From positions 4,640,001 to 4,704,000 of the forward strand of contig OZ251539.1 of the NCBI GenBank assembly GCA_965243135.1: 64,000 bases of DNA, given 5' to 3'. The translations under genes and the position numbers were made by a program. The stretch's first letter is position 1, and each line of letters opens with the position of its first letter. The stretch comes from Alphaproteobacteria bacterium (GTDB lineage: Bacteria > Pseudomonadota > Alphaproteobacteria > MPNO01 > UBA830). Shown in pieces: positions 1 to 64,000 of this stretch. The notes beneath the pieces are model-generated. The model saw only the letters and a list, made by a program, of their open reading frames with translations, ran no database searches and was not told where the DNA came from.

Positions 1-2385
1 CCCGCGCGCCAGCGCAAGATCGACGAGCTCCTGGACCGGGCGGAACGCCAGAACAGGCCGGTTCATTTGATGGCGACGGCGGCCGAAGCGCCCGACGCGC
101 CCATCGGCCCCAGCCGCCTGATGCGCGCCGCCGAGGCGAAGGCGCTAGCCGCGAACCTGTCGCCGAAGCCCTGGCCGACGGACCGGACCCAGGCGCTGAC
201 CGCGGCGCGCTCGATCCGCGCGGACGGCCCTGCCCATGCGTTCTGGATCGCGGACGGCCTCGGCGGCGGCGAGTCGACGGAGAGGCTGGCGGAAGCGTTG
301 CAATCCCTCGGCAACCTGACGGTGATCGAGCAACCCGCCGCGGCACGGGCGCGGCTGATCGGAACGCCGGTCGCGGAGGGCCAGGCGCTTTCCGTTCCCG
401 TCTCGCGGGTGCCGTCGCCGGCCGAATCCCGGATCCGGTTGCGGGCCGTGTCGGAAGACGGACGGCTGATCGCCAGCGAAGACGCCCGGTTCGCCGAAAA
501 CGCCGGAACCGCGATCGTCCGGATGGCGTTGCCCGCAGAGCTTCGCAACGAGATCGGACGACTCGAAATCGAAGGCGGCCGCAATGCGGGCGAAGTGTTC
601 CTGATGGACGAACGATGGCGCCGCAGGCCGGTCGGCATCGTGTCCGGCGACGCGTCGGAAGCGGAGCAGCCTTTGCTGTCCTCGATCTATTACCTGGAGC
701 GCGCGCTCGGCCCGTTCGCCGAAACGCGCCTTGGGAGCGTCTCGAAGCTGCTCGAGCGGGAGATCTCCATGATCGTGCTCGCCGACATCGGCAAGGTTCT
801 GGAAACCGACGCGCGGTCCCTGGAGGATTGGATGTCGAACGGCGGCGTGACGCTTCGCTTCGCCGGCCCCAGACTCGCCAGCGGCGGCGACGATCTGATC
901 CCGGTCCGGCTGCGCCGCGGCGGACGCGTTCTCGGCGGCGCCATGTCCTGGGCGGAACCGGCCCGGCTGCTTCCGTTCGAGGAAGCCAGCCCCTTCGCCG
1001 GACTGCCGACGCCACGAGACGTCCGCATCCGCCGTCAAGTTCTCGCCGAACCGGGGATCGACCTCAACCGCAAGACCTGGGCGCGGCTGGCGGACGGGAC
1101 GCCGCTGGTGACCGCGGAAGAGCGAGGAAGCGGCTGGCTCGTCCTCGTCCACACCACCGCGAACACTGATTGGTCGAACCTGCCGATCTCGGGCTTGTTC
1201 GTCGAGGTTCTGCGCCGCATCGTCGGCCTGAGCGCTGGCGTCGGCGGCGAAGACGGCGACGCCCTCCTGCCTCCTCTAATGACCCTGGACGGCTACGGGC
1301 GTCCCGGACCGCCTTCCGCCGACGCGATCAGCATTCCGGCGCGCGCGTTCGAGGATGCCCGGCCCTCGCCGGCCACGCCGCCGGGATACTACGGCCGCGA
1401 CAACGGCCGGCGGGCGCTCAACCTGGGGTCCAGCGCGGCGGACCTGGCGCCGATCGGAGAGCTTCCTTCCGGCGTGGAGCGCCGCGGCTTCTCCTCCAAG
1501 CCGTCGGTGGATTTCAAGCCGTGGCTGTTGCTCGCCGCTTTCGTTCTGGCGATGGCGGATCTCGTCGTCGGCCTCGCCCTTCGCGGATTGCTTCGCTTCG
1601 GAGCGGCCGGACTGGCGCTGCTCGCCGTCCTGCCGGAGCCCGCGCAGGCGGATCCTTCGGACGCGCGGGCGCTGGAGGCGACGCTGACGACGCGGCTCGC
1701 CTACGTGCGAACCGGAGACGCCCAGCTCGACCGCATGACGGTCGCCGGCCTCCGCGGGCTGTCGCGCGTCCTGGAGCGCCGGACTTCGGTCGAGCCGGGG
1801 GCGCCTCTGGCGGTCGACATCGAAACCGACGAGCTCGCCTTCTTCCCGTCGCTCTACTGGGCCGTCTCGCCGCGCCAGGCCGGACTGTCCGAGAACGCGC
1901 GCGACAAGTTGAACCAGTACCTCAAAGCCGGCGGTTCCGTTTTCTTCGACACCGGAGAGCAGGGCGGATTCCTGTCCGACGTTTCGGGAGGGGTCGGCTC
2001 GGCGGGGCTTCGTCTCCGGCAACTGCTGCAGGGACTCGACATACCGCCGCTAATCCGCGTGCCGCCGGACCACGTGCTGACCCGGGCCTTCTATCTTCTC
2101 GACGACTTTCCGGGGCGATGGGCCGGAGGCGCGGTCTGGGTCGAGCGGCGGGGCGGCCGCCACAACGACGGCGTTTCGTCGATTCTCGTCGGCTCCAACG
2201 ACTGGGCCGGGGCGTGGGCGGCGGACGAGGCGGGACGCCCCCTCGCGGCCGCGGTCCCGGGGGGCGAGCGCCAGCGGGAGTTCGCGTACCGCTTCGGCGT
2301 GAACTGGATCATGTACGTGCTGACCGGAAACTACAAGACCGATCAGGTGCACGTGCCCGCCATCGTCGAGAGATTGGGGCAATAG
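1..2385 (+). CDS. BatA/DUF4159 domain membrane protein (5' end outside the window)
   Basis: Frame is open from base 1. C-terminus HVLTRAFYLL..FPGR..NDWAGAWA..AYRFGVNWIMYVLTGNYKTDQVH is typical of DUF4159 proteins of the alphaproteobacterial MoxR-DUF58-BatA locus; one internal TM stretch. Confidence 0.8.
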   Translation, partial: PARQRKIDELLDRAERQNRPVHLMATAAEAPDAPIGPSRLMRAAEAKALAANLSPKPWPTDRTQALTAARSIRADGPAHAFWIADGLGGGESTERLAEALQSLGNLTVIEQPAAARARLIGTPVAEGQALSVPVSRVPSPAESRIRLRAVSEDGRLIASEDARFAENAGTAIVRMALPAELRNEIGRLEIEGGRNAGEVFLMDERWRRRPVGIVSGDASEAEQPLLSSIYYLERALGPFAETRLGSVSKLLEREISMIVLADIGKVLETDARSLEDWMSNGGVTLRFAGPRLASGGDDLIPVRLRRGGRVLGGAMSWAEPARLLPFEEASPFAGLPTPRDVRIRRQVLAEPGIDLNRKTWARLADGTPLVTAEERGSGWLVLVHTTANTDWSNLPISGLFVEVLRRIVGLSAGVGGEDGDALLPPLMTLDGYGRPGPPSADAISIPARAFEDARPSPATPPGYYGRDNGRRALNLGSSAADLAPIGELPSGVERRGFSSKPSVDFKPWLLLAAFVLAMADLVVGLALRGLLRFGAAGLALLAVLPEPAQADPSDARALEATLTTRLAYVRTGDAQLDRMTVAGLRGLSRVLERRTSVEPGAPLAVDIETDELAFFPSLYWAVSPRQAGLSENARDKLNQYLKAGGSVFFDTGEQGGFLSDVSGGVGSAGLRLRQLLQGLDIPPLIRVPPDHVLTRAFYLLDDFPGRWAGGAVWVERRGGRHNDGVSSILVGSNDWAGAWAADEAGRPLAAAVPGGERQREFAYRFGVNWIMYVLTGNYKTDQVHVPAIVERLGQ

Positions 2386-2386
2386 G

Positions 2387-4390
2387 GTGCTGAGCGTCGC
2401 CTTCGCGCCGATGTTCCCCTGGCCGGCGATCGGCGTCCTGGCCGCCGTCGCCGCGCTGCTCTTCGGGCTCCGCCCGCGAGCGCGGGGCGCCGGATGGCGG
2501 CTGGCGGCGGCGGCTGTGCTGCTGGCCGCGCTCGCCAACCCTTCCCTCGTCGAAGAAGAGCGCGTCGAAAACCCCGACGTGGTCGCCGTCGTCGTCGACG
2601 CGAGCGCGTCGCAGCGCGTCGGCTCGCGCCGGGAACAAACCGACGCCGCGCTGGCCGCGCTTGCGGAACGGCTTCGCGGCATGCGCGGGGTCGAGACGCG
2701 GATCGTCCGCGCCGGCAGCGGCCGGGACGGCACGAAGCTGTTCGACGCCGTGCAACGAACTTTCGCGAACGTGCCCCGGGACCGGATCGGCGGCACGTTC
2801 CTGATCACGGACGGCCAGGTGCACGACGCCGGCGACCCGCCGGTCCCGGGACCGGTCCACGCCCTGCTCAGCGGCTCGCCCGGCGAAATCGACCGCCGGC
2901 TGGAAATCGAGAACGCGCCGCGTTTCGGCCTCGTCGGCAAGTCGGTCGAAATCGACGTCCTGATCCGCGGCGGCGCCGGCGCGGCGCGAATCGCATTGAC
3001 CCAGGACGGAAAGCCGAAACGGACGGTTACCGCGCCTGTCGGACGCAGCCATCGGATTTCGCTCGATCTCGACCACGCAGGCGCGAACGTCCTTCAGCTG
3101 GAGGCCGAGCCCCTCGAGGGAGAGATCGCCCGCGTCAACAACCGCGCGGTGGTGCAGGTCAACGGCGTTCGCGAACGGCTTCGCGTTCTTCTCGTTTCCG
3201 GCGAACCTCACGCCGGAGAACGCGTGTGGCGCAACTTCCTGAAGGCGGACCCGTCGGTCGACCTCATCCACTTCACCATCCTCCGCCCGCCCAGGAAGCA
3301 GGATTCCACGCCGGTGCGCGAGCTGTCGCTGATCGCGTTTCCCACCCGGGAACTGTTCGACGAAAAGATCGCGGAGTTCGACCTTATCATCTTCGACCGC
3401 TACCGCCGCCGCGGCGTGCTGCCCGATCTCTATCTGGAGAACATCGTCCGTTACGTGGAGAACGGCGGCGCGTTCCTGACCGCGGTCGGACCGTCGTTCG
3501 CGACCGAACTCAGCCTTTTCGAAACGCCGCTCGGAAACATCCTGCCCGGCCGTCCCACGGGCCGGATTCTCAAGCGAGGCCTGCGGCCGCGCCTGTCGGA
3601 CTACGGCTTCCGCCACCCCGTCACCGCGGATCTGGCGGACGAAACGCGATGGGGCCGGTGGTTCCGTCAGATAGAAGCCGACGCTGGCCGCGGACGCGTG
3701 CTGATGAACGGCCCCGGCGACCGGCCCTTGCTGATCCTGGACCGGGTCGGCGACGGGAGGGTGGCCCAGCTGCTCAGCGACCACATCTGGCTCTGGGCCC
3801 GCGGCTTCGAGAACGGCGGCCCGCATTCGGAAATTCTGCGCCGCCTTGCGCACTGGCTCATGAAGGAGCCCGACCTGGAGGAAGAAGCCATCGGCGGCAA
3901 GGCCGAGGGCGGAGAACTCGTCATCGTCCGGCGAAGCGCGGCCGGCGAGTTCTCGGAGGTCACCGTCACGACGCCCTCCGGCGCGGTGCGGAAGGTGACT
4001 CTGAAAGCGGACGGACGGGGCCGGGCGCAGGCGTCGATTCCCGCGGAAGAGACCGGGCTCTACAGGCTGGAAGACGAAAGCAGCAGCGCCGTCACCGCCG
4101 TCGGCAATCCCAACCCGCGGGAATTTTCCGACATGCGGGCCACCGCCGAACCGCTCGCCGCCACGACCGCCGCCTCCGGCGGCGGCCTGCATTGGTTGAA
4201 GGACGGCTTTCCGGATTTGAGAAGGGTCCGCCCGGGCGCGACGGCGTCCGGCGAGCGCTGGATGGGCGTGGTGGCGAATCGCGACTACAGGGTCGCGAAC
4301 ATCCGGGAGATCCCGCTCCTGCCCGCGATCGCGGTGCTGATCCTCGGCCTCGGCGCGCTGCTCTGGGCCTGGCGCCGCGAAGGCGATTGA
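2387..4390 (+). CDS. Conserved membrane protein with glutamine-amidotransferase-like domain (DUF4159-locus partner)
   Basis: N-terminal TM pair, FLITDGQVHD, VSGEPHAGERVWRNFLKADPSVDLIHFTILRPP, C-terminal TM ending WRREG; starts 1 nt after the upstream stop. Confidence 0.75.
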   Translation: MLSVAFAPMFPWPAIGVLAAVAALLFGLRPRARGAGWRLAAAAVLLAALANPSLVEEERVENPDVVAVVVDASASQRVGSRREQTDAALAALAERLRGMRGVETRIVRAGSGRDGTKLFDAVQRTFANVPRDRIGGTFLITDGQVHDAGDPPVPGPVHALLSGSPGEIDRRLEIENAPRFGLVGKSVEIDVLIRGGAGAARIALTQDGKPKRTVTAPVGRSHRISLDLDHAGANVLQLEAEPLEGEIARVNNRAVVQVNGVRERLRVLLVSGEPHAGERVWRNFLKADPSVDLIHFTILRPPRKQDSTPVRELSLIAFPTRELFDEKIAEFDLIIFDRYRRRGVLPDLYLENIVRYVENGGAFLTAVGPSFATELSLFETPLGNILPGRPTGRILKRGLRPRLSDYGFRHPVTADLADETRWGRWFRQIEADAGRGRVLMNGPGDRPLLILDRVGDGRVAQLLSDHIWLWARGFENGGPHSEILRRLAHWLMKEPDLEEEAIGGKAEGGELVIVRRSAAGEFSEVTVTTPSGAVRKVTLKADGRGRAQASIPAEETGLYRLEDESSSAVTAVGNPNPREFSDMRATAEPLAATTAASGGGLHWLKDGFPDLRRVRPGATASGERWMGVVANRDYRVANIREIPLLPAIAVLILGLGALLWAWRREGD

Positions 4391-4410
4391 ACGCCGTCGG
4401 CGCCGGAGAC

Positions 4411-4566
4411 TTATTGGATGCCGAGACCGGCGCAGATGGACAGCACGAAGGACTGAACCAGGTAGACGTCGGCCACCGCGGGGACGGCGAGCGCGCCGAT
4501 CAGTAGCAAAGCTCCGATCAGCAGGTATTCCGGCCGCACGGTCGGCCTTTTGTCGTTTTCGGACAT
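4411..4566 (-). CDS. Small membrane protein, 51 aa (below ORF-track cutoff)
   Basis: Hand translation MSENDKRPTVRPEYLLIGALLLIGALAVPAVADVYLVQSFVLSICAGLGIQ*; hydrophobic; fills the gap between convergent and divergent neighbours. Confidence 0.55.
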   Translation of the reverse strand: MSENDKRPTVRPEYLLIGALLLIGALAVPAVADVYLVQSFVLSICAGLGIQ

Positions 4567-4702
4567 GACGCGAGATTAGCGCGTTCGGCAAAGAATTCAA
4601 TGACGGAATTCCGTCCGAGAACGACAGGAAACGGACGGCGGTGTTGCTATCGGCCGAAATACGGAATACAGTCCAGACAACGGTCGGCACACTGATTTTT
4701 CC

Positions 4703-5356
4703 ATGGATTCTGGAACGCAGATCACGGGGGACCCGGCGGCTCGTCCCGCGACGAAGAGAGAGCGGCGAGCGGCCAGCATCGATGCGCTCCTGACGGCCGC
4801 GTTGCGCCTGTTCATCACGCAGGGCTACCACGCCACCACGGTCGAGGAAATCGCGCAATCGGCCGGGCTGACGAAGGGCGCCGTGTATTTCTATTTCAGA
4901 AGCAAGGCGAACGTGCTTCGCGCGCTGCTCGACCGGACGGAGACGCTGACCGTCGCGCCGACCGTCGCCGCCATGGAGGCCGTCGGAAAGGAGCCGCGAG
5001 CGCGCCTCAACGCCTTCATCCGCACGCAGTCGGCGATCGGCGCCGAGAAAACGGAATACATGCTGCTCGCGATCCTGATGAGCGCCGAGTTCAACGGCTC
5101 GGGCGACGAAACCGAAACGAGGCTGCGGGAACTCATGGCGCGGATGGAGGACGCCCTGCGCGACACCGTGACGGCGGGACAGAAAAGTGGCATCTTCCGG
5201 CGCGGGATCGGAGCCGGCGAACTCGCCAGCGTCATCATGGCGACCAACAAGGGTTGCTACGTGGAATGGTACATGCGCCGCGGCGATCTCGACGGTCACG
5301 ACTTCGCGCGCGCCTTTCGGGATTTCGTGGTGAACGGCATCGTGGCGGAACGTTAG
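4703..5356 (+). CDS. TetR/AcrR family transcriptional regulator
   Basis: HTH motif LFITQGYHATTVEEIAQSAGLTKGAVYFYFRSK. Confidence 0.92.
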   Translation: MDSGTQITGDPAARPATKRERRAASIDALLTAALRLFITQGYHATTVEEIAQSAGLTKGAVYFYFRSKANVLRALLDRTETLTVAPTVAAMEAVGKEPRARLNAFIRTQSAIGAEKTEYMLLAILMSAEFNGSGDETETRLRELMARMEDALRDTVTAGQKSGIFRRGIGAGELASVIMATNKGCYVEWYMRRGDLDGHDFARAFRDFVVNGIVAER

Positions 5357-5372
5357 AGAAGATGGAGCGAAC

Positions 5373-6314
5373 ATGACGATTCAACGGGAAGATCCGCGCG
5401 AACGCGCGCTGCAGGAACGCATCGCGGCCGGGCACGTGCTCGAAGACGCCGAGGAGATGACGCCGCGCTATCGGGACGTGCTGGTCAACACGATCCACAT
5501 CGCGGCCGACCTCGAGGTCGTCACGCTGCCCACTTACTCGCCCGCGATTCGCACGTCTCCCACCCTGGAAGACAAGATCGCCATCGCCGCCGCGTGCCAG
5601 GACGAACTCGGCCACGCCCAGATGATGTATCGGATTCTGGAGGATTTCGGCTACGACACGCACAACTTCCTGTTCGAGCGCGACCCCGAGGAGTGGCGCA
5701 CGTTTCAGATGCTCGAATTTCCGCACGAGGACTACATCGAATCGGTCGTGTCCATGTGCTACGGCGACCGCGCCGGCTACATAACGACCGTCGACCTCGA
5801 AGAGAACTGCTCCTACGCGCCGTTTTCGCGGTCGTTGCGCAAGGTGAACTACGAGGAGACGTTCCACGTCGGTCACGGCGAACGCTGGGTCCGCTTCTTC
5901 TGGAACCATTCGGAGGACGCGCGGCGGCGCGTCCAGGAAGCGGTCGATTTCTACTTTCCCCTGTGCGCCGCCTGGTTCGGACTGCCCGACGACCTCAAGA
6001 CGCGCACCGACCAGATCAGATACCGCATCCGCGGCGCCTCGAACGACGAAATGCGCCAGAAATGGCTGTCGCGGATCGTGCCGTTCTCCGAGGGCGTCGG
6101 GATCAAGGTGCCCGCGCATTTCGACGAGGACCGGGGCAAGTACGTGCTGGACTACGAGCCGCCGATCGCGCTGGACGAGGAATCCCGGAAATGGGACTAC
6201 GGAAAGCGGATATCCTGGGAGGAGCAGCTCCGGATATGGAAGAAGGGATCGAAGCACAAGGTGCCGTCGATCAACCGCGTGCTTTCCGAAGTCTGGGGCG
6301 ACGAACTCTGGTGA
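5373..6314 (+). CDS. PaaA-like di-iron ring epoxidase catalytic subunit (PaaA/PaaC ferritin-like family)
   Basis: PTLEDKIAIAAACQDELGH and VNYEETFH (two ExxH motifs), RRRVQEAVDFYFP, NDEMRQKW; GGAG RBS. Divergent from canonical PaaA. Confidence 0.8.
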   Translation: MTIQREDPRERALQERIAAGHVLEDAEEMTPRYRDVLVNTIHIAADLEVVTLPTYSPAIRTSPTLEDKIAIAAACQDELGHAQMMYRILEDFGYDTHNFLFERDPEEWRTFQMLEFPHEDYIESVVSMCYGDRAGYITTVDLEENCSYAPFSRSLRKVNYEETFHVGHGERWVRFFWNHSEDARRRVQEAVDFYFPLCAAWFGLPDDLKTRTDQIRYRIRGASNDEMRQKWLSRIVPFSEGVGIKVPAHFDEDRGKYVLDYEPPIALDEESRKWDYGKRISWEEQLRIWKKGSKHKVPSINRVLSEVWGDELW

Positions 6315-6326
6315 GCCTCCGCCGCG

Positions 6327-8996
6327 TCAGCCGGCCGGCATTCCGGAAAGGCTTTCGAGGAAACGCCTGACGGCGACGACCGACGCCGGTCCGTCTCCGG
6401 ACAGGATGCGCATCGCGTCGGGCGGCAGTTCCTCCGGCGCCTTCAACGTCAGGTACTCCGCCGCCGCGTCTGCGTCGTCGGGTTCCGCGTCGCCGCGCAA
6501 GGCCGCCAGCGCGGCGGTCGCGAGCCGGGCCGCCTCGACGATCGGAGCCCGCGCCTCCTCGGCGAAGCCTCCGCCTTCGAGAAGCGCGGCGGCCTTCAGC
6601 TTGCGCTCCGCGCTTTCGGCAAGCGTTTTCATCCGGAGGTCGCGTCCGTTGGGAGCTTCCGCCCCGCCGGCGCCCGGATAGATTTCCCGGAGGTTTTCGG
6701 CCGGCATCGACACCAGTCCCGACTCCGCCAGCCGGAGCATCGTTTCATGCGTGTCCGGATCGATCACGCTCACCCGCAGGCCCGTCGCCTCCGAAAGCCG
6801 GCGTTCTTCCGCGGCGCGGCGCGAAGGCGGCAGCGCGATCACGACGAGCACCGTATCCTCCCGCGCGAGAATGCGGCGCAACGCCGCGCCGTGCCCCGCC
6901 GCAAGATCGTCCCGAAGCTTGTCCAGGGGCGACGGCTCCACGACCGCCTTGTCCTTCTCCTCGCCGAGCACCGCTTCCAGGCGCTCCATGAAAGCCGTCC
7001 GGCTGCTCGGCAAACGGATCTCCGAAAGGTCGCCGCGACGGTCGAGCACGCCTTCCGCCAGCGCCCGCTTGGCGTCCAGCAAGGTGAGCATGCGGGATTC
7101 GATGCTGTTCTCGGTCACCAGGTTAATGACGTTGACGGCGCGAGTCTGGTGCTTGCGCCAGGCGCGAGCCACCCGCTGCTCGAGCCGGGCCGGGTTCCAG
7201 GGCTGGTCCATGTTGACCACGGTGTCGGCCACCTGGAGGTTCAGGCCGACCCCCCCGGATTCGGAGGAGAGAAACAACCGGCAGTCGGGATCCTCGCGGA
7301 ATCTGTGGATTTCGGCGCGGCGCCGTTGCTGCGGGACCGACCCGGTGTGCCAGGCGAAATCGAAGCCGTTCTCCACCGCGTAGCTCCGCACCAGTTCCAG
7401 CATTCGCACCCACTCGGAGAAAACGATGATCTTCCGCTGCGGATCCTCCAGAAGATCGGGAAACAGGCGCTCGATCTCCTCCAGCTTGGGACAATCGACG
7501 TTCTCGTCCCCAAGGATGTACGTCGTGTCGCAGATCATGCGCATGCAGGCGAGATACCGTTGCAGCCTTTCGAATTCTTCCTTCGCCAGCGGCCGCTTCC
7601 GCGCCTGCGCCGCAAGTTTTCTCACGCGATATTCGTAGTCCTCGTAGAGATCCGTCTGGGCTTTGGTCATGTGAACGAAGAAGGTCTTCGTGGCCCGGCC
7701 GGGAAGCTGGCCTTCGACGTCCTCCTTGCGCCGCCGCAGCATCACCGAAGAGATGCGGTTCGCCAGTTCGTCGAGATTTTGAAACCCTTCCGGCCTCCCC
7801 TTTTCGTCCAGGCTGTAGAACTCGCGGTTGAAGCGGAACAGGGGGCCAAGAAGTTCCGGATCCAGGAACTGGACGATCGAGTAGACTTCGTCGATCCGGT
7901 TCTCGAGCGGCGTTCCCGTAAGGACGAACGCGTACTTGCTGCGCAGCTTCTTCACCGCGTTCGCGGTTTTGGTCTGCCAGTTCTTGATGCGCTGGGCCTC
8001 GTCGAGAATCACGATGTCGGGCCGCAGCGTGTCGAGAAGATCCTCGCCGTCGACCACTATCTGCTCGTAGTTGGCGAGCGTGAAAAACGCGGGATCGGCG
8101 TAGATCCTTCGCCGCGCCAGACGGTTGCCGTACACGATCTTCGAGGACAGGTCCGAAAATTTGGCGATCTGCTCTTCCCACTCGGCCTTGAGCGACGCCG
8201 GCGAAATCACGAGCACGCGCGATATGCCGCGCGCCTGACGCAACAACGCGCAGGCAGCGATCGCCTGCACCGTCTTGCCGAGACCCATGTCGTCGGCGAG
8301 CAGCGCACGCTCCCCGAAGGCGAGATGGAGCGCGCCCTCGACCTGATACGGCAGCAACGGCATCTTGAGGAAATCGAGCGAGCGGCGTCCGCTCTCCAGG
8401 TCCGCCGCGAAACGCGCGCGCTCCCGATGCCTGCGATTCGCGGCTTCGCGAGAGGCGACCCACCCGTTCAGCCGCCGGGATACCCGCAAACCGTCGACAT
8501 TGGCCTGCGCCAGTTCGCGGAGTTCGCGAAGGGCTTTCGGCGATCCGCGGCCCACATGAGAGAACAGGCGCTCGACCTCCTGCAGCAGGTCCGAACCCGC
8601 GAACGCTTCCGGGGCCGTCATCTTCGGGAGCCGCTCGTCCGCCTCGTCGAGAAAGATCTCGATGCGGTCGTTCGCCTCCGCCGGCCGCGCGTTGCGGTTC
8701 CGAAGCCGGTGAAGCACGCCTTCGACATGCTTGCAGGTTCCGAGCCGATTGGTGCGGTAGTCCTGGCAATCGCAGGAGTTGACGCGCTCCCGGAGCGAGC
8801 GGATTTCCACCGTATAGCCGCCGCCGCTCGAAGACACGACCCGGTAATCCCCGAAAAGCCGGGAATCGAGCGCTTGCACCTCCTCGATTTCAGTGCGGCC
8901 CCGCCATTCCCGCCGCTTGATCTCGTCCTCGTCCGTGGATATCCAGCCCCGGAAAACGGGCGGACGTTCTTTGGCCTTCTTTTCTTTCTCGGTCAC
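6327..8996 (-). CDS. SWIM zinc finger + SNF2 (DEAD/DEAH) helicase
   Basis: CDCQDY..GTCKH (SWIM); LADDMGLGKT, ILDEAQRIKN, LTGTPLEN, GGVGLNLQ, PWNPARLEQRVARA. GTG at 8996 chosen for its GGAG RBS (ORF track extends to 9041). Confidence 0.9.
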   Translation of the reverse strand: MTEKEKKAKERPPVFRGWISTDEDEIKRREWRGRTEIEEVQALDSRLFGDYRVVSSSGGGYTVEIRSLRERVNSCDCQDYRTNRLGTCKHVEGVLHRLRNRNARPAEANDRIEIFLDEADERLPKMTAPEAFAGSDLLQEVERLFSHVGRGSPKALRELRELAQANVDGLRVSRRLNGWVASREAANRRHRERARFAADLESGRRSLDFLKMPLLPYQVEGALHLAFGERALLADDMGLGKTVQAIAACALLRQARGISRVLVISPASLKAEWEEQIAKFSDLSSKIVYGNRLARRRIYADPAFFTLANYEQIVVDGEDLLDTLRPDIVILDEAQRIKNWQTKTANAVKKLRSKYAFVLTGTPLENRIDEVYSIVQFLDPELLGPLFRFNREFYSLDEKGRPEGFQNLDELANRISSVMLRRRKEDVEGQLPGRATKTFFVHMTKAQTDLYEDYEYRVRKLAAQARKRPLAKEEFERLQRYLACMRMICDTTYILGDENVDCPKLEEIERLFPDLLEDPQRKIIVFSEWVRMLELVRSYAVENGFDFAWHTGSVPQQRRRAEIHRFREDPDCRLFLSSESGGVGLNLQVADTVVNMDQPWNPARLEQRVARAWRKHQTRAVNVINLVTENSIESRMLTLLDAKRALAEGVLDRRGDLSEIRLPSSRTAFMERLEAVLGEEKDKAVVEPSPLDKLRDDLAAGHGAALRRILAREDTVLVVIALPPSRRAAEERRLSEATGLRVSVIDPDTHETMLRLAESGLVSMPAENLREIYPGAGGAEAPNGRDLRMKTLAESAERKLKAAALLEGGGFAEEARAPIVEAARLATAALAALRGDAEPDDADAAAEYLTLKAPEELPPDAMRILSGDGPASVVAVRRFLESLSGMPAG

Positions 8997-9092
8997 GTTG
9001 GAATCTCCATGCCAGCCGGTCGACAACCCGATCCGCGTCAAACTATCACAATGTCGAGAATCGCCGAGCCGGCCGGACGCGCCGAAGATGCC

Positions 9093-9121
9093 TTGACGAC
9101 GGCGGAAGATGCGGCCACAAT
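9093..9121 (+). promoter_or_regulatory. Putative sigma70 promoter for the downstream paaD/B/C-like genes
   Basis: TTGACG-17 bp-CACAAT. Confidence 0.4.
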
Positions 9122-9230
9122 CGCCTCTTGAAGATTGGCGTCACGCTTCCGGGCGAGCGCGGAAAGGACTTCTGAAAGATGCGGCACTCGCGGCGTCCCC
9201 TCCGGACGCGGGCAATTCTTGCGCTACGGC

Positions 9231-9557
9231 ATGAGCGGCGGACCTCCGACGCGCGATGACGTCGCCGCTGCGCTCGAAGCGGTCAACGATCCCCATGTGC
9301 CCGCCAGCCTCCGGAGGATGGGGATGCTCCGCGAAATCGAGGTTTCCGGCGACGGCGTCGTCGTCGTTCGCCTTTGCATTCCTTGCATGGGCTGCCCCGG
9401 CACGGGCCTTCTGCGCGACGCCGTGCGCGACGCCGTCATGTCCCTCGACGGCGTCGCCGACGTGATCGTGGAGGAAGGGTGGCATCTCCCGTGGTCGCGG
9501 GAAATGGTGGATCCCGAGGTCCGGAGCATGATGCGCGCCAACGGCATACAGGTTTGA
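9231..9557 (+). CDS. PaaD N-terminal-like DUF59 (metal-sulfur cluster assembly) protein
   Basis: ALEAVNDPHVPASLRRMGMLREI..CMGCP..PWSREMVDPE matches the DUF59 pattern; start placed at ATG 9231. Confidence 0.75.
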   Translation: MSGGPPTRDDVAAALEAVNDPHVPASLRRMGMLREIEVSGDGVVVVRLCIPCMGCPGTGLLRDAVRDAVMSLDGVADVIVEEGWHLPWSREMVDPEVRSMMRANGIQV

Positions 9558-9558
9558 A

Positions 9559-9819
9559 ATGACGATCAGAAAGACGATAGACCAGAAACGCGAGCGCGGC
9601 GGGGAGACGCCGAAATATTACGAGGTCTTCGCGCGCAGGAATTCCGGATCCGACCTTTCCCATGTCGGATCGGTGGAGGCGCCGAACGACGATCTCGCGA
9701 AAGTTCGCGCCTGGTACATCTACGATCAGCACCAGTGGCGCGAGATGTGCATCGTGCCGCTCGACGCGATCGTTACCGTCACCGAAGAAGGCAAATCCGC
9801 CAAAATCAAGATGGGATGA
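9559..9819 (+). CDS. PaaB-like epoxidase small subunit
   Basis: YEVFAR..HVGSVEAPNDDLA..A..Y..IVP matches the PaaB pattern. Confidence 0.8.
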   Translation: MTIRKTIDQKRERGGETPKYYEVFARRNSGSDLSHVGSVEAPNDDLAKVRAWYIYDQHQWREMCIVPLDAIVTVTEEGKSAKIKMG

Positions 9820-9835
9820 GCGGGGAAGCGGGAGA

Positions 9836-10606
9836 ATGACTTACATACCGGGCGATCCGGGCAGCAGGCTCAACGCGCGTTTCGAGAACGATCTGCTGGC
9901 GATCGCCGACACCAAGCTGGTGCTCGGCAACTGGTACGCCGAATGCGTGATGAACGGTCGCTCGCTGCCCGACTTCGCGGCGATTCTGGGCATGTGCACC
10001 GCCAACTACGGACATACCCGCGCGATCTATCAGTATCTCGCCGCCCACGGCCGCGACTACGTTCACCTCGAACGCGGGCGCGGGCCCGACGACATTCGTT
10101 CCATGAACCTTCTCGACGAAGCGCCCGCGAACTGGGAAGATTTCATCGTCAGCACATGGCTGGCCGAACTCGCGACCTGGATGTTGACGTCCGGGTTTCT
10201 CAAACAGCGAGACCGCGTCGTCGCCGGCTTCGCCAAGAAGATCGGCGAGGAAACCTACTTCCACCTCAAGTACGCGCATGGATGGTTTCGCGTCATCGGC
10301 GAAGGCGAGAAGGAAACCCGGCGATTTCAGGATTCCTACGCTCGCCGCTTTCCTTTGGCGCTGGAGTGGTTCGGCCCGGAGGAAGAGGATCCGGCGGCGG
10401 AGATGCGCGACGCGCCCATCTCCGAACTCCGGCAGGCGTTCGTCAAGCAGGCCGCCGAGGCCGGCGATCTGCTCGGAGCTTCCCTCGAACGGAACGCGGC
10501 CGTCCGGATTCCCGAGAGCTGGCGGACCGACGCCCGCCGGACCGGGCCGATGCCGGATCGGTTGTTCGAAGTCGTAAGGTTCAAGGATTCCGCGCTTGCC
10601 CATTGA
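9836..10606 (+). CDS. PaaC-like structural subunit of the di-iron epoxidase
   Basis: LLAIADTKLVLG, NYGHTRAIY, AKKIGEETYFH..W, LEWFG; iron ligands incomplete as in PaaC. ATG 9836 with GGAG RBS. Confidence 0.78.
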   Translation: MTYIPGDPGSRLNARFENDLLAIADTKLVLGNWYAECVMNGRSLPDFAAILGMCTANYGHTRAIYQYLAAHGRDYVHLERGRGPDDIRSMNLLDEAPANWEDFIVSTWLAELATWMLTSGFLKQRDRVVAGFAKKIGEETYFHLKYAHGWFRVIGEGEKETRRFQDSYARRFPLALEWFGPEEEDPAAEMRDAPISELRQAFVKQAAEAGDLLGASLERNAAVRIPESWRTDARRTGPMPDRLFEVVRFKDSALAH

Positions 10607-10829
10607 GGGCGTTTCCCGGCGCGGCGCGGCGCGGCGGCACCGGGAACTTCATTCGGACGATCCGGACTTCGGAAACGTAACCTGCCCGGATTGCGGCGGC
10701 GGCGATCTGGAAGTGATTTCCCTGTTCGGCGGCGCGGCGTCCGAGGTCATGTTCCGCTGCAATGCGTGCCGTTCCGCCTTCAACTGGATCAAGTGGGACG
10801 GACGGCTTCCGCCGACCGTCGGAGACTGA
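10596..10829 (+). CDS. Stand-alone zinc-ribbon protein resembling the PaaD C-terminal domain
   Basis: CPDCGG..VISLFGGAASEVMFRCNACRSAFNWIK resembles the PaaD tail CPxCGS..SxFG....RCxxCxEPFxxxK; overlaps the upstream stop. Confidence 0.7.
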   Translation: MPIEGVSRRGAARRHRELHSDDPDFGNVTCPDCGGGDLEVISLFGGAASEVMFRCNACRSAFNWIKWDGRLPPTVGD

Positions 10830-10889
10830 GCGCCGCAGCGCGTCCGCCGCTCCCGGAAGCGCCCGCTCCCGGGCATGTTCTAGCCGAAC

Positions 10890-11582
10890 CTATTCCGCAT
10901 GCGCTTCCTCGCGACGCAGCCACAACGGATTCTTCAATGTCGCAACGAACGCTTCATGGGCGGCCAACTCATCATCCGTAGGGGCGTGCGGGCGCGGCGG
11001 TCGGGCGATCGTCGCCTCCGGTTCGGCTTTCGCGGCTTCCGCCTTCGCAGAGCCCAGATCGAAACCGGGCTGGCGGCCTCCCCGCAACTCAAGATAAACG
11101 CTGGCCAGCAATTCCGCGTCAAGCAAGGCTCCATGCCTCTCGCGGACCGAAATGTCTATTCCGAAACGGCGGCATAAGGCGTCGAGGTTCGCAGGTGCTC
11201 CGGGAAACCGCCTTCTCGCCATCGACACCGTATCGGTCGCCCGGTCCGACGGGATCGGAGGCCGTCCGATTCTGTACAGTTCCTCGTTGAGAAAGCCGAG
11301 ATCGAACGCAGCGTTGTGAATGACCAGCCGGGCGTCGCCGATAAACGAAAAGAAATCTTCGACGACGCCGTCGAAGGTCGGAAAGCCGGAAAGGAACTCA
11401 GCGCTCAGACCATGCACCTCGAACGCTTCGCGCGGAACGTCGCGTTGCGGATTTACGTACCGATGCCAAGTGTTTCCAGTCGCCACGTGATTGAATAGCT
11501 CGACGCAGCCGATTTCGACGAGGCGATGGCCGTCCTTCGGGTCAAGGCCGGTGGTTTCCGTGTCGAGGACGATTTCGCGCAT
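10890..11582 (-). CDS. dnaQ: DNA polymerase III epsilon subunit
   Basis: MREIVLDTETTG, VIHNAAFDLGF, HGALLDAELLA (DEDDh exonuclease). Confidence 0.95.
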   Translation of the reverse strand: MREIVLDTETTGLDPKDGHRLVEIGCVELFNHVATGNTWHRYVNPQRDVPREAFEVHGLSAEFLSGFPTFDGVVEDFFSFIGDARLVIHNAAFDLGFLNEELYRIGRPPIPSDRATDTVSMARRRFPGAPANLDALCRRFGIDISVRERHGALLDAELLASVYLELRGGRQPGFDLGSAKAEAAKAEPEATIARPPRPHAPTDDELAAHEAFVATLKNPLWLRREEAHAE

Positions 11583-12219
11583 TTCGGACGGCGCCTTCCG
11601 CATGGACGTTCGGCGGCCAGCGGCCTGCCGGGAGAGCTCGCGCAAACCTGACGACTCGGACGAGTCGACGCAAGGCATTTCGCTTGCCCGCGCCGCTCGG
11701 CACCACGAAATCCGCGCGGCGGCGTTTTTCGGCGTCGGAAAGCTGCCGCGCCAGAATTCCCCTGAATTTTTCGCCGGTCATGCCCGGCCGTCCCAGAACC
11801 CTGGCGGCCTGAACGAACGGAGGCGCGGACACCACGACCGTAACGTCGCAGCGGGCATCGAGTCCGATCTCGAACAGAAGCGGCACGTCCAGCGCCGCGA
11901 CGGGAACGCGCCGCGCGGCGCAACGTTTTAGAAATCCGTCCTGAATCCCGCGCACCAAGGGGTGAACGATCGCCTCCAGCCGGGCAAGCGCTTCGTCGTC
12001 GCGGAACACGCGTTTGCCGAGCAGATTCCGATCGACGGCTCCGGCCGCGACGACCCCGGGAAACGCCGCGGCAATCGCGGGAACTGCCGCTCCTCCCTTT
12101 CCCAGAACGCGATGAACTGCCGCATCGGAATCGTAGACGGGAACGCCTTCGCGAAGAAGCATGGCCGCCGCCGTCGACTTGCCCATGCCGACGGAACCGG
12201 TCAGGCCCAATACGATCAT
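11542..12219 (-). CDS. coaE: Dephospho-CoA kinase
   Basis: GLTGSVGMGKS P-loop, LEAIVHPLV, DVPLLFE. Confidence 0.95.
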   Translation of the reverse strand: MIVLGLTGSVGMGKSTAAAMLLREGVPVYDSDAAVHRVLGKGGAAVPAIAAAFPGVVAAGAVDRNLLGKRVFRDDEALARLEAIVHPLVRGIQDGFLKRCAARRVPVAALDVPLLFEIGLDARCDVTVVVSAPPFVQAARVLGRPGMTGEKFRGILARQLSDAEKRRRADFVVPSGAGKRNALRRLVRVVRFARALPAGRWPPNVHAEGAVRNARNRPRHGNHRP

Positions 12220-13067
12220 CGGTCCCGCAGATCCGCCAGGACGTGATTTCTCAGCGCCTGGTCGACCGCGGGATCCCGGCCGAACCAGGATCGGAATCCC
12301 GGCCTCGCCTGGTGCAGCAGCATGCCAAGTCCGTCGATCGTCGCGTTGCCGCGCGACCGGGCAGCTTTCAGCAGAGGCGTTTCCAAGGGCGCGTATACGA
12401 TGTCGTAAACGATCGCGGCGGCGGAAAGCGAGGAGAGGTCCATCTCCAAAGCGGCGGCGCCCCGCATCCCGAGCGACGTAGCGTTAACAAGCAGTGCGGC
12501 GTCGTCCAGAATCTCCGTCCGGCTTCGCCACTGCGCGGCGCGAACCGGCTCCCCGAGTTCTCTTTCCAACGCCTCCGCGCGCTCGCGGGTCCGATTTATC
12601 ACCCGAATGTCGAGCGCGCCGGCATCCTGAAGGCTCGCGACGATCGCCCGCGCAGCCCCGCCGGCGCCGATGACGACGGCAGGACCGCTCTCGGCGCGCC
12701 ATTCCGGACAGCTCTCGGCAAGCGCTTCCATGAAGCCGAATCCGTCCGTATTTTCGCCATAGAGGGATCCATCGTCGCGCACGGTCACCGTATTGACGGC
12801 CTGCATTCGTTCCGCCCGGGAATCGACGGCGTTCATGGACGCGAACGCCGCCTGCTTGTGAGGAACGGTAACGTTCACCCCTGCCATTCCCATGGCAGGC
12901 AACGCTCGCAATGCGTCGCCGATCCGATCGGGCGGTATGGATAGCGGAACGTAGACCCCGTCGATTTCGTACTTTTCGAGCCAGAAGTTATGGATTCGCG
13001 GCGAACGCGAATGCTTTACCGGCCAACCCGCGACCCCGGCAACGACGGCGGCTCCCGTAAAGTTCAT
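12216..13067 (-). CDS. aroE: Shikimate dehydrogenase
   Basis: HSRSPRIH, NVTVPHK, NTDGFGF, GAGGAARA, DGLGMLLHQA; ATGA overlap with maf. Confidence 0.95.
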   Translation of the reverse strand: MNFTGAAVVAGVAGWPVKHSRSPRIHNFWLEKYEIDGVYVPLSIPPDRIGDALRALPAMGMAGVNVTVPHKQAAFASMNAVDSRAERMQAVNTVTVRDDGSLYGENTDGFGFMEALAESCPEWRAESGPAVVIGAGGAARAIVASLQDAGALDIRVINRTRERAEALERELGEPVRAAQWRSRTEILDDAALLVNATSLGMRGAAALEMDLSSLSAAAIVYDIVYAPLETPLLKAARSRGNATIDGLGMLLHQARPGFRSWFGRDPAVDQALRNHVLADLRDR

Positions 13068-13675
13068 GCTGCGAGGATTCCGATCTGGCGCAGATATTCC
13101 AGCAACGGCAGCATAGGAAGCCCCATAACGGTAAAATGACTTCCTTCGATCCGGCTGAAAAGCTGGACGCCGATTCCCTCTATTCTGTAGGCGCCCGGCC
13201 CGTTCAGAAAATCGTCCCCGATGGCGTCGAGATAGGATTCCAGAAAATCGTCGCTGACGCGGCGCATTTCGAGTTGCGCGCGATCCACCGCATGCCAAGT
13301 CCGCAGGCCATCCTTCACCGCGACCGCGCAGCTGACGAGTTCGTGGCGCAGACCGCGAAGCGCCTTCAGTTGCGAAAGGGCATCCACCCTGTCGACCGGT
13401 TTGTCGTAGCGCCGGTCGCCGCACTGGAGAACCTGATCCGCGCCTACGACCGTCAGACCCGGCCTCCGCCGCGATACTCCGACGGCCTTCGCTTCGGCAA
13501 GCACTTCGGCGATTCGGGCCGCGGACGCGCCTTCCTCCTCCAGACCAAGCTTGAATTCGCGCTCGTCGACCCTCGGCGCTTCGACGACGAACGACACGCC
13601 GCTCGCTCGCAACAAGCGCTGCCGCGTCGAGCTCGTCGATGCGAGAACGATTTCTTCGCTACCCGCCGGACTCAT
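13064..13675 (-). CDS. maf: Maf family nucleoside triphosphate pyrophosphatase
   Basis: LASTSSTR, GADQVL, GAYRIEG, VMGLP. Confidence 0.9.
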   Translation of the reverse strand: MSPAGSEEIVLASTSSTRQRLLRASGVSFVVEAPRVDEREFKLGLEEEGASAARIAEVLAEAKAVGVSRRRPGLTVVGADQVLQCGDRRYDKPVDRVDALSQLKALRGLRHELVSCAVAVKDGLRTWHAVDRAQLEMRRVSDDFLESYLDAIGDDFLNGPGAYRIEGIGVQLFSRIEGSHFTVMGLPMLPLLEYLRQIGILAA

Positions 13676-14498
13676 CGCCGCGTCCTGCCTGCAACTTCGT
13701 GTAAAGCTGGAATATCGCCGCGGCCGTTTCCTCGATCGAGCGCCTCGTCACGTCGATCACCGGCCACGCGTTCCTCAGGAACACCCTTCTAGCATCCCTG
13801 ATCTCGTTCTTCACGTTGCCCATGTCGACATACGCCGTCTTGGGATCCTGGCCAAGCATCAGAAGACGATTGCGCCGAATCTGGACGAGCCGATCCACCG
13901 AGGCCGTCAACCCGACTACCAGCGCGCCCCCGGAATCGAACAGCTCGTCCGGCAGGGGCGAACCGGGAACGAACGGTATGTTCGCCGTCTTCAGCCCGTA
14001 ATGGTTGGCGAGATAGATGGAGGTCGGAGTTTTCGACGTTCGGGATACCCCGACGAGAACGAGATCGGCCTCCGAAAGGCTGTCGGCCGCCTGACCGTCA
14101 TCATGCGCCATGACGTAATGAAGCGCATCGATCCGATCGAAATAGTCGGAGTTCAGAATGTACTGGCCGCCAGGACGGTTGACGGTTTTCCGGTTGAAGT
14201 GTCCGGCGAAGACGTCGATGACCGGATCGAGCACCGACACGCAAGGAATGTTCAAACGCTGGCATTCCTCGCGAAGCTCGCGGCTCGTCAGAGCGCTGAT
14301 CAACGTGAATATGACGATTCCCGGATTTTCGCGAATGCCCTCGATCACGGGCTCGAGCTGGCCGGTGGAAAGAATCATCGGCCAAAGGTGCTCAATCGCG
14401 GCAACGCCTTCGAACTGGGCCAAGCAGGCGCGCACGACGCCCTGAGTCGTTTCGCCCGTGGCGTCCGAAACCAAATGTATATGGAAAACCTCGCTCAA
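13659..14498 (-). CDS. ppsR: PEP synthase/pyruvate phosphate dikinase regulatory kinase-pyrophosphorylase (DUF299)
   Basis: HLVSDATGET, HDDG, GVSRTSKTPTSIYLA, DVTRRSIEETAA; start estimated at TTG 14498. Confidence 0.9.
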   Translation of the reverse strand: MSEVFHIHLVSDATGETTQGVVRACLAQFEGVAAIEHLWPMILSTGQLEPVIEGIRENPGIVIFTLISALTSRELREECQRLNIPCVSVLDPVIDVFAGHFNRKTVNRPGGQYILNSDYFDRIDALHYVMAHDDGQAADSLSEADLVLVGVSRTSKTPTSIYLANHYGLKTANIPFVPGSPLPDELFDSGGALVVGLTASVDRLVQIRRNRLLMLGQDPKTAYVDMGNVKNEIRDARRVFLRNAWPVIDVTRRSIEETAAAIFQLYTKLQAGRGDESGG

Positions 14499-14499
14499 A

Positions 14500-14870
14500 C
14501 CGATTCGCCCACAATTCCGCCGATTCGCTCCCGCAGCGGGGATAACCCCGTTCTCCCGCCGAAGCAGCCGAAATCCCTCCCGTTCATTCAATGGATGCTC
14601 AGAGGTTATCATGGATTTCCAAGCAAGGCCACATGTAGCTGAAAAAAGGCGCCATGCACGGAATTCACAATTCCGCGGCTCCCTCTAAATTCAAACCCAT
14701 AAACGATTTTTCCGCGTTATGCACATGAACTTCCGCCCGTATCGCTCCTGAATTGTTTCGTGGATTATCTGTGAACGGAATTTTATCCTCATATTTCATG
14801 CATCAATCTAGATCGAACGAATCTATAAATTATAATTATTTAAATCAAATATATTGTTATTGAATGGAAT
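14500..14870. other. Probable chromosomal replication origin (oriC)
   Basis: Gap between divergent ppsR and hemE, the known oriC position in Caulobacter and many alphaproteobacteria. One-mismatch DnaA-box-like 9-mers TTATGCACA (14717-14725) and TTATCCTCA (14783-14791), two-mismatch CGTGGATTA (14759-14767), then an extremely AT-rich tract at about 14820-14863. Confidence 0.75.
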
Positions 14871-14887
14871 TCTGCCATACTAGGCTC

Positions 14888-15910
14888 ATGGACGTTCGCA
14901 AACCAACGATTGCCGCCTTGCTGGGACGGCGGGTGGATCCGCCTCCTGTCTGGTTGATGAGGCAGGCCGGCCGATACCTTCCGGAATATCTTCAGGTACG
15001 AAAACAAGTTCCGGAGTTCCTCGATCTTTGTTTCGATCCTTTCAAAGCCGCGCAAGTGACGCTACAACCGATCGAAAGATTTAATTTCGATGCAGCCATT
15101 CTTTTTTCCGATATTTTGGTCGTTCCGTACGTTCTTGGACAAAAGGTGGAGTTTGCGGAAGGCCCCTGTCTCGATCCCGTGCGCGATGCCGCTGCGCTTG
15201 CGGCTCTGTCCGTCGATCTGACTCAAGACAGGTTTTCCCCGATCTACGAGACGATCGACAGGGTCAAGGAAAAATTATCGAGCGGCGTCGCTCTGGTCGG
15301 TTTCGCGGGCGCGCCATGGACGGTGGCTACCTATATGGTCGAAGGAGGCGGCAGCCGGGATTACGTGAACGTGAAGCGGTGGGCTCTGGGCGACCCCTCC
15401 GGATTTCAGTCCTTGGTCGATCTTCTGGTCGACGTTACGGCGGATTACCTCAAGGGGCAGATCGCCGCCGGCGCGGATGCCGTCCAGCTATTCGACACTT
15501 GGGCGGGAGTCTTGCCGAAGTCGGCGTTCGACAGATTCTGCGCCGCTCCCGTCCTCGATATTGCGCGGCAGGTGAAATCCGGGCATCCGGATACGCCGGT
15601 GGTGGTCTTTCTTCGCGGATCGGCCGTGAATTTGCCGGAGTTGGCGTCGGCTCCCGAGATTGACGCGATCGGAATCGACCATGCGGTCGATCCCGTTTGG
15701 GCGGCGAAGGAAATCCAGCCGCGAGCGGCGGTCCAGGGAAACCTCGATCCGGTTTTGCTGCTAGCCGGAGGTCCCGAACTGGAGCGCGGGGCGCGAGAGA
15801 TCGTTGATTCGTTGTCCGGAGGAGCTCATGTCTTCAATCTGGGACATGGCATTCTGCCCCAGACGCCGGTGGAGCACGTCAAATTCTTGGTCGACCTGAT
15901 CCGATCATGA
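14888..15910 (+). CDS. hemE: Uroporphyrinogen decarboxylase
   Basis: PVWLMRQAGRYLPEY, AAILFSDIL, QGNLDP, FNLGHGI. Confidence 0.96.
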   Translation: MDVRKPTIAALLGRRVDPPPVWLMRQAGRYLPEYLQVRKQVPEFLDLCFDPFKAAQVTLQPIERFNFDAAILFSDILVVPYVLGQKVEFAEGPCLDPVRDAAALAALSVDLTQDRFSPIYETIDRVKEKLSSGVALVGFAGAPWTVATYMVEGGGSRDYVNVKRWALGDPSGFQSLVDLLVDVTADYLKGQIAAGADAVQLFDTWAGVLPKSAFDRFCAAPVLDIARQVKSGHPDTPVVVFLRGSAVNLPELASAPEIDAIGIDHAVDPVWAAKEIQPRAAVQGNLDPVLLLAGGPELERGAREIVDSLSGGAHVFNLGHGILPQTPVEHVKFLVDLIRS

Positions 15911-16926
15911 CCAGAATCGCGGTGGTCGTGTTCAACCTCGGAGGCCCGGACTCGCTCGGAGCGGTTCGTCCATTTCTTAAAAATTTGTTTTCGGATCCGA
16001 TGATCTTGCGCGTGCCCGGCGTTTTGCGCAAGGCGCTGGCAGCTCTGATTTCCCGGCGCCGCGCGCCCGTGGCTCGCGCAAATTACGAAAAAATCGGCGG
16101 TCGTTCGCCCATTCTTTCGGAAACTCGTAAGCAAGCCGTCGCGCTGCAGAACGCCTTGTCGGAAGAAAAGGAAACGTATCGCGTTTTCGTTTCCATGCGT
16201 TATTGGCATCCTTTTGCGGAAGAAACGGTCGCGGAAGTCGCTCGGTGGAAACCCGACCGCGTTTTGCTGCTTCCGCTCTATCCGCAGTTTTCCACCACGA
16301 CGACGGAATCTTTCCTTCGCGTATGGAAGCGGGCTGAGCAAGGAAACGACTTCGATACGCATTTTGTCTGTTGCTGGCCCGATCTCGATGGCTTCGTCCG
16401 TTCCGTCGCGAGCGGCGTCGCAAGCGCCATCGAACGGCTTCCTGCCGGAATTCGGTTTCGAGTGTTGTTCTCCGCGCACGGATTGCCGCAGAAATTCGTC
16501 GATGGCGGAGATCCTTACGAAGCGCAGATTCGCAGAAGCGTGGACGCGGTGGCGAGGAGATTGTCCCTTTGCGGTTCGGATTACGCGATCTGCTATCAGA
16601 GCCGGGTGGGAAGGATGGAGTGGTTGCGACCCTACGCGGAAGACGAGATTCGGCGCGCGGGGGCGGAAGGCGTTGCCCTGGTCGTCGTTCCCATAGCCTT
16701 CGTCAGCGAACATTCGGAAACGCTCGTCGAACTCGATATGGATTATGCCGAACTGGCCGCCTCTTCCGGCGTGCCCAGTTACGAGAGGGTAAGAACCGTC
16801 GGCGACGATCCGAGCTTCATAACGGATCTGGCGGAACTGGTTCGAAGAACCGAATCCAGCGGCCCGGGCGGAAAGGCGTGCGACCCCGCTCTGTCCGAAT
16901 GCCCCTGCCGGGGAAAAGCCGGTTGA
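15907..16926 (+). CDS. hemH: Ferrochelatase
   Basis: FNLGGP, LPLYPQFSTTT, FSAHGLP, FVSEHSETLVELD; Cys-rich C-terminal tail. Confidence 0.96.
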   Translation: MTRIAVVVFNLGGPDSLGAVRPFLKNLFSDPMILRVPGVLRKALAALISRRRAPVARANYEKIGGRSPILSETRKQAVALQNALSEEKETYRVFVSMRYWHPFAEETVAEVARWKPDRVLLLPLYPQFSTTTTESFLRVWKRAEQGNDFDTHFVCCWPDLDGFVRSVASGVASAIERLPAGIRFRVLFSAHGLPQKFVDGGDPYEAQIRRSVDAVARRLSLCGSDYAICYQSRVGRMEWLRPYAEDEIRRAGAEGVALVVVPIAFVSEHSETLVELDMDYAELAASSGVPSYERVRTVGDDPSFITDLAELVRRTESSGPGGKACDPALSECPCRGKAG

Positions 16927-17360
16927 CCGATCTGTATTTTTGGCTGAAGGCCTGTCACGTCGTCAGCGTGATCGCTTGGATGGCGGCCCTTCTCTATCTG
17001 CCGAGGCTTTACGCGTACCACGCAGACGCGGAGCCGGGGTCCGCCACGTCGGAAACGTTCAAGACCATGGAGCGCCGATTGCAGAAAGCGATCATGACGC
17101 CGGCCATGCTTGCGAGCGTCGCGTTCGGGGCGGCCTTGGCAGCGCTGCCGGGGGTAGTCGACTGGACCGCCGGATGGGTCTGGCTCAAGGTCGCCGCGCT
17201 TGCGGCCCTTTTTGCGTATCACGGTCTTCTGATGCGCTGGCGCGGGGATTTCGAGAAGGATGCCAATCCGCGCTCCTCGCGGTTTTACCGGATCGTCAAC
17301 GAGGTTCCTGCGGCGCTGATGATCGTGATCGTGGTTTCGGCGGTCGCGAAGCCGTTCTGA
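16923..17360 (+). CDS. hemJ: Protoporphyrinogen oxidase HemJ
   Basis: WLKACHVVSVIAWMAALLYLPRLYAYH, MERRL, NEVP..KPF; TTG start overlapping the hemH stop. Confidence 0.93.
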   Translation: MTDLYFWLKACHVVSVIAWMAALLYLPRLYAYHADAEPGSATSETFKTMERRLQKAIMTPAMLASVAFGAALAALPGVVDWTAGWVWLKVAALAALFAYHGLLMRWRGDFEKDANPRSSRFYRIVNEVPAALMIVIVVSAVAKPF

Positions 17361-17389
17361 AAATCTGTGTACCGTCGCGAAATTCTTGC

Positions 17390-17418
17390 TTGACATGGCA
17401 TCCGAAGATCTCCATATT
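17390..17418 (+). promoter_or_regulatory. Putative sigma70 promoter of rho
   Basis: TTGACA-17 bp-CATATT about 105 nt upstream of the rho ATG. Confidence 0.55.
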
Positions 17419-17523
17419 GCGGAGACTAGCCGTCCGGCGAAATCCGCGTAAAGCCGACTTTTCCGCATGTCCGCAGCGCGGACGCGCAGTCTTTGCGTCA
17501 CCCGCAACATTCCAGTCGACGCC

Positions 17524-18780
17524 ATGAATCTTCAAGAACTGAAAAAGAAGACGCCTGCCGACTTGATCGCGTATGCCGAGGAACTCGAAATCGAGAACGC
17601 CTCGAACCTGCGCAAGCAGGACATCATGTTCGCGATCCTCAAGCAGCTTGCCGAAAACGACGTGTCTATCTTCGGCGACGGCGTTCTCGAAATTCTGCAG
17701 GACGGTTTCGGTTTCCTGCGTTCTCCGGAAGCGAACTACCTTCCCGGGCCGGACGACATCTACGTGTCGCCGAATCAGATTCGCCGTTTCGGCCTCCGCA
17801 CCGGCGATACGGTCGAAGGCGAAATAAGGGCGCCCCGAGACGGAGAGCGGTACTTCGCTCTTCTCAAGGTCGGTCAAATCAATTTCGACGGACCCGACAA
17901 GGTTCGCCATCGGATAAACTTCGACAACCTGACGCCTCTCTATCCCGACGAGAAGCTGGGACTCGAGTCGATGAACCCGGCGTCGAAGGACATGACGTCG
18001 CGCATCGTCGATCTGATCGCGCCGCTCGGCAAGGGCCAGCGAGCGCTGATCGTCGCGCCTCCGCGCACCGGCAAGACGATGATGCTGCAGGCCATCGCGG
18101 CCGCGATCACCTCGAACCACCCCGAAGTCTATCTGATCGTGCTGCTGATCGACGAACGTCCGGAGGAAGTCACCGACATGCAGCGTTCGGTCGACGGCGA
18201 AGTGGTCAGTTCGACGTTCGACGAGCCCGCGCTGCGTCACGTGCAGGTTTCCGACATGGTGATCGAGAAGGCGAAGCGCCTCGTGGAGCACAAGCACGAC
18301 GTCGTCATCCTGCTCGATTCGATCACGCGCCTGGCGCGCGCTTACAACACGGTGGTGCCGTCGTCCGGCAAGGTGTTGACCGGCGGCGTCGACGCGAACG
18401 CCCTTCAGCGCCCGAAACGTTTCTTCGGAGCGGCGCGCAATATCGAAGAGGGAGGATCGCTGACCATCATCGGCACCGCGTTGATCGATACGGGCTCGCG
18501 CATGGACGAGGTCATATTCGAAGAGTTCAAGGGCACGGGCAATTCGGAGCTCGTGCTCGACAGGAAGCTGGCCGACAAGCGCACTTTTCCGGCGATGGAC
18601 ATCACGAAATCGGGCACCCGCAAAGAAGAGCTTCTGGTCGACAAGGGAGTGCTCGCCAAGATGTGGGTTCTGCGGCGGATCCTCACTCCGATGGGCGTCG
18701 TCGATTCGATGGAATTTCTGCTCGACAAGCTCAAGGGCACGAAGTCGAACACGGACTTCTTCGAAGCGATGAATCAGTAG
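17524..18780 (+). CDS. rho: Transcription termination factor Rho
   Basis: [45 protein letters not shown]. Confidence 0.98.
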
Positions 18781-18812
18781 GTTCCGCGCCGGCGGCGCGA
18801 AATTCGGTCCGC

Positions 18813-19787
18813 TTACGGCTCCAGCACGATGGATCCCATGGTTTTGCGGTTGGCGAGGTCGCGATGGGCGCGCGACGCCTCCCGAAGCGAATATTTGTGA
18901 TTCACCTGGACTTTCACGACGCCCGCCTTGATGACCTTCATGACGTCGCCGGCCATTCTCTTTAGATCTTCGGGCGTTTTCGCGAAGTCGAAGAGCGTCG
19001 GCCGGGTCATCATCAACGATCCCTTTTGCGACAGGATGGCCGGCTCCATCGGAGGAATGGGTCCGGACGCATTGCCAAACGTCACGAAGAGGCCCCGCGG
19101 CCGCAGACAGTCGAGGGAAGCCGGCCAGGTCGCCTTGCCTATGGAGTCGTACACCACGGGAAGCATCTCGCCCTTGGTGATTTTTCTTATCCGGTCGACG
19201 AAATTCTCGCGGGTGTAGATGATCGGGTAGTCGCAGCCGTGCGCTTTCGCGAGGCGCGCTTTCGCCGGCGAACTGACGGTGCCGATCACCGTAGCGCCGA
19301 GATGTTTGGCCCATTGGCAAAGGATCAGTCCGACTCCGCCGGCGGCGGCGTGGATCAAGATCGTGTCGCCCTTGCCGACCTTGTAGACTTGCCGGATCAG
19401 ATACTGGACGGTCATGCCTTGCAGCATCATCGACGCCGCGACGTCGTCGGAGATTTCGCGCGGAACCTTGACCAGTTTGGCGGCCGGCATGTTCAGCACC
19501 TCCGCGTAACATCCCTTGCCGGCGGTGCCGGTCGCGACCCGGTCGCCGATGCGGAAGCCGGTAACGCCGGATCCGATCGCTTCGATTTCGCCGCACATCT
19601 CTCCGCCGGGCGTGAAGGGAGTCGGCATCGGATAGAGCCCCGAGCGCTGGTAGATGTCGATAAAGTTGACGCCTATGGCGCGGGTGCGCACCGTAACTTC
19701 GTCGTTTTTGGGTCGTCCGATCTCGATTTCCCGCCATTTCATGGCGGAGGGAGGCCCTGGCTGTTCGACGAGAATTGATTTCGGCAT
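18813..19787 (-). CDS. qor: NADPH:quinone oxidoreductase (zeta-crystallin/MDR family)
   Basis: GVNFIDIYQRSGLY, HAAAGGVG, FGNASG, KGSL..RPTL. Confidence 0.9.
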   Translation of the reverse strand: MPKSILVEQPGPPSAMKWREIEIGRPKNDEVTVRTRAIGVNFIDIYQRSGLYPMPTPFTPGGEMCGEIEAIGSGVTGFRIGDRVATGTAGKGCYAEVLNMPAAKLVKVPREISDDVAASMMLQGMTVQYLIRQVYKVGKGDTILIHAAAGGVGLILCQWAKHLGATVIGTVSSPAKARLAKAHGCDYPIIYTRENFVDRIRKITKGEMLPVVYDSIGKATWPASLDCLRPRGLFVTFGNASGPIPPMEPAILSQKGSLMMTRPTLFDFAKTPEDLKRMAGDVMKVIKAGVVKVQVNHKYSLREASRAHRDLANRKTMGSIVLEP

Positions 19788-19814
19788 GAGAAGTACCCTT
19801 TCTGGACTTGATCT

Positions 19815-20519
19815 TCAGGCAAGACGCGTGCGGAAAAGTTCCGAGGTGCGCGCATTGGCTTTCGCCGCCGCCGCTTCGTCGTAGTTCGCGCCGCCGGTTC
19901 TGGCGAACGCGTGATCGACGTCCGGGTAGGAATAAACCGTCACGAGTTCGTTCTTTCCGAGCTCCCGGCCGATCTTTTCCTGCGCTTCGGGCGGGCAGAA
20001 GTGGTCCTTTTCGGCGATATGCAGGATCAGGGGGTTGCGAATGCCCGAGGCGGCATCGAGCGAATTCTCGATCTGAACCGGGTAATAGCCGGACGCGGCA
20101 TCCACGTCCGTATGGCAAGCCGAAGCGTAGGCGAGACTGCCGCCGAGGCAGTATCCGACCGCGCCGACCTTGCCGGCGCAGCTTTGATGGGAGCGAACGG
20201 CCGAGACCGTCGCCTGGATATCGGCGACTCCTTGTTCGAACATAGGCAAAAAGGCGTTCATCAGTTCGAACGCCCGATCCCACTCCGCTTGCGTGCCGTC
20301 GGTCAGTTCGACCCCCGGTTCGATGCGCCAGAAAAGATCGGGACACGCGGCGACGTAGCCTTCGGCGGCCAAGCCGTCGCAGACTTCGCGCATGAAGCCG
20401 TTGACGCCGAAGATTTCCTGAAGGACTACGACGCCGGGGCCGGATCCGGATTCCGGCACTGCGCAGTAGGCGGAAAATTCGCCGCTGCCGTCCGTCGCGG
20501 GAATGGTCAGCTTGGACAT
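19815..20519 (-). CDS. Dienelactone hydrolase family protein
   Basis: QEIFGVN, GYCLGG nucleophile motif, HAFAR; start at ATG 20519. Confidence 0.9.
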   Translation of the reverse strand: MSKLTIPATDGSGEFSAYCAVPESGSGPGVVVLQEIFGVNGFMREVCDGLAAEGYVAACPDLFWRIEPGVELTDGTQAEWDRAFELMNAFLPMFEQGVADIQATVSAVRSHQSCAGKVGAVGYCLGGSLAYASACHTDVDAASGYYPVQIENSLDAASGIRNPLILHIAEKDHFCPPEAQEKIGRELGKNELVTVYSYPDVDHAFARTGGANYDEAAAAKANARTSELFRTRLA

Positions 20520-21203
20520 GTCGTTTTCCTTTCTGTCTTCGACTCCGTTTCGCCAGCGGAGGGATGCGGAAGAAAAGGTCGACCGCTCGCCTCGATGCCA
20601 CCGTCGGCGAACAACCACCGCGTCACGATAGCGGCTAGGTTGAAAAACGTCAAGAACGGTGCGCAAGGGGCCCCACGACGTTTCGCTTTCCGGGGCCGCC
20701 GAGCGCCATTGCCGCGAATTGAGAATTTTTCGTGGCGAGGCACTCTCCGGCAGTCAGGGAGCAAGAGGCCGAGGGCCTCCTCTCCTCAGAGATGACGAGA
20801 CGGGTCAGGCGCACCGCTCGGATCCGCGCCAGCTCGGCAAGACAGCGGACCACGAGGCCCGTTGCGCGAGCGCCATCACCGCTCCTTTCTGATGCGCGGC
20901 GCCGGTCGAGAGGGACAGCGGCAGCCTCGCCGTGGCGCTTGGAGGCGCCGGGCAGGCCGCCTCCGAAAGCCAACCCCGGAGCGCGACCGCGAACCGCGGC
21001 CGGAAGAGCGTCTGAATCCCGGCATTGGTTCCGTCGAACGAGAACGTTCCGCTTGATGCGCTCGCCCGGTTCGAACGAAGCGGCCTCCCGCCTCTTCGGA
21101 GAACGATTCTCGGGGCGGAAATTTCCTCCGAAGCCGTGGCCAACGATTTGCCGAATCGGCTCGCGAAGGCGAAATTCGGCGCAAAAAATACGGAAAGTCG
21201 CCG

Positions 21204-21674
21204 TCAAGGGCGGCGTTGGACAGCCTTGACGCGGGAGCCTTCCAAGCCAAGCAGAAAGGACTTGGTGGAGAGGCCTCCCTTTCCCGAGTACCCGCCGCCC
21301 TTGCCGTCGGCGCCCACCACCCTGTGGCAGGGCACGATGATCGGAAGCGGATTCGCGCGGCAGGCGCCGCCGACAGGACGCGCCGCCGTCTCCAGGCGCC
21401 GCGCAAGCGATCCATAGGTCGCCGTTTCGCCGTAGGGGATTTCCGCCATGGCTGCCCAGACCCGTTTCCGGAACGGACTGCCGACCGGATCGAGCGGCAA
21501 ACCGAACTCGGTCAGCGCGCCGTTGAAATAAGCTTCGAGCTGGCGCGCCGCTTCGCGAAGGAGCGGGGTCGCCGCGCCGCGGGACGCGCAATCCCATCCG
21601 ATGCGGACGATAGCGCCGTCCCGTTCCTCGACGGTCAACGCTCCGACAGGCGATGCAAGCGCAAGGCAAGGCAT
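21204..21674 (-). CDS. ogt: Methylated-DNA--protein-cysteine methyltransferase
   Basis: IPYGETATYG, ANPLPIIVPCHRVV active-site motif; the real gene is the C-terminal part of ORF 21204..22991. Confidence 0.92.
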   Translation of the reverse strand: MPCLALASPVGALTVEERDGAIVRIGWDCASRGAATPLLREAARQLEAYFNGALTEFGLPLDPVGSPFRKRVWAAMAEIPYGETATYGSLARRLETAARPVGGACRANPLPIIVPCHRVVGADGKGGGYSGKGGLSTKSFLLGLEGSRVKAVQRRP

Positions 21675-21776
21675 GCCGCATTGTAATGCGCCGCCGGTTC
21701 GGCCGCACGATCCTGCGGCGACCGTTGCGCCGTTGGTTCCGATGGTGCAGGATCGCCGGGCTCGGGGGAGGCGCCG

Positions 21777-22595
21777 ATGGGAATCCGCGTGACGGAAGAG
21801 GAAACTCGCAAGTTTCATGAGGAAGGCGTCGTGCGGCTGCAGGGCGTCGTCGACGGCGAATGGCTCGACGTTCTGGCTGCAGGCTTCGAGGAAGCGGTCG
21901 CGTCGCCGAGCCCCCACGCCAAGAACTATTCGCCCGAAGGCGCTCCCCGCTATTTTACCGATCACCGGCTGTTCAACAGGTTCGGCGCGTTCCGGGAGTT
22001 TCTGTTCGAGGGACCTCTGGCGGAGATCGCCGCCGAAATCCTCGGGGCGTCGCGCATAGATCTCTACGACGAGCATCTCCTGATCAAGGAACCCGGGTCG
22101 CCGACGCCCACCTACTGGCATCACGACATGCCGTATTTTTCCATAGACGGTTACGATCTGGCGAGCGTCTGGTTTTCGCTGGATCCGGTCACCGAGGAGA
22201 CGGGCGCCCTGCGTTTCGCTCTGGGTTCTCACAAGTGGGGAAAACTCTACCGGCCGGTGAAGATCGGCCTCAACGAACCTGTCGAGACTTTCGACAGGGA
22301 CGATCTGGTGGAGGAGGTGCCCGACATCGACGGCAATCCCGGCGAGTATCCGACGGCGCTGATGGAAACCGACCCGGGCGACATCGTCGTTTTTCACGGA
22401 TGCGCGCTGCACGCTTCGGGACCCAACGCGCGCCCCGACGTGAGCCGGCGGGCGCTTTCCTATCGTTTTGCGGGAGACGATATTCGTTGGAGGAACCGGT
22501 CGGACAAGCCGCTGATATTCGACAGTTGTCTCGAGGATGGCGATCCGCTCAGCCTGATCGCGGATCAATGCCCGCGCGTATGGCCGAGAGCCTGA
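21777..22595 (+). CDS. Phytanoyl-CoA dioxygenase (PhyH) family Fe(II)/2-oxoglutarate oxygenase
   Basis: TYWHHD (HxD), VWFSLD, GSHKW, PGDIVVFHGCALHAS, RRA. Confidence 0.88.
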   Translation: MGIRVTEEETRKFHEEGVVRLQGVVDGEWLDVLAAGFEEAVASPSPHAKNYSPEGAPRYFTDHRLFNRFGAFREFLFEGPLAEIAAEILGASRIDLYDEHLLIKEPGSPTPTYWHHDMPYFSIDGYDLASVWFSLDPVTEETGALRFALGSHKWGKLYRPVKIGLNEPVETFDRDDLVEEVPDIDGNPGEYPTALMETDPGDIVVFHGCALHASGPNARPDVSRRALSYRFAGDDIRWRNRSDKPLIFDSCLEDGDPLSLIADQCPRVWPRA

Positions 22596-22807
22596 AACGC
22601 CCGCTGCGCGAAATCCGCGGAGAAACGCCCGCGAATCCCCGTCCCGGGAAATTCGAGCTGCCGTCGGAAGGAGAGGCGAAGACGGCTCGGAATTTCGCCG
22701 ATTTCCGTCGGGAGCGAGACGAGGTCCTGCGGCGACGTTGCGATAAAAGCGTGCGGCCTGGAACCTCCCGAACCCCCGGACGGGCGTCGATTCTCGCTCG
22801 CCGGGCG

Positions 22808-24298
22808 ATGGAACGACGCCACGGGATCCTGCGGGCCTTCGGGAAATTTTCGGGCCGGCGGGCAAGGGGAGTTCTTCTGGCCGCCGCGTTGTCCCTGGGA
22901 GTTTCCGGAAGCGTTGGTTGGGCTGCGGAAGGCAAGACCGGAAGAGGGTTCGGCGAGGGCGGGGGAACGGCTTCCGATTCGCGCGCGGCATCGTCCGAGG
23001 GACCGGCGGAACGCTACCTCGAAGCCGTATCGGCGTATCTGACGCAATTTTCAGGCCGGGTGTTGGGCGGCCTTTCCATGACCGGTTCGGTCACGGCCGC
23101 GAATCTCGGAGACGCGGTGGAAATCCTTTTCCCGGGCGTCGCGGTCGGCGGCGGTCGAATCCGGCTGGGCGACGTCGCGGCTCGCCCGAGGCCGTTGGAG
23201 GAACCTCTGTACGATGTCGATTTTTCATGGGACGGACGAGCGGGGATTTACGCGAACGGCGTCAGAACCGGTGCCATCGGCGTTGCCGATCCCCGGCTGA
23301 AGGGACGGTGGGATTCCGAGCTGAAGGCCCTCGTCCGGTTCGATGTCGAAACCGGACCGATCGTCTGGACGAAGGGAGCCGAAAGAGTCCTTTCGGCCAA
23401 GGCGTCGAGCGCGAACCGCAGGCTTCTCCCGAACGGGAAGGGAGGATGGGAAGAAGATTCGATCTTGCGCGTGACCGGCCTGGACCTGGGCGGACGGGAA
23501 GGAAACGGATACGCGAGAATAGGAGACGGAAGGATCGAACTCCGTCGAACGAGTTTCGATCCCGCGGCATGGTTGTTCTTTCCGGATGTCTTCGGGGTCT
23601 CGCGCGCGAGCGGCAAGACGAACGAAGCCGTCGCGGCGCTGGCCAGGGAACCGGAAACGGCCGGAGAAAGCCATGGCGAGATGCGGTTCGCCGACATCGA
23701 GATCGCGAACGACGACGGGATGCGGCTCGCGCTCGGGGAGTTGGCGCTCCGCGTGGATTACAAGGAAAATACGGGAAGCTTTTTCGTCGATATCGGCGCC
23801 CCGCGCGTGCCGGGAACGCCGTTTCGTTTCCTGCCGGAACGCGTTGCCGCGGAGGTCGAAGTCCTCGGATTTCCGTTGAAAAGGCTCTTCGCGGAGATGG
23901 GCGACGAGCGGTTTTGGAGAGCCCATGGCGAGGATGCGCTTGTCGAAGCGGGACGCCGGTTTTGGTCCCGCGCGGGACGGGATTCGGAATTCCGCATTTC
24001 CGGATTCAAGGTTGGACTTCCGCCCGCGGAAGCGAACGCGCATGGAACGTTGCGGCCGGACGGCGCGGGCTGGGTCGTCGGCGAGCTCCGCGTCCGAATA
24101 ACCGGCCTGGACGAATACCTCGGAGCGCTGCCGAAGTCCGAGTCGCCTGCGGCCATGATGGTTGTCGCGCCCCTCAAGGGTCTGGGCCGGCCGGTCGCCG
24201 GGAAAGATGGACGCATCGCTTATGCGTACGATATCGACTTTTCTCCCGGCGGACTGATCTCCGTCAACGGAATGCCGCTGGCTCCTCTGGCCGAATAG
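22808..24298 (+). CDS. Hypothetical exported protein
   Basis: Signal-peptide-like RRARGVLLAAALSLGVSGSVGWA then beta-rich sequence ending ISVNGMPL; no family recognised; start uncertain. Confidence 0.6.
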   Translation: MERRHGILRAFGKFSGRRARGVLLAAALSLGVSGSVGWAAEGKTGRGFGEGGGTASDSRAASSEGPAERYLEAVSAYLTQFSGRVLGGLSMTGSVTAANLGDAVEILFPGVAVGGGRIRLGDVAARPRPLEEPLYDVDFSWDGRAGIYANGVRTGAIGVADPRLKGRWDSELKALVRFDVETGPIVWTKGAERVLSAKASSANRRLLPNGKGGWEEDSILRVTGLDLGGREGNGYARIGDGRIELRRTSFDPAAWLFFPDVFGVSRASGKTNEAVAALAREPETAGESHGEMRFADIEIANDDGMRLALGELALRVDYKENTGSFFVDIGAPRVPGTPFRFLPERVAAEVEVLGFPLKRLFAEMGDERFWRAHGEDALVEAGRRFWSRAGRDSEFRISGFKVGLPPAEANAHGTLRPDGAGWVVGELRVRITGLDEYLGALPKSESPAAMMVVAPLKGLGRPVAGKDGRIAYAYDIDFSPGGLISVNGMPLAPLAE

Positions 24299-24385
24299 TC
24301 GCTTTCGGAACCTGCGACCGTCGGCGCGCTTCCGCGGCCTTCGCGCCGGCAGTGGCGAACTTGCGCGGCGGCGGAAAAATCCCGC

Positions 24386-24414
24386 TTGATCTCCATCGTC
24401 GGGCGTTCTATTCT
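24386..24414 (+). promoter_or_regulatory. Putative sigma70 promoter of tRNA-Glu
   Basis: TTGATC-17 bp-TATTCT ending 12 nt before the tRNA. Confidence 0.5.
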
Positions 24415-24426
24415 TCCCTCGTAAGC

Positions 24427-24502
24427 GTCCCCTTCGTCTAGCGGCCTAGGACATCGGCCTCTCACGCCGAAAACAGGGGTTCGAGTCCCCTAGGGGACGC
24501 CA
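24427..24502 (+). tRNA. tRNA-Glu (anticodon CTC)
   Basis: Acceptor GTCCCCT/AGGGGAC, anticodon arm TCGGC-CTCTCAC-GCCGA, T-loop GGTTCGAGTCC, encoded 3' CCA; 76 nt. Confidence 0.97.
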
Positions 24503-24536
24503 ATCCGGCGTTCGAACGATTCGACGGCCCGCCGGG

Positions 24537-24552
24537 GCAGGGGGCCCCCTGC
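24537..24552. terminator. Perfect GC palindrome between the convergent tRNA and CDGSH gene
   Basis: GCAGGGGGCCCCCTGC; no U-tract, so a terminator role is uncertain. Confidence 0.3.
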
Positions 24553-24558
24553 GGACTC

Positions 24559-25611
24559 TCAGTAGCTGATGGCCGGATTGTCGCCGGGGCAGATGGCGCC
24601 GACGACGAGCATGCCGTCCTCGCCGAACGCCTCGAGGGAATGGGATTGCTTGCGCGGCAGGAAGATCGCGTCGCCCGCCGCGACGGGCGCCCTCAGATTC
24701 TCGGTCCACATGCGCCCCCGTCCGCTCAGGACGATCAGCGATTCCTCGTAGAGGTGCCGGTGCGGCTCCGCCCTGGATCGCGGGATGTGGCCGATGAACT
24801 GCGCGACTGTCTCCGAACCCGCCGCCTTGTCGACGAGCATCTGGAAGTAACGGTTCGCCATGCCGTGCCGCTGCGACGGATCGAGAGGCACGACGCGTTC
24901 GCGATACGCTTCGTCGAAGCCGGCCGGCATGGCGTCGGCGAATTCCGGAGCCGCCGTTCTTGGGCAGACCGTGACCTGGAACCTGACCTCGCGGCCGTCG
25001 GCGTTCGAGACGCGGAAAGCCTCTCCCGCCCTGACGCAAACGCCCGAATGGCGCGCCGCGAGGAAGCGTCGGCCCGAGATCTCGATGTCGAGTTCTCCCT
25101 CGAAGACGAACAGCACGGCGGCCCTGTCGCCAAAGGAAACCACCGGGGAAACGCCCTCCGCCGCCTCGAAATCGAACAGCGATTGATGGATCGAACCGTA
25201 TTCCGGCCCGATCAGGGCGCGGTAATTCAGGGATCCCGCCGAGGTTTTCGGCGCCGCGCCGGGCGAAACGACGTAGCACCCTCCGTTCAGGATCGTTCGT
25301 CCGTCTCCTTGGGGAAACGCGTCCTCGGCTTCGCGATCTTCCGCGCCGCCGGCCTCCGGCAATCCATTGTGCGAGCCGTCGCAGAACGGCGGGGTTTCCG
25401 TGCGCTTGCAACCGCAGAAGACGACCTCCTCTTCTTTGGCGCCGGCCCCGTAGCGAACCGGGCGAAACCCGGTGCCGGCGTGAGAGCCGTCGCAGAACGG
25501 CTGGACGCCGCTGCGTCCGCAACTGCACCATGCGTAGACGCGGCCTCGTTCGAGTTCGGCGTAGTAGCCCTTGCCGCGGGCGATCCGCGGAGGTTCGACG
25601 GCGTTCGGCAT
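24559..25611 (-). CDS. Tandem CDGSH [2Fe-2S] domains fused to cupin domain(s)
   Basis: WCSCGRSGVQPFCDGSH and FCGCKRTETPPFCDGSH; C-terminal cupin HRHLYEESLIVLSG..GDAIFLPRKQSH; middle cupin-like region lacks obvious His ligands. Confidence 0.85.
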   Translation of the reverse strand: MPNAVEPPRIARGKGYYAELERGRVYAWCSCGRSGVQPFCDGSHAGTGFRPVRYGAGAKEEEVVFCGCKRTETPPFCDGSHNGLPEAGGAEDREAEDAFPQGDGRTILNGGCYVVSPGAAPKTSAGSLNYRALIGPEYGSIHQSLFDFEAAEGVSPVVSFGDRAAVLFVFEGELDIEISGRRFLAARHSGVCVRAGEAFRVSNADGREVRFQVTVCPRTAAPEFADAMPAGFDEAYRERVVPLDPSQRHGMANRYFQMLVDKAAGSETVAQFIGHIPRSRAEPHRHLYEESLIVLSGRGRMWTENLRAPVAAGDAIFLPRKQSHSLEAFGEDGMLVVGAICPGDNPAISY

Positions 25612-25621
25612 TCTCTCCTTC

Positions 25622-26869
25622 CTATATCGAGACGTTCCTGTATTCGGGCGCGCGCCAGCGTTCCGAAGCCAGAACGCTCTTGACGGTCTGCACGGCGTGC
25701 CAGACGTCTTCGTGGCTGTGATAGAGCGGACTCATGCCGAAACGGATGGAATCCGGACGGCGAAACGACGAAACCAGTCCGCAATCCGCCAGCGCTTCGC
25801 ACACCGAGCCGCCGCCGGGATGGCTGAAAGACACGTGGCCGCCGCGTTCCGCGTAATCGCGGGGAGAGGTCACGGCGACGCCGAGCGCGCCGCAGTCGGC
25901 GTCGAGCAGCGCGATGAGCGTTTCGGTGAGGGATTGGTGCTTGGCGGCGACGGTCCGGCGATCGGCGTCGCGCCAGATGTCCGCGGCCGCCGAGAACACC
26001 TCGTTGGCGACGACCTGGGGCGTGCCGGTGAGATGGCCGGCGATTCCGGCGGCCGGCTCGAATTCCGGGAGGAAGGCGTCCCGCTTCGCATGCCCCATCC
26101 ATCCCGCGATGGCGGGCCACGCGGCGCCCTGATGCGCCGGGTTGACGAACAGGAAGGCGGGACCGCCCGGGCCGCCGCAGAGATACTTGTAGCCGCACCC
26201 CACCGCGAAATCCGCCCCCGACAGGTCGATGTCCAGAGCGCCCGCCGAATGGGAAAGATCCCAGACGGTCAGCGCGTCGACCGCCCTGGCGCAGGCGTTG
26301 ACCTCCTGGATGTTCCAGCGTTCGCTCGATCGGTAATCGGTCTGGGTGAGGTAGAGGATCGCCACGTCGCGATCCAGCATGTCGAGAAGCTGCGAGCGGT
26401 TCTCCGCCGTTCGGACGGCGCCCTCGGCGCCGAGATCCCGGAGCAGGCGCAAGAACCCCTGCGCGACGTGCAGGTCGGTCGGGAAATTGTGCGTTTCCGT
26501 GAGGATCGCGTTGCCGCTGCCGCGTCGTTTCCAGGCGTAGCTGATGGCCTTGAACAGGTTGACCGTCGTGTTGTCGCAGACGATGACGTCGTCCGGGTCG
26601 GCGCCCAGCATGTGGGCGATGTTCGCGCCGAGGATGCGCGGCTTCTCCATCCAGTCCTCGGTCGCCCAGCAACGCCGTCCCTTGTTCCGCCAGCAATCCG
26701 TGAGGAGACGCGTCGTCCGGTCCGGCGCGTCCGCCGGCATGGCGCCCATGGAATTGGCGTCGAAGTGGATGTTTCCGGATTCGGGGAGCGCGAATTTCTC
26801 GCGAAGGCCGGCCAGAGGATCGCGGCGGTCCAGTTCGCGGCAGCCTTCGAGGGTGAGCGGAACGTCCAC
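25622..26869 (-). CDS. kynU: Kynureninase (PLP-dependent)
   Basis: LDRRDPLAGLREKF, FDANSMG, TTVNLFK, NFPTDL, WDLSHSAG, GCGYKYLCGGPG, GWMGH; GTG start estimated. Confidence 0.88.
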   Translation of the reverse strand: MDVPLTLEGCRELDRRDPLAGLREKFALPESGNIHFDANSMGAMPADAPDRTTRLLTDCWRNKGRRCWATEDWMEKPRILGANIAHMLGADPDDVIVCDNTTVNLFKAISYAWKRRGSGNAILTETHNFPTDLHVAQGFLRLLRDLGAEGAVRTAENRSQLLDMLDRDVAILYLTQTDYRSSERWNIQEVNACARAVDALTVWDLSHSAGALDIDLSGADFAVGCGYKYLCGGPGGPAFLFVNPAHQGAAWPAIAGWMGHAKRDAFLPEFEPAAGIAGHLTGTPQVVANEVFSAAADIWRDADRRTVAAKHQSLTETLIALLDADCGALGVAVTSPRDYAERGGHVSFSHPGGGSVCEALADCGLVSSFRRPDSIRFGMSPLYHSHEDVWHAVQTVKSVLASERWRAPEYRNVSI

Positions 26870-26980
26870 GAGTCCGCCTCGCTTGATGTCGACGCCGCGA
26901 ATTTTCCATATCTGCAACTTTCTTGCAACGCGCCGCGGTCGCTTCGTATGATGCGGCTCCGTCACCGGAGAAACGGGACC

Positions 26981-29059
26981 ATGGACCGGGAAGCGAGACT
27001 GGCCGCCGACATCGGCGGGACCTTCACGGACGTCGTTCTCGACGCGCCGGCGGGACGTTTCGCGACCAAGGTGCTGACGACGCCGGGCGCGCCGGAACGC
27101 GGCGTCGTCGAGGGCGTCGAACGGGTTCTGCGGGAAAGCGGCGTCGCGGCGCGGGACGCGCGCATCTTCGTTCATGGAACGACGCTGGCGACCAATGCCC
27201 TGATCGAGCGCAAGGGAGCGAAAACGGCGTTCCTGACGACGGAAGGATTCCGGGACGTCCTCGAGACCGGTTTCGAGAAGCGGTTCGAACAGTACGACGT
27301 CTTCATGGACAAGCCGCCTCCGCTGGTGCCCCGCCCGCTGCGGCTTCCGGTCAGGGAGCGCGTCTCGGCGCGCGGGCGCGTCCTCGTGCCGCTGGACCGC
27401 GCTCAGGTGCGCGGCGTCGCCGCCGACCTCAGGGAGCGGGGCGTCGAGGCCGTAGCGGTCGGGCTGCTTCATGCCTACGCGTTCCCCGCCCACGAAAACC
27501 GCGTTCGAGAAATCCTTTCCGAAGAGCTTCCGGACGCGACGGTCTGCCTGTCGAGCGAGGTGTGTCCCGAAATCCGCGAGTACGAGCGGTTTTCCACGAC
27601 TTGCGCGAACGCCTACGTGCGCCCTCTCGTGTCCGGCTATCTGATCCGGTTGCGCGACATGCTGCGGGAACGCGGGATCGCCTGTCCGTTTTTCGCCATG
27701 GTGTCGGAGGGCGGCCTCACGACGCTCGAGAACGCGGCGCGGTTTCCGGTGCGCCTGGTCGAATCGGGCCCGGCCGGGGGAGCGATCATGGCCGGCCGCG
27801 TCGCGGAGGAATGCGGACTGGACGAGGCGCTCTCCTTCGATATGGGCGGAACGACGGCGAAGATCTGCTTCGTCGAAAACGGTCGTCCGCACCGCTCGCG
27901 ATCCCTCGAGGTCGCGCGGGCGTATCGCGGCCTGAAGGGGAGCGGCCTGCCGCTTCGCGTGCCGACGGTCGAACTGACGGAGATCGGCGCTGGCGGCGGG
28001 TCGATCGCCGGCGTGGACGGGACCGGCCGGATCCGCGTCGGACCCGAGAGCTCCGGCTCCGATCCGGGCCCGGCCTGCTACGGCCGCGGAGGCCGGCGGG
28101 CGACCGTAACCGACGCCAATCTGGTTTTGGGGAAGCTCGATCCGGATCGTTTCGCGGACGGAGCGATCGCGCTGAAGACGGACCTGGCGCGGGCCGCTCT
28201 GTCGCGCGACGTCGGCGAGCGCCTCGGACTCGAAGAGCTCTGGCCGGCCGCCGGGGTCGTCGAGATCGTGGAAGAGAACATGGCCAACGCCGCGCGCATC
28301 CACGCGATCGAACGGGGCAGGATCGTCGGACGCCACGCGATGGTGGCGTTCGGCGGCGCCGCGCCGCTTCATGCGGGACGGCTTGCCGAGAAACTGGGAA
28401 TCGCGCGCGTCGTCGTCCCGAAAGGAGCGGGCGTCGGATCGGCCATCGGATTCCTTCTGGCGCCGGTTTCCTACGAAGTCGCGCGCTCCCTTTCCGTCGA
28501 CCTGTCCCGGTTCGAGGCCGACCGCGTCAATGCGATGCTCGACGACATGCGAAGCGAAGCGGCGGCCGTCGTGGCCGGAGGCGCCGCGCCGGGAACCCGC
28601 TTTCTGACGGCCCGAAGCGTCGACCTGCGATACGCCGGGCAGGGGCACGAACTTGCGGTCGCGCTGGAGGACGGGCCGCTGGACGAACGGGAAGTCCGGA
28701 CGCTCAGGAACAGGTTCGAAACCCTCTACGCCGAGCTTTACGGACAGGCCATCCCGGACATGGACGTCAGGAGCGTGTCGTGGTCGGTCACCGTGTCTAC
28801 GGAGGCTCCGCTCGCGCCGGAGGCCGGAACGGAGACGGAAGTTCCGGCGGCGCCGAACGGCGTCCGCCGCGACCTCTACGACGCCGCGCAGGGAGAGATC
28901 GTCTCCTGCCGGGTTTACCCGAGGTCGAAACTGCCGGCCGGCGTCCGGATCGACGGTCCCGCGATCATTGCCGAAGAGCAGACCTCGACGGTCGTTCCGG
29001 CGAACTTCCACGCTTTCGTCAACGCGCCGGGCCACATCGTGATGGAAAGCAAGCGGTGA
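26981..29059 (+). CDS. Hydantoinase/oxoprolinase subunit A
   Basis: DIGGTFTD, HGTTLATNALIERKG, ESGPAGG, DMGGTTAK, GAGGGSIA, PGPACYG. Confidence 0.92.
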   Translation: MDREARLAADIGGTFTDVVLDAPAGRFATKVLTTPGAPERGVVEGVERVLRESGVAARDARIFVHGTTLATNALIERKGAKTAFLTTEGFRDVLETGFEKRFEQYDVFMDKPPPLVPRPLRLPVRERVSARGRVLVPLDRAQVRGVAADLRERGVEAVAVGLLHAYAFPAHENRVREILSEELPDATVCLSSEVCPEIREYERFSTTCANAYVRPLVSGYLIRLRDMLRERGIACPFFAMVSEGGLTTLENAARFPVRLVESGPAGGAIMAGRVAEECGLDEALSFDMGGTTAKICFVENGRPHRSRSLEVARAYRGLKGSGLPLRVPTVELTEIGAGGGSIAGVDGTGRIRVGPESSGSDPGPACYGRGGRRATVTDANLVLGKLDPDRFADGAIALKTDLARAALSRDVGERLGLEELWPAAGVVEIVEENMANAARIHAIERGRIVGRHAMVAFGGAAPLHAGRLAEKLGIARVVVPKGAGVGSAIGFLLAPVSYEVARSLSVDLSRFEADRVNAMLDDMRSEAAAVVAGGAAPGTRFLTARSVDLRYAGQGHELAVALEDGPLDEREVRTLRNRFETLYAELYGQAIPDMDVRSVSWSVTVSTEAPLAPEAGTETEVPAAPNGVRRDLYDAAQGEIVSCRVYPRSKLPAGVRIDGPAIIAEEQTSTVVPANFHAFVNAPGHIVMESKR

Positions 29060-30708
29060 CGGCCCTCGACGCCATTCGCCGGCAGGTGATGTGGAACCGG
29101 CTCGTCGCCGTGGTCGAGGAGCAGGCGCAGACCATTCTGCATACCGCCTTCGGCGCGGTGGTGCGCGAGGCGGGAGACCTCTCGGCCGGCATCTACGATC
29201 GGCGCGGCCGCATGATCGCGCAAGCGGTTACCGGAACGCCCGGGCACGTCAACACGATGGCGCGGGCCGTGGGGCATTTTCTCGAGCGCTTCCCGCTCCC
29301 GGAAATGGAGCCCGGCGACGCGTTCGTCACCAACGATCCATGGCTCGGAACCGGGCATCTGTTCGACTTCGTCGTCGTCTCGCCGGCATTCCATCAGGGG
29401 CGCGCCGTCGCCCTGTTCGCTTCGACCTGCCATGTCGTCGACGTGGGCGGCCGCGGCTTCACCGCCGAAGCGAGGTCGGTCTACGAAGAAGGGATCGCCG
29501 TCCCGCATATGAAGCTGCGGGATCGCGGCCGCCTCAACGAAGATCTGATGGCGATCCTGTCGGCGAACAGCCGGAATCCCGTCGAGGTCAGGGGCGACGT
29601 CCTGTCGCTGGTCGCCTGCAACGACAAGGGCCAGGAGCGGCTCCGCGACATGATGTCGGAGTTCGGGCTGACGGGGATCGACGCGCTCGCCGACCATATC
29701 GTCGACAGTTCGCGGGAGGCGATGATCGAAGCGATCCGCGCCGTTCCCAACGGCCGGTATCGGACGGAGATGGAGCTCGACGGCTACGAAGAACCGCTGT
29801 TCGTCAAGGCGGAAATGACGGTTTCGGACGCGGAAATCGCGGTCGACTACGCCGGCACTTCCAGGGCGTCCCGCTTCGGGATCAATTCTCCGTTCTGCTA
29901 CACGGAGGCGTATACCTGTTTCGGCATCAAATGCATCGTCGCTCCCGCCGTTCCGAACAACCACGGTTCGTTGAGCGCGTTGAGCGCGGTCGCGGAGGAA
30001 GGTTCGGCCGTCAATCCCGTCCGCCCGAGTCCCGTCACCGCCCGCCACGTCATCGGCCAGATGCTGCCGGACGTGGCGTTCGGCTGCCTTTCCCAGGCGC
30101 TGCCGGACGGGGTGCCGGCGGAGAGCGCGGGCAGCATATGGGTCCTGCCCTTCGCGGACGCAGGCGAAGGTCCGCGGTTCAACGTCATGAACGTCGGCAT
30201 GGGCGGCGTCGGCGCCCGGCCCGGCAAGGACGGATTGTCGGTGACGGCGTTTCCGAGCGGCGTCGGCGCGATACCGATCGAGGTGACGGAAGACGAGTCC
30301 CCTCTCGTCTTCAGGCGCAAGGAGCTTCTTCCGGATTCCGGAGGCCCCGGCAAGCATCGCGGAGGCCTGGGGCAAATCATCGAGATCGCGAACGCCGAGG
30401 GCTTTCCCTTCACCGTTTCGGCCGCCACGTTCGACCGCATGCGGAATCCGGCGCGCGGCCGCGACGGCGGCCGTCCGGGCGCGCGGGGAACCGCGCGCCT
30501 GGCGTCGGGGCGGGAATTCGCCGACAAGGCGGTTCATGCCGTTCCGCGAGGGGACAGCCTCGTCGTCACGTTGCCGGGCGGCGGCGGTTTGGGGGACCCT
30601 TGGGAAAGATCGGAGGACCTTGTGGCCTCGGATCTGCGCTCCGGCTACGTTTCGGCGGAAGGAGCGGAAAGGGATTACGGGCAACTTCAACGGGGAGAAA
30701 AACGATGA
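29056..30708 (+). CDS. Hydantoinase/oxoprolinase subunit B
   Basis: REAGDLS, NDPWLGTGHLFD, HVVDVGG, DSGGPGKHRGG, PGGGGLGDP; GTGA coupling to subunit A. Confidence 0.92.
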   Translation: MTALDAIRRQVMWNRLVAVVEEQAQTILHTAFGAVVREAGDLSAGIYDRRGRMIAQAVTGTPGHVNTMARAVGHFLERFPLPEMEPGDAFVTNDPWLGTGHLFDFVVVSPAFHQGRAVALFASTCHVVDVGGRGFTAEARSVYEEGIAVPHMKLRDRGRLNEDLMAILSANSRNPVEVRGDVLSLVACNDKGQERLRDMMSEFGLTGIDALADHIVDSSREAMIEAIRAVPNGRYRTEMELDGYEEPLFVKAEMTVSDAEIAVDYAGTSRASRFGINSPFCYTEAYTCFGIKCIVAPAVPNNHGSLSALSAVAEEGSAVNPVRPSPVTARHVIGQMLPDVAFGCLSQALPDGVPAESAGSIWVLPFADAGEGPRFNVMNVGMGGVGARPGKDGLSVTAFPSGVGAIPIEVTEDESPLVFRRKELLPDSGGPGKHRGGLGQIIEIANAEGFPFTVSAATFDRMRNPARGRDGGRPGARGTARLASGREFADKAVHAVPRGDSLVVTLPGGGGLGDPWERSEDLVASDLRSGYVSAEGAERDYGQLQRGEKR

Positions 30709-31724
30709 AGACCGGATTGGTTACCGCGGTCGCCGCTGCCGCGGCCATAGCGGCGGGCGTTTCGGCCGGCGCGCAGGCGCAGAGTCTCAAGGCCGGACTC
30801 ATGCTCAAGAAGGGCTTTCCCGGCGCGGAGCCGGTGAACGGCATGTACGAATTCTTCGAAGCCGAGGTGGAAAAGGGCTCCGGCGGCAAGATCGGCATGG
30901 AGATCGTCTACGGCGGGGCCTTGGGGAAGCCCAACGAACGCCTGAACCAGGTCCGGCGCGGCATCATTCAGATGTCCGACGCTTCGGACGGGAATTACGC
31001 CTCCATCTACAAGGACATCCAGGTTCTCTCGATGCCCTATCTGTTTCCCGACGAGCGGACCGCATGGAATCTTCTGGACGGCTCCATCGGGAGCCGCATC
31101 GCCGAAGATCTGCGCAAGAAGACCGGCATTCGCGTTCTCGGATGGTGGGAGTCGGGCGGCTTCAAGCACTACAGCGCGAACCGCGCCATTCGGAAGCCCG
31201 ACGACATGAAGGGATTGAAGATGCGGGTGATGGCGCCGATCTTCGGCATCCCCGTCCTGACGCTGGGCGGGTCGGCGACGCCGATCGCGTTTCCCGAGCT
31301 GTACACCTCTTTGAGGACGGGCGTGGTCGACGGTCAGGACAATGCGGTCTGGGTCTTCAACCTGATCAAGCTGCACGAGGTTCAAAAGTTTCTGATGCTG
31401 GACGGCCACATTTATTCCTTCGGCCCTCTCGGCATCAACGATCGCTGGTTCAGCGGCCTGTCCGCCGACCTTCAGGCCGTCGTTCTCGACGCCGGGAAAA
31501 AGGCCGTGGCGTACAACCGCAGGGAGTCGCGGGCGGCCGAAGCCAGGAACGTCGCGCTGGCGAAGGAGAAAGGCGTGACGGTCATTCCCTTCACGGCGGA
31601 GATGAAGAAGGAGTTCGCCGACCGCGTCAGGCCCGCGGCGGTGAAGTGGCTGAAGGAAAACGTCGATACCCCTGCGCTCGTCGACGAGGTGATCGCGGAA
31701 GTCGCGAAGCTCTCGCGGCAATAG
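30705..31724 (+). CDS. TRAP transporter substrate-binding protein (DctP family)
   Basis: Signal peptide, DMKGLKMRV, ELYTSLRTGVVDGQDN. Confidence 0.9.
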   Translation: MKTGLVTAVAAAAAIAAGVSAGAQAQSLKAGLMLKKGFPGAEPVNGMYEFFEAEVEKGSGGKIGMEIVYGGALGKPNERLNQVRRGIIQMSDASDGNYASIYKDIQVLSMPYLFPDERTAWNLLDGSIGSRIAEDLRKKTGIRVLGWWESGGFKHYSANRAIRKPDDMKGLKMRVMAPIFGIPVLTLGGSATPIAFPELYTSLRTGVVDGQDNAVWVFNLIKLHEVQKFLMLDGHIYSFGPLGINDRWFSGLSADLQAVVLDAGKKAVAYNRRESRAAEARNVALAKEKGVTVIPFTAEMKKEFADRVRPAAVKWLKENVDTPALVDEVIAEVAKLSRQ

Positions 31725-31745
31725 CCGCGGGCGCGTCGCCCGGCC

Positions 31746-32201
31746 ATGACGGGCCGTCTGGAACGCGGCCTGCGCGCGGTCTGCGCGGCGGCGCTTCTCG
31801 CGCTGTTCGCGCTCGTCGTCGCGCAGGTCGCGCTCCGATACGGTTTCGGCTACACGCCGTTCTTCACGGAAGAGGTGGCCCGCTACATGCTCGTCTGGTC
31901 GGTGCTGGCGGGCGCCGCGGCGTCGGTCGACGCCCATATCCGGGTTCCGTTCGTGCCGGATCTTCTGAGGCCCGCCGCGCGGCGGGCCTGGATGCTGGCG
32001 CTGGACGTCGCGACGCTCCTGCTGCTGGCCGTGTTGACCTTCGCCGCGGTTCGGTCGTTCGAGTTCGCCGCCGGCCAGACCAGCGACGGGCTCCAGATCC
32101 CGCTTCAGTACCCTTACGCGGTTCTCCCGCTCGCTTTCGGGGCGGCGCTGCTTCTTCTCGCCGTCCGCCTCAAACGCGGATTCAGGAAGGAGCGGGAGTG
32201 A
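31746..32201 (+). CDS. TRAP transporter small permease (DctQ family)
   Basis: QVALRY, EEVARY, HIRV, four TM segments. Confidence 0.88.
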   Translation: MTGRLERGLRAVCAAALLALFALVVAQVALRYGFGYTPFFTEEVARYMLVWSVLAGAAASVDAHIRVPFVPDLLRPAARRAWMLALDVATLLLLAVLTFAAVRSFEFAAGQTSDGLQIPLQYPYAVLPLAFGAALLLLAVRLKRGFRKERE

Positions 32202-33484
32202 GCCTCGCTCTCTTCGTCGCGTCTTTTCTGTTTCTCCTGTTCGCGGGCCTGCCGGTCGCGTGGACCATGGTCGCCTCCTCCGTCGTATGGCTGGCCGCGA
32301 GCGGGCAGATGGCGTTTCTCGCGGTTCTGCCGGAGCGCATCTTCCAGGGAATCGACGTATTCGTCCTGATGGCGATCCCGCTGTTCGTGCTGGCGGGCGA
32401 ACTCGTCAACGAGGGCCGCATCACGGACAGGCTGGTCGCGTTCGCGAACGTGCTGTTCGGCTGGATGCCGGGCGGACTGGCGCAAGTGAACATCGGCACG
32501 TCCATCCTGTTTTCCGGCATCACGGGCGTCGCGCTGGGCGATATCGCGGCGCTCGGCAAGGTGTTCATTCCGTCGATGGCGAAAAACGGCTATTCGCCGG
32601 CCTACGCCGCGGCCGTGACGGCTTCCTCGTCGATAATCGGACCCATGGTCCCGCCGTCGCTGATCGTCGTGATCTACGGCTCGATAACGGGCGTGTCCAT
32701 CGGCGCGCTGTTCGCCGCCTGCGTGGTTCCGGGCCTCCTGATCGGGTTCTGTCAGATGGCGCTCGTCTGGTTTCAGGCGCGAAGGCGAGGCTTCGTCGGC
32801 GTGGAGGTCGACCGTTCCCTGCCCGCGGTCGCGACGTCGGCCCGGCGGGCGCTGCCTCCCCTGCTGGTCCCGGTCATCGTATTGGCCGGCATTCTGGGCG
32901 GCGTCATGACTCCGACCGAAGCGGGCGGGCTCGCCGCCTTTTACGCCTTGGCGATCGCGGTCCTTCTTTATCGCTCGATAGGCTTGCGGCAGTTCCTGTC
33001 GGCGCTCGAGCGGTCCGCCGTCTTCTCGTCCCAGCTGCTGATCATCGTCGGATGCGGCGCCGTTTTCACCTGGGTGATGGGCATGGAAAACGTGCCGTCG
33101 CTGGTCGAGCGGACGGTGAAGGAATTCGACGTCCATCCCGTTCTGCTGCTGTTGACGCTGAATCTCGTCATGCTCGTCCTCGGAATGTTCGTCGATCCGA
33201 CTGCCGCCATCATCCTGTTCGTGCCGATTCTGGGGGCGATGGCGCAAGCCGCGGGCGTCGACCCGGTTCATTTCGGCGCCATCGCCATCCTGAATCTCAA
33301 TATCGGCCTCCTGACGCCGCCGCTGGGCGTCTGCCTTTTCGCGGCTGAGCGCATCGCCGGCTGCGGCCTCGCGGCGCTGCTGCGCGAGACCTGGCCTTTT
33401 TTGACCGTCAGCCTGGTCGCGTTGGTCCTCGTGACCTGCCTGCCGCAGCTCAGCCTGTGGCTGCCGCGCGCGATCGGGCTGTGA
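32198..33484 (+). CDS. TRAP transporter large permease (DctM family)
   Basis: AIPLFVLAG, GPMVPPS, TPTEA, DPVHFG, GLLTPPLG. Confidence 0.92.
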   Translation: MSLALFVASFLFLLFAGLPVAWTMVASSVVWLAASGQMAFLAVLPERIFQGIDVFVLMAIPLFVLAGELVNEGRITDRLVAFANVLFGWMPGGLAQVNIGTSILFSGITGVALGDIAALGKVFIPSMAKNGYSPAYAAAVTASSSIIGPMVPPSLIVVIYGSITGVSIGALFAACVVPGLLIGFCQMALVWFQARRRGFVGVEVDRSLPAVATSARRALPPLLVPVIVLAGILGGVMTPTEAGGLAAFYALAIAVLLYRSIGLRQFLSALERSAVFSSQLLIIVGCGAVFTWVMGMENVPSLVERTVKEFDVHPVLLLLTLNLVMLVLGMFVDPTAAIILFVPILGAMAQAAGVDPVHFGAIAILNLNIGLLTPPLGVCLFAAERIAGCGLAALLRETWPFLTVSLVALVLVTCLPQLSLWLPRAIGL

Positions 33485-33492
33485 GCGGCGGA

Positions 33493-34089
33493 ATGCGGAA
33501 GCGCGCGGATCTCGCCGGCGAAGCGAAGGGCCTGCGCATCGGCGAACGCCTGTCGCAGATCAGGAAAGCCAAGGGGCTTACCCTCGCCCGGCTGAGCGAG
33601 ACGACGGCGATTTCGGAAGCCACGCTGTCGCGCGCCGAAAACGGCATCTCGCCCCTCAACGCGCACAACTTGTACATCCTCGCCAGGGTGCTGGACGTCG
33701 ACGTGGTGTCTTTCTTCCGGTCGGACGCCGAGACTTTCGCGAGAGGGAAGCGCGCGATAACGAAAGCCGGCGAAGGGGAGCGCGGGTCGACGCAGCGCTA
33801 CGACCTCGAACTGCTGTGCGCCGAATTGTCGGCGAAGAGGATGGTGCCCAGCCGGAACCGGATCACCGCCCGCTCCCTGGAGGAAGCCGGCGGCCTGCGC
33901 GCTCACGAGGGGGAGGAATTCCTGTACGTTCTGTCGGGCGAGGTGGCGATCTACACGGATCTGTACGCGCCCGCGATCATGGAAACGGGGGACAGCATGT
34001 ATTTCGACGGAAACACGGCGCACGCTTACGTAGCGACGGGCGACGGCCCGGCCGAGATACTCGTGGTCACGACGGTCGATCATGGATGA
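33493..34089 (+). CDS. XRE-family HTH regulator with C-terminal cupin
   Basis: GLTLARLSETTAISEATLSRAENG; HEGEEFLYVLSG..GDSMYFDG..H. Confidence 0.9.
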   Translation: MRKRADLAGEAKGLRIGERLSQIRKAKGLTLARLSETTAISEATLSRAENGISPLNAHNLYILARVLDVDVVSFFRSDAETFARGKRAITKAGEGERGSTQRYDLELLCAELSAKRMVPSRNRITARSLEEAGGLRAHEGEEFLYVLSGEVAIYTDLYAPAIMETGDSMYFDGNTAHAYVATGDGPAEILVVTTVDHG

Positions 34090-34540
34090 CGGGTACGCCC
34101 ACGTCTGCTCGATACGGATCGCCCGTCCCGCGGAGACCGTTCTGGCGTTTCTGAGCGCGCCCGAGCTGTTGTCGAGCTGGGCGGCGGGCATGGGGCGCGC
34201 AAAGATCCACGACGATGGGCTTGTCGAGGGCGCGTTTCCGGATACGGGCGAACCGATCTGGGCGCGGATCGACGCGGATCCGAAGCGCAATGCGATTCAT
34301 TACCATCTCGGCCCGGAACCCTCGTCTCTGGCGCCGCGAATCGAGATACGAATCGTTCCCGGACCGGTCCTGGAGTCCGATGCCGACTCCTGCGTCGTCT
34401 CGATGATCGCGTGGCGGCAGAACGGCATGGACGACGTTCGTTGGCGAAGCCTCAAATCCGGCCACGAAGCCGAAATCCTCGAAATCAAGAGGCTGATCGA
34501 AAGCCAAAAATACCGGGTACAAAAAGGGTGCTTCTGCTAG
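34082..34540 (+). CDS. SRPBCC/START-like hypothetical protein
   Basis: SIRIARPAETVLAFLSAPELLSSWA N-terminus and C-terminal helix EILEIKRLIES; last codons run into AT-rich DNA. Confidence 0.65.
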   Translation: MDDGYAHVCSIRIARPAETVLAFLSAPELLSSWAAGMGRAKIHDDGLVEGAFPDTGEPIWARIDADPKRNAIHYHLGPEPSSLAPRIEIRIVPGPVLESDADSCVVSMIAWRQNGMDDVRWRSLKSGHEAEILEIKRLIESQKYRVQKGCFC

Positions 34541-34610
34541 TGGAGCTGCTAGAAATAAAAGTACCCCATCCATGGGAACAAACGATCTATTGCTCACCTG
34601 ACCATGCTTC

Positions 34611-34640
34611 TTGACAGTACCATCGAGACCGTGCTATGAA
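34611..34640 (+). promoter_or_regulatory. Putative sigma70 promoter of the low-GC insert
   Basis: TTGACA-18 bp-TATGAA with an extended -10 TG. Confidence 0.45.
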
Positions 34641-34697
34641 CATTCAAGTAATCCATTTTGAGGAAATTCTGACTGAATTTTCGCACGACAAATTTGG

Positions 34698-36188
34698 ATG
34701 TTATGGTATCCTGAATGGATTAGGGATGAGGATCAAGAAATCATGAAGGATCAAACATATCAATTGTTGCATAATTTTTCCAACTTTGTCGCAGTTGGCG
34801 ATTGTTGGGATGCTGCGCGAGAATTAATGGCTACGCATCAGATAATTGAGGTTTCTGAGACCGAAGAATTTATTTTAGGAATCAAGAAATTATCAGAAAT
34901 TGCGAGAAAAGGTGATGACATTGATCGTCTCATTGCAATCGATCTAATCGTTCGCATTTCTAAATTTGTAAAAAAATTGCGCCCGAAATCGGAGGAAGCG
35001 CTTCGTCAAATTCTAACGGATAATATACCGCCTTCTTCATTGTTATCAAACACAAAAAAAATCCCAGAGGGAGCGAAGCCAGCAGAACTACGCGAGAATT
35101 TGGCAATAGCGCTGAGCTATGCATCAGGAAATTGGGTCGTTCCATATGTTGTGCGTTCCTTGTTGGAGGAAGATCGTTCACAAAGATGTCGTATGGAATT
35201 AGCTCGCCAACTAGCCACACGAGAAAAATCTATTGACAAATGGTTGCTTTCAGTAATTAATTTTCTTATGAAAGGCGTAAACGAAAAGGAAAGAAATGTC
35301 GAAATCGCCGTGACAAGACTGCGCGATACTACAACAGCGCTTCTTGGTGCCGCGAGAGAAAACCGGAATAATCTCGGGATATCGGGAAACTCCGGCGTTA
35401 ATTTTTCTAAGATGTGTTCCCTTTTCACGCCAAATTCGTCGTTTGCTAAACGCCCAAAATCTCTAGAGTCTTGTTCAATTGAAGTAGCGCGCTTTCTGGA
35501 TGAAATATTTGCTAATAAACTCATGCTTATCGTGGAACCAGAAGCGTACTCTGTGTTGGATATAATTCAAAAATGGTGGCAACCACTTTCTTATCCACAA
35601 CGATTGCGAAATGCATTAGATCCAATAAAGGATAAAATACTTACTGGTATCACATTAAGAGCCCGCTGGGGGCAGAAATCTGATAAGCTTCGATCTCGTC
35701 TCGGACAGGCATATGGCGATCAACGGTTAGCATTTAATCGTCTTGAACAAATTGCAACGGAGGAAACAGGTCTTCCTTCAGATATTGATGATTGGTTGAG
35801 GGGGCGTCGTCGAAAGACGAGCGGCGTAGAAAATGCGACTCTCGCTCTTCAATCAGTGGAAGAAGATAGTTTAATTGATGCTTTTGCACCGCTGCTTCTT
35901 GAAGCGGAAGTCGTACTGAAATCTAGACTCGATCCTTCGTTGTCTAATGAAAATCGAACCAGTCTTCGACTCGCAGAAAATGTAAGATCTTTGGCGATAA
36001 GACATGGATTAGAAGTTGTTGGAGAACGAGATGAAATAGTGGAATATCTGCCAGTATGTCATCAGACTTCTTCGGGTGAAATACCACCGGATCCGTCTGT
36101 TAAAATCGTTCGTCCCATGGTGGTGCGCAAGCGATACGATGGAAGTGAAGACGTTGTTGTTAAGGCAATTGTAACCGCGGTATCATGA
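34698..36188 (+). CDS. Low-GC hypothetical helical protein with C-terminal GrpE-like region
   Basis: 496 aa, AT-rich codons. Tail HGLEVVGERDEIVEYLPVCHQ..SVKIVRPMV..DVVVKAIV resembles GrpE GxxFDPxxHxA..VxxG..LRxAxV. Start could be 34743. Confidence 0.7.
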   Translation: MLWYPEWIRDEDQEIMKDQTYQLLHNFSNFVAVGDCWDAARELMATHQIIEVSETEEFILGIKKLSEIARKGDDIDRLIAIDLIVRISKFVKKLRPKSEEALRQILTDNIPPSSLLSNTKKIPEGAKPAELRENLAIALSYASGNWVVPYVVRSLLEEDRSQRCRMELARQLATREKSIDKWLLSVINFLMKGVNEKERNVEIAVTRLRDTTTALLGAARENRNNLGISGNSGVNFSKMCSLFTPNSSFAKRPKSLESCSIEVARFLDEIFANKLMLIVEPEAYSVLDIIQKWWQPLSYPQRLRNALDPIKDKILTGITLRARWGQKSDKLRSRLGQAYGDQRLAFNRLEQIATEETGLPSDIDDWLRGRRRKTSGVENATLALQSVEEDSLIDAFAPLLLEAEVVLKSRLDPSLSNENRTSLRLAENVRSLAIRHGLEVVGERDEIVEYLPVCHQTSSGEIPPDPSVKIVRPMVVRKRYDGSEDVVVKAIVTAVS

Positions 36189-36220
36189 TGCCAACGCGCT
36201 AACCGAAAAAGGGGGTGTCC

Positions 36221-37008
36221 ATGGAAAATATGATCGGGTTGGATAGGCCAGCGCTTCTTTCAAGTGTACTAGATGAACGGTCAAGAAACCCCTTAGGTTG
36301 CGGCGTGATCAGGTAGTGTCTTTTTTCGAGTCGTTGCCGTATGTGGCGATGGAGACCTGCGTCAGCGCTCATCACTGGGGTCGGCGTCTGAGAGATACGA
36401 GGTAGAACTTTTCCGGCCCAGATCCTTACCTCAAATAGAACAAGAACGACGCACTGACAGCGAGGCGGTACAACGCCCGCAATTGCCGTCCCGAGGAGCA
36501 AGGACGTACACGGCGTGCTGTCGTTTCACAGGACGCCGAAAATGTTGGCTAAGTAGGGTGCCTAGAACTCCGACGAGTGCGCGGAGTTCGGCGTGGTCGC
36601 ATTCCAGAACTGTGCCGATGTGAACCAGCCGGTTCATCCGGGACGACAGCCTGCTGCCTGAAGAAGCTCGCTTGGCGACGTCGGTCAACCTTTTCGATCA
36701 GATCTGGAAGACCGCCGAGATGCAGGAGGCTCCGCGGAGTTGCACAGCGAGTTAGGCGACAATTCGAAAAAACTCCAGACGTCAGCGTGGCCACCGCGCT
36801 GACGGCATCGCTCGGGCTAGTGCCGCGGCAGAACGGTCCCGGTTCACCGTATCTGAAGGTGCTCATGGAAACAGTGAACTAGGTCGCCGTGGCGATTGCC
36901 AACCGAAACGTACGAATCGCTCGGGTGATGGTCCACAGCGTCCAATCTTATAGACCAAGGATTGCCGAGTCTCCAACCATACAGGCGCAGGCCGAAGTTC
37001 ACCCGTAA
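36221..37008 (+). pseudogene. Degenerate IS110-family transposase relic
   Basis: Fragments in shifting frames: MIGLD, VAMETCVSAHHWGRRL, YEVELFP, KNDA, ASLGLVPRQ, VAVAIANRNVRIARV, in IS110 order; multiple stops and deletions. Confidence 0.8.
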
Positions 37009-37090
37009 GTTGCATCCGAAAAATGCTTGCAACCCGTGGACGTCCATGCAAGTATGTGATGCATCCATTGAATCAGCAGAGGCGATAACC

Positions 37091-38671
37091 ATGCCGGATA
37101 TTAATCGCGCGGCTTTTGATATTCTGGGACCAAACGAGGACGAATTAAGAATTTGTTTGGATTTTGGTACTGCCATGTCGAAAGCATGGGCATCAAGATA
37201 TTCTGATGACAGTACCATACCCCTTGTATTGGGAAGGGCGGCCGGCGAGGGTAATGAGTTGGCGGTCCCTTCGTCTATATTTATTTCTCAATCTGGAAAG
37301 ATTTTCTTTGGAAGGCAAGCGGAAATTCAACATAGAAAGGAAATAGGAAATCGGCGCCGAAGATTTGATAACTTGAAATCAGTTCTTTGCGAATCAAAAG
37401 TTGATCGAGAACTTGACGAGATAGGAGTATCGCGAGAAATTGATCCAACGGGTTCTCTTACAATAGGTGGTTTGTTAACTCTATATATTGCTTGGTTAAC
37501 TGATCTTTCTCTTGTAGAATTGGAACGGCAGATACATGCAGCAAATGAACCCAACTCTAGCGGACAAAATCCGAACAATCTTCGCTATGTTCGTAGGAGA
37601 TTTGCTATCCCATGCTTTGAAAATTCTTATGACGAATCTGTTGGTGGGGATCGACGGGCTCGATGGGCAAGAAAAATAATGAGGAAAGCATTGCTTCGGG
37701 CTCAAATTATCGCCGATACATTGAATGGGCATTGGGACGATCTAACAGTATACGATGCTTTGAGATTATTTGAAACCGTCCGGGGCATGGAAATTTCTAG
37801 GTGTGATCGATTGCTAGCAAGGGACGCCTCAGTTCGGGAGCCAGTTGCTGCAGGAGCATCGCGATTTGAAGAAATGATTACCGAAGGTAAGGCTAGGAGG
37901 ATGCTGCTAGTAATCGATGCGGGCGCAGGGACCACGGATTTTGCTATTTTTCAGGTTTTTTCTGATCAAGAAACGCGGTACGCATTAATTTCATCCGGGG
38001 TTTCTATGTGTCTAATTGCAGGAAATAGAGTCGATCAGGTTTTAATGGAAGTCATTCTTGATGAATGTGGCGTTGATTTAGCTCAAAATAACAAGGAGGA
38101 TAGAGAATCTTTCAAATGGGAACTGGAATCAAATCTCCGAAACATAAAGCAAATCCTGTTTCAGGAAAAGCGAGCAAGAATAGATTTTTTGTCAGATGTC
38201 ACGGGGGAATTGCATATTGACACTCTTCTCGAAGATCATAGATATATGAAATTAGGAGAGGAATTGTGCACAATCCGCGATAGGCTAATTGATGACCTTT
38301 TTCGAAAAAATCCTAAAGAATTGGATGATCTAAAAAAGCATATGCAAATGCTAAGTAAACCGTTTCCTATACATGTATTGCTGACGGGAGGTAGTGGTGA
38401 GCAGCCAATAATAAAAGATTTAGCCAAAGGTCATATTGTAGTTGACGGATTAAATATTGAATTTAAGGAGGTTCGGGCTCTGCCAAATTGGATCAATGAT
38501 CTACAGCGTGATCAGGCGGAATTAGTTGCTAGGGCATATCCGCAATGTGCGGTCTCTATAGGTGGTTCGGCTCGCGAAGTTCCCCAAGAACGAAACGATT
38601 TAGTTTCCATGGTGAATCCCGCAGCGCCAGGAGAGAGACGACTTGAAGGCAATTACATGAAGGGCGTATAA
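37091..38671 (+). CDS. Divergent Hsp70/actin-fold ATPase (nucleotide-binding domain only)
   Basis: ICLDFGTAMSK, VPSSIF, REPVAAG, VIDAGAGTTD, AGNRVD, VLLTGGSG, AVSIGG; only about 35 aa follow the last motif; low GC. Start placed at ATG 37091. Confidence 0.8.
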   Translation: MPDINRAAFDILGPNEDELRICLDFGTAMSKAWASRYSDDSTIPLVLGRAAGEGNELAVPSSIFISQSGKIFFGRQAEIQHRKEIGNRRRRFDNLKSVLCESKVDRELDEIGVSREIDPTGSLTIGGLLTLYIAWLTDLSLVELERQIHAANEPNSSGQNPNNLRYVRRRFAIPCFENSYDESVGGDRRARWARKIMRKALLRAQIIADTLNGHWDDLTVYDALRLFETVRGMEISRCDRLLARDASVREPVAAGASRFEEMITEGKARRMLLVIDAGAGTTDFAIFQVFSDQETRYALISSGVSMCLIAGNRVDQVLMEVILDECGVDLAQNNKEDRESFKWELESNLRNIKQILFQEKRARIDFLSDVTGELHIDTLLEDHRYMKLGEELCTIRDRLIDDLFRKNPKELDDLKKHMQMLSKPFPIHVLLTGGSGEQPIIKDLAKGHIVVDGLNIEFKEVRALPNWINDLQRDQAELVARAYPQCAVSIGGSAREVPQERNDLVSMVNPAAPGERRLEGNYMKGV

Positions 38672-38775
38672 AGTATTAGTCAGGGAACAAGGCTGTTGGC
38701 CGGACTGCTTCACTCGGGATGGGCGGGAGAGCTTGTTGTTGCAATGACTTCCAATCGCGAGACCTTGGAACAAAG

Positions 38776-40032
38776 TCAGTCCGCAGCGTCGGCGAGACCG
38801 ACGAGCGTTTCAGCGAGTACCCGTGCCCCGTCCGCGAGATCTTCCGGCGCGGCATTTTCCGCTTCGTTGTGACTGATGCCTTTCTCGCAGGGGACGAATA
38901 TCATCCCGGTCGGGCACACGAAATGCAGTTGGCGCGCATCGTGCCCCGCTCCGGAGAACATTCGCATGGCCGGGAGGCCGAGACGGTCGGCGGCGGCCTC
39001 GACGGCGTCCACCACCAGCGGTTCGAACTCGATGGAATCCGCCTCGGCGATGCGCCATGCCTCGACGTCGCACGCAACCGACCGGTCGCGGCAGATCCCG
39101 TCGACTTCCGAGGCGAGCCGTTCGAGCAGCGCCGAATCGGGGTGGCGAATGTCGATCGAAAACACGGCGCCGCTCGCCACCACGGAGGGCACGTTGGGCT
39201 CGGGCAGCATCATGCCTACGGTGAACCGCACGTCTTCGTCGGCATGAAGCTGGTCGTGCAGGGCGGACACCATGCGGGCGGCCTCCCAGAGAGCGTCCTT
39301 GCGCGCCGCGCGCGGGGTCGTTCCTGCGTGCGCTTCCTCTCCCGTCACCCTGACGCGCATTCGCCTTACGCCTTGAATGCCGGTCACGATGCCGATGGTC
39401 TTTCCCAGCCTTTCGAGTTCCGGCCCCTGCTCGATATGGGCTTCGACGAACGCGGCGACAGGGCGGCCGAGCGGAAGTTCCCCGGCATCCGGCGTTGCGG
39501 CTAGCGCCGCCGGCAGCGCGTCGCGGACGGGCGTGCCGTCCCGATCCCTTACCGTGAGGATCTCCTCCATGCCGCGCAACCCGGCGAAGGCTTCGGAGCC
39601 CATCATGCCCGGCGCGAAACGCGACCCTTCCTCGTTCATCCAGGCGGCGACCTCGATGGACCGCCGGGTCGCGACGCCCGCGTCGTTCAGGGCTTCGACC
39701 GCTTCGATCCCGGCGAGCACGCCGTATGCGCCGTCGAACTTGCCGCCGGTCGGCTGGCTGTCGATATGCGACCCGGTCATGACGGGCGGCAAGCCGGGGT
39801 CGCTGCCGTCCCGCCGCAGGAACAGGTTGCCTGCCGCGTCGACGAAAACGCCGAGGCCGAGTTCCGCGGCCCAGGAGGCCAGTCGGCCTCGCGCCTCGAT
39901 TTCTTCCGTGGAAAGCGCCTGCCGGTTGACGCCGCCCTTTCCGGTCGCGCCGAACTGCGCGAGCTCCATATGACGCCGCCACAGACGGGCCTCGTCGACG
40001 AAGCCGGAGACGATGCGCGGGCTTTCCGGCAC
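38776..40032 (-). CDS. M20 Zn-dependent amidohydrolase (N-carbamoyl-amino-acid/allantoate amidohydrolase type)
   Basis: GSHIDSQPTGGKFDG, NEEGSRF, EAHIEQGP, HAGTTP, SGAGHDA, GISHNEAE. Confidence 0.92.
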   Translation of the reverse strand: MPESPRIVSGFVDEARLWRRHMELAQFGATGKGGVNRQALSTEEIEARGRLASWAAELGLGVFVDAAGNLFLRRDGSDPGLPPVMTGSHIDSQPTGGKFDGAYGVLAGIEAVEALNDAGVATRRSIEVAAWMNEEGSRFAPGMMGSEAFAGLRGMEEILTVRDRDGTPVRDALPAALAATPDAGELPLGRPVAAFVEAHIEQGPELERLGKTIGIVTGIQGVRRMRVRVTGEEAHAGTTPRAARKDALWEAARMVSALHDQLHADEDVRFTVGMMLPEPNVPSVVASGAVFSIDIRHPDSALLERLASEVDGICRDRSVACDVEAWRIAEADSIEFEPLVVDAVEAAADRLGLPAMRMFSGAGHDARQLHFVCPTGMIFVPCEKGISHNEAENAAPEDLADGARVLAETLVGLADAAD

Positions 40033-40033
40033 G

Positions 40034-40918
40034 TCAGTCTTTCAAGCCGGACAACAGAGCGGACGCGCCCGCGTAAGGTTTCTTTTCGGTCCAGCGGCCC
40101 GCTTCGACCGTCGCGAAGAACTCGGAGAGAACGGCGTTGAACATGCCGGGTTCTTCGAGATTGATCGTATGGCCGGTCCTGGGAACGACCCAAAGCCCGG
40201 CCGCCGGAATGGTCCGCTTCAGAAAGAGGCCAGGTTCGAGGCACCAGTCGTCTTCGTCGCCGTTCACGATCAGCGTCGGGACCTTCATTTCCCTGAGCCG
40301 GTCTTCGAGGTCGTAAAGCGAAGGACGCAGTTTCTGCACGCCCCGCATGGTGAGCGCCGCGCCTCTGGCGGAATGCTTCGCGAGCGTGTCGCGGAATTCC
40401 GCCCATCCCCGGGGATCCTTCTCCCTGAACTGCAGGCGATACGCGCCGCCTGCGTACATCTGCGCCATGGCTTCCGCGCCCGCCTTGTCGTATTCCGCCG
40501 CCAGCGTCTCCGAATCCGCCGCGTATCGTTCGCGCTGGTCGCGGGCGGCGCCGTAACCGCAGGCGGCGACCGTCAGCGACCGCGCCATCGCGGCGTATCG
40601 AAGCCCGAAATGAAGCGCGGCGAAGCCGCCCATGGACATACCCACGACATGGGCGCGGTCGACATCCGCCGCCCGAAGCACGGCCGCGATGTCGTCGGTC
40701 GCGTGATCCTGGGAATAGAGAGCCTGATCTTCAGGCACGTCCGACGGCGGATAGCCGCGCGCATTGAAGGCGATGCAACGGTAGCGGCGCGAGAAATACC
40801 GGATCTGGGGTTCCCAGCTCAGAAGATCGTCGGCGAATTCGTGGACGAAGATAATCGGAATCCCGGCGCCGGCGTCTTCGTAATACAGGCGGACGCCGCC
40901 GCTGTCGGCGTACGGCAT
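40034..40918 (-). CDS. Alpha/beta hydrolase
   Basis: ARGYPPS, GMSMGG nucleophile elbow, GDED, GHTINLEEP. Confidence 0.9.
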   Translation of the reverse strand: MPYADSGGVRLYYEDAGAGIPIIFVHEFADDLLSWEPQIRYFSRRYRCIAFNARGYPPSDVPEDQALYSQDHATDDIAAVLRAADVDRAHVVGMSMGGFAALHFGLRYAAMARSLTVAACGYGAARDQRERYAADSETLAAEYDKAGAEAMAQMYAGGAYRLQFREKDPRGWAEFRDTLAKHSARGAALTMRGVQKLRPSLYDLEDRLREMKVPTLIVNGDEDDWCLEPGLFLKRTIPAAGLWVVPRTGHTINLEEPGMFNAVLSEFFATVEAGRWTEKKPYAGASALLSGLKD

Positions 40919-40919
40919 C

Positions 40920-41711
40920 CTAAAGCGCCTTTACCTGTCCGCCGTCGATATCGAACATCGCGCCGGTCGCGTAGCTTGCCCGCGCAGAAGCCAGAAAGAC
41001 TACGAAAGAAGCCAGCTCCCGGGGCTGGCCGTAGCGCTTCAGAACCGTTTCGCCGGCAAGAACGGCCGTTGCTTCCTCCACCGATACGCCGTCTTCCTTC
41101 GCTTTCTCCTCCGCGAGATAGACCATTCGTTGCGTCGCGAAAGGGCCGGGATTGACGACGTTGGACAGAATTCCGTGCGGCCCGCCCTCTTCCGCGAGCG
41201 CCTTGCTGACGTTCTGGAGCGCCGCGTTGCAGAAGCCGGCCGTGATCGCGTGCGCATGCGGCTGCCGGCCGTGGGTGCCCGCGATGAACAGGATTCGTCC
41301 GCCGTTCCCGCGCTTCGCCATTCCCAAGAAGACCTCACGGGCGAGGCGGATCTGGGCGAGAATCTTCACTTCGACCGCGTCCCGCCACTGCCGGTCCGTC
41401 ATTTCCGCGAAGGGAGCCGTCGCCGCGCCGCCCGAATTGGCCACCACGATGTCGATGCCGCCGAACCGAGTTTCCGCTTCGCGGACCATTCGAACGACAG
41501 CGTCGGCGTCGGTCATGTCGGCGACGATGCCGTGGACCTCGCCGCCGGTCGCCGACCTCAAGCGCTCGACGGCGCCGGCTAGACGGTCGGCGTTTCGGGC
41601 GGAGACGACAACCCGCGCGCCCTCGGCCGCGAATTCCTCGGCGACGAAGACGCCGAGGCCGCCGCTGGCCGCCGATACCAAGGCCGTCTTGCCCTTCAGT
41701 TCCAAGTCCAT
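40920..41711 (-). CDS. Short-chain dehydrogenase/reductase (atypical active site)
   Basis: SAASGGLG, DIVVANSG, VNPGPFAT, DIDGG; canonical YxxxK not evident (GFCNAA). Confidence 0.85.
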   Translation of the reverse strand: MDLELKGKTALVSAASGGLGVFVAEEFAAEGARVVVSARNADRLAGAVERLRSATGGEVHGIVADMTDADAVVRMVREAETRFGGIDIVVANSGGAATAPFAEMTDRQWRDAVEVKILAQIRLAREVFLGMAKRGNGGRILFIAGTHGRQPHAHAITAGFCNAALQNVSKALAEEGGPHGILSNVVNPGPFATQRMVYLAEEKAKEDGVSVEEATAVLAGETVLKRYGQPRELASFVVFLASARASYATGAMFDIDGGQVKAL

Positions 41712-42049
41712 GGCCTTCCGCTCCGCATCTTCGATACAGGCATTTTTCACTTTCCCCCGGAAGCCGTCCGAAAGCAACAGCGGGAAGAGGGAACCTTGCA
41801 GGGCCGCCCGGGCCGGCTTTCCGTCCCGCGCGACGTTCGGGCGCGGTTGGAACGGCCGGTAGTATTTTGCGACGATGGTGGCGGCCGAGCGGGAAAAAGC
41901 CGTATTGTGAACAAGGCCGTAACACTCGGAACCGTGAGGGATCGAACCGCAGTTTGGCGGTTATCTGCGGGCGATAGGGCAGTATTGTTGCCGTGCGGGT
42001 CGTCGGCACCGTCCTGCCGGGACCGAATGAGCACGCGGAGGAGAAACGG

Positions 42050-43288
42050 ATGATCGAACTGGCTCGTCGCATTCGACTGGGCGAGGATTCGATGCTCAAG
42101 TTGAAGAGCGTTCGCTCGATGGCGGGCCGCGATACCGGTCCGCAACGTAGTGAATTCGCGGACGAGCTGGCCGCCATGGCCAACGGCCGGGGCGGCACTC
42201 TGGTCCTCGGCGTGGACGACGACACTCGTCGGATCGAAGGCATTCCGCTTGCCGAGCTTGACGCGGTCGAAGGCTGGGTCCGCGAAATTTGCGACGACTT
42301 CGTGAAACCCGCGCTCGATGTCGACATTTTGAAACAGGAACTGAAAGACGGCAGCGGAGAACTCGTCCCGATTATTGTCGTGGAGACCCCTCGGAGCCTG
42401 TTCGTGCACGAGAGTCCCGGCGGATACTTCCGCAGGATCGGCGGCTCGAAGCGCAAGATGGAGCCGGAGGCTCTCGCCCGTCTGTTTCAGGAGCGGAGCC
42501 AGACCCGGCAGATCCGCTTCGACGAATTGATCGTGCCCGGCACCGGTCCGTCCGACTTGCAGTATTCGCTGACGCACCGGTTCATGCGATCAAACGAAGG
42601 ACTTCCCGCCAATTCCCGCTTCTCCGGCGAAGTTCTCGATACATTGCGGAAGCTTTGCATCGTGGCCGACGAGGATGGACAAGCGCGGCTTACGCTCTCG
42701 GGCGCGCTTCTTTGCACAGCGGAACCGCAGCGGTGGCTGCGCCACGCGTACATTCAGGCCGTCAACTACGCAGGCGACCGGATCGACACCAAGTACCAAA
42801 CCGACGCAAGGGATATCGGCGGACCTCTGGACGAGCAGGTGGCCGGAACACTGGACTTCGTGCGGCGCAACATGCTGGTGCGCGCCGCCAAGACAAACGC
42901 GCGGATGGACCGCCCGCAGTTCAGCGAGCGCGCCGTGTTCGAGGCGCTTGTGAACGCGGTCGCGCATCGCGACTACTCGCTGGCGGGCGCTCGGATTCGC
43001 CTCCACATGTTCGGCGACCGGCTTGAGCTCTACGTTCCCGGCGGGTTGGCCAGCACGCTTGCCCCGGACAGCCTCCATCTGCGGCAGTCGAACCGGAACA
43101 ACGTTATCGTGTCCCTGCTTGCCCGATGCGCCGCGCCATCCGGGATCGGGCGCATGCGTCTGATGGACGTACGCGGCGACGGAGTGCCGATCATTCGCGC
43201 AGAGTGCGAAAAATTGTCGGGGAGATTGCCGGAGTACAGACTGATCGACGAAAACGAGCTGCGACTCGTAATTCCGGCCGCTGGATAG
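42050..43288 (+). CDS. AlbA_2 (Schlafen-like) + HATPase_c_4 protein
   Basis: GEDSMLKLK, ELAAMANGRGGTLVLGVDD, YFRRIGGS, FEALVNAVAHRDYS, RNNVI, RGDGVPII. Confidence 0.85.
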   Translation: MIELARRIRLGEDSMLKLKSVRSMAGRDTGPQRSEFADELAAMANGRGGTLVLGVDDDTRRIEGIPLAELDAVEGWVREICDDFVKPALDVDILKQELKDGSGELVPIIVVETPRSLFVHESPGGYFRRIGGSKRKMEPEALARLFQERSQTRQIRFDELIVPGTGPSDLQYSLTHRFMRSNEGLPANSRFSGEVLDTLRKLCIVADEDGQARLTLSGALLCTAEPQRWLRHAYIQAVNYAGDRIDTKYQTDARDIGGPLDEQVAGTLDFVRRNMLVRAAKTNARMDRPQFSERAVFEALVNAVAHRDYSLAGARIRLHMFGDRLELYVPGGLASTLAPDSLHLRQSNRNNVIVSLLARCAAPSGIGRMRLMDVRGDGVPIIRAECEKLSGRLPEYRLIDENELRLVIPAAG

Positions 43289-43305
43289 TCCGTTCACCGG
43301 CGGCC

Positions 43306-43987
43306 GTCTGGAAGCAAATCGTCTGCCTCGCGAACTCCCGAAAGCGGTCGGGTCGTTACGTTGCGGGCCGCGAATGGTCGGAGACGGACGGCGCGGGGGC
43401 ATGGGTCCGACCCGTCAGCAAGCGGGACGGCCAGGAAGTATCGGAACACGAGCAGCGGTACGAGGACGGTGCCGACCCGCGGTTGCTCGACATTATCGGC
43501 TTGCCTCTTCTGAAAGCCTGCCCTGAAGATTGGCAGACCGAAAACTGGTTGCTCGATCCGGAACGGTACTGGCAGAAGAACGGAAAATACTCGCGCTTCG
43601 ATCTGGCGAAGCTCGCCGACGCGCTTGAACCGCTCTGGATCGACGGGTACGGCACCTAATAACGGCCAAAACGACAAGGTTCCGCTCGGGCTGATCTCGT
43701 CGATTTCCGATTCGCTGCGGCTGATCAGGGTCGAGCGGCTTGAACTGGCCGTGTTCAGCTCGGGCGAGGCGTTCGGCAACGCCAAGCGGCGCGTGCAGGG
43801 GCGCTTCGAATTTTCGGGCCAGGAGTACGCGTTATGGGTGACGGATCCTGCCTGCGAAAAGAAGTACTTTGCTAAGCTGGACGGCACCTATGCGACAGGC
43901 GGGAGCTATCTGACGATCAGCCTTGGAGAGGGGTATAAGGGCGCTTGCTACAAGCTCGTTGCCGCCGTCATCGGGGTGGATGAATAA
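43306..43987 (+). pseudogene. Dual OB-fold family protein, frameshifted near 43657
   Basis: N-half KQIVCLANSRKRSGRYVAG..WVRPVS..LLDII..QTENW..LWIDG stops at TAA 43657-43659; C-half NGQNDKV..SLRLI..VTDP..YLTISLGE..YKLVAAVI continues in the +1 frame. No nearby start codon seen. Confidence 0.7.
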
Positions 43988-44609
43988 AGATATGGAAAAC
44001 AGCGTTCTTACTATCGGCCACTCCAATCATTCTTGGGAAGCCTTCGCGGCTCTCCTCGAACTGCACGGCATCGGGGCCGTGGCGGATGTGCGCTCGGCAC
44101 CGTACAGCCGCTTCAACCCGCAGTTTGATCGCGAAACCTTCGCGGCCGCTCTCAAGGGGCGAGGCATAGCTTACGTCTATCTCGGGAGCGAACTCGGCGG
44201 CCGCTCCGAAGATCCTGGATGTTACGAGGGCGGCCGCATCCGTTATGACCGCATCGCGCTGACGGATCGTTTCCGGGACGGTATCGAACGCGTGGTTCGA
44301 GGGGCCGGAAAACACCGCATCGCTCTCATGTGCGCAGAGAAAGAGCCTCTCGATTGCCACCGAACCCTTCTCGTCGCGCCCGCTCTTGAACGGGAGGGTA
44401 TAGACGTCATGCATGTTCACGCGGACGGCGTTCTTGAACCGAATGCCGAAGCGATGGACGGGTTGCTGGATAAATTCGACCTCCGCCCGGACGGCGATCT
44501 GTTCCAGCGGTCCCGCGAGGAGTTGGTCGCGGAAGCGATAGCGCTGCAAGCCAGGCGCGTCGCCCATGCTGACGACAGACCTGCGGGAGGGCGGGAGCGA
44601 AGCCGATGA
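43980..44609 (+). CDS. DUF488 family protein
   Basis: LTIGHSNH, ADVRSAPYSR, ELGGR, ALMCAEKEPLDCHR. Confidence 0.88.
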   Translation: MNKDMENSVLTIGHSNHSWEAFAALLELHGIGAVADVRSAPYSRFNPQFDRETFAAALKGRGIAYVYLGSELGGRSEDPGCYEGGRIRYDRIALTDRFRDGIERVVRGAGKHRIALMCAEKEPLDCHRTLLVAPALEREGIDVMHVHADGVLEPNAEAMDGLLDKFDLRPDGDLFQRSREELVAEAIALQARRVAHADDRPAGGRERSR

Positions 44610-45094
44610 GAGTGCTGACCATAGGATTCACGAAGAAGCCGGCGCAGCGGTTTTTCGGGCTGCTGCGCGAGTCCGGCGCCAGAAGAGTTGTCGACGTGAG
44701 GCTCAACACCGGATCGCAACTCGCCGGGTTCGCGAAAAAGCGGGATCTCGCGTGGTTCCTCGAAGAAATTTGCGGGATCGAATACGTCCATGCGCCGGAT
44801 CTGGCGCCTTCGAAGGAACTGCAGGACGACTACCGGAAGAAGAGGATCGACTGGAGCGCTTACGAAGACCGGTTTGTGGATCTGATGCGCGAACGGCGGA
44901 TCGAGGATACGGTTTCGAAGGAGATGGTGGACAGCGGCTGCCTGCTGTGCAGCGAGGATCAGCCCCATCATTGTCACCGGCGGCTGGTTGCCGAATATCT
45001 GACGACTTGTTGGGGCAATATCGAGGTCGAGCATTTGGGAATGTCGGGACCCGACGCGCGGTGGCCGCAGCCCGGGAAACCTCTTTCGGAGTAG
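44606..45094 (+). CDS. DUF488 family protein (second paralog type)
   Basis: TIGFTKK, VDVRLN..QLAGFAK, LAPS, CLLCSE..HCHRRLVAEYL; ATGA coupling. Confidence 0.88.
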   Translation: MRVLTIGFTKKPAQRFFGLLRESGARRVVDVRLNTGSQLAGFAKKRDLAWFLEEICGIEYVHAPDLAPSKELQDDYRKKRIDWSAYEDRFVDLMRERRIEDTVSKEMVDSGCLLCSEDQPHHCHRRLVAEYLTTCWGNIEVEHLGMSGPDARWPQPGKPLSE

Positions 45095-45386
45095 CGGGTC
45101 GTCCGGAAAGGAAGCGTTTCCTGCCGAGCTTCTCCGCAAATTATCTGTGTCGGCCTCAAATCGCGTGTGGTTTCTTCGTGACCGGGCGGGCTGGTTGAGC
45201 GGTATTTCGGCTGAAGCTTGCCGGATGCGGGGCGGAGACGCGGTTGCCGCATTCCGCCGAGATCTGCGGCAAGCTGTTTGCTCCTGCGAAACGCGACTAT
45301 AATGCAGGCGTGCGGAAAGGCGCGGCGGCGGACCTCGCGCCTCGGCATGATCAAGCACTGCTAAGGGTGCCAAACGGGTATCTGAC

Positions 45387-46553
45387 ATGGATTCGTCCAC
45401 TCGTCCGCTTTTTGCACTGTATGTGATTTGGCACCCTACATTTGCGTTTGGTCGAGAGATCGCGGATCGGCTCCGGTCGCATTTTGTCCGCAATCTCTAC
45501 AAGACCGTTGGCGGAGATAATGGGGTGAGCGTTCTTGAGCGCAGCGAACCTTTGCCGGGTAAGCGCACGCCTTTGCCGATCGACTGGGACGAAGCGGAGA
45601 TGACGGCAGCCGTTGTGATCGCGGAGTCCGGGCTCGTCGATGATCGCGATTGGACCGACTACATCCGCAGCGTCTCCCGAAGCGCGAGGACGAGAGGGGA
45701 TTCCGCCGGTTTCTTTCCCGTCACGGTGGATTCCCGCGGAACCGAGTTCGGGTTCGAGGAACAGGCGCTGCGCTGGGACCGCTGGGGCGAACCCGACGCT
45801 GAGCGATGTCGACGCATGACCATCGACCTGACCCACGAGTTTTGCCGTATGCTGCGACACCAGCTCGGGCGACCAGACAGCGGGCAGATGCCGCTCGAAC
45901 AGCGTCTGGAGAAGATCCAGATTTTCATCAGCCACACCAAGCATGACGACGATGGCGAAATCGTGGCTCGCGGCATCCGCGACTGGATCCATGAACGCAG
46001 TCCGCTTTCGAGCTTCTTTGATGTCCACGATATTCCGCCTGGGCAGTCGGTCGAGGAGGTCTTGCTGCATCAGCTTGGCAAAGGAGCGGTCATGGTGGTG
46101 CACTCCGATTCCTATTCGTCGCGCGAATGGTGTCGTCGCGAGGTAATTGAGGCAAAGCGTCGCTTGGTGCCGATGGTCGTTGTCGATTGCGTGCGCGATA
46201 TCGATTTCCGCGGAATGCCGTATCTCGGCAACGTACCGATCATCCGCATGGATCCGGACCGGAGAGATCGGATAGAGACCGTTGCAGGTTGCCTCCTCGA
46301 CGAAGTCTTCCGCACTTGGTTGTGGCTTTATCGCATTGAGCGTTATCGGGCAGAGGCTTCCGGCGTATTGTTTACGGCTCGACCGCCCGAATTGATTGTC
46401 TTGGCGGCGATGTCTTTTCGTCGCGGAGAAGTCGACCCAGTGATCGTCTATCCTGATCCCCTGTTGAGCGCCGAGGAAGGACATTTGTTCTCGAAGGTTG
46501 CTCCAAACGTGCGCGTTCAAACTTTGACGGAATGGCTGGAGGAACGACAATGA
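45387..46553 (+). CDS. TIR-domain protein (N-terminal TIR-like region + TIR + C-terminal extension)
   Basis: IFISHTKHD, FFDVHDIPPG, SDSYSSREWCRREV with the presumed catalytic Glu, PYLGNVP. Confidence 0.85.
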   Translation: MDSSTRPLFALYVIWHPTFAFGREIADRLRSHFVRNLYKTVGGDNGVSVLERSEPLPGKRTPLPIDWDEAEMTAAVVIAESGLVDDRDWTDYIRSVSRSARTRGDSAGFFPVTVDSRGTEFGFEEQALRWDRWGEPDAERCRRMTIDLTHEFCRMLRHQLGRPDSGQMPLEQRLEKIQIFISHTKHDDDGEIVARGIRDWIHERSPLSSFFDVHDIPPGQSVEEVLLHQLGKGAVMVVHSDSYSSREWCRREVIEAKRRLVPMVVVDCVRDIDFRGMPYLGNVPIIRMDPDRRDRIETVAGCLLDEVFRTWLWLYRIERYRAEASGVLFTARPPELIVLAAMSFRRGEVDPVIVYPDPLLSAEEGHLFSKVAPNVRVQTLTEWLEERQ

Positions 46554-47383
46554 CTCCAAGCAATGCACCATCCGCCATCGGAATTTCGATTTCAGAGAGT
46601 CCCGACATGCAGGCGCTCGGGTTAAGCGATGGCCACTTGCGCGACGCCATGGCCGAGGTCGCGCTGCACTTGCTTGCCTCGGGAAGGAGCCTAGCCTATG
46701 GCGGAGATTTACGGCGCCATGGATTCACCGAGCTTTTGTTCGAGCTGGTCGGACGCTATCGAAACCATCCGCGACATCGCGGCACGATATCCGTAACCGA
46801 TTATCTGGCTTGGCCCGTTCATATTAAAATGACCTCGAACGAGCTCGCTGCGTTCGCCGCCGAACACGATGCGGCTGTTTCTCTCGTTTTCCTTGCGCGA
46901 GACGGCGTGCGCCTCGAACGGGAACAGCGAATGAGGCTTTCTGAACGCGAACCGGATGACGACGAGTGGACGGAAGGACTAACGTCCATGCGGACCGCCA
47001 TGCGCCGAGAAATTCAGGCTCGAGTAGTGTTGGGCGGCAGGGTCGAGGGCTACAAGGGAACCATGCCGGGGATCGCCGAAGAGGCCTATCTTTCTCTCGA
47101 AGCCAGTCAGCCGATCTTCCTGCTTGGCGGTTTCGGCGGGTGCGCCCGCGACATTGCCGAGACAATCGGGCTTGTCGACCGTTGGGCCGGCTCTAGGGGC
47201 GATTGGGACGGTCGCGGTCGCTTTCGTTCGTATTCCCCGAACGAACTCCGCAACGGCTTGTCCCGGGAGGAGAACGTCGTTCTCGCACGGACGCCGCACA
47301 TCCAGGAGGCGGTCGCCTTGGTATTGCGAGGCCTCCGCCGGATCCTCAGCTGGAGAGATAGCGATGCACAAGGTATTCATTAG
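46550..47383 (+). CDS. SLOG superfamily protein (TIR-associated, SLOG cluster 2-like)
   Basis: IGISISES, LAYGGDLR, LTSMR, ARVVLGG..G.MPGIAEE, FLLGGFGG; ATGA overlap with the TIR gene. Confidence 0.8.
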   Translation: MTPSNAPSAIGISISESPDMQALGLSDGHLRDAMAEVALHLLASGRSLAYGGDLRRHGFTELLFELVGRYRNHPRHRGTISVTDYLAWPVHIKMTSNELAAFAAEHDAAVSLVFLARDGVRLEREQRMRLSEREPDDDEWTEGLTSMRTAMRREIQARVVLGGRVEGYKGTMPGIAEEAYLSLEASQPIFLLGGFGGCARDIAETIGLVDRWAGSRGDWDGRGRFRSYSPNELRNGLSREENVVLARTPHIQEAVALVLRGLRRILSWRDSDAQGIH

Positions 47384-47963
47384 TTATCACCATGAGAGGG
47401 ATCAGGGGTACAAGGATTCCTTGATCGAGTTTGGCGTGAAGAATTCCGTATTCGTGGACAGGTCTGTCGATCCTGGCGACATTTCGGAGGAATTGAGCGA
47501 CGAGCGGATCCGTCACATAATCAGAGACAAGTATCTTAGGGATTCCACGGTTACCATTGTGTTGGTTGGAAAAGAGACGAAACACCGGAAACACGTCGAC
47601 TGGGAGATTCACACCAGCATGTACGACGGGACCGCGAGCAGAAGATCGGGAATAGTGGTCATCAACCTGCCGGGAACCTCCGATTACTTTGGCGCTCCTT
47701 ATGGAGAGGCCGAGAAAAAACTCTTGTATCCAGACGTTACGAACTGGATGAGTATAGATTCACGAGCGGAGTACGAACGCAGATATCCCTACATGCCTGA
47801 TCGCATCGTGGACAATCTCGTGAAATCCGACGTAAAAATTTCGGTCGTTCCTTGGGGCAGGCTAAATGCGGAAAGACTCGAATTTCTGATAGAAGCGGCC
47901 TTTAGCAATCGTTTTGAGTGCGGATACGATCTGAGCAGACGAATGAGGCGGGCAAACTCGTAA
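47364..47963 (+). CDS. ThsB-like TIR protein (MTH538/DUF1863 type)
   Basis: MHKVFISYHH..DQ, IRDKYLRDSTVTIVLVGKET..RKHVDWEI; overlaps the SLOG gene by 20 nt. Confidence 0.87.
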   Translation: MHKVFISYHHERDQGYKDSLIEFGVKNSVFVDRSVDPGDISEELSDERIRHIIRDKYLRDSTVTIVLVGKETKHRKHVDWEIHTSMYDGTASRRSGIVVINLPGTSDYFGAPYGEAEKKLLYPDVTNWMSIDSRAEYERRYPYMPDRIVDNLVKSDVKISVVPWGRLNAERLEFLIEAAFSNRFECGYDLSRRMRRANS

Positions 47964-48132
47964 TACAGGGTTGCGTCGAAGCCGGAGGCCTGCGCCGACG
48001 CTCATCAATGGGGCGGGCCTTGCACGGCCGCAAAGCGAAGCTCGCGGACGAAACCGTTCGTCGACAAGAACGACCTTGCCGGTGCCGGTGCGATCTGCGA
48101 GGCGGCGGCCGTCGCGAGGCCGGTCGAAGAGG

Positions 48133-48606
48133 CTACTCCGCGTCCGTGAACGACTGCAGGAAATTCTGCATCCCGACCTGATCGATCAGCGCGATCTGCG
48201 TTTCGAGCCAGTCGATGTGCTCCTCTTCGCTTTCCATGATTTCGACGAACAGCTCGCGAGATACGTAATCGTTGACGCGCTCGCAATCGGCGACCGCGGC
48301 GATCAGATCCTTGCGCGACTCCATTTCGAGCAGCAGGTCGCATTCCAGCGCTTCCTTGACGTTCTCGCCGATCCTTAGACGGCCCAGATCCTGAAGGTTG
48401 GGAAGGCCCTCCAGATAGAGGATCCGGTTTATCAGCCGGTCCGCATGCTTCATCTCGTCGACCGATTCCCGGTATTCCATCTCGTCGAGCTTCCCGAAGC
48501 CCCAGTTCTTGAACATCCGGGCATGCAGGAAATACTGGTTGATCGCCGTCAGCTCGTTCTTGAGCACCAGGTTCAGGTGCCGGATGACGTCCTTGTCGCC
48601 TTTCAT
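48133..48606 (-). CDS. bfr: Bacterioferritin
   Basis: [42 protein letters not shown]. Confidence 0.96.
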
Positions 48607-48772
48607 GTCCTTATCTCCTTCGCCCGCGCAGGGCTTGCCTCGACCGAGGGTCCGATGTTACTCGAATTCGTCCGGCTTGTGGAGCGTTGCGGGCGGCGTC
48701 CGGGGAAGCGGCAAGTCCGGATCCGGGCGAGCCGCCGCAGCCTGCGCCGGTCTGCGCTTCGGAGAAACCGCC

Positions 48773-49153
48773 ATGTTTCCAATACAGCGCGTTCCCGGCA
48801 ACGTGCCGACGAGAAGCTGGGGATCCGCCTATCGCGACTTGGTCTGGGCGCTCGGGATGTCCGACGATTTCACGCTCGATTTCGAAGGGCAGGCGGCCAG
48901 GGCGTTCGCCAATCTCGACGCGGTGCTCGACGCCGCGGGAGCCGACCGCACCTGCCTTCTGTCGGTGCAGGTCTATCTCCACGACGTGAACGCCTGCAAG
49001 CCGGCGTTCGACGAGATGTGGGCCGCGTGGATCGGCGGCGATCCGCAAAACTGGCCCATGCGCTCCTGCGTGCAAGTCGCGTTCGCCGGCGGAAACAAGA
49101 TCGAACTCATCGTCGTCGCGGCGCGGCGGGAGGCGGCCGCTCCGACCGCCTGA
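48773..49153 (+). CDS. RidA/YjgF (YoaB-like) family protein
   Basis: Q...F.NLD.VL..AG, FDEMWAAW, PMRSCV, IELIVVAA; start at ATG 48773. Confidence 0.82.
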   Translation: MFPIQRVPGNVPTRSWGSAYRDLVWALGMSDDFTLDFEGQAARAFANLDAVLDAAGADRTCLLSVQVYLHDVNACKPAFDEMWAAWIGGDPQNWPMRSCVQVAFAGGNKIELIVVAARREAAAPTA

Positions 49154-49183
49154 TGCGCGTTTTTCCGGCTCCGAGCTCTGCGG

Positions 49184-49552
49184 TCAATCCCGTTTGCGGC
49201 GGATCATGGGGCCGAGCGGTTCGCCGGCGAGGATGTGGGTATGGAGATGGGGCACCTCCTGGTGGGCGTCGTTTCCGTGGTTGGCGATCAGGCGGTAGCC
49301 GGTTTCGTGGACTCCCAGAATGCGGGCGGTCTCGCCGATCGCCGCGGCGTAGCCGGCTTGCGCTTCGGGCGGCGCTCCGGCCGAAAAGTCGTCCCACGAA
49401 ACGTAAGAACCTTTCGGAACGACGAGAACGTGCACCGGCGCCTGCGGGTTGATGTCCCTGAAGGCGAGCGCGTGCTCGGTCTCGTGCACCTTGTCGCAAG
49501 GGATCTCGCCCCGCAGGATCTTCGCGAACAGGTTTCCGTCGTCGTAAGTCAT
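49184..49552 (-). CDS. HIT family nucleotide-binding protein
   Basis: FAKILRGEIP, DINPQAPVH, QEVPHLHTHI histidine triad. Confidence 0.92.
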   Translation of the reverse strand: MTYDDGNLFAKILRGEIPCDKVHETEHALAFRDINPQAPVHVLVVPKGSYVSWDDFSAGAPPEAQAGYAAAIGETARILGVHETGYRLIANHGNDAHQEVPHLHTHILAGEPLGPMIRRKRD

Positions 49553-50205
49553 CCGTCATCTCCCCGCGCCGCCTTTTCCTTGAGGCCGGAAACGCCGCTT
49601 CGGCGCGCCAGCTCGGCGGCGATCTCCCTCGGCGCGATCTCCGCGTCGACCCATGCCGCCAGCAGGTGGCAGAGGAGGCCGTCGCTTTCCGCGACCAGCG
49701 CTCCCCTGTTCCTGGCGGCTGCCGCGATAACGACCTCGAGCGCCTCTTCTCCCAGTTTCAGGGCAATCTTTTCGGTTCCGCGCTCGAACAGTTGCGCTAT
49801 TTTTGGCGCGGCAGCCGCGTTTCCTCTGCCGGATTCGATCTCGGCATAAAGCCGTTCGACGACGTTTCCGAAGCCGTTCGTCGTGCCGGTTCGCCCGGAG
49901 GCCGTGTGGCGGCGGCGGCTCTGGCGCGCCAGCCCGGAGGAGACCTCCGCTAGAGCGATTTCCGCATCGGCCCACGCCACCAGCAGATGGTAGAGAAGGT
50001 CGGCGCTCTCCGCGACCAGCGCCTCCCTGTCTTTCATGACCGCCGCGATCACGGCTTCCACTGCTTCTTCGCCGAGTTTCTGCGCAATCTTCGCGGTTCC
50101 GCGTTCGAACAACTGCGCTGTGTACGACGCCGCGGGATCGCCGCCCCTGCGGGATTCGATCACGGCGTGAAGCCGTTCGACGGCTTCTCCGAAGCCGTTC
50201 GTCAC
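49549..50205 (-). CDS. hisE: Phosphoribosyl-ATP diphosphatase with two tandem HisE domains
   Basis: Repeat 1: [28 protein letters not shown]. Repeat 2: [30 protein letters not shown] start overlaps the hisF stop. Confidence 0.88.
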
Positions 50206-50975
50206 GGTGCTTCCCCGGACGGCCGCACCGCGACGCCGGAGGCGGCCATGCGCCTCTTGGCTTCGGCGATCGTGTATTCGCCGAAGTGAAAGATCGACGC
50301 CGCGAGCACGGCGGAAGCGCGGCCCTCGAGAATCCCCTCGGCAAGGTGGTCGAGAGTGCCCGCGCCGCCCGACGCGATCACGGGCACCGTAACCGCGTCC
50401 GCGATCGTCCGCGTTAGCTCGATGTCGAATCCCCGCCGCGTGCCGTCCCGATCCATTGAGGTCAGCAGAATTTCGCCCGCCCCGAGCGCGGCCATGCGGG
50501 CAGCCCAGGCGACGGCGTCGATGCCCGTCGCCTTGCGCCCGCCGTGGGTGAAGATTTCCCATCCGCCGCCGGCCCTCGCCCTGGCGTCGATCGCGACGAC
50601 GATGCACTGGGTTCCGAACTTTTCCGCCGCCTTGGCGACGAACTCGGGCTCGCGCACGGCCGCGGTGTTGATCGACGCCTTGTCGGCGCCCGCCAGCAGC
50701 AGCCTGCGGATGTCGTCGATCCGGCGGACGCCGCCGCCGACGGTGAGGGGCATGAAGCATTCCTCGGCCGTTCGCCGGACGACGTCGTAGATCGTGTCGC
50801 GGTTTTCGTGGCTCGCCGTGATGTCGAGGAAGCATAGCTCGTCGGCTCCCTCGGCATCGTAGACGCGGGCCTGTTCGACCGGATCGCCGGCATCGACCAG
50901 ATCCACGAAGTTGACGCCCTTGACGGTGCGCCCGTCCTTCACGTCGAGGCAGGGAATGACGCGCGCCTTGAGCAT
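50202..50975 (-). CDS. hisF: Imidazole glycerol phosphate synthase cyclase subunit
   Basis: [31 protein letters not shown]. Confidence 0.97.
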
Positions 50976-50978
50976 GGA

Positions 50979-51707
50979 TCACGAATCCCGCAGCAGCGCC
51001 AGCGCCTCGGCGGAGTCGATCCTGCCGTCGTAGATCGCTCGGCCCGAAATTACGCCCTCGATTCCGGCGCTTTCCTTTTCCTTGAGTTCCGCCAGATCGG
51101 AAAGCCCGCGCACGCCGCCCGACGCGATCACCGGCGTGGTCAGGGCGAAGGCGAGATCCACGGTCGCGTCGATGTTCAGGCCCTGCATCGCGCCGTCGCG
51201 GTCGATGTCCGTGTAGACGATCGCGGCGGCGCCCGCGTCCTCGAAGCGAAGCGCGAGGTCCAGCGCGCGCACTCCGGAGGTTTCGGCCCAGCCCTCGACG
51301 GCGACGCGGCCGTCCCGGGCGTCGATGCCGATCACGATCCGCCCGGGAAACCGGGCGCACGCGTCGTTCACCAGCGACGGGTTCTTGACGGCGGCGGTGC
51401 CGAGGATCACCCGCCGCGCGCCGATCTCGAGCCATTTCTCGATCGTCGCGAGATCGCGGATCCCGCCGCCGAGCTGAACCGGCAGATCGACCGCGGCTAC
51501 GATCGCGGCGACGGCTCCGCCGTTCATCGGACGGCCCTCGACGGCTCCGTCGAGATCGACGATGTGCAGCCATTCGAAGCCCGTTTTCTCGAAATCCCGC
51601 GCCTGGGCGACCGGGTCGTCGTTGAATCTGGTCGCCGCCGCCATGTCTCCGCGCACCAGCCGGACGCAGGCGCCCTCCTTCAGGTCGATGGCGGGAAAGA
51701 GGATCAT
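50979..51707 (-). CDS. hisA: ProFAR isomerase
   Basis: [39 protein letters not shown]. Confidence 0.96.
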
Positions 51708-52258
51708 TTTTTCTTGCGCGCCTGTTTCCGCCGGGGAAACTCCCGGAGCCGCTTCGTGTAGTAATGGCCCGTCACCAGCTTGCCGTCGACCAGCGCGTAA
51801 TCGGGATTCGTGCCCCAGCGCTGGAAACCGAGCTGTTCGTATAGATGGATGGCGGCGTGCTGCGTTTCCCGGATGTCGAGCTGCAGCATGAGATATCCCA
51901 GCTTGTTCGCCGCGTTTTCCACGGTACGGACGAGATCGGGCGAGATGCCGAGACCGCGGGCCCATGGCGCGACGAACAGCGCCGTGAGCGTGGCCGCGTG
52001 CGCCTGCGCTTCGTTGTTCCGCGCCGGTTCCTGCAGCTGCGCCGACGCGACGATGCGGCCGTCCAGCCGCCCGACGAAAAGATGGCGCTCCGGAACCAGA
52101 ACGACCCCGCGGAAATACCGGCCGAGAACGGCGCGCGGCGGCGGCGTCAACCAGCCGAAGCCGCCGCCGTCGTGAATCGCCGCCTCGGCGGCGTTGCACA
52201 GATCCTCGAGTTCCTCGTCCGAGATTTCTTCGAGCGGCTCGACGCTGGTTTTCGTCAC
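51704..52258 (-). CDS. GNAT family N-acetyltransferase
   Basis: [21 protein letters not shown]; inside the his operon. Confidence 0.87.
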
Positions 52259-52268
52259 TTCGACGCCC

Positions 52269-52919
52269 CTACGCGTTCCAGGCGAGGAAGTCGCCCAGCA
52301 GCCTGAGGCCGGTTCGCTGGCTCTTCTCCGGATGGAACTGGGTTCCGATCATGTTGTCGCGCCCCACGACCGCGGCGAAGCGGCCGCCGTGGTCGGCGGT
52401 GGCCAGCACGTCGTCCTCCCGTTCGCAACGCATCGCGTAGCTGTGCACGAAATACGCATGGTCGCCGTCGGCGAGGTTTCCGGCGACGCCGTGCCGCCGC
52501 CCGGCGTCCGAAGGGGCGACGACGTTCCAGCCCATGTGGGGAATCTTGAGCGCTTCGCCGTTCGGCGCCAGCGGGCCGACCTCGCCCGGGATCCACCCGA
52601 GTCCTTCGTGCGTTCCGTGCTCAATGCCGCGGCGCGCCATCAGCTGCATGCCGACGCATATGCCGAGAAACGCTTTCCCGGACTCGCGGACGTTGCGCTC
52701 CAGCGCGTCGATCATTCCCGGCAGCCTGCGCAGGCCGGCGGCGCAATCGCCGAAGGCCCCGACCCCCGGCAGGACGATCCGGTCGGCGCCGTCCAGCGCG
52801 GCGGCGCTGTCGGAGACGGCGATGCGGGCGTCGATTTCGCGCTCGCGCGCGGCGCGTTCCAGCGCCTTGGCGGCGGACCGGAGATTGCCCGAGCCGTAGT
52901 CGATCACCACCACTTCCAT
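52269..52919 (-). CDS. hisH: Imidazole glycerol phosphate synthase glutaminase subunit
   Basis: DYGSGNLRS, LPGVGAF, GICVGMQ, PHMGWN, QFHPEKS. Confidence 0.96.
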   Translation of the reverse strand: MEVVVIDYGSGNLRSAAKALERAAREREIDARIAVSDSAAALDGADRIVLPGVGAFGDCAAGLRRLPGMIDALERNVRESGKAFLGICVGMQLMARRGIEHGTHEGLGWIPGEVGPLAPNGEALKIPHMGWNVVAPSDAGRRHGVAGNLADGDHAYFVHSYAMRCEREDDVLATADHGGRFAAVVGRDNMIGTQFHPEKSQRTGLRLLGDFLAWNA

Positions 52920-52930
52920 CGTCGCGCCCC

Positions 52931-53305
52931 TCAGCGGTCGGCCGGCGGATTCAGGTCGAAATACCGTTGCATCGCGCCGTCGCGGTCGGGCGCGACCGCC
53001 AGCCCCGCCATCCGCCATCCGCGCAGTTCGGCGGCCGCTCGGCGCCAGTCGTTGCCGCCGAACCCCGCGAGCAGGACGACGGCCGCGGCCGCGGCGGCGA
53101 GAACGACGCCGTCGGATCGCAGGAACCAGTCGGCGGCCAGCAGCGCGGCGAGCGTCGCGCACAGAGCGGCGAACGGCGCCCAAAGCCGGTGCCGCAGCGC
53201 CCACAAGGGACCGAAGGCGAAGGCCGGCCAGCAGAAGCCTTCCCGAATCACGAGGATCTCGGGATCCCCGGCCTCCCGCCTGAGGTGTATCGTGTAGACG
53301 TTCAT
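52931..53305 (-). CDS. DUF2628-like membrane protein
   Basis: [24 protein letters not shown]; typical position between hisB and hisH. Confidence 0.8.
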
Positions 53306-53895
53306 CCGCCGAGCGTCCCCTTGGTGGAAGGCACCGCTTCGCCCGCGCGGGCGTCCGTTTCGACGGCGGCCCTGAGCGCGCGCGCCAGCGCCTTGAAGCA
53401 GGATTCGACGATGTGATGGTTGTTGGCGCCGTAGACGTTCTCCACGTGCAGGGTCAGGCGGGCGTTTTGCGCGAAGGCCTGGAACCACTCCCGGAAGAGC
53501 TCGGTGTCCATCTCGCCGAGCTTGTGCCTCGTGAAATCGACCTTCCAGATCAGGTAGGGGCGGTCCGAAACGTCGATCGCGACGCGGCTGAGGGTTTCGT
53601 CCATCGGGATCGTCGCCGACGCGAAGCGGACGATGCCCTTGCGGTCGCCGAGCGCCTGGTGCACCGCCTGGCCGATCGCGATGCCGGTGTCTTCCGTGGT
53701 GTGGTGGAAGTCGATATGAAGATCGCCCGCCGCCCGGACCGCGAGGTCGATCAGGCTGTGCCGCGACAGTTGCTCCAGCATGTGGTCGAGAAAGCCGATC
53801 CCGGTGCTCACGTCGTATTCGCCGCTGCCGTCGAGGTTCAGGTTGACCTCGATCTCGGTTTCCCGGGTCTTTCTGACTACGGTGGCAAGGCGCAT
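53302..53895 (-). CDS. hisB: Imidazoleglycerol-phosphate dehydratase
   Basis: [32 protein letters not shown]. Confidence 0.97.
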
Positions 53896-54081
53896 TCCGC
53901 CGCTCCGTTCGGCTGGTTTCCGCGTTGCGGAACGGCGTTCCTTGTATCAGGATCGCGGACGGCAGTGAAGGCGGCCGGCGCCGCGTCTCCCCGCGGCACT
54001 TGACGACGCCCGGCGAACGGGCGATTTAGGAAGCGAACCAGTCTGGCCGGCGTTCCTTCTGCGCCGGGAATGCGGAGCGAG

Positions 54082-54624
54082 ATGACCAAGCCGGAAACTT
54101 GGCACGGGACCACCGTTCTTTCGGTGCGCAAGGGCGACAAGGTCGTGGTGGCCGGTGACGGACAGGTCACCTTCGGGAACACGGTGATGAAGTCGAACGC
54201 GCGGAAGGTGCGCCGTCTCGGCGGCGAGTCCGTCGTCGCCGGGTTCGCGGGCGCCACGGCCGACGCGTTCACGCTTTTCGAACGCCTCGAAGGGAAGCTG
54301 GAGCAGCACCCCGGCCAGTTGACCCGCGCCTGCGTCGAGCTCGCCAAGGACTGGCGGACCGACCGTTACCTGCGCCGCTTGGAAGCGATGATGGCGGTCG
54401 CCGACAGGGACGTGTCGCTGGTTCTGACGGGAACCGGCGACGTCCTCGAACCCGAGGACGGCCTGATCGGCATCGGTTCCGGGGGCGGCTACGCGCTGGC
54501 CGCCGCGCGCGCGCTCGTGGACCAGGACGGACTCGAGGCCGAGGAAATCGCGCGCCGGGCGATGACGATCGCCGCCGATATCTGTATCTACACCAACCGG
54601 AACATCTTGATCGAAAGCCTGTAG
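54082..54624 (+). CDS. hslV: ATP-dependent protease peptidase subunit
   Basis: [42 protein letters not shown]. Confidence 0.97.
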
Positions 54625-54627
54625 CCC

Positions 54628-55941
54628 GTGACGAACTTTTCCCCCCGAGAAATCGTTTCCGAACTCGACCGCTTCATCGTCGGCCAGAACGACGCCAAGC
54701 GCGCGGTGGCGATCGCGCTGCGCAACCGCTGGCGCCGCCAGCAGCTCGACGAGGAGCTGCGCGAGGAGGTCCTGCCGAAGAACATCCTGATGATCGGCCC
54801 CACCGGCGTCGGCAAGACGGAAATCGCCCGCCGCCTCGCCCGCCTCGCCCAGGCGCCGTTCCTCAAGGTGGAGGCGACGAAGTTCACGGAGGTCGGCTAC
54901 GTCGGCCGGGACGTCGAATCGATCATTCGGGATCTCGTCGAGATCGCGATCCACATGGTCCGCGACCAGATGCGGAAGGAAGTCGCCACCAAGGCGGAAC
55001 TCGCCGCCGAGGAGCGGGTCCTGAACGCGCTGGTCGGCGACAACGCGAGCCGGGAAACCCGCCAGAAGTTCCGCGCCATGCTGCGCGACGGGAAACTGGA
55101 CGACAAGGAAATCGAAGTCGAGGTCCAGGACGCCGGGAGCGGGCCGCTGCCGACGTTCGACATTCCCGGCATGCCCGGCGCCCAGATGGGAATGATCAAT
55201 CTGAGCGAGATGCTGGGCAAGGCGTTCGGAGGCAACACCCGAACCCGTCGCCTGACGGTCGAGGAGAGTCACGAGGTGCTGGTGGCCGAGGAATCCGACA
55301 AGCTTCTCGACGACGACACGGTGGTCCGGTCGGCGATCGAGGCGGTGGAGCAGAACGGCATCGTCTTCATCGACGAAATCGACAAGATCTGCGCCCGGTC
55401 CGACGGGCGGGTGGGCGCCGACGTGAGCCGCGAAGGCGTGCAGCGCGACCTGCTACCGCTGATCGAGGGAACCACGGTGGCGACGAAGCACGGGACGGTG
55501 AAGACGGACCACGTTCTCTTCGTCGCCTCCGGCGCCTTCCATATCGCCAAACCGGCCGACCTGTTGCCCGAACTGCAGGGCCGGCTGCCGATCCGGGTCG
55601 AGCTGAAGGCGCTGACGGAGGAGGATTTCCGGCGCATCCTCACCGAGCCCGAGGCCAACCTGATCCGGCAGTACACGGCGTTGATGGGTACCGAGCAAGT
55701 CACGCTGGAGTTCTCGGACGGCGCGATCGACGCCCTCGCCTCGCTCGCGGCCGAGATCAATCGAACGGTCGAGAACATCGGCGCCCGCCGGCTGCAAACG
55801 GTCATGGAGCGCCTTCTGGAGGACATCTCGTTCACGGCGTCCGACCGCACCGGCGAGACCTTCTCCATCGACGAGGGCTACGTCCGCGAGAACGTCGCCG
55901 ACCTGGCCAAGGACGCGGATCTGTCGAAGTTCATCCTGTAG
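54628..55941 (+). CDS. hslU: ATP-dependent protease ATPase subunit
   Basis: [40 protein letters not shown]. Confidence 0.98.
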
Positions 55942-56022
55942 GCCGTTCCCGAAAGGCGCTCTCCGCTTCCGGGCGGGCCCTCGCGCCGCGCCTCCGGAAA
56001 GAGCGTTTCCGCGAAAGCCCGG

Positions 56023-56520
56023 TTACGCTTTCATGCCGGGCCGCTCGAAGTTTTTGTCGAGATGCCCCTTGCCTTCCAGATCCCCCTGTTCGAACAGCCA
56101 GCTGTATCCGCCGGGAGGGTTGGTCAGGATTTCCCAGCAATTGTCGTCCATGTCCCAGAAGAAGAAACTGTACGTGCCGTGCTGGAGCTTGGGCTTCGAA
56201 ATCTTGCGCAGTCCCCATTCCGCGGCCCGTTCGACGACCGTTTCGTAGGCGGCGTCGACCTCTTCCTGCGTTTCGACGTCCAGCCCGTTGTGATTGAGGA
56301 GCGGCATTTCTCCATTTCGTTTCGGCTGCTCGACGACGGCGATCGTGTTCGCGCCGCCGAGGCGGACGAGAAGGGAAATCGGGCTGGTGCGGACGACCTC
56401 GAGGCCGAGAAACTCGGTGTAGAAATTGCGCGCTCTCTCCAGGTCCCGGGATTCGAGCGTTCCGTGAGACAGGAAATTGAGCTTGAGAGCGGGACTCGCG
56501 GCGGTTTGCGGCGCGTTCAT
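56023..56520 (-). CDS. VOC/glyoxalase family protein
   Basis: LSHGTL..DLERARNFYTEFLGL, NHNGL, FFFWDMDDNCWEI. Confidence 0.85.
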   Translation of the reverse strand: MNAPQTAASPALKLNFLSHGTLESRDLERARNFYTEFLGLEVVRTSPISLLVRLGGANTIAVVEQPKRNGEMPLLNHNGLDVETQEEVDAAYETVVERAAEWGLRKISKPKLQHGTYSFFFWDMDDNCWEILTNPPGGYSWLFEQGDLEGKGHLDKNFERPGMKA

Positions 56521-56841
56521 CGATTCCTCCTGATTCTCCGAACTCTTTCGGCGAATCTACAGGGAGAGCCGCCGCCTCTCAAGCGTCCGCCGAGAAATCG
56601 CGCGCCGGCGGTCGCTCGTTTTCGGGAACGCCCCGCCGCGAGGGCCGTCAGGGCGGGCGCTTGACGACGTTCGCCGTCGGTTCGCCGCGCGCCGCCGCAG
56701 TTGTCCACAGATTTTTCGGTTTCGAGCGAATTCGATGTGCCGCGCCGCCGTCATTTGTTGTAAACTAACGGAAGGAGTTCGTATTTCCTTGGCGATGCGC
56801 GTTCCGATCGTCGGGATTTGAACTTGGGGGGGATGTCTACG

Positions 56842-57567
56842 ATGAACGATTGGAAAGAGGACGTGCGGGAATTCGAGACCTTCGAGTTTCCGCCGGACCC
56901 TGCCGACGACTTCAGCGCCGCGCCCGCGACGCCCGAGGTCGCCGGAAATCTCGCCGAGCCGCCGCTGGAGAACTGGCGGAGGCCGGGCGCCAACCGCCGG
57001 GAATTTCTGCGCGGCGCGGTCTGTTCCGGCGTCGCCGTGTCGGCGGCCGCCTACATGTTCTCGGGCGGCGCCCGGGAAGCGCGCGCCGCGGTGCGGGGGG
57101 TCGAGCGGCTGATCTCGCTCAGCGTCAACGGCAAGACCCGGCGCGTCGACGTCGCGCCGAGCGAGACGCTGGCCCAGACCATCCGTTACAAGCTGGGGCT
57201 GATCGGCACCAAGATCGGCTGCAACCGCGCCGAGTGCGGCGCCTGCACCGTGCTGGCTGACGACGTCCCGATATACTCTTGCTCGACGCTGACCCATCAG
57301 GTCCGCGGCAAGAAGATAACGACCGTCGAAGGCGTCGCCGCGCCCGACGGGACGCTGCATCCCGTCCAGCAGGCGTTCATCGACGAGCTGGGGCCGCAGT
57401 GCGGCTTCTGCACGCCGGGCCAGGTGGTCGCGGCGGTCGGCCTGCTGAAGAAGAACCCCAAACCGACGATCGACGAGGCGCGTCGCGCCATGTCCGGCAA
57501 CTTGTGCCGGTGCGGCGCCTACGATCATTACCTCAAGGGCGTCATGCGCGCGGCAGGGAGGGCCTGA
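56842..57567 (+). CDS. (2Fe-2S)-binding small subunit of a xanthine-dehydrogenase-family enzyme with Tat signal (PaoA/CoxS-like)
   Basis: NRREFLRG + hydrophobic stretch + ARA; GCNRAECGACTV, QCGFCTPG, GNLCRCG. Confidence 0.9.
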   Translation: MNDWKEDVREFETFEFPPDPADDFSAAPATPEVAGNLAEPPLENWRRPGANRREFLRGAVCSGVAVSAAAYMFSGGAREARAAVRGVERLISLSVNGKTRRVDVAPSETLAQTIRYKLGLIGTKIGCNRAECGACTVLADDVPIYSCSTLTHQVRGKKITTVEGVAAPDGTLHPVQQAFIDELGPQCGFCTPGQVVAAVGLLKKNPKPTIDEARRAMSGNLCRCGAYDHYLKGVMRAAGRA

Positions 57568-57571
57568 GACC

Positions 57572-59980
57572 ATGGCATACGCACTGTTAGGCAAGGACTT
57601 CACCCCGCCGGATCTCCACGCGAAGGTCACCGGCGCGGCCAGATACGCCGAGGACTTCCGCGCCGACGGCATGGTGTTCCTCAAGATTTTCTCGTCGCCC
57701 ATGCCGCACGCCAGGGTCAAGTCGATCGACGCGAGCAAGGCGATGGAGATGCCAGGCGTCGTCGGCGTCATGCTTCCGAGCGAAATCAAGCAGCCGAAGG
57801 ACGCGGGGCACGCCATTCTCACCGACTACCCGGTCTTCGTCGGGCAGCCGATCATGGCGCTCGCCGCGACGACGGAACAACAGGCCGAGGACGCGATCGA
57901 GGCGGTCAAGGTCGATCTCGAGCCCCTGCCGTTCTGCATCGATCCTCTCGACAGCCTGAAACCCGACGGCCCCAACGCCCATGTCGGCGGCAACGTCGCC
58001 AACCGGCGCGGCATCAAGCTGCAGACCGTCAAATGGACGGGCAAGGACTTCGCGCTGGCGGGCGACGACAAGTTGCCGATGGGCAAGGCCGTGACCGAAT
58101 GGGCCTACGGCGACCTCGAAGCCGGCTTCGCGAAGGCGAAGGCGATCGTCGAGGAATCCTTCGTCAGCGCCGCGAACGCGCACCACGCGATGGAGCCCCG
58201 GTCGGCCGCCGCCTACTGGGAAAACGGCAAGTGCCACGTGTGGGGATCGACCCAGTCGTCTTCGTTCGCGATACCCAGCCTCGCGAAATACATCGGCATC
58301 AAGCCGCCGCAACTCAACCTCGTGAGCGAGTTCTGCGGCGGCGGCTTCGGGGGCAAGGCCTATTCCTACCCGTTGATGGCGCTCCCGGCCCTGATGTCGA
58401 AGAAGCTGAACGGCCGCCCCGTCATGCTGCGGACCAGCCGTTCCGAGGAATTCTATAACGGCTCCGCGCGGGCCGGTTTCCAGGGTTGGGTCAAGATCGG
58501 CTTCGCGGCCGACGGGCGCGTGGTCGCGCTGGACAGCTACGTCGTGCAGGACAACGGCTCGACCGGCGGGTTCTGGGACTTCCAGAACTTCGGAATGGCC
58601 TCTTCGGTCATTCTGCAGCCGGAGGCCATGCGTTTCCGCGGCGTGCCGGTCCTGACCAATACGCCGCCCAAGGGCGCCCAGCGCGGTCCGGGAGAAAACC
58701 AGACCGCCAACATCATCGAACCGTTGCTCGACAAGGGCGCGCGCGAACTCGGCATCGACCGTCTGGCCGTGCGCCTGGCCAATGCGCCGGGCGGCGGCCA
58801 GGGCGGAAAGATCGGTCCGAAGCAGGGGCCGCTCACGAGCGCCTACCTTCGCGAAGGACTGGAACAGGCGGCGGCCAAGTTCGGTTACGCCGAGCGGGCC
58901 GCCAAGGCGGGCCGGCAGGCCGGGGGCAAGATCAGAGCCGTCGGCATCGGCCAAGCCTATCACGCCGCCGGCTACAACGGCTGGGACGGGATGGTTCGCA
59001 TCACGCCGGACGGCAAGCTTCACGTCCACACCGGCGTCGGCAATCTGGGAACCTTTTCCTACGCGGCGACGTCGCGCGTGGCGGCCGAGGTTCTCGGATA
59101 CGACTGGAACAACGTCGTCATCGAACGCGGCGGGTCGCTCAAGGCGATGCCCTTCAATATCGGCCAGTTCGGATCGAACACGAGCTTCACCATGACGCGG
59201 ACCAACTACGCCGCGGCGATGGACGCGAAGCAAAAGCTGCTCGAAATCGCCGCCGCGACGATGGGCGGCGAGGCCGCCGCCTACAAGCTTGAGAACGAGC
59301 GCGTGGTCGGCCCGAACGGCGGCATGTCGTTCGCCGACGCCGCGAAGAAGGCCATCGAGCTCGGCGGAAAATACGCCGGCCACGAGGTCGATCCCGACCT
59401 CAAGGGGCTGACCAAGCTCTCCGCCAAGATGATCGCGGGAACCGGCCTGATCGGCGTGGCGAAGGACAAGCTGCCCAAGAACGGCACGGTTCCGGCCCTC
59501 GCGGCGGCGTTCATCGAGATCGAACTGGATCCCGAAACGGGGAAGGTCGAGGTGCTGGACTATCTCGGCGTGGCGGACGTCGGCCAGGTGCTGCATCCCC
59601 AGGGGCTCGACGCCCAGGTCCGCGGCGGCGCCGTCATGGGCTTCGGCCTCGCAGCCACCGAGCGGTACGTCTACGACCCCGCCTACGGAAGCACCAGCGC
59701 GAGGGGGCTGTACCAGGCCAAGCCGCCGACCTATCTGGACGTGCCCGTGCAGCTGGCGTCGCTGGCGGTCGAGGGCGCGACGGATCCGCAGAATCCGGTG
59801 GGCGCCAAGGGCATCGGCGAACCCATCCAGGGGTCCGCTTCGTCGGCGTACCTGAGCGCCGTTTCGGACGCGCTGGGCGGACACCTGTTCAACCGCGTGC
59901 CGGTCGTCGCCGACATGATCATCAACGAGCTGGCCGGGCAGCCGCAGTCGCACAAGCCGCTGCAGACGAATTGCCAGTGA
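57572..59980 (+). CDS. Xanthine dehydrogenase family molybdopterin-binding large subunit
   Basis: KVTGAARY, AMEPR, CGGGFGGK, QRGPG, GQFGS, AKGIGEP. Confidence 0.92.
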   Translation: MAYALLGKDFTPPDLHAKVTGAARYAEDFRADGMVFLKIFSSPMPHARVKSIDASKAMEMPGVVGVMLPSEIKQPKDAGHAILTDYPVFVGQPIMALAATTEQQAEDAIEAVKVDLEPLPFCIDPLDSLKPDGPNAHVGGNVANRRGIKLQTVKWTGKDFALAGDDKLPMGKAVTEWAYGDLEAGFAKAKAIVEESFVSAANAHHAMEPRSAAAYWENGKCHVWGSTQSSSFAIPSLAKYIGIKPPQLNLVSEFCGGGFGGKAYSYPLMALPALMSKKLNGRPVMLRTSRSEEFYNGSARAGFQGWVKIGFAADGRVVALDSYVVQDNGSTGGFWDFQNFGMASSVILQPEAMRFRGVPVLTNTPPKGAQRGPGENQTANIIEPLLDKGARELGIDRLAVRLANAPGGGQGGKIGPKQGPLTSAYLREGLEQAAAKFGYAERAAKAGRQAGGKIRAVGIGQAYHAAGYNGWDGMVRITPDGKLHVHTGVGNLGTFSYAATSRVAAEVLGYDWNNVVIERGGSLKAMPFNIGQFGSNTSFTMTRTNYAAAMDAKQKLLEIAAATMGGEAAAYKLENERVVGPNGGMSFADAAKKAIELGGKYAGHEVDPDLKGLTKLSAKMIAGTGLIGVAKDKLPKNGTVPALAAAFIEIELDPETGKVEVLDYLGVADVGQVLHPQGLDAQVRGGAVMGFGLAATERYVYDPAYGSTSARGLYQAKPPTYLDVPVQLASLAVEGATDPQNPVGAKGIGEPIQGSASSAYLSAVSDALGGHLFNRVPVVADMIINELAGQPQSHKPLQTNCQ

Positions 59981-60002
59981 TTGGCGGAGAGGAGACGGAC
60001 CG

Positions 60003-60992
60003 ATGACTGACTTCATGCACTCGTTCGACCTGTTCGCGCCCGCCAGCGTCGAGGAAGCGGCCCAGCTGCTCGACAGGCACGGCAAGGACGCCTGGATCGT
60101 CGCCGGCGGAAAGGACAGCTTCGACTGGTTCAAGGACCGGCACAAAAGGCCGCAAGCGGTCGTCGACATCTCGGGACTGGCGGAACTCCGCGGGATCCGG
60201 GATCGCGGCGACCACGTCTCGATCGGCGCGGCGACCACCCTGACGGAAATCGAGGAAAGCAAGGCGCTGCAGGACAAGTTCCCGCTTCTGACGGCCGCCG
60301 CGGCCAAGGTCGCGAGTCCGCAGATCCGGAACGCCGGAACGATCGGCGGCAACGTCGCGCAGGACACCCGTTGCGCCTATTACCGCGACGGATTTCCCTG
60401 CTACCGCGCCGGAGGCAACACCTGCTACGCCAACACGCCGACGGCGATGAACCGGGAGCACGCCCTTTACGAAGCCGTGCGCTGCGTCGCCGTCACGCCT
60501 TCCGACACGGCGCCCGCGCTCGTCGCCCTGGAAGCGGAGATGGTCGTCTCTCGCGACGGCAAGACGCGCGCGATTCCCGCCGAGAAGTTCTTCGTCGGAC
60601 CGGCCGTCGACATCACGCGCATGACGGCGCTGGAGACGGGAGACATTCTGACGGAAATCCGCATTCCGGCGAAATGGGCGGGCGCGAGGCACTATTTCGA
60701 GAAAGTGGCCGACCGGGAGACGTGGGATTTCGCGCTCGTCAGCATCGCCATGGCGGCGAAGACCGACGGAGGCAAGGTTTCCGACGTTCGCGTCGCCTGC
60801 GGCGGAGTCCAGTGCACGCCGCGGCGGCTTACCGACGTCGAAGACCTGATGAAAGGCGAGGCGGCGAACGCGGAGATGGAGACGCTGGCCAGACGGGTCG
60901 CCGCCCGCGGCGCCAAGGCGCTGAACTACAACCACTTCAAGATTCCCCTCATGGGCAATCTGGCCGCAAGGGCCGTCAGGTCGCTGGCCTGA
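60003..60992 (+). CDS. FAD-binding medium subunit with [4Fe-4S]-type Cys insert (PaoB/HcrB-like)
   Basis: AGG, QIRNAGTIGGN, RCAYYR..CYRAGGNTC..RCVAVTPSD, WDFAL. Confidence 0.9.
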   Translation: MTDFMHSFDLFAPASVEEAAQLLDRHGKDAWIVAGGKDSFDWFKDRHKRPQAVVDISGLAELRGIRDRGDHVSIGAATTLTEIEESKALQDKFPLLTAAAAKVASPQIRNAGTIGGNVAQDTRCAYYRDGFPCYRAGGNTCYANTPTAMNREHALYEAVRCVAVTPSDTAPALVALEAEMVVSRDGKTRAIPAEKFFVGPAVDITRMTALETGDILTEIRIPAKWAGARHYFEKVADRETWDFALVSIAMAAKTDGGKVSDVRVACGGVQCTPRRLTDVEDLMKGEAANAEMETLARRVAARGAKALNYNHFKIPLMGNLAARAVRSLA

Positions 60993-61132
60993 TGGAGTTC
61001 TTCCGCGTGTCCAGGAACGTCTGGGGGCAGGAGATGCTGGTGGGCATGTCGTGGGACCTGCTGTGGCTGCCGGTCGCCGCCGCGGGCGCGGCGATCGCGG
61101 CGCACCAGCTCTTTCGGCGCCTGCGGTCCTGA
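60992..61132 (+). CDS. Small membrane protein, 46 aa
   Basis: MEFFRVSRNVWGQEMLVGMSWDLLWLPVAAAGAAIAAHQLFRRLRS; TGATG coupling to the upstream gene. Confidence 0.7.
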   Translation: MEFFRVSRNVWGQEMLVGMSWDLLWLPVAAAGAAIAAHQLFRRLRS

Positions 61133-61142
61133 CGGAAGAAAG

Positions 61143-61697
61143 GTGGCGTCGGAAGAGGTCCGGCATCAATGGCCGGATCGCCTGTTTCACTGGCTGATGG
61201 CCGCGGTCGTGCTCGTTCTGCTGGGCACGGCGTTTCTCCCCATTCTGGGAGTCGCGTTCAACTGGGTGCCGATTCACTGGATGGCGGGGGTTCTCCTCAT
61301 CCTCGCCGTCCTTTTTCATCTGTATCGCGCGCTTTTCGTCCACGGCGTCTCCGCCATGGCGCCCGCGCGCGGCGACCTGCGGGCGGCGCTGGGCCGGGAA
61401 GCCTCGGACGCGAAATACGACCTCGGCCAGAAACTCTATCACTGGTCTGTCGCCTTCGTCGTGATCGTCCTGGCGGCGACGGGCGCGGTCATGCTGGCCA
61501 AGATCGATACGCCGTTCTGGAGCCGGGATCCGTCGATCCTTTCCGACCAGGCCTGGGGGCTGGTCTACAGCCTGCACGGCGCGACCTCGATGCTGCTGAT
61601 TTTCTTTTTCATCCTCCACGTTTACTTCGCTTTTCTGCCGGAGCATCGCCGGTTGCTGATCGCCATGGCGTTCGGCGGTAGCGGGCGCGAGCCGTGA
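61143..61697 (+). CDS. Di-haem cytochrome b (FdnI/Ni-hydrogenase cytochrome b type)
   Basis: RLFHW, IHWMAG, KYDLGQKLYHW, LHG..ILHVY; four TM helices with conserved His. Confidence 0.85.
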   Translation: MASEEVRHQWPDRLFHWLMAAVVLVLLGTAFLPILGVAFNWVPIHWMAGVLLILAVLFHLYRALFVHGVSAMAPARGDLRAALGREASDAKYDLGQKLYHWSVAFVVIVLAATGAVMLAKIDTPFWSRDPSILSDQAWGLVYSLHGATSMLLIFFFILHVYFAFLPEHRRLLIAMAFGGSGREP

Positions 61698-62050
61698 ACG
61701 AGGAAATCAGAAGGCGGATCGAGGAGATCGAGGAAGCCTACGAATTCATGCTCGCGTACGCGGCGCAGGGACGCGCCGAGGAAGGCGCGGACGGCACCCA
61801 GATCAGGAACTTTCTGACGCGGTTCGGAAAGGCCGTGGACGCGATTCCGGACATGCTGGAAACGACGGCCGCCGCGGCGGGCTTCCTCGCCCGTTTCCGG
61901 GAGGACTCGAAGACGATGGCGTCGGTCATCGAAATCATGCTCGCGCGCGGCAACATATCGTCCGAGGTCGTCGACAACGCGAACGGGCTGATCGCCGTCC
62001 GGTCCTACCTGACCTCGCTGTTCTTCCTCGACAAGGCCGTTCTTCCCTGA
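61694..62050 (+). CDS. Hypothetical helical protein, last gene of the molybdoenzyme operon
   Basis: GTGA coupling; IEEAYEFMLAYAAQG..VDNANG..YLTSLFFLD; no family recognised. Confidence 0.7.
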   Translation: MNEEIRRRIEEIEEAYEFMLAYAAQGRAEEGADGTQIRNFLTRFGKAVDAIPDMLETTAAAAGFLARFREDSKTMASVIEIMLARGNISSEVVDNANGLIAVRSYLTSLFFLDKAVLP

Positions 62051-62053
62051 CGC

Positions 62054-62584
62054 TCAGGCGGGGCGGCGGCGCTTCAGCAGCACGTAGAACGCGCCTTCGC
62101 CGCCGTCCGTCTGCCGGGCCTGCGCGAAACAAGCGACGCGCGGCCGAACGTCGGGCGCGTTGAGCCAGAGGGACAGGTCCCGGCGGATGGGGCCTTCGCC
62201 GCGGGCGCCCTTGCCGGTGATGATCAGGACGCAGCGGCGGCGGTCCGACTGCGCCGCGGCGACGAACCTCGAAACCGCCCGGCGCGCTTCCTCCAGGGTC
62301 TTCCCGTGGAGGTCGAGGCGGGCTTCGGGGCGAAACAGGCCTCTGCGCAGCCGGGTCATCGTGCGCCCGTCGACGCCGTTCGCCGCTCCCGGTTTCAGCG
62401 TGACGGGCGCCGCGGGCGGGGTCGTCGCGGACCGCCGGGGCGGGGGCTTTTCCGGTTCGGGCGGCGGTTCGGGGTTCCGGCGTTCCGAGCGGCCGCGCAG
62501 CGGAACGACGTCGGACATGGCTTCGTCGAACAGCTTCGATTCGCCGGAATCCGCGCGCCGCCCGCCCTCACGAAAGCGCGTCAT
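62054..62584 (-). CDS. Smr/MutS2 C-terminal domain protein
   Basis: ARLDLHG, CVLIITGKG, GGEGAFYVLL. Confidence 0.92.
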   Translation of the reverse strand: MTRFREGGRRADSGESKLFDEAMSDVVPLRGRSERRNPEPPPEPEKPPPRRSATTPPAAPVTLKPGAANGVDGRTMTRLRRGLFRPEARLDLHGKTLEEARRAVSRFVAAAQSDRRRCVLIITGKGARGEGPIRRDLSLWLNAPDVRPRVACFAQARQTDGGEGAFYVLLKRRRPA

Positions 62585-63200
62585 TTTCCTCGTCCGTCAG
62601 AACGATGTGCAGCCGCAGCGGGCCGTGAACGCCGATGGTGACCGTCCGCTCGATGTCGGACGATCGCGAGGGCCCCGTGATCAGCGTCACCGTTCGGGGA
62701 AGGGGTCTGCCGATCCGGCGCCAGGCGTCCTCGTAGGCGCCGACGATATCGACGGTCTTCAGGACCGCGACATGGTTGTCGGGCAGGAAATTGAGCGCGT
62801 AAGGAGTCGCCGGACCGGACGCGACCATGAGCGAGCCGGTTTCGGCGACTCCGGCGACCGCGGGGCCGACCCCCGTCGGGTCGCCGTCGCGGGCGCGGTC
62901 GAAGCGAATCGCAAGGCCGGGAACGGAATCCCACGGACAGGCGTTCATGGCGGGCGCGGCCACGATCCGGCGGGGCAGCTGGTTGCGTTCGAGCCAGGCG
63001 TCGACCGCGGCGGGCACGTCGGCGGAACCGTCGACCGTCTCCAGCGTGGCGCCGGCCTCGGCGGCCATCGCCGAGAACCTCTTCAGGAGTTCGGGCCGGT
63101 CGCCGCGTCCGCGAGCCGGAACGATCGCGGCCCCCGGCGGGGGAACGGCCGATCCGCCCGCTTTTCGCACTCTTTCCAGAATAGCCGCGCGCGCGTTCAT
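62568..63200 (-). CDS. lutC: Lactate utilisation protein C (LUD domain)
   Basis: MNARAAIL, GVAETGSL, LITGPSRSSDIE..GVHGP. Confidence 0.88.
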   Translation of the reverse strand: MNARAAILERVRKAGGSAVPPPGAAIVPARGRGDRPELLKRFSAMAAEAGATLETVDGSADVPAAVDAWLERNQLPRRIVAAPAMNACPWDSVPGLAIRFDRARDGDPTGVGPAVAGVAETGSLMVASGPATPYALNFLPDNHVAVLKTVDIVGAYEDAWRRIGRPLPRTVTLITGPSRSSDIERTVTIGVHGPLRLHIVLTDEENDALS

Positions 63201-64000
63201 GCGCCCCTCTCCTCGCGCCAGCGGTCGATGAAGGAGCGGCCTTCGGGCGCCGGCAGATCGCGCGTCGCCGTCCATCCCCTCGCGAGCGGCAGGCGGCCGA
63301 TTCGCCGGCCGCCGATCGCTTTCAACGCGCGCGCGGCGAGGCGGGCGCCGACCCTGTAGAGGCGCGGCCGCCGCGCCGTCCATGCCCATGCGGCGAGCGC
63401 GGCGCGGCCCTTGCCGAGCCGGCGTTCGCGGGCGACGTTGCGCCACCGGCGCATCAGCGCGGGAAGCGGAATCCGGACGGGGCACACCGCCTCGCAACTG
63501 CCGCAGAAGGAGGACGCTTCCGGCAGGGGCCACGCGCTTTCGATCCCGTTCAGCGCCGGCGTCAGGACGGCGCCGATCGGCCCCGCGTAAACGCCTTCGT
63601 AGGCGTGTCCGCCCACCGCCCCGTAGACCGGGCAGGCCGACTGGCAGGCTCCGCATCGGATGCAGCGCAGGACGTCGCGGAATTCGCTTCCGAGCAATCG
63701 CGAACGGCCGTTGTCCAGCAGGACGAGATGAAACTCCTCCGGCCCGTCGAGATCGCCGGGTCGCCGGGGCCCGGTCGCGAAGGTGGTGTAGCAGGTGATT
63801 TCCTGTCCCGTGGCCGACCGGGCGAGGAGACGGACGATCGTCAACGCGTCTTCGATGGTGGGCACGACCTTTTCTATGGTCGCGACGACGACGTGCACCC
63901 GCGGCAGGGTCTGGACCAAGTCGCCGTTGCCCTCGTTGGTGACGATGACGACCGATCCCGTTTCCGCGACCAGCATGTTGGCGCCGGTGATCCCGACGTC
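63197..64000 (-). CDS. lutB: Lactate utilisation Fe-S protein B (5' end outside the window)
   Basis: TNEGNG, RSATGQ, DNGRS, CIRCGACQSACPVY, SSFCGSCEAVCPVRIP. Confidence 0.92.
   Translation of the reverse strand, partial: DVGITGANMLVAETGSVVIVTNEGNGDLVQTLPRVHVVVATIEKVVPTIEDALTIVRLLARSATGQEITCYTTFATGPRRPGDLDGPEEFHLVLLDNGRSRLLGSEFRDVLRCIRCGACQSACPVYGAVGGHAYEGVYAGPIGAVLTPALNGIESAWPLPEASSFCGSCEAVCPVRIPLPALMRRWRNVARERRLGKGRAALAAWAWTARRPRLYRVGARLAARALKAIGGRRIGRLPLARGWTATRDLPAPEGRSFIDRWREERGA

Follow-up and report, generated by a model that had tools for sequence, protein, structure and literature searches.

The window analysed here, a stretch of 64,000 nucleotides of an alphaproteobacterial contig, contains two neighbouring genes that a preliminary description read as a helical protein with a GrpE-like tail (gene A) and an Hsp70-like ATPase reduced to its nucleotide-binding domain, or NBD (gene B). 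Hsp70 and GrpE are a classic housekeeping pair. A mobile defence-island pair of an ATPase domain and a GrpE-fold cofactor would mean that chaperone exchange logic has found a second use as a switch, probably for immunity. The locus raises the questions of what this pair is, whether the copy in the window still works and what it may do. We favour, with moderate confidence, the reading that the island carries a member of the PDC-M61 family, in which an NBD-only ATPase and a GrpE-type cofactor form a switch, probably an anti-phage one.

Both genes lie on the + strand in a low-GC foreign island of about 4.4 kb (34446..38803), which holds only gene A, an insertion sequence (IS) remnant and gene B. 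The GC content is 0.42 in gene A and 0.43 in gene B, and 0.43-0.55 per kb in the island vs 0.65-0.69 in the flanks, in agreement with the two co-oriented low-GC genes first described. Their foreign composition is likewise borne out: homology to congeners stops at 34445 left of the island and restarts at 38804 right of it, four of four congeners lack the island, and B was detected in only 2 of 78 genomes of the order. The flanks of the island are metabolic genes; the defence-like cluster that had been noticed nearby begins at 41993, 3.3 kb downstream of the pair. Neither this copy of the pair nor a second one in the host genome adjoins a known complete defence system. At the island borders we found no flanking direct repeats except short chance-like pairs, and no adjoining tRNA. 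Scans for promoters (7 vs 5.7 expected) and terminators (7 vs 4.5 expected) gave counts so close to expectation that they are uninformative. B had no tblastn match at 1e-20 among 72,556 plasmids and none at 1e-10 among 50,697 phage records.

Gene A (34698..36188, +) codes for 496 aa from its first ATG; in the annotation of the genome it is a 481-aa protein that begins at M16 (34743). The open reading frame of gene B (36962-38671) has the TTG start that had been proposed for it, but the likely start is the ATG at 37091 (37091..38671, +; 526 aa), the same form as in the protein collection. The pair had also been taken as not belonging to any named system. However, PADLOC matched both proteins to its candidate PDC-M61: A to the PDC-M61A HMMs PDLC04727 (1.6e-24), PDLC04728 (4.1e-21) and PDLC04730 (3e-16), and B to the PDC-M61B HMM PDLC04731 (5e-80), where the match is limited to profile positions 118-573 of 588 because the N-terminal segment of the family is missing. 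The pairing is therefore already catalogued, as a candidate. Our literature searches found PDC-M61 named in a single paper, a statistical association study in P. aeruginosa, and returned no experiment on the system and no description of its folds. What is new here is a decayed IS110-family remnant in a 902-nt gap between A and B, a short B, and a second, intact pair in the same genome.

State of the window copy

The spacer (36189..37090, +) has higher GC and contains no intact gene. In the 67 loci where the A-B gap could be measured it spans -8 to 50 nt, with a median of 18. Tblastn with an annotated IS110 transposase (L118) gave a clear match at 36295-36546 (E 3e-11) and a weak trace at 36799-36843 (E 0.058), and a 42-aa frame at 36277-36402 matches plasmid IS110 family transposase genes (E 1e-6, 62% over 32 aa). 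The transposase frames are broken, as in a remnant and not an intact element. Of the DEDD N-terminal and Transposase_20 C-terminal domains of an IS110 transposase, the recognisable part is N-terminal, and the C-terminal trace is the weak one. The IS identification comes from tblastn only; Pfam found no family at E <= 10 in 8 spacer frames, and genome scans with PF01548 and PF02371 had no match in the spacer. There was no further copy of the spacer DNA in the same genome or in plasmids, and a search of 26 genomes of the family returned a single 41-nt match only. An IS110-family element probably split the operon long ago and then decayed.

B also lacks an N-terminal segment that nearly all its relatives carry and that is present in 67 of the 80 related loci. 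Fewer than 30 residues precede the CLDFGT motif in just 5 of the 120 B homologues listed, and hmmsearch with --max, run on every frame of 36100-37400, did not recover profile positions 1-53. An ORF starting MENMIGLD at 36221 was considered as a remnant of this segment and dropped; judging by its motif it is more likely part of the transposase; tblastn did not match this ORF. The gap, the IS110 remnant and the absent segment had all escaped the preliminary two-gene description.

These features raise the alternative that the window copy is a decaying relic, no longer functional, in which the IS110 insertion uncoupled B from the promoter and translational coupling of A and removed the N-terminal segment of B, with the second, intact pair doing the work. 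The unusual gap, the rare short start and the untraceable segment all speak for it, as do decayed pairs elsewhere (a deletion fusion at L013, fragmented genes at L059 and L074) and the better PADLOC scores of the second pair (5e-84 and 7.9e-135). The neighbours of that pair had no PADLOC match in the 7 of 13 that were scanned, and Pfam gave just cyclophilin, MatE and Amdase. However, both 1.5-kb frames of the window pair are open and keep every invariant column of the two family alignments (A2 and A3), although the IS is heavily decayed and the AT-rich composition of these frames makes them prone to stop codons. The nearest relative of B (P0004, 69% identity), which belongs to the closest relative pair (78% identity in A), starts at the same position, so the short form may still work; this suggests that it has persisted over time. 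Contigs of four runs, drawn from three studies, show the same arrangement, with both the joint from the end of A to the spacer and the joint from the spacer to B bridged. No joint skipping the spacer, as in an uninterrupted allele, was found in the contigs of these four runs, which report presence only. A relic is a possibility to be taken seriously, although we consider it unlikely. With one intact pair and one split pair with a short B, the host genome offers a natural comparison.

Folds of the two proteins

The five ATPase motifs first reported for gene B are all present in its translation and in order (CLDFGTAMS, REPVAAGAS, DAGAGTTD, LLTGGS and AVSIGGS). B has the NBD fold with phosphate-1, phosphate-2 and adenosine motifs, and alignment with BiP matches its phosphate-2, connect and adenosine motifs to their counterparts. 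Across 61 sequences, identity reaches at least 90% at D24, G26, T27, K96, E250, D276, G278, G280, T281, D283, T432, G433, G434, G491 and G492. Similarity to known families is low, with 11.5 bits (E 0.082) against Pfam HSP70 (PF00012), below the curated cut-off of 20.6, and the B profile reaches the NBDs of BiP and DnaK in the PDB at E ~5e-3. The model consists of one NBD with helical insertions and stops after it with a low-confidence, conserved disordered C-terminal tail of ~35 aa; no substrate-binding domain (SBD) or lid is found, and structural matches reach only the NBD portions of full-length chains. B is a divergent Hsp70-type NBD with intact and conserved catalytic motifs and without a substrate-binding domain, as had been proposed. 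No fused or longer forms of B occurred among 7997 scored candidates, which is weak evidence. There is no recognisable effector domain in the pair. The absence of a J-domain gene also stands, with no J domain in A or B by Pfam and no further gene in the island.

The AF2 model of A (pLDDT 91.4) has two parts. Residues 6-367 (34713..35798, +) form an ARM/HEAT-like alpha-solenoid, whose structural matches are generic (importins and designed ARM proteins). After a linker modelled with low confidence (374-387), residues 378-494 (35829..36179, +) form a GrpE-like module with helices at 378-411 and 417-435 and a beta domain at 438-494, which is the order of elements in GrpE, where a compact beta domain comes after paired helices. 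Among the 50 matches listed for A, those of the tail are three independent GrpE representatives and no others. For residues 376-496 the nearest named ESM-Atlas cluster is GrpE, with a score of 0.85 that serves as a lead only. In the predicted structure, A is shown to be an ARM/HEAT-like solenoid with its C-terminal 110-120 residues in the GrpE fold. The GrpE-like tail of the preliminary description holds at the level of fold; it takes in about 110-120 aa and not just the last 90, and it has no significant sequence similarity to GrpE. A matched no Pfam or NCBIfam family, Pfam GrpE (PF01025) matched 0 of 52 members of the A family at E <= 1, and the PDB profile search gave no GrpE at E <= 10. 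Foldseek with the whole model of A returned weak repeat-protein matches only, GrpE being absent.

GrpE is the nucleotide-exchange factor that binds exactly the NBD of DnaK, and we infer that the predicted GrpE-like module may bind B as an exchange factor. A competing explanation is that the tail has converged on GrpE at the level of fold, or is a dimerisation module put to new use with no exchange activity, and that A grips B via its solenoid, for example at the N-terminal helix or C-terminal tail of B, as ARM repeats bind peptides. This would fit the lack of significant sequence similarity, and also the conserved N-terminal segment and conserved disordered tail of B, such terminal segments being typical ligands of ARM-type solenoids; conservation is moreover even along A and does not favour the tail. 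Against it stand a tail whose listed matches are all GrpE and a partner gene that codes for exactly the domain bound by GrpE. An hhalign comparison of the tail with 30 GrpE sequences, although weak (E 0.018, probability only 2.6%), has a register that agrees with the fold match and sets the conserved G..VEY.P..H of A against the G..FDP..H region of GrpE. In addition, the window B lacks the N-terminal helix and its frame is still intact. We therefore find convergence or a reused module doubtful. A complex prediction with full-length B and residues 376-496 of A, both as alignments, scored 0.01 with the mark at 0.32, and weighs neither way.

Pairing, mobility and neighbours of the family

At E <= 0.001, B has 196 homologues and A has 56 (identity 35-78%), and the A family comprises 508 representative clusters; the pair is far beyond chance. 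Co-occurrence of homologues, on which the preliminary description had made its two-gene system depend, is almost obligatory: in 72 of 80 loci, B is immediately preceded by A on the same strand. An A-like gene is on the opposite strand in three loci (L038-L040, where Pfam had no matches), and five are without any, one of these at a contig edge. There is no conserved third gene, the biggest neighbour cluster occurring in 18 of the 80 loci. The GC content of the pair is more than 0.03 below that of its flanks in 40 of 74 loci and above it in 2.

The surmise that relatives would be found among defence genes proved correct. Defence-type neighbours occur in 53 of the 80 loci and are absent in 27, as uncorrected raw counts. 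In 34 loci they were recognised from annotated neighbour clusters (helicase with NOV_C, DUF1156 methylase, DUF499, BrxL, HsdR/M/S, TIR, GmrSD, AAA_15/21, WYL and NYN), and in 19 further loci from a PADLOC match at <= 1e-10 within two genes, in a scan that took 145 of 151 candidate ORFs from 44 of the 46 remaining loci. We conclude that the family moves horizontally, that its members are usually next to or within defence loci, and that it most likely serves anti-phage immunity.

The same neighbours could alternatively mean that the pair is an accessory or regulatory module of DNA-modification systems (BREX-related type 1 with DUF1156 methylase and DUF499, type I R-M, or BREX), orphaned in the window. 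DUF1156 methylases are neighbours in 10 loci, mostly immediately upstream, and DUF499 in 9, mostly immediately downstream, which places the pair inside those operons; other loci are flanked by HsdR/M/S or BrxL. DUF1156 methylases and DUF499 are described as belonging to BREX-related type-1 systems (PMC12839542), in a paper where Hsp70, GrpE and DnaK have 0 occurrences. About 60 of the 80 loci are without these neighbours, the neighbour families are as diverse as expected of independent defence-island cargo, and PADLOC treats the pair as a separate system, so that an accessory role appears improbable. Least probable of all is a chaperone-like system, whether housekeeping or niche, that serves a specific client and has no link to phage defence: although both folds derive from chaperone machinery and both copies in the host genome lie among metabolic or unknown genes, the very patchy distribution, the foreign composition, the defence-type neighbours, the lack of a substrate-binding domain in B and the separate canonical grpE already in the host genome all argue against it.

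Proposed switch and comparison with known systems

Under the PDC-M61 switch reading that we prefer, A, probably dimeric via its GrpE-like helices, would use its beta domain to dock on the B NBD and control the release of ADP, which would make B a partner-gated ATP/ADP switch and not a chaperone. The solenoid may be a protein-binding surface that takes up either a cue from phage or cell or the conserved terminal peptides of B. A defence function of the pair is likely, and it may have the anti-phage or toxin-antitoxin role first suggested for it. More speculatively, PDC-M61 could be a self-contained immune switch, in which an Hsp70-type ATPase without a client domain is held in check and nucleotide-reset by a dedicated ARM-GrpE cofactor until a phage cue frees it to arrest infection; we put this forward tentatively, as one possible scheme. 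The cue might be sensed via the solenoid or be interference with the host DnaK/GrpE axis, which many phages exploit. If true, this would be the first defence system with an Hsp70/exchange-factor pair as its core, and its GrpE-fold domain would be fused to a solenoid sensor. The fold assignments yield a concrete, testable mechanism and residues to mutate.

Compared to DnaK-GrpE, B has the Hsp70 NBD fold and catalytic motifs and the tail of A has the GrpE layout of helices plus beta domain. However, B is without an SBD or lid and has ~175 extra residues in insertions and tails, A has a 370-aa solenoid where GrpE has a long N-terminal helix, both proteins fall under the Pfam cut-offs, and the J-domain partner is absent. 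YegD-type NBD-only Hsp70 proteins (NCBIfam NF008673) are similarly reduced to the ATPase domain and are the best NCBIfam match of B, but a weak one (21.1 bits, cut-off 331), so that B is not a member. The comparison set for A extended to eukaryotic exchange factors, including Hsp110/Sse1; among the 50 matches listed for A there was none of the armadillo-type factors HspBP1/Fes1 and Sil1.

The CnuD and CnuCD proteins of type III CoCoNuT are described with an Hsp70-like NBD/SBD and HEAT-like repeats in a predicted immune system (PMC11090510); the shared feature is an Hsp70-like ATPase together with helical repeats of HEAT-like type. CnuD is further described as having an SBD, ATPase motifs that are degenerate, and McrB/McrC as partners (PMC11090510), whereas the window pair has no SBD, conserved catalytic motifs and a GrpE-like module, which sets it apart from CnuD by description. 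No McrB-like GTPase or McrC (DUF2357) was found in the island, and the neighbour clusters annotated for the 80 loci included neither. The closest likeness is to PDC-M61 itself: the window pair has the gene order and protein sizes of the 72 co-oriented loci, and differs from them in the distance of 902 nt between its genes, with the IS110 remnant, and in the shortened N-terminus of B.

A low-GC gene pair, its interruption and a second copy

The GC content, about 0.65-0.70 across the window, falls to 0.43-0.55 between 34 and 39 kb, where two long ORFs of the forward strand occupy the low-GC stretch. Gene A (34698-36188, +) encodes 496 aa and has a GC of 0.42 and a GC3 of 0.33; gene B (ORF 36962-38671, +; GC 0.43, GC3 0.35) is represented in the protein collection by a 526-aa form beginning with the ATG at 37091. 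Comparison with four same-genus genomes, all of which lack the island, places the left limit of homology at 34445 and its restart on the right at 38804. The flanks consist of ordinary metabolism genes, namely hydantoinase A/B, TRAP transporter subunits and an HTH-cupin regulator on the left, and M20 peptidase, alpha/beta hydrolase and short-chain dehydrogenase on the right. Within the TRAP transporter-coding stretch ARAGORN calls a tRNA-Arg(cct) of 97 nt (31981-32077), the odd length of which suggests a false call or an intron-like insert. Elsewhere in the window, a second GC dip (0.53, 14001-15000) holds small ORFs upstream of a ferrochelatase gene, and ORFs of 812 aa (21860-24298) and 294 aa (19911-20795) have no Pfam or PADLOC family.

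The feature is real and was correctly observed in the preliminary description, and the five ATPase motifs quoted there for gene B are all present in order. The pair had not been recognised there as a named system; both proteins in fact match the two genes of the catalogued candidate PDC-M61 of PADLOC-DB (A 1.6e-24, B 5e-80), and the locus is a member of this known, uncharacterised candidate family. Gene A has no Pfam or NCBIfam family, and gene B reaches the Pfam HSP70 model (11.5 bits vs the cut-off of 20.6) and a YegD-type NCBIfam model (21 bits vs 331) below threshold only.

In the window, A and B are separated by 902 nt of higher GC (36189-37090). A 42-aa frame of this spacer (36277-36402) finds IS110-family transposases encoded by many plasmids (E 1e-6; 32 aa compared, 62% identical), and an annotated IS110-family transposase of a Bosea plasmid aligns to 36295-36546 (E 3e-11, 37%, 93 columns) and weakly to 36799-36843 (E 0.058). 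The transposase frames are broken, so the spacer holds an old, decayed IS110-family remnant. Pfam models did not detect an IS110 element in the spacer, and the genome has no further copy of the spacer element. Broken IS110-type copies lie elsewhere in the genome, at C1:332038-332712 and C1:1985852-1986521.

The window copy of B also lacks a conserved N-terminal segment, a helix of about 45 aa (consensus M....A...VRSL..RL...G....LP.GRLS..EV.AL) followed by a variable linker, and the spacer retains no trace of it. Of 80 loci with B relatives, 67 have this segment ahead of the NBD. Among 120 B homologues listed, only 5 have fewer than 30 residues before CLDFGT; the motif was not found in 15, mostly short or partial, and the others that have it carry 57-143 residues before it. 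We consider it rather unlikely that the interrupted copy is inactive. The A and B frames are open with all family-invariant residues kept, the most similar relative pair (identity 78% for A and 69% for B) has a B with the same start position, and the same A-spacer-B order recurs in near-identical contigs of four runs from three studies; the window copy may therefore still function. No spacer-less A-B joint was found in the contigs of those four runs. The longest contig listed has an identical length for the closest relative of A and for that of B, an indication, though no proof, that the two lie together on one contig.

The same genome carries a second, intact PDC-M61-like pair outside the window, at G000:C1:1033281-1036496 of the source contig (8284-11496 of scanned locus L117), with A at G000:C1:1033281-1034765 and B at G000:C1:1034799-1036496. 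It likewise forms a low-GC islet (0.41-0.48), its genes are closely spaced, its B has the N-terminal segment, and its PADLOC matches (A 5e-84, B 7.9e-135) are stronger than those of the window copy. Among its 13 neighbours, Pfam identified no domains other than cyclophilin, MatE and Amdase, and the 7 that were compared with PADLOC gave no match. New here are the IS remnant, the short B and the second, intact copy, which make the locus a useful natural experiment.

Pairing, distribution and neighbourhood of the family

Scanning one genome per species yielded 80 loci with relatives of B, most of them from Alpha-, Beta- and Gammaproteobacteria and a few from other groups. The pairing of A and B is near-obligate and closely spaced: in 72 loci B is immediately preceded by an A homologue in the same orientation, in 3 it is followed by an A-like gene in the opposite orientation, and 5, one of these at a contig edge, have no such gene. 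Where the B match starts no later than profile position 5 (67 loci), the gap between the stop of A and the projected start of B measures -8 to 50 nt, with a median of 18. There is no conserved third gene; the biggest neighbour cluster occurs in 18/80 loci. Among 1.84 billion representatives, 508 representative clusters belong to the A family (E <= 0.001), and nearly all full-length members are about 480 aa long. A longer, fused form of B was not found, which is weak evidence.

Several loci depart from this arrangement, and in some other genomes the pair has decayed. In L013, one ORF (9371-10585) joins A profile positions 7-190 to B positions 223-596 and looks like a deletion fusion of the pair. 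B is in several fragments in L059 and L074 and in two in L005, L015 and L041. The opposite-strand variant comes from three gammaproteobacterial MAGs (L038, L039 and L040; about 11440-14879, - strand), and its A-like gene matches profile positions 137-479 only and gave nothing with Pfam.

The distribution of the family is mobile and defence-associated. In 40 of 74 loci the pair is more than 0.03 lower in GC than its flanks, and in 2 it is higher; B is present in 2 of the 78 genomes of the order. Searches of 72,556 plasmids and 50,697 phage records gave no B relative at the thresholds used. In 34 of the 80 loci, neighbours belong to clusters annotated as defence-type (helicase with NOV_C, DUF1156 methylase, DUF499 ATPase, BrxL, HsdR/M/S, TIR, GmrSD, AAA_15/21, WYL and NYN). 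A PADLOC scan of candidate ORFs no more than two genes away from the pair, which took in 145 of 151 ORFs and 44 of the 46 remaining loci, added 19 loci with matches <= 1e-10, including Dsr1, GajB, BrxA, BrxF, PglX, DndB, MkoA, PbeA and type III methylases. Defence-type neighbours thus occur in 53 of 80 loci, as a raw count. The pair lies between a DUF1156 methylase and a DUF499 gene in about ten loci; PMC12839542, in which Hsp70, GrpE and DnaK are not mentioned, presents both as parts of BREX-related type-1 systems.

The window itself has a defence-like cluster 3.3 kb downstream of the island (41993-47963). It consists of an AlbA_2/Schlafen and HATPase_c_4 protein (41993-43288), a truncated DuOB protein (43625-43987) whose match to PDC-M45A is confined to the C-terminal half of the latter, a DUF488 protein (43923-44609) with a PDC-M45B match of 1.8e-77, and two TIR proteins, one TIR_2 (45387-46553) and one ThsB-like (47124-47963); its GC is reduced to 0.55-0.57 at 46-48 kb.

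Two folds and conserved ATPase motifs

For the gene B model (pLDDT 88.4, pTM 0.89), every match shown from the top 49 of the Foldseek ranking is an Hsp70 protein (DnaK 4b9q_A, 3.5e-13). The NBD alignment takes in about 350 of 526 residues; the remainder are helical insertions and a conserved C-terminal tail predicted to be disordered, and there is no substrate-binding domain. Profile alignment to BiP pairs the phosphate-2 motif DAGAGTTD with DLGGGTFD and the adenosine motif LLTGGS with LVGGS, and also covers the AGN..D and K..L helices. An alignment of 61 sequences shows 90% identity or more at D24, G26, T27, K96, E250, D276, G278, G280, T281, D283, T432-G434 and G491-G492. We read these residues as counterparts of Hsp70's catalytic Asp, Lys, Glu and Thr, with the BiP alignment as a further basis for lobe II, so that gene B likely encodes an active ATPase.

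The gene A model (pLDDT 91.4, from a 52-sequence alignment) consists of helices (residues 6-367), a low-confidence linker (374-387), two long helices (378-411 and 417-435) and a beta domain (438-494). Among the 50 structural matches listed, three cover the C-terminal part, and all three are GrpE. The link at the sequence level is weak: the Pfam GrpE model matched none of 52 family members, a gene A profile search of the PDB did not find GrpE, and profile-profile comparison with 30 proteobacterial GrpE sequences gave E 0.018 and a probability of 2.6%. That comparison aligned the conserved motif G..VEY.P..H with the G..FDP..H region of GrpE in the register of the structural match. In the ESM-Atlas the nearest named cluster to the tail is GrpE (0.85), which is a lead only. 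We therefore call the tail GrpE-fold, probably a remote GrpE homologue whose membership of the family is not demonstrated. Overall, we hold the fold and family assignments with high confidence. The host retains an ordinary GrpE exchange factor beside this GrpE-like tail; its canonical grpE (PF01025, 1.1e-50) lies at G000:C1:4728948-4729427, about 25 kb past the window end.

Putative working of the pair and comparison with known systems

GrpE binds the DnaK NBD and governs its nucleotide exchange. By analogy, the GrpE-like module of A would bind the NBD of B and govern its exchange, and we regard such a contact as reasonably probable. A may dimerise via its helices, and its solenoid could serve as a sensing or tethering surface. 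The output would be anti-phage; that the family is a defence system is, in our judgement, only slightly favoured. The pair has no recognisable effector domain. In the literature searched, PDC-M61 was found only in a preprint, whose passages on it describe a statistical association, negative in sign, between the system and the number of prophages in isolates of Pseudomonas aeruginosa, and contain no functional test. Literature on Hsp70, GrpE or nucleotide exchange factors and anti-phage defence described no such pair, and the reading of an Hsp70 NBD with an ARM-GrpE cofactor appears undescribed in the literature searched.

The pair may resemble DnaK-GrpE in the outline of its working, but by sequence it falls outside the definition of either family, and it has neither a substrate-binding domain nor a J-protein. 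ARM-type exchange factors exist as Hsp70 partners in eukaryotes; these and Hsp110 are functional analogies only. CnuD of CoCoNuT is described as likewise joining an Hsp70-like domain to HEAT repeats in a predicted immune system, but it has a substrate-binding domain, degenerate motifs and McrBC partners, none of which apply to the island pair (PMC11090510). According to a further preprint, Hsp70-like NTPase domains can replace STAND NTPases as switches of conflict systems, which agrees in general terms with a switch role. Of the catalogued entities PDC-M61 comes closest, and the island pair belongs to it on both HMMs.
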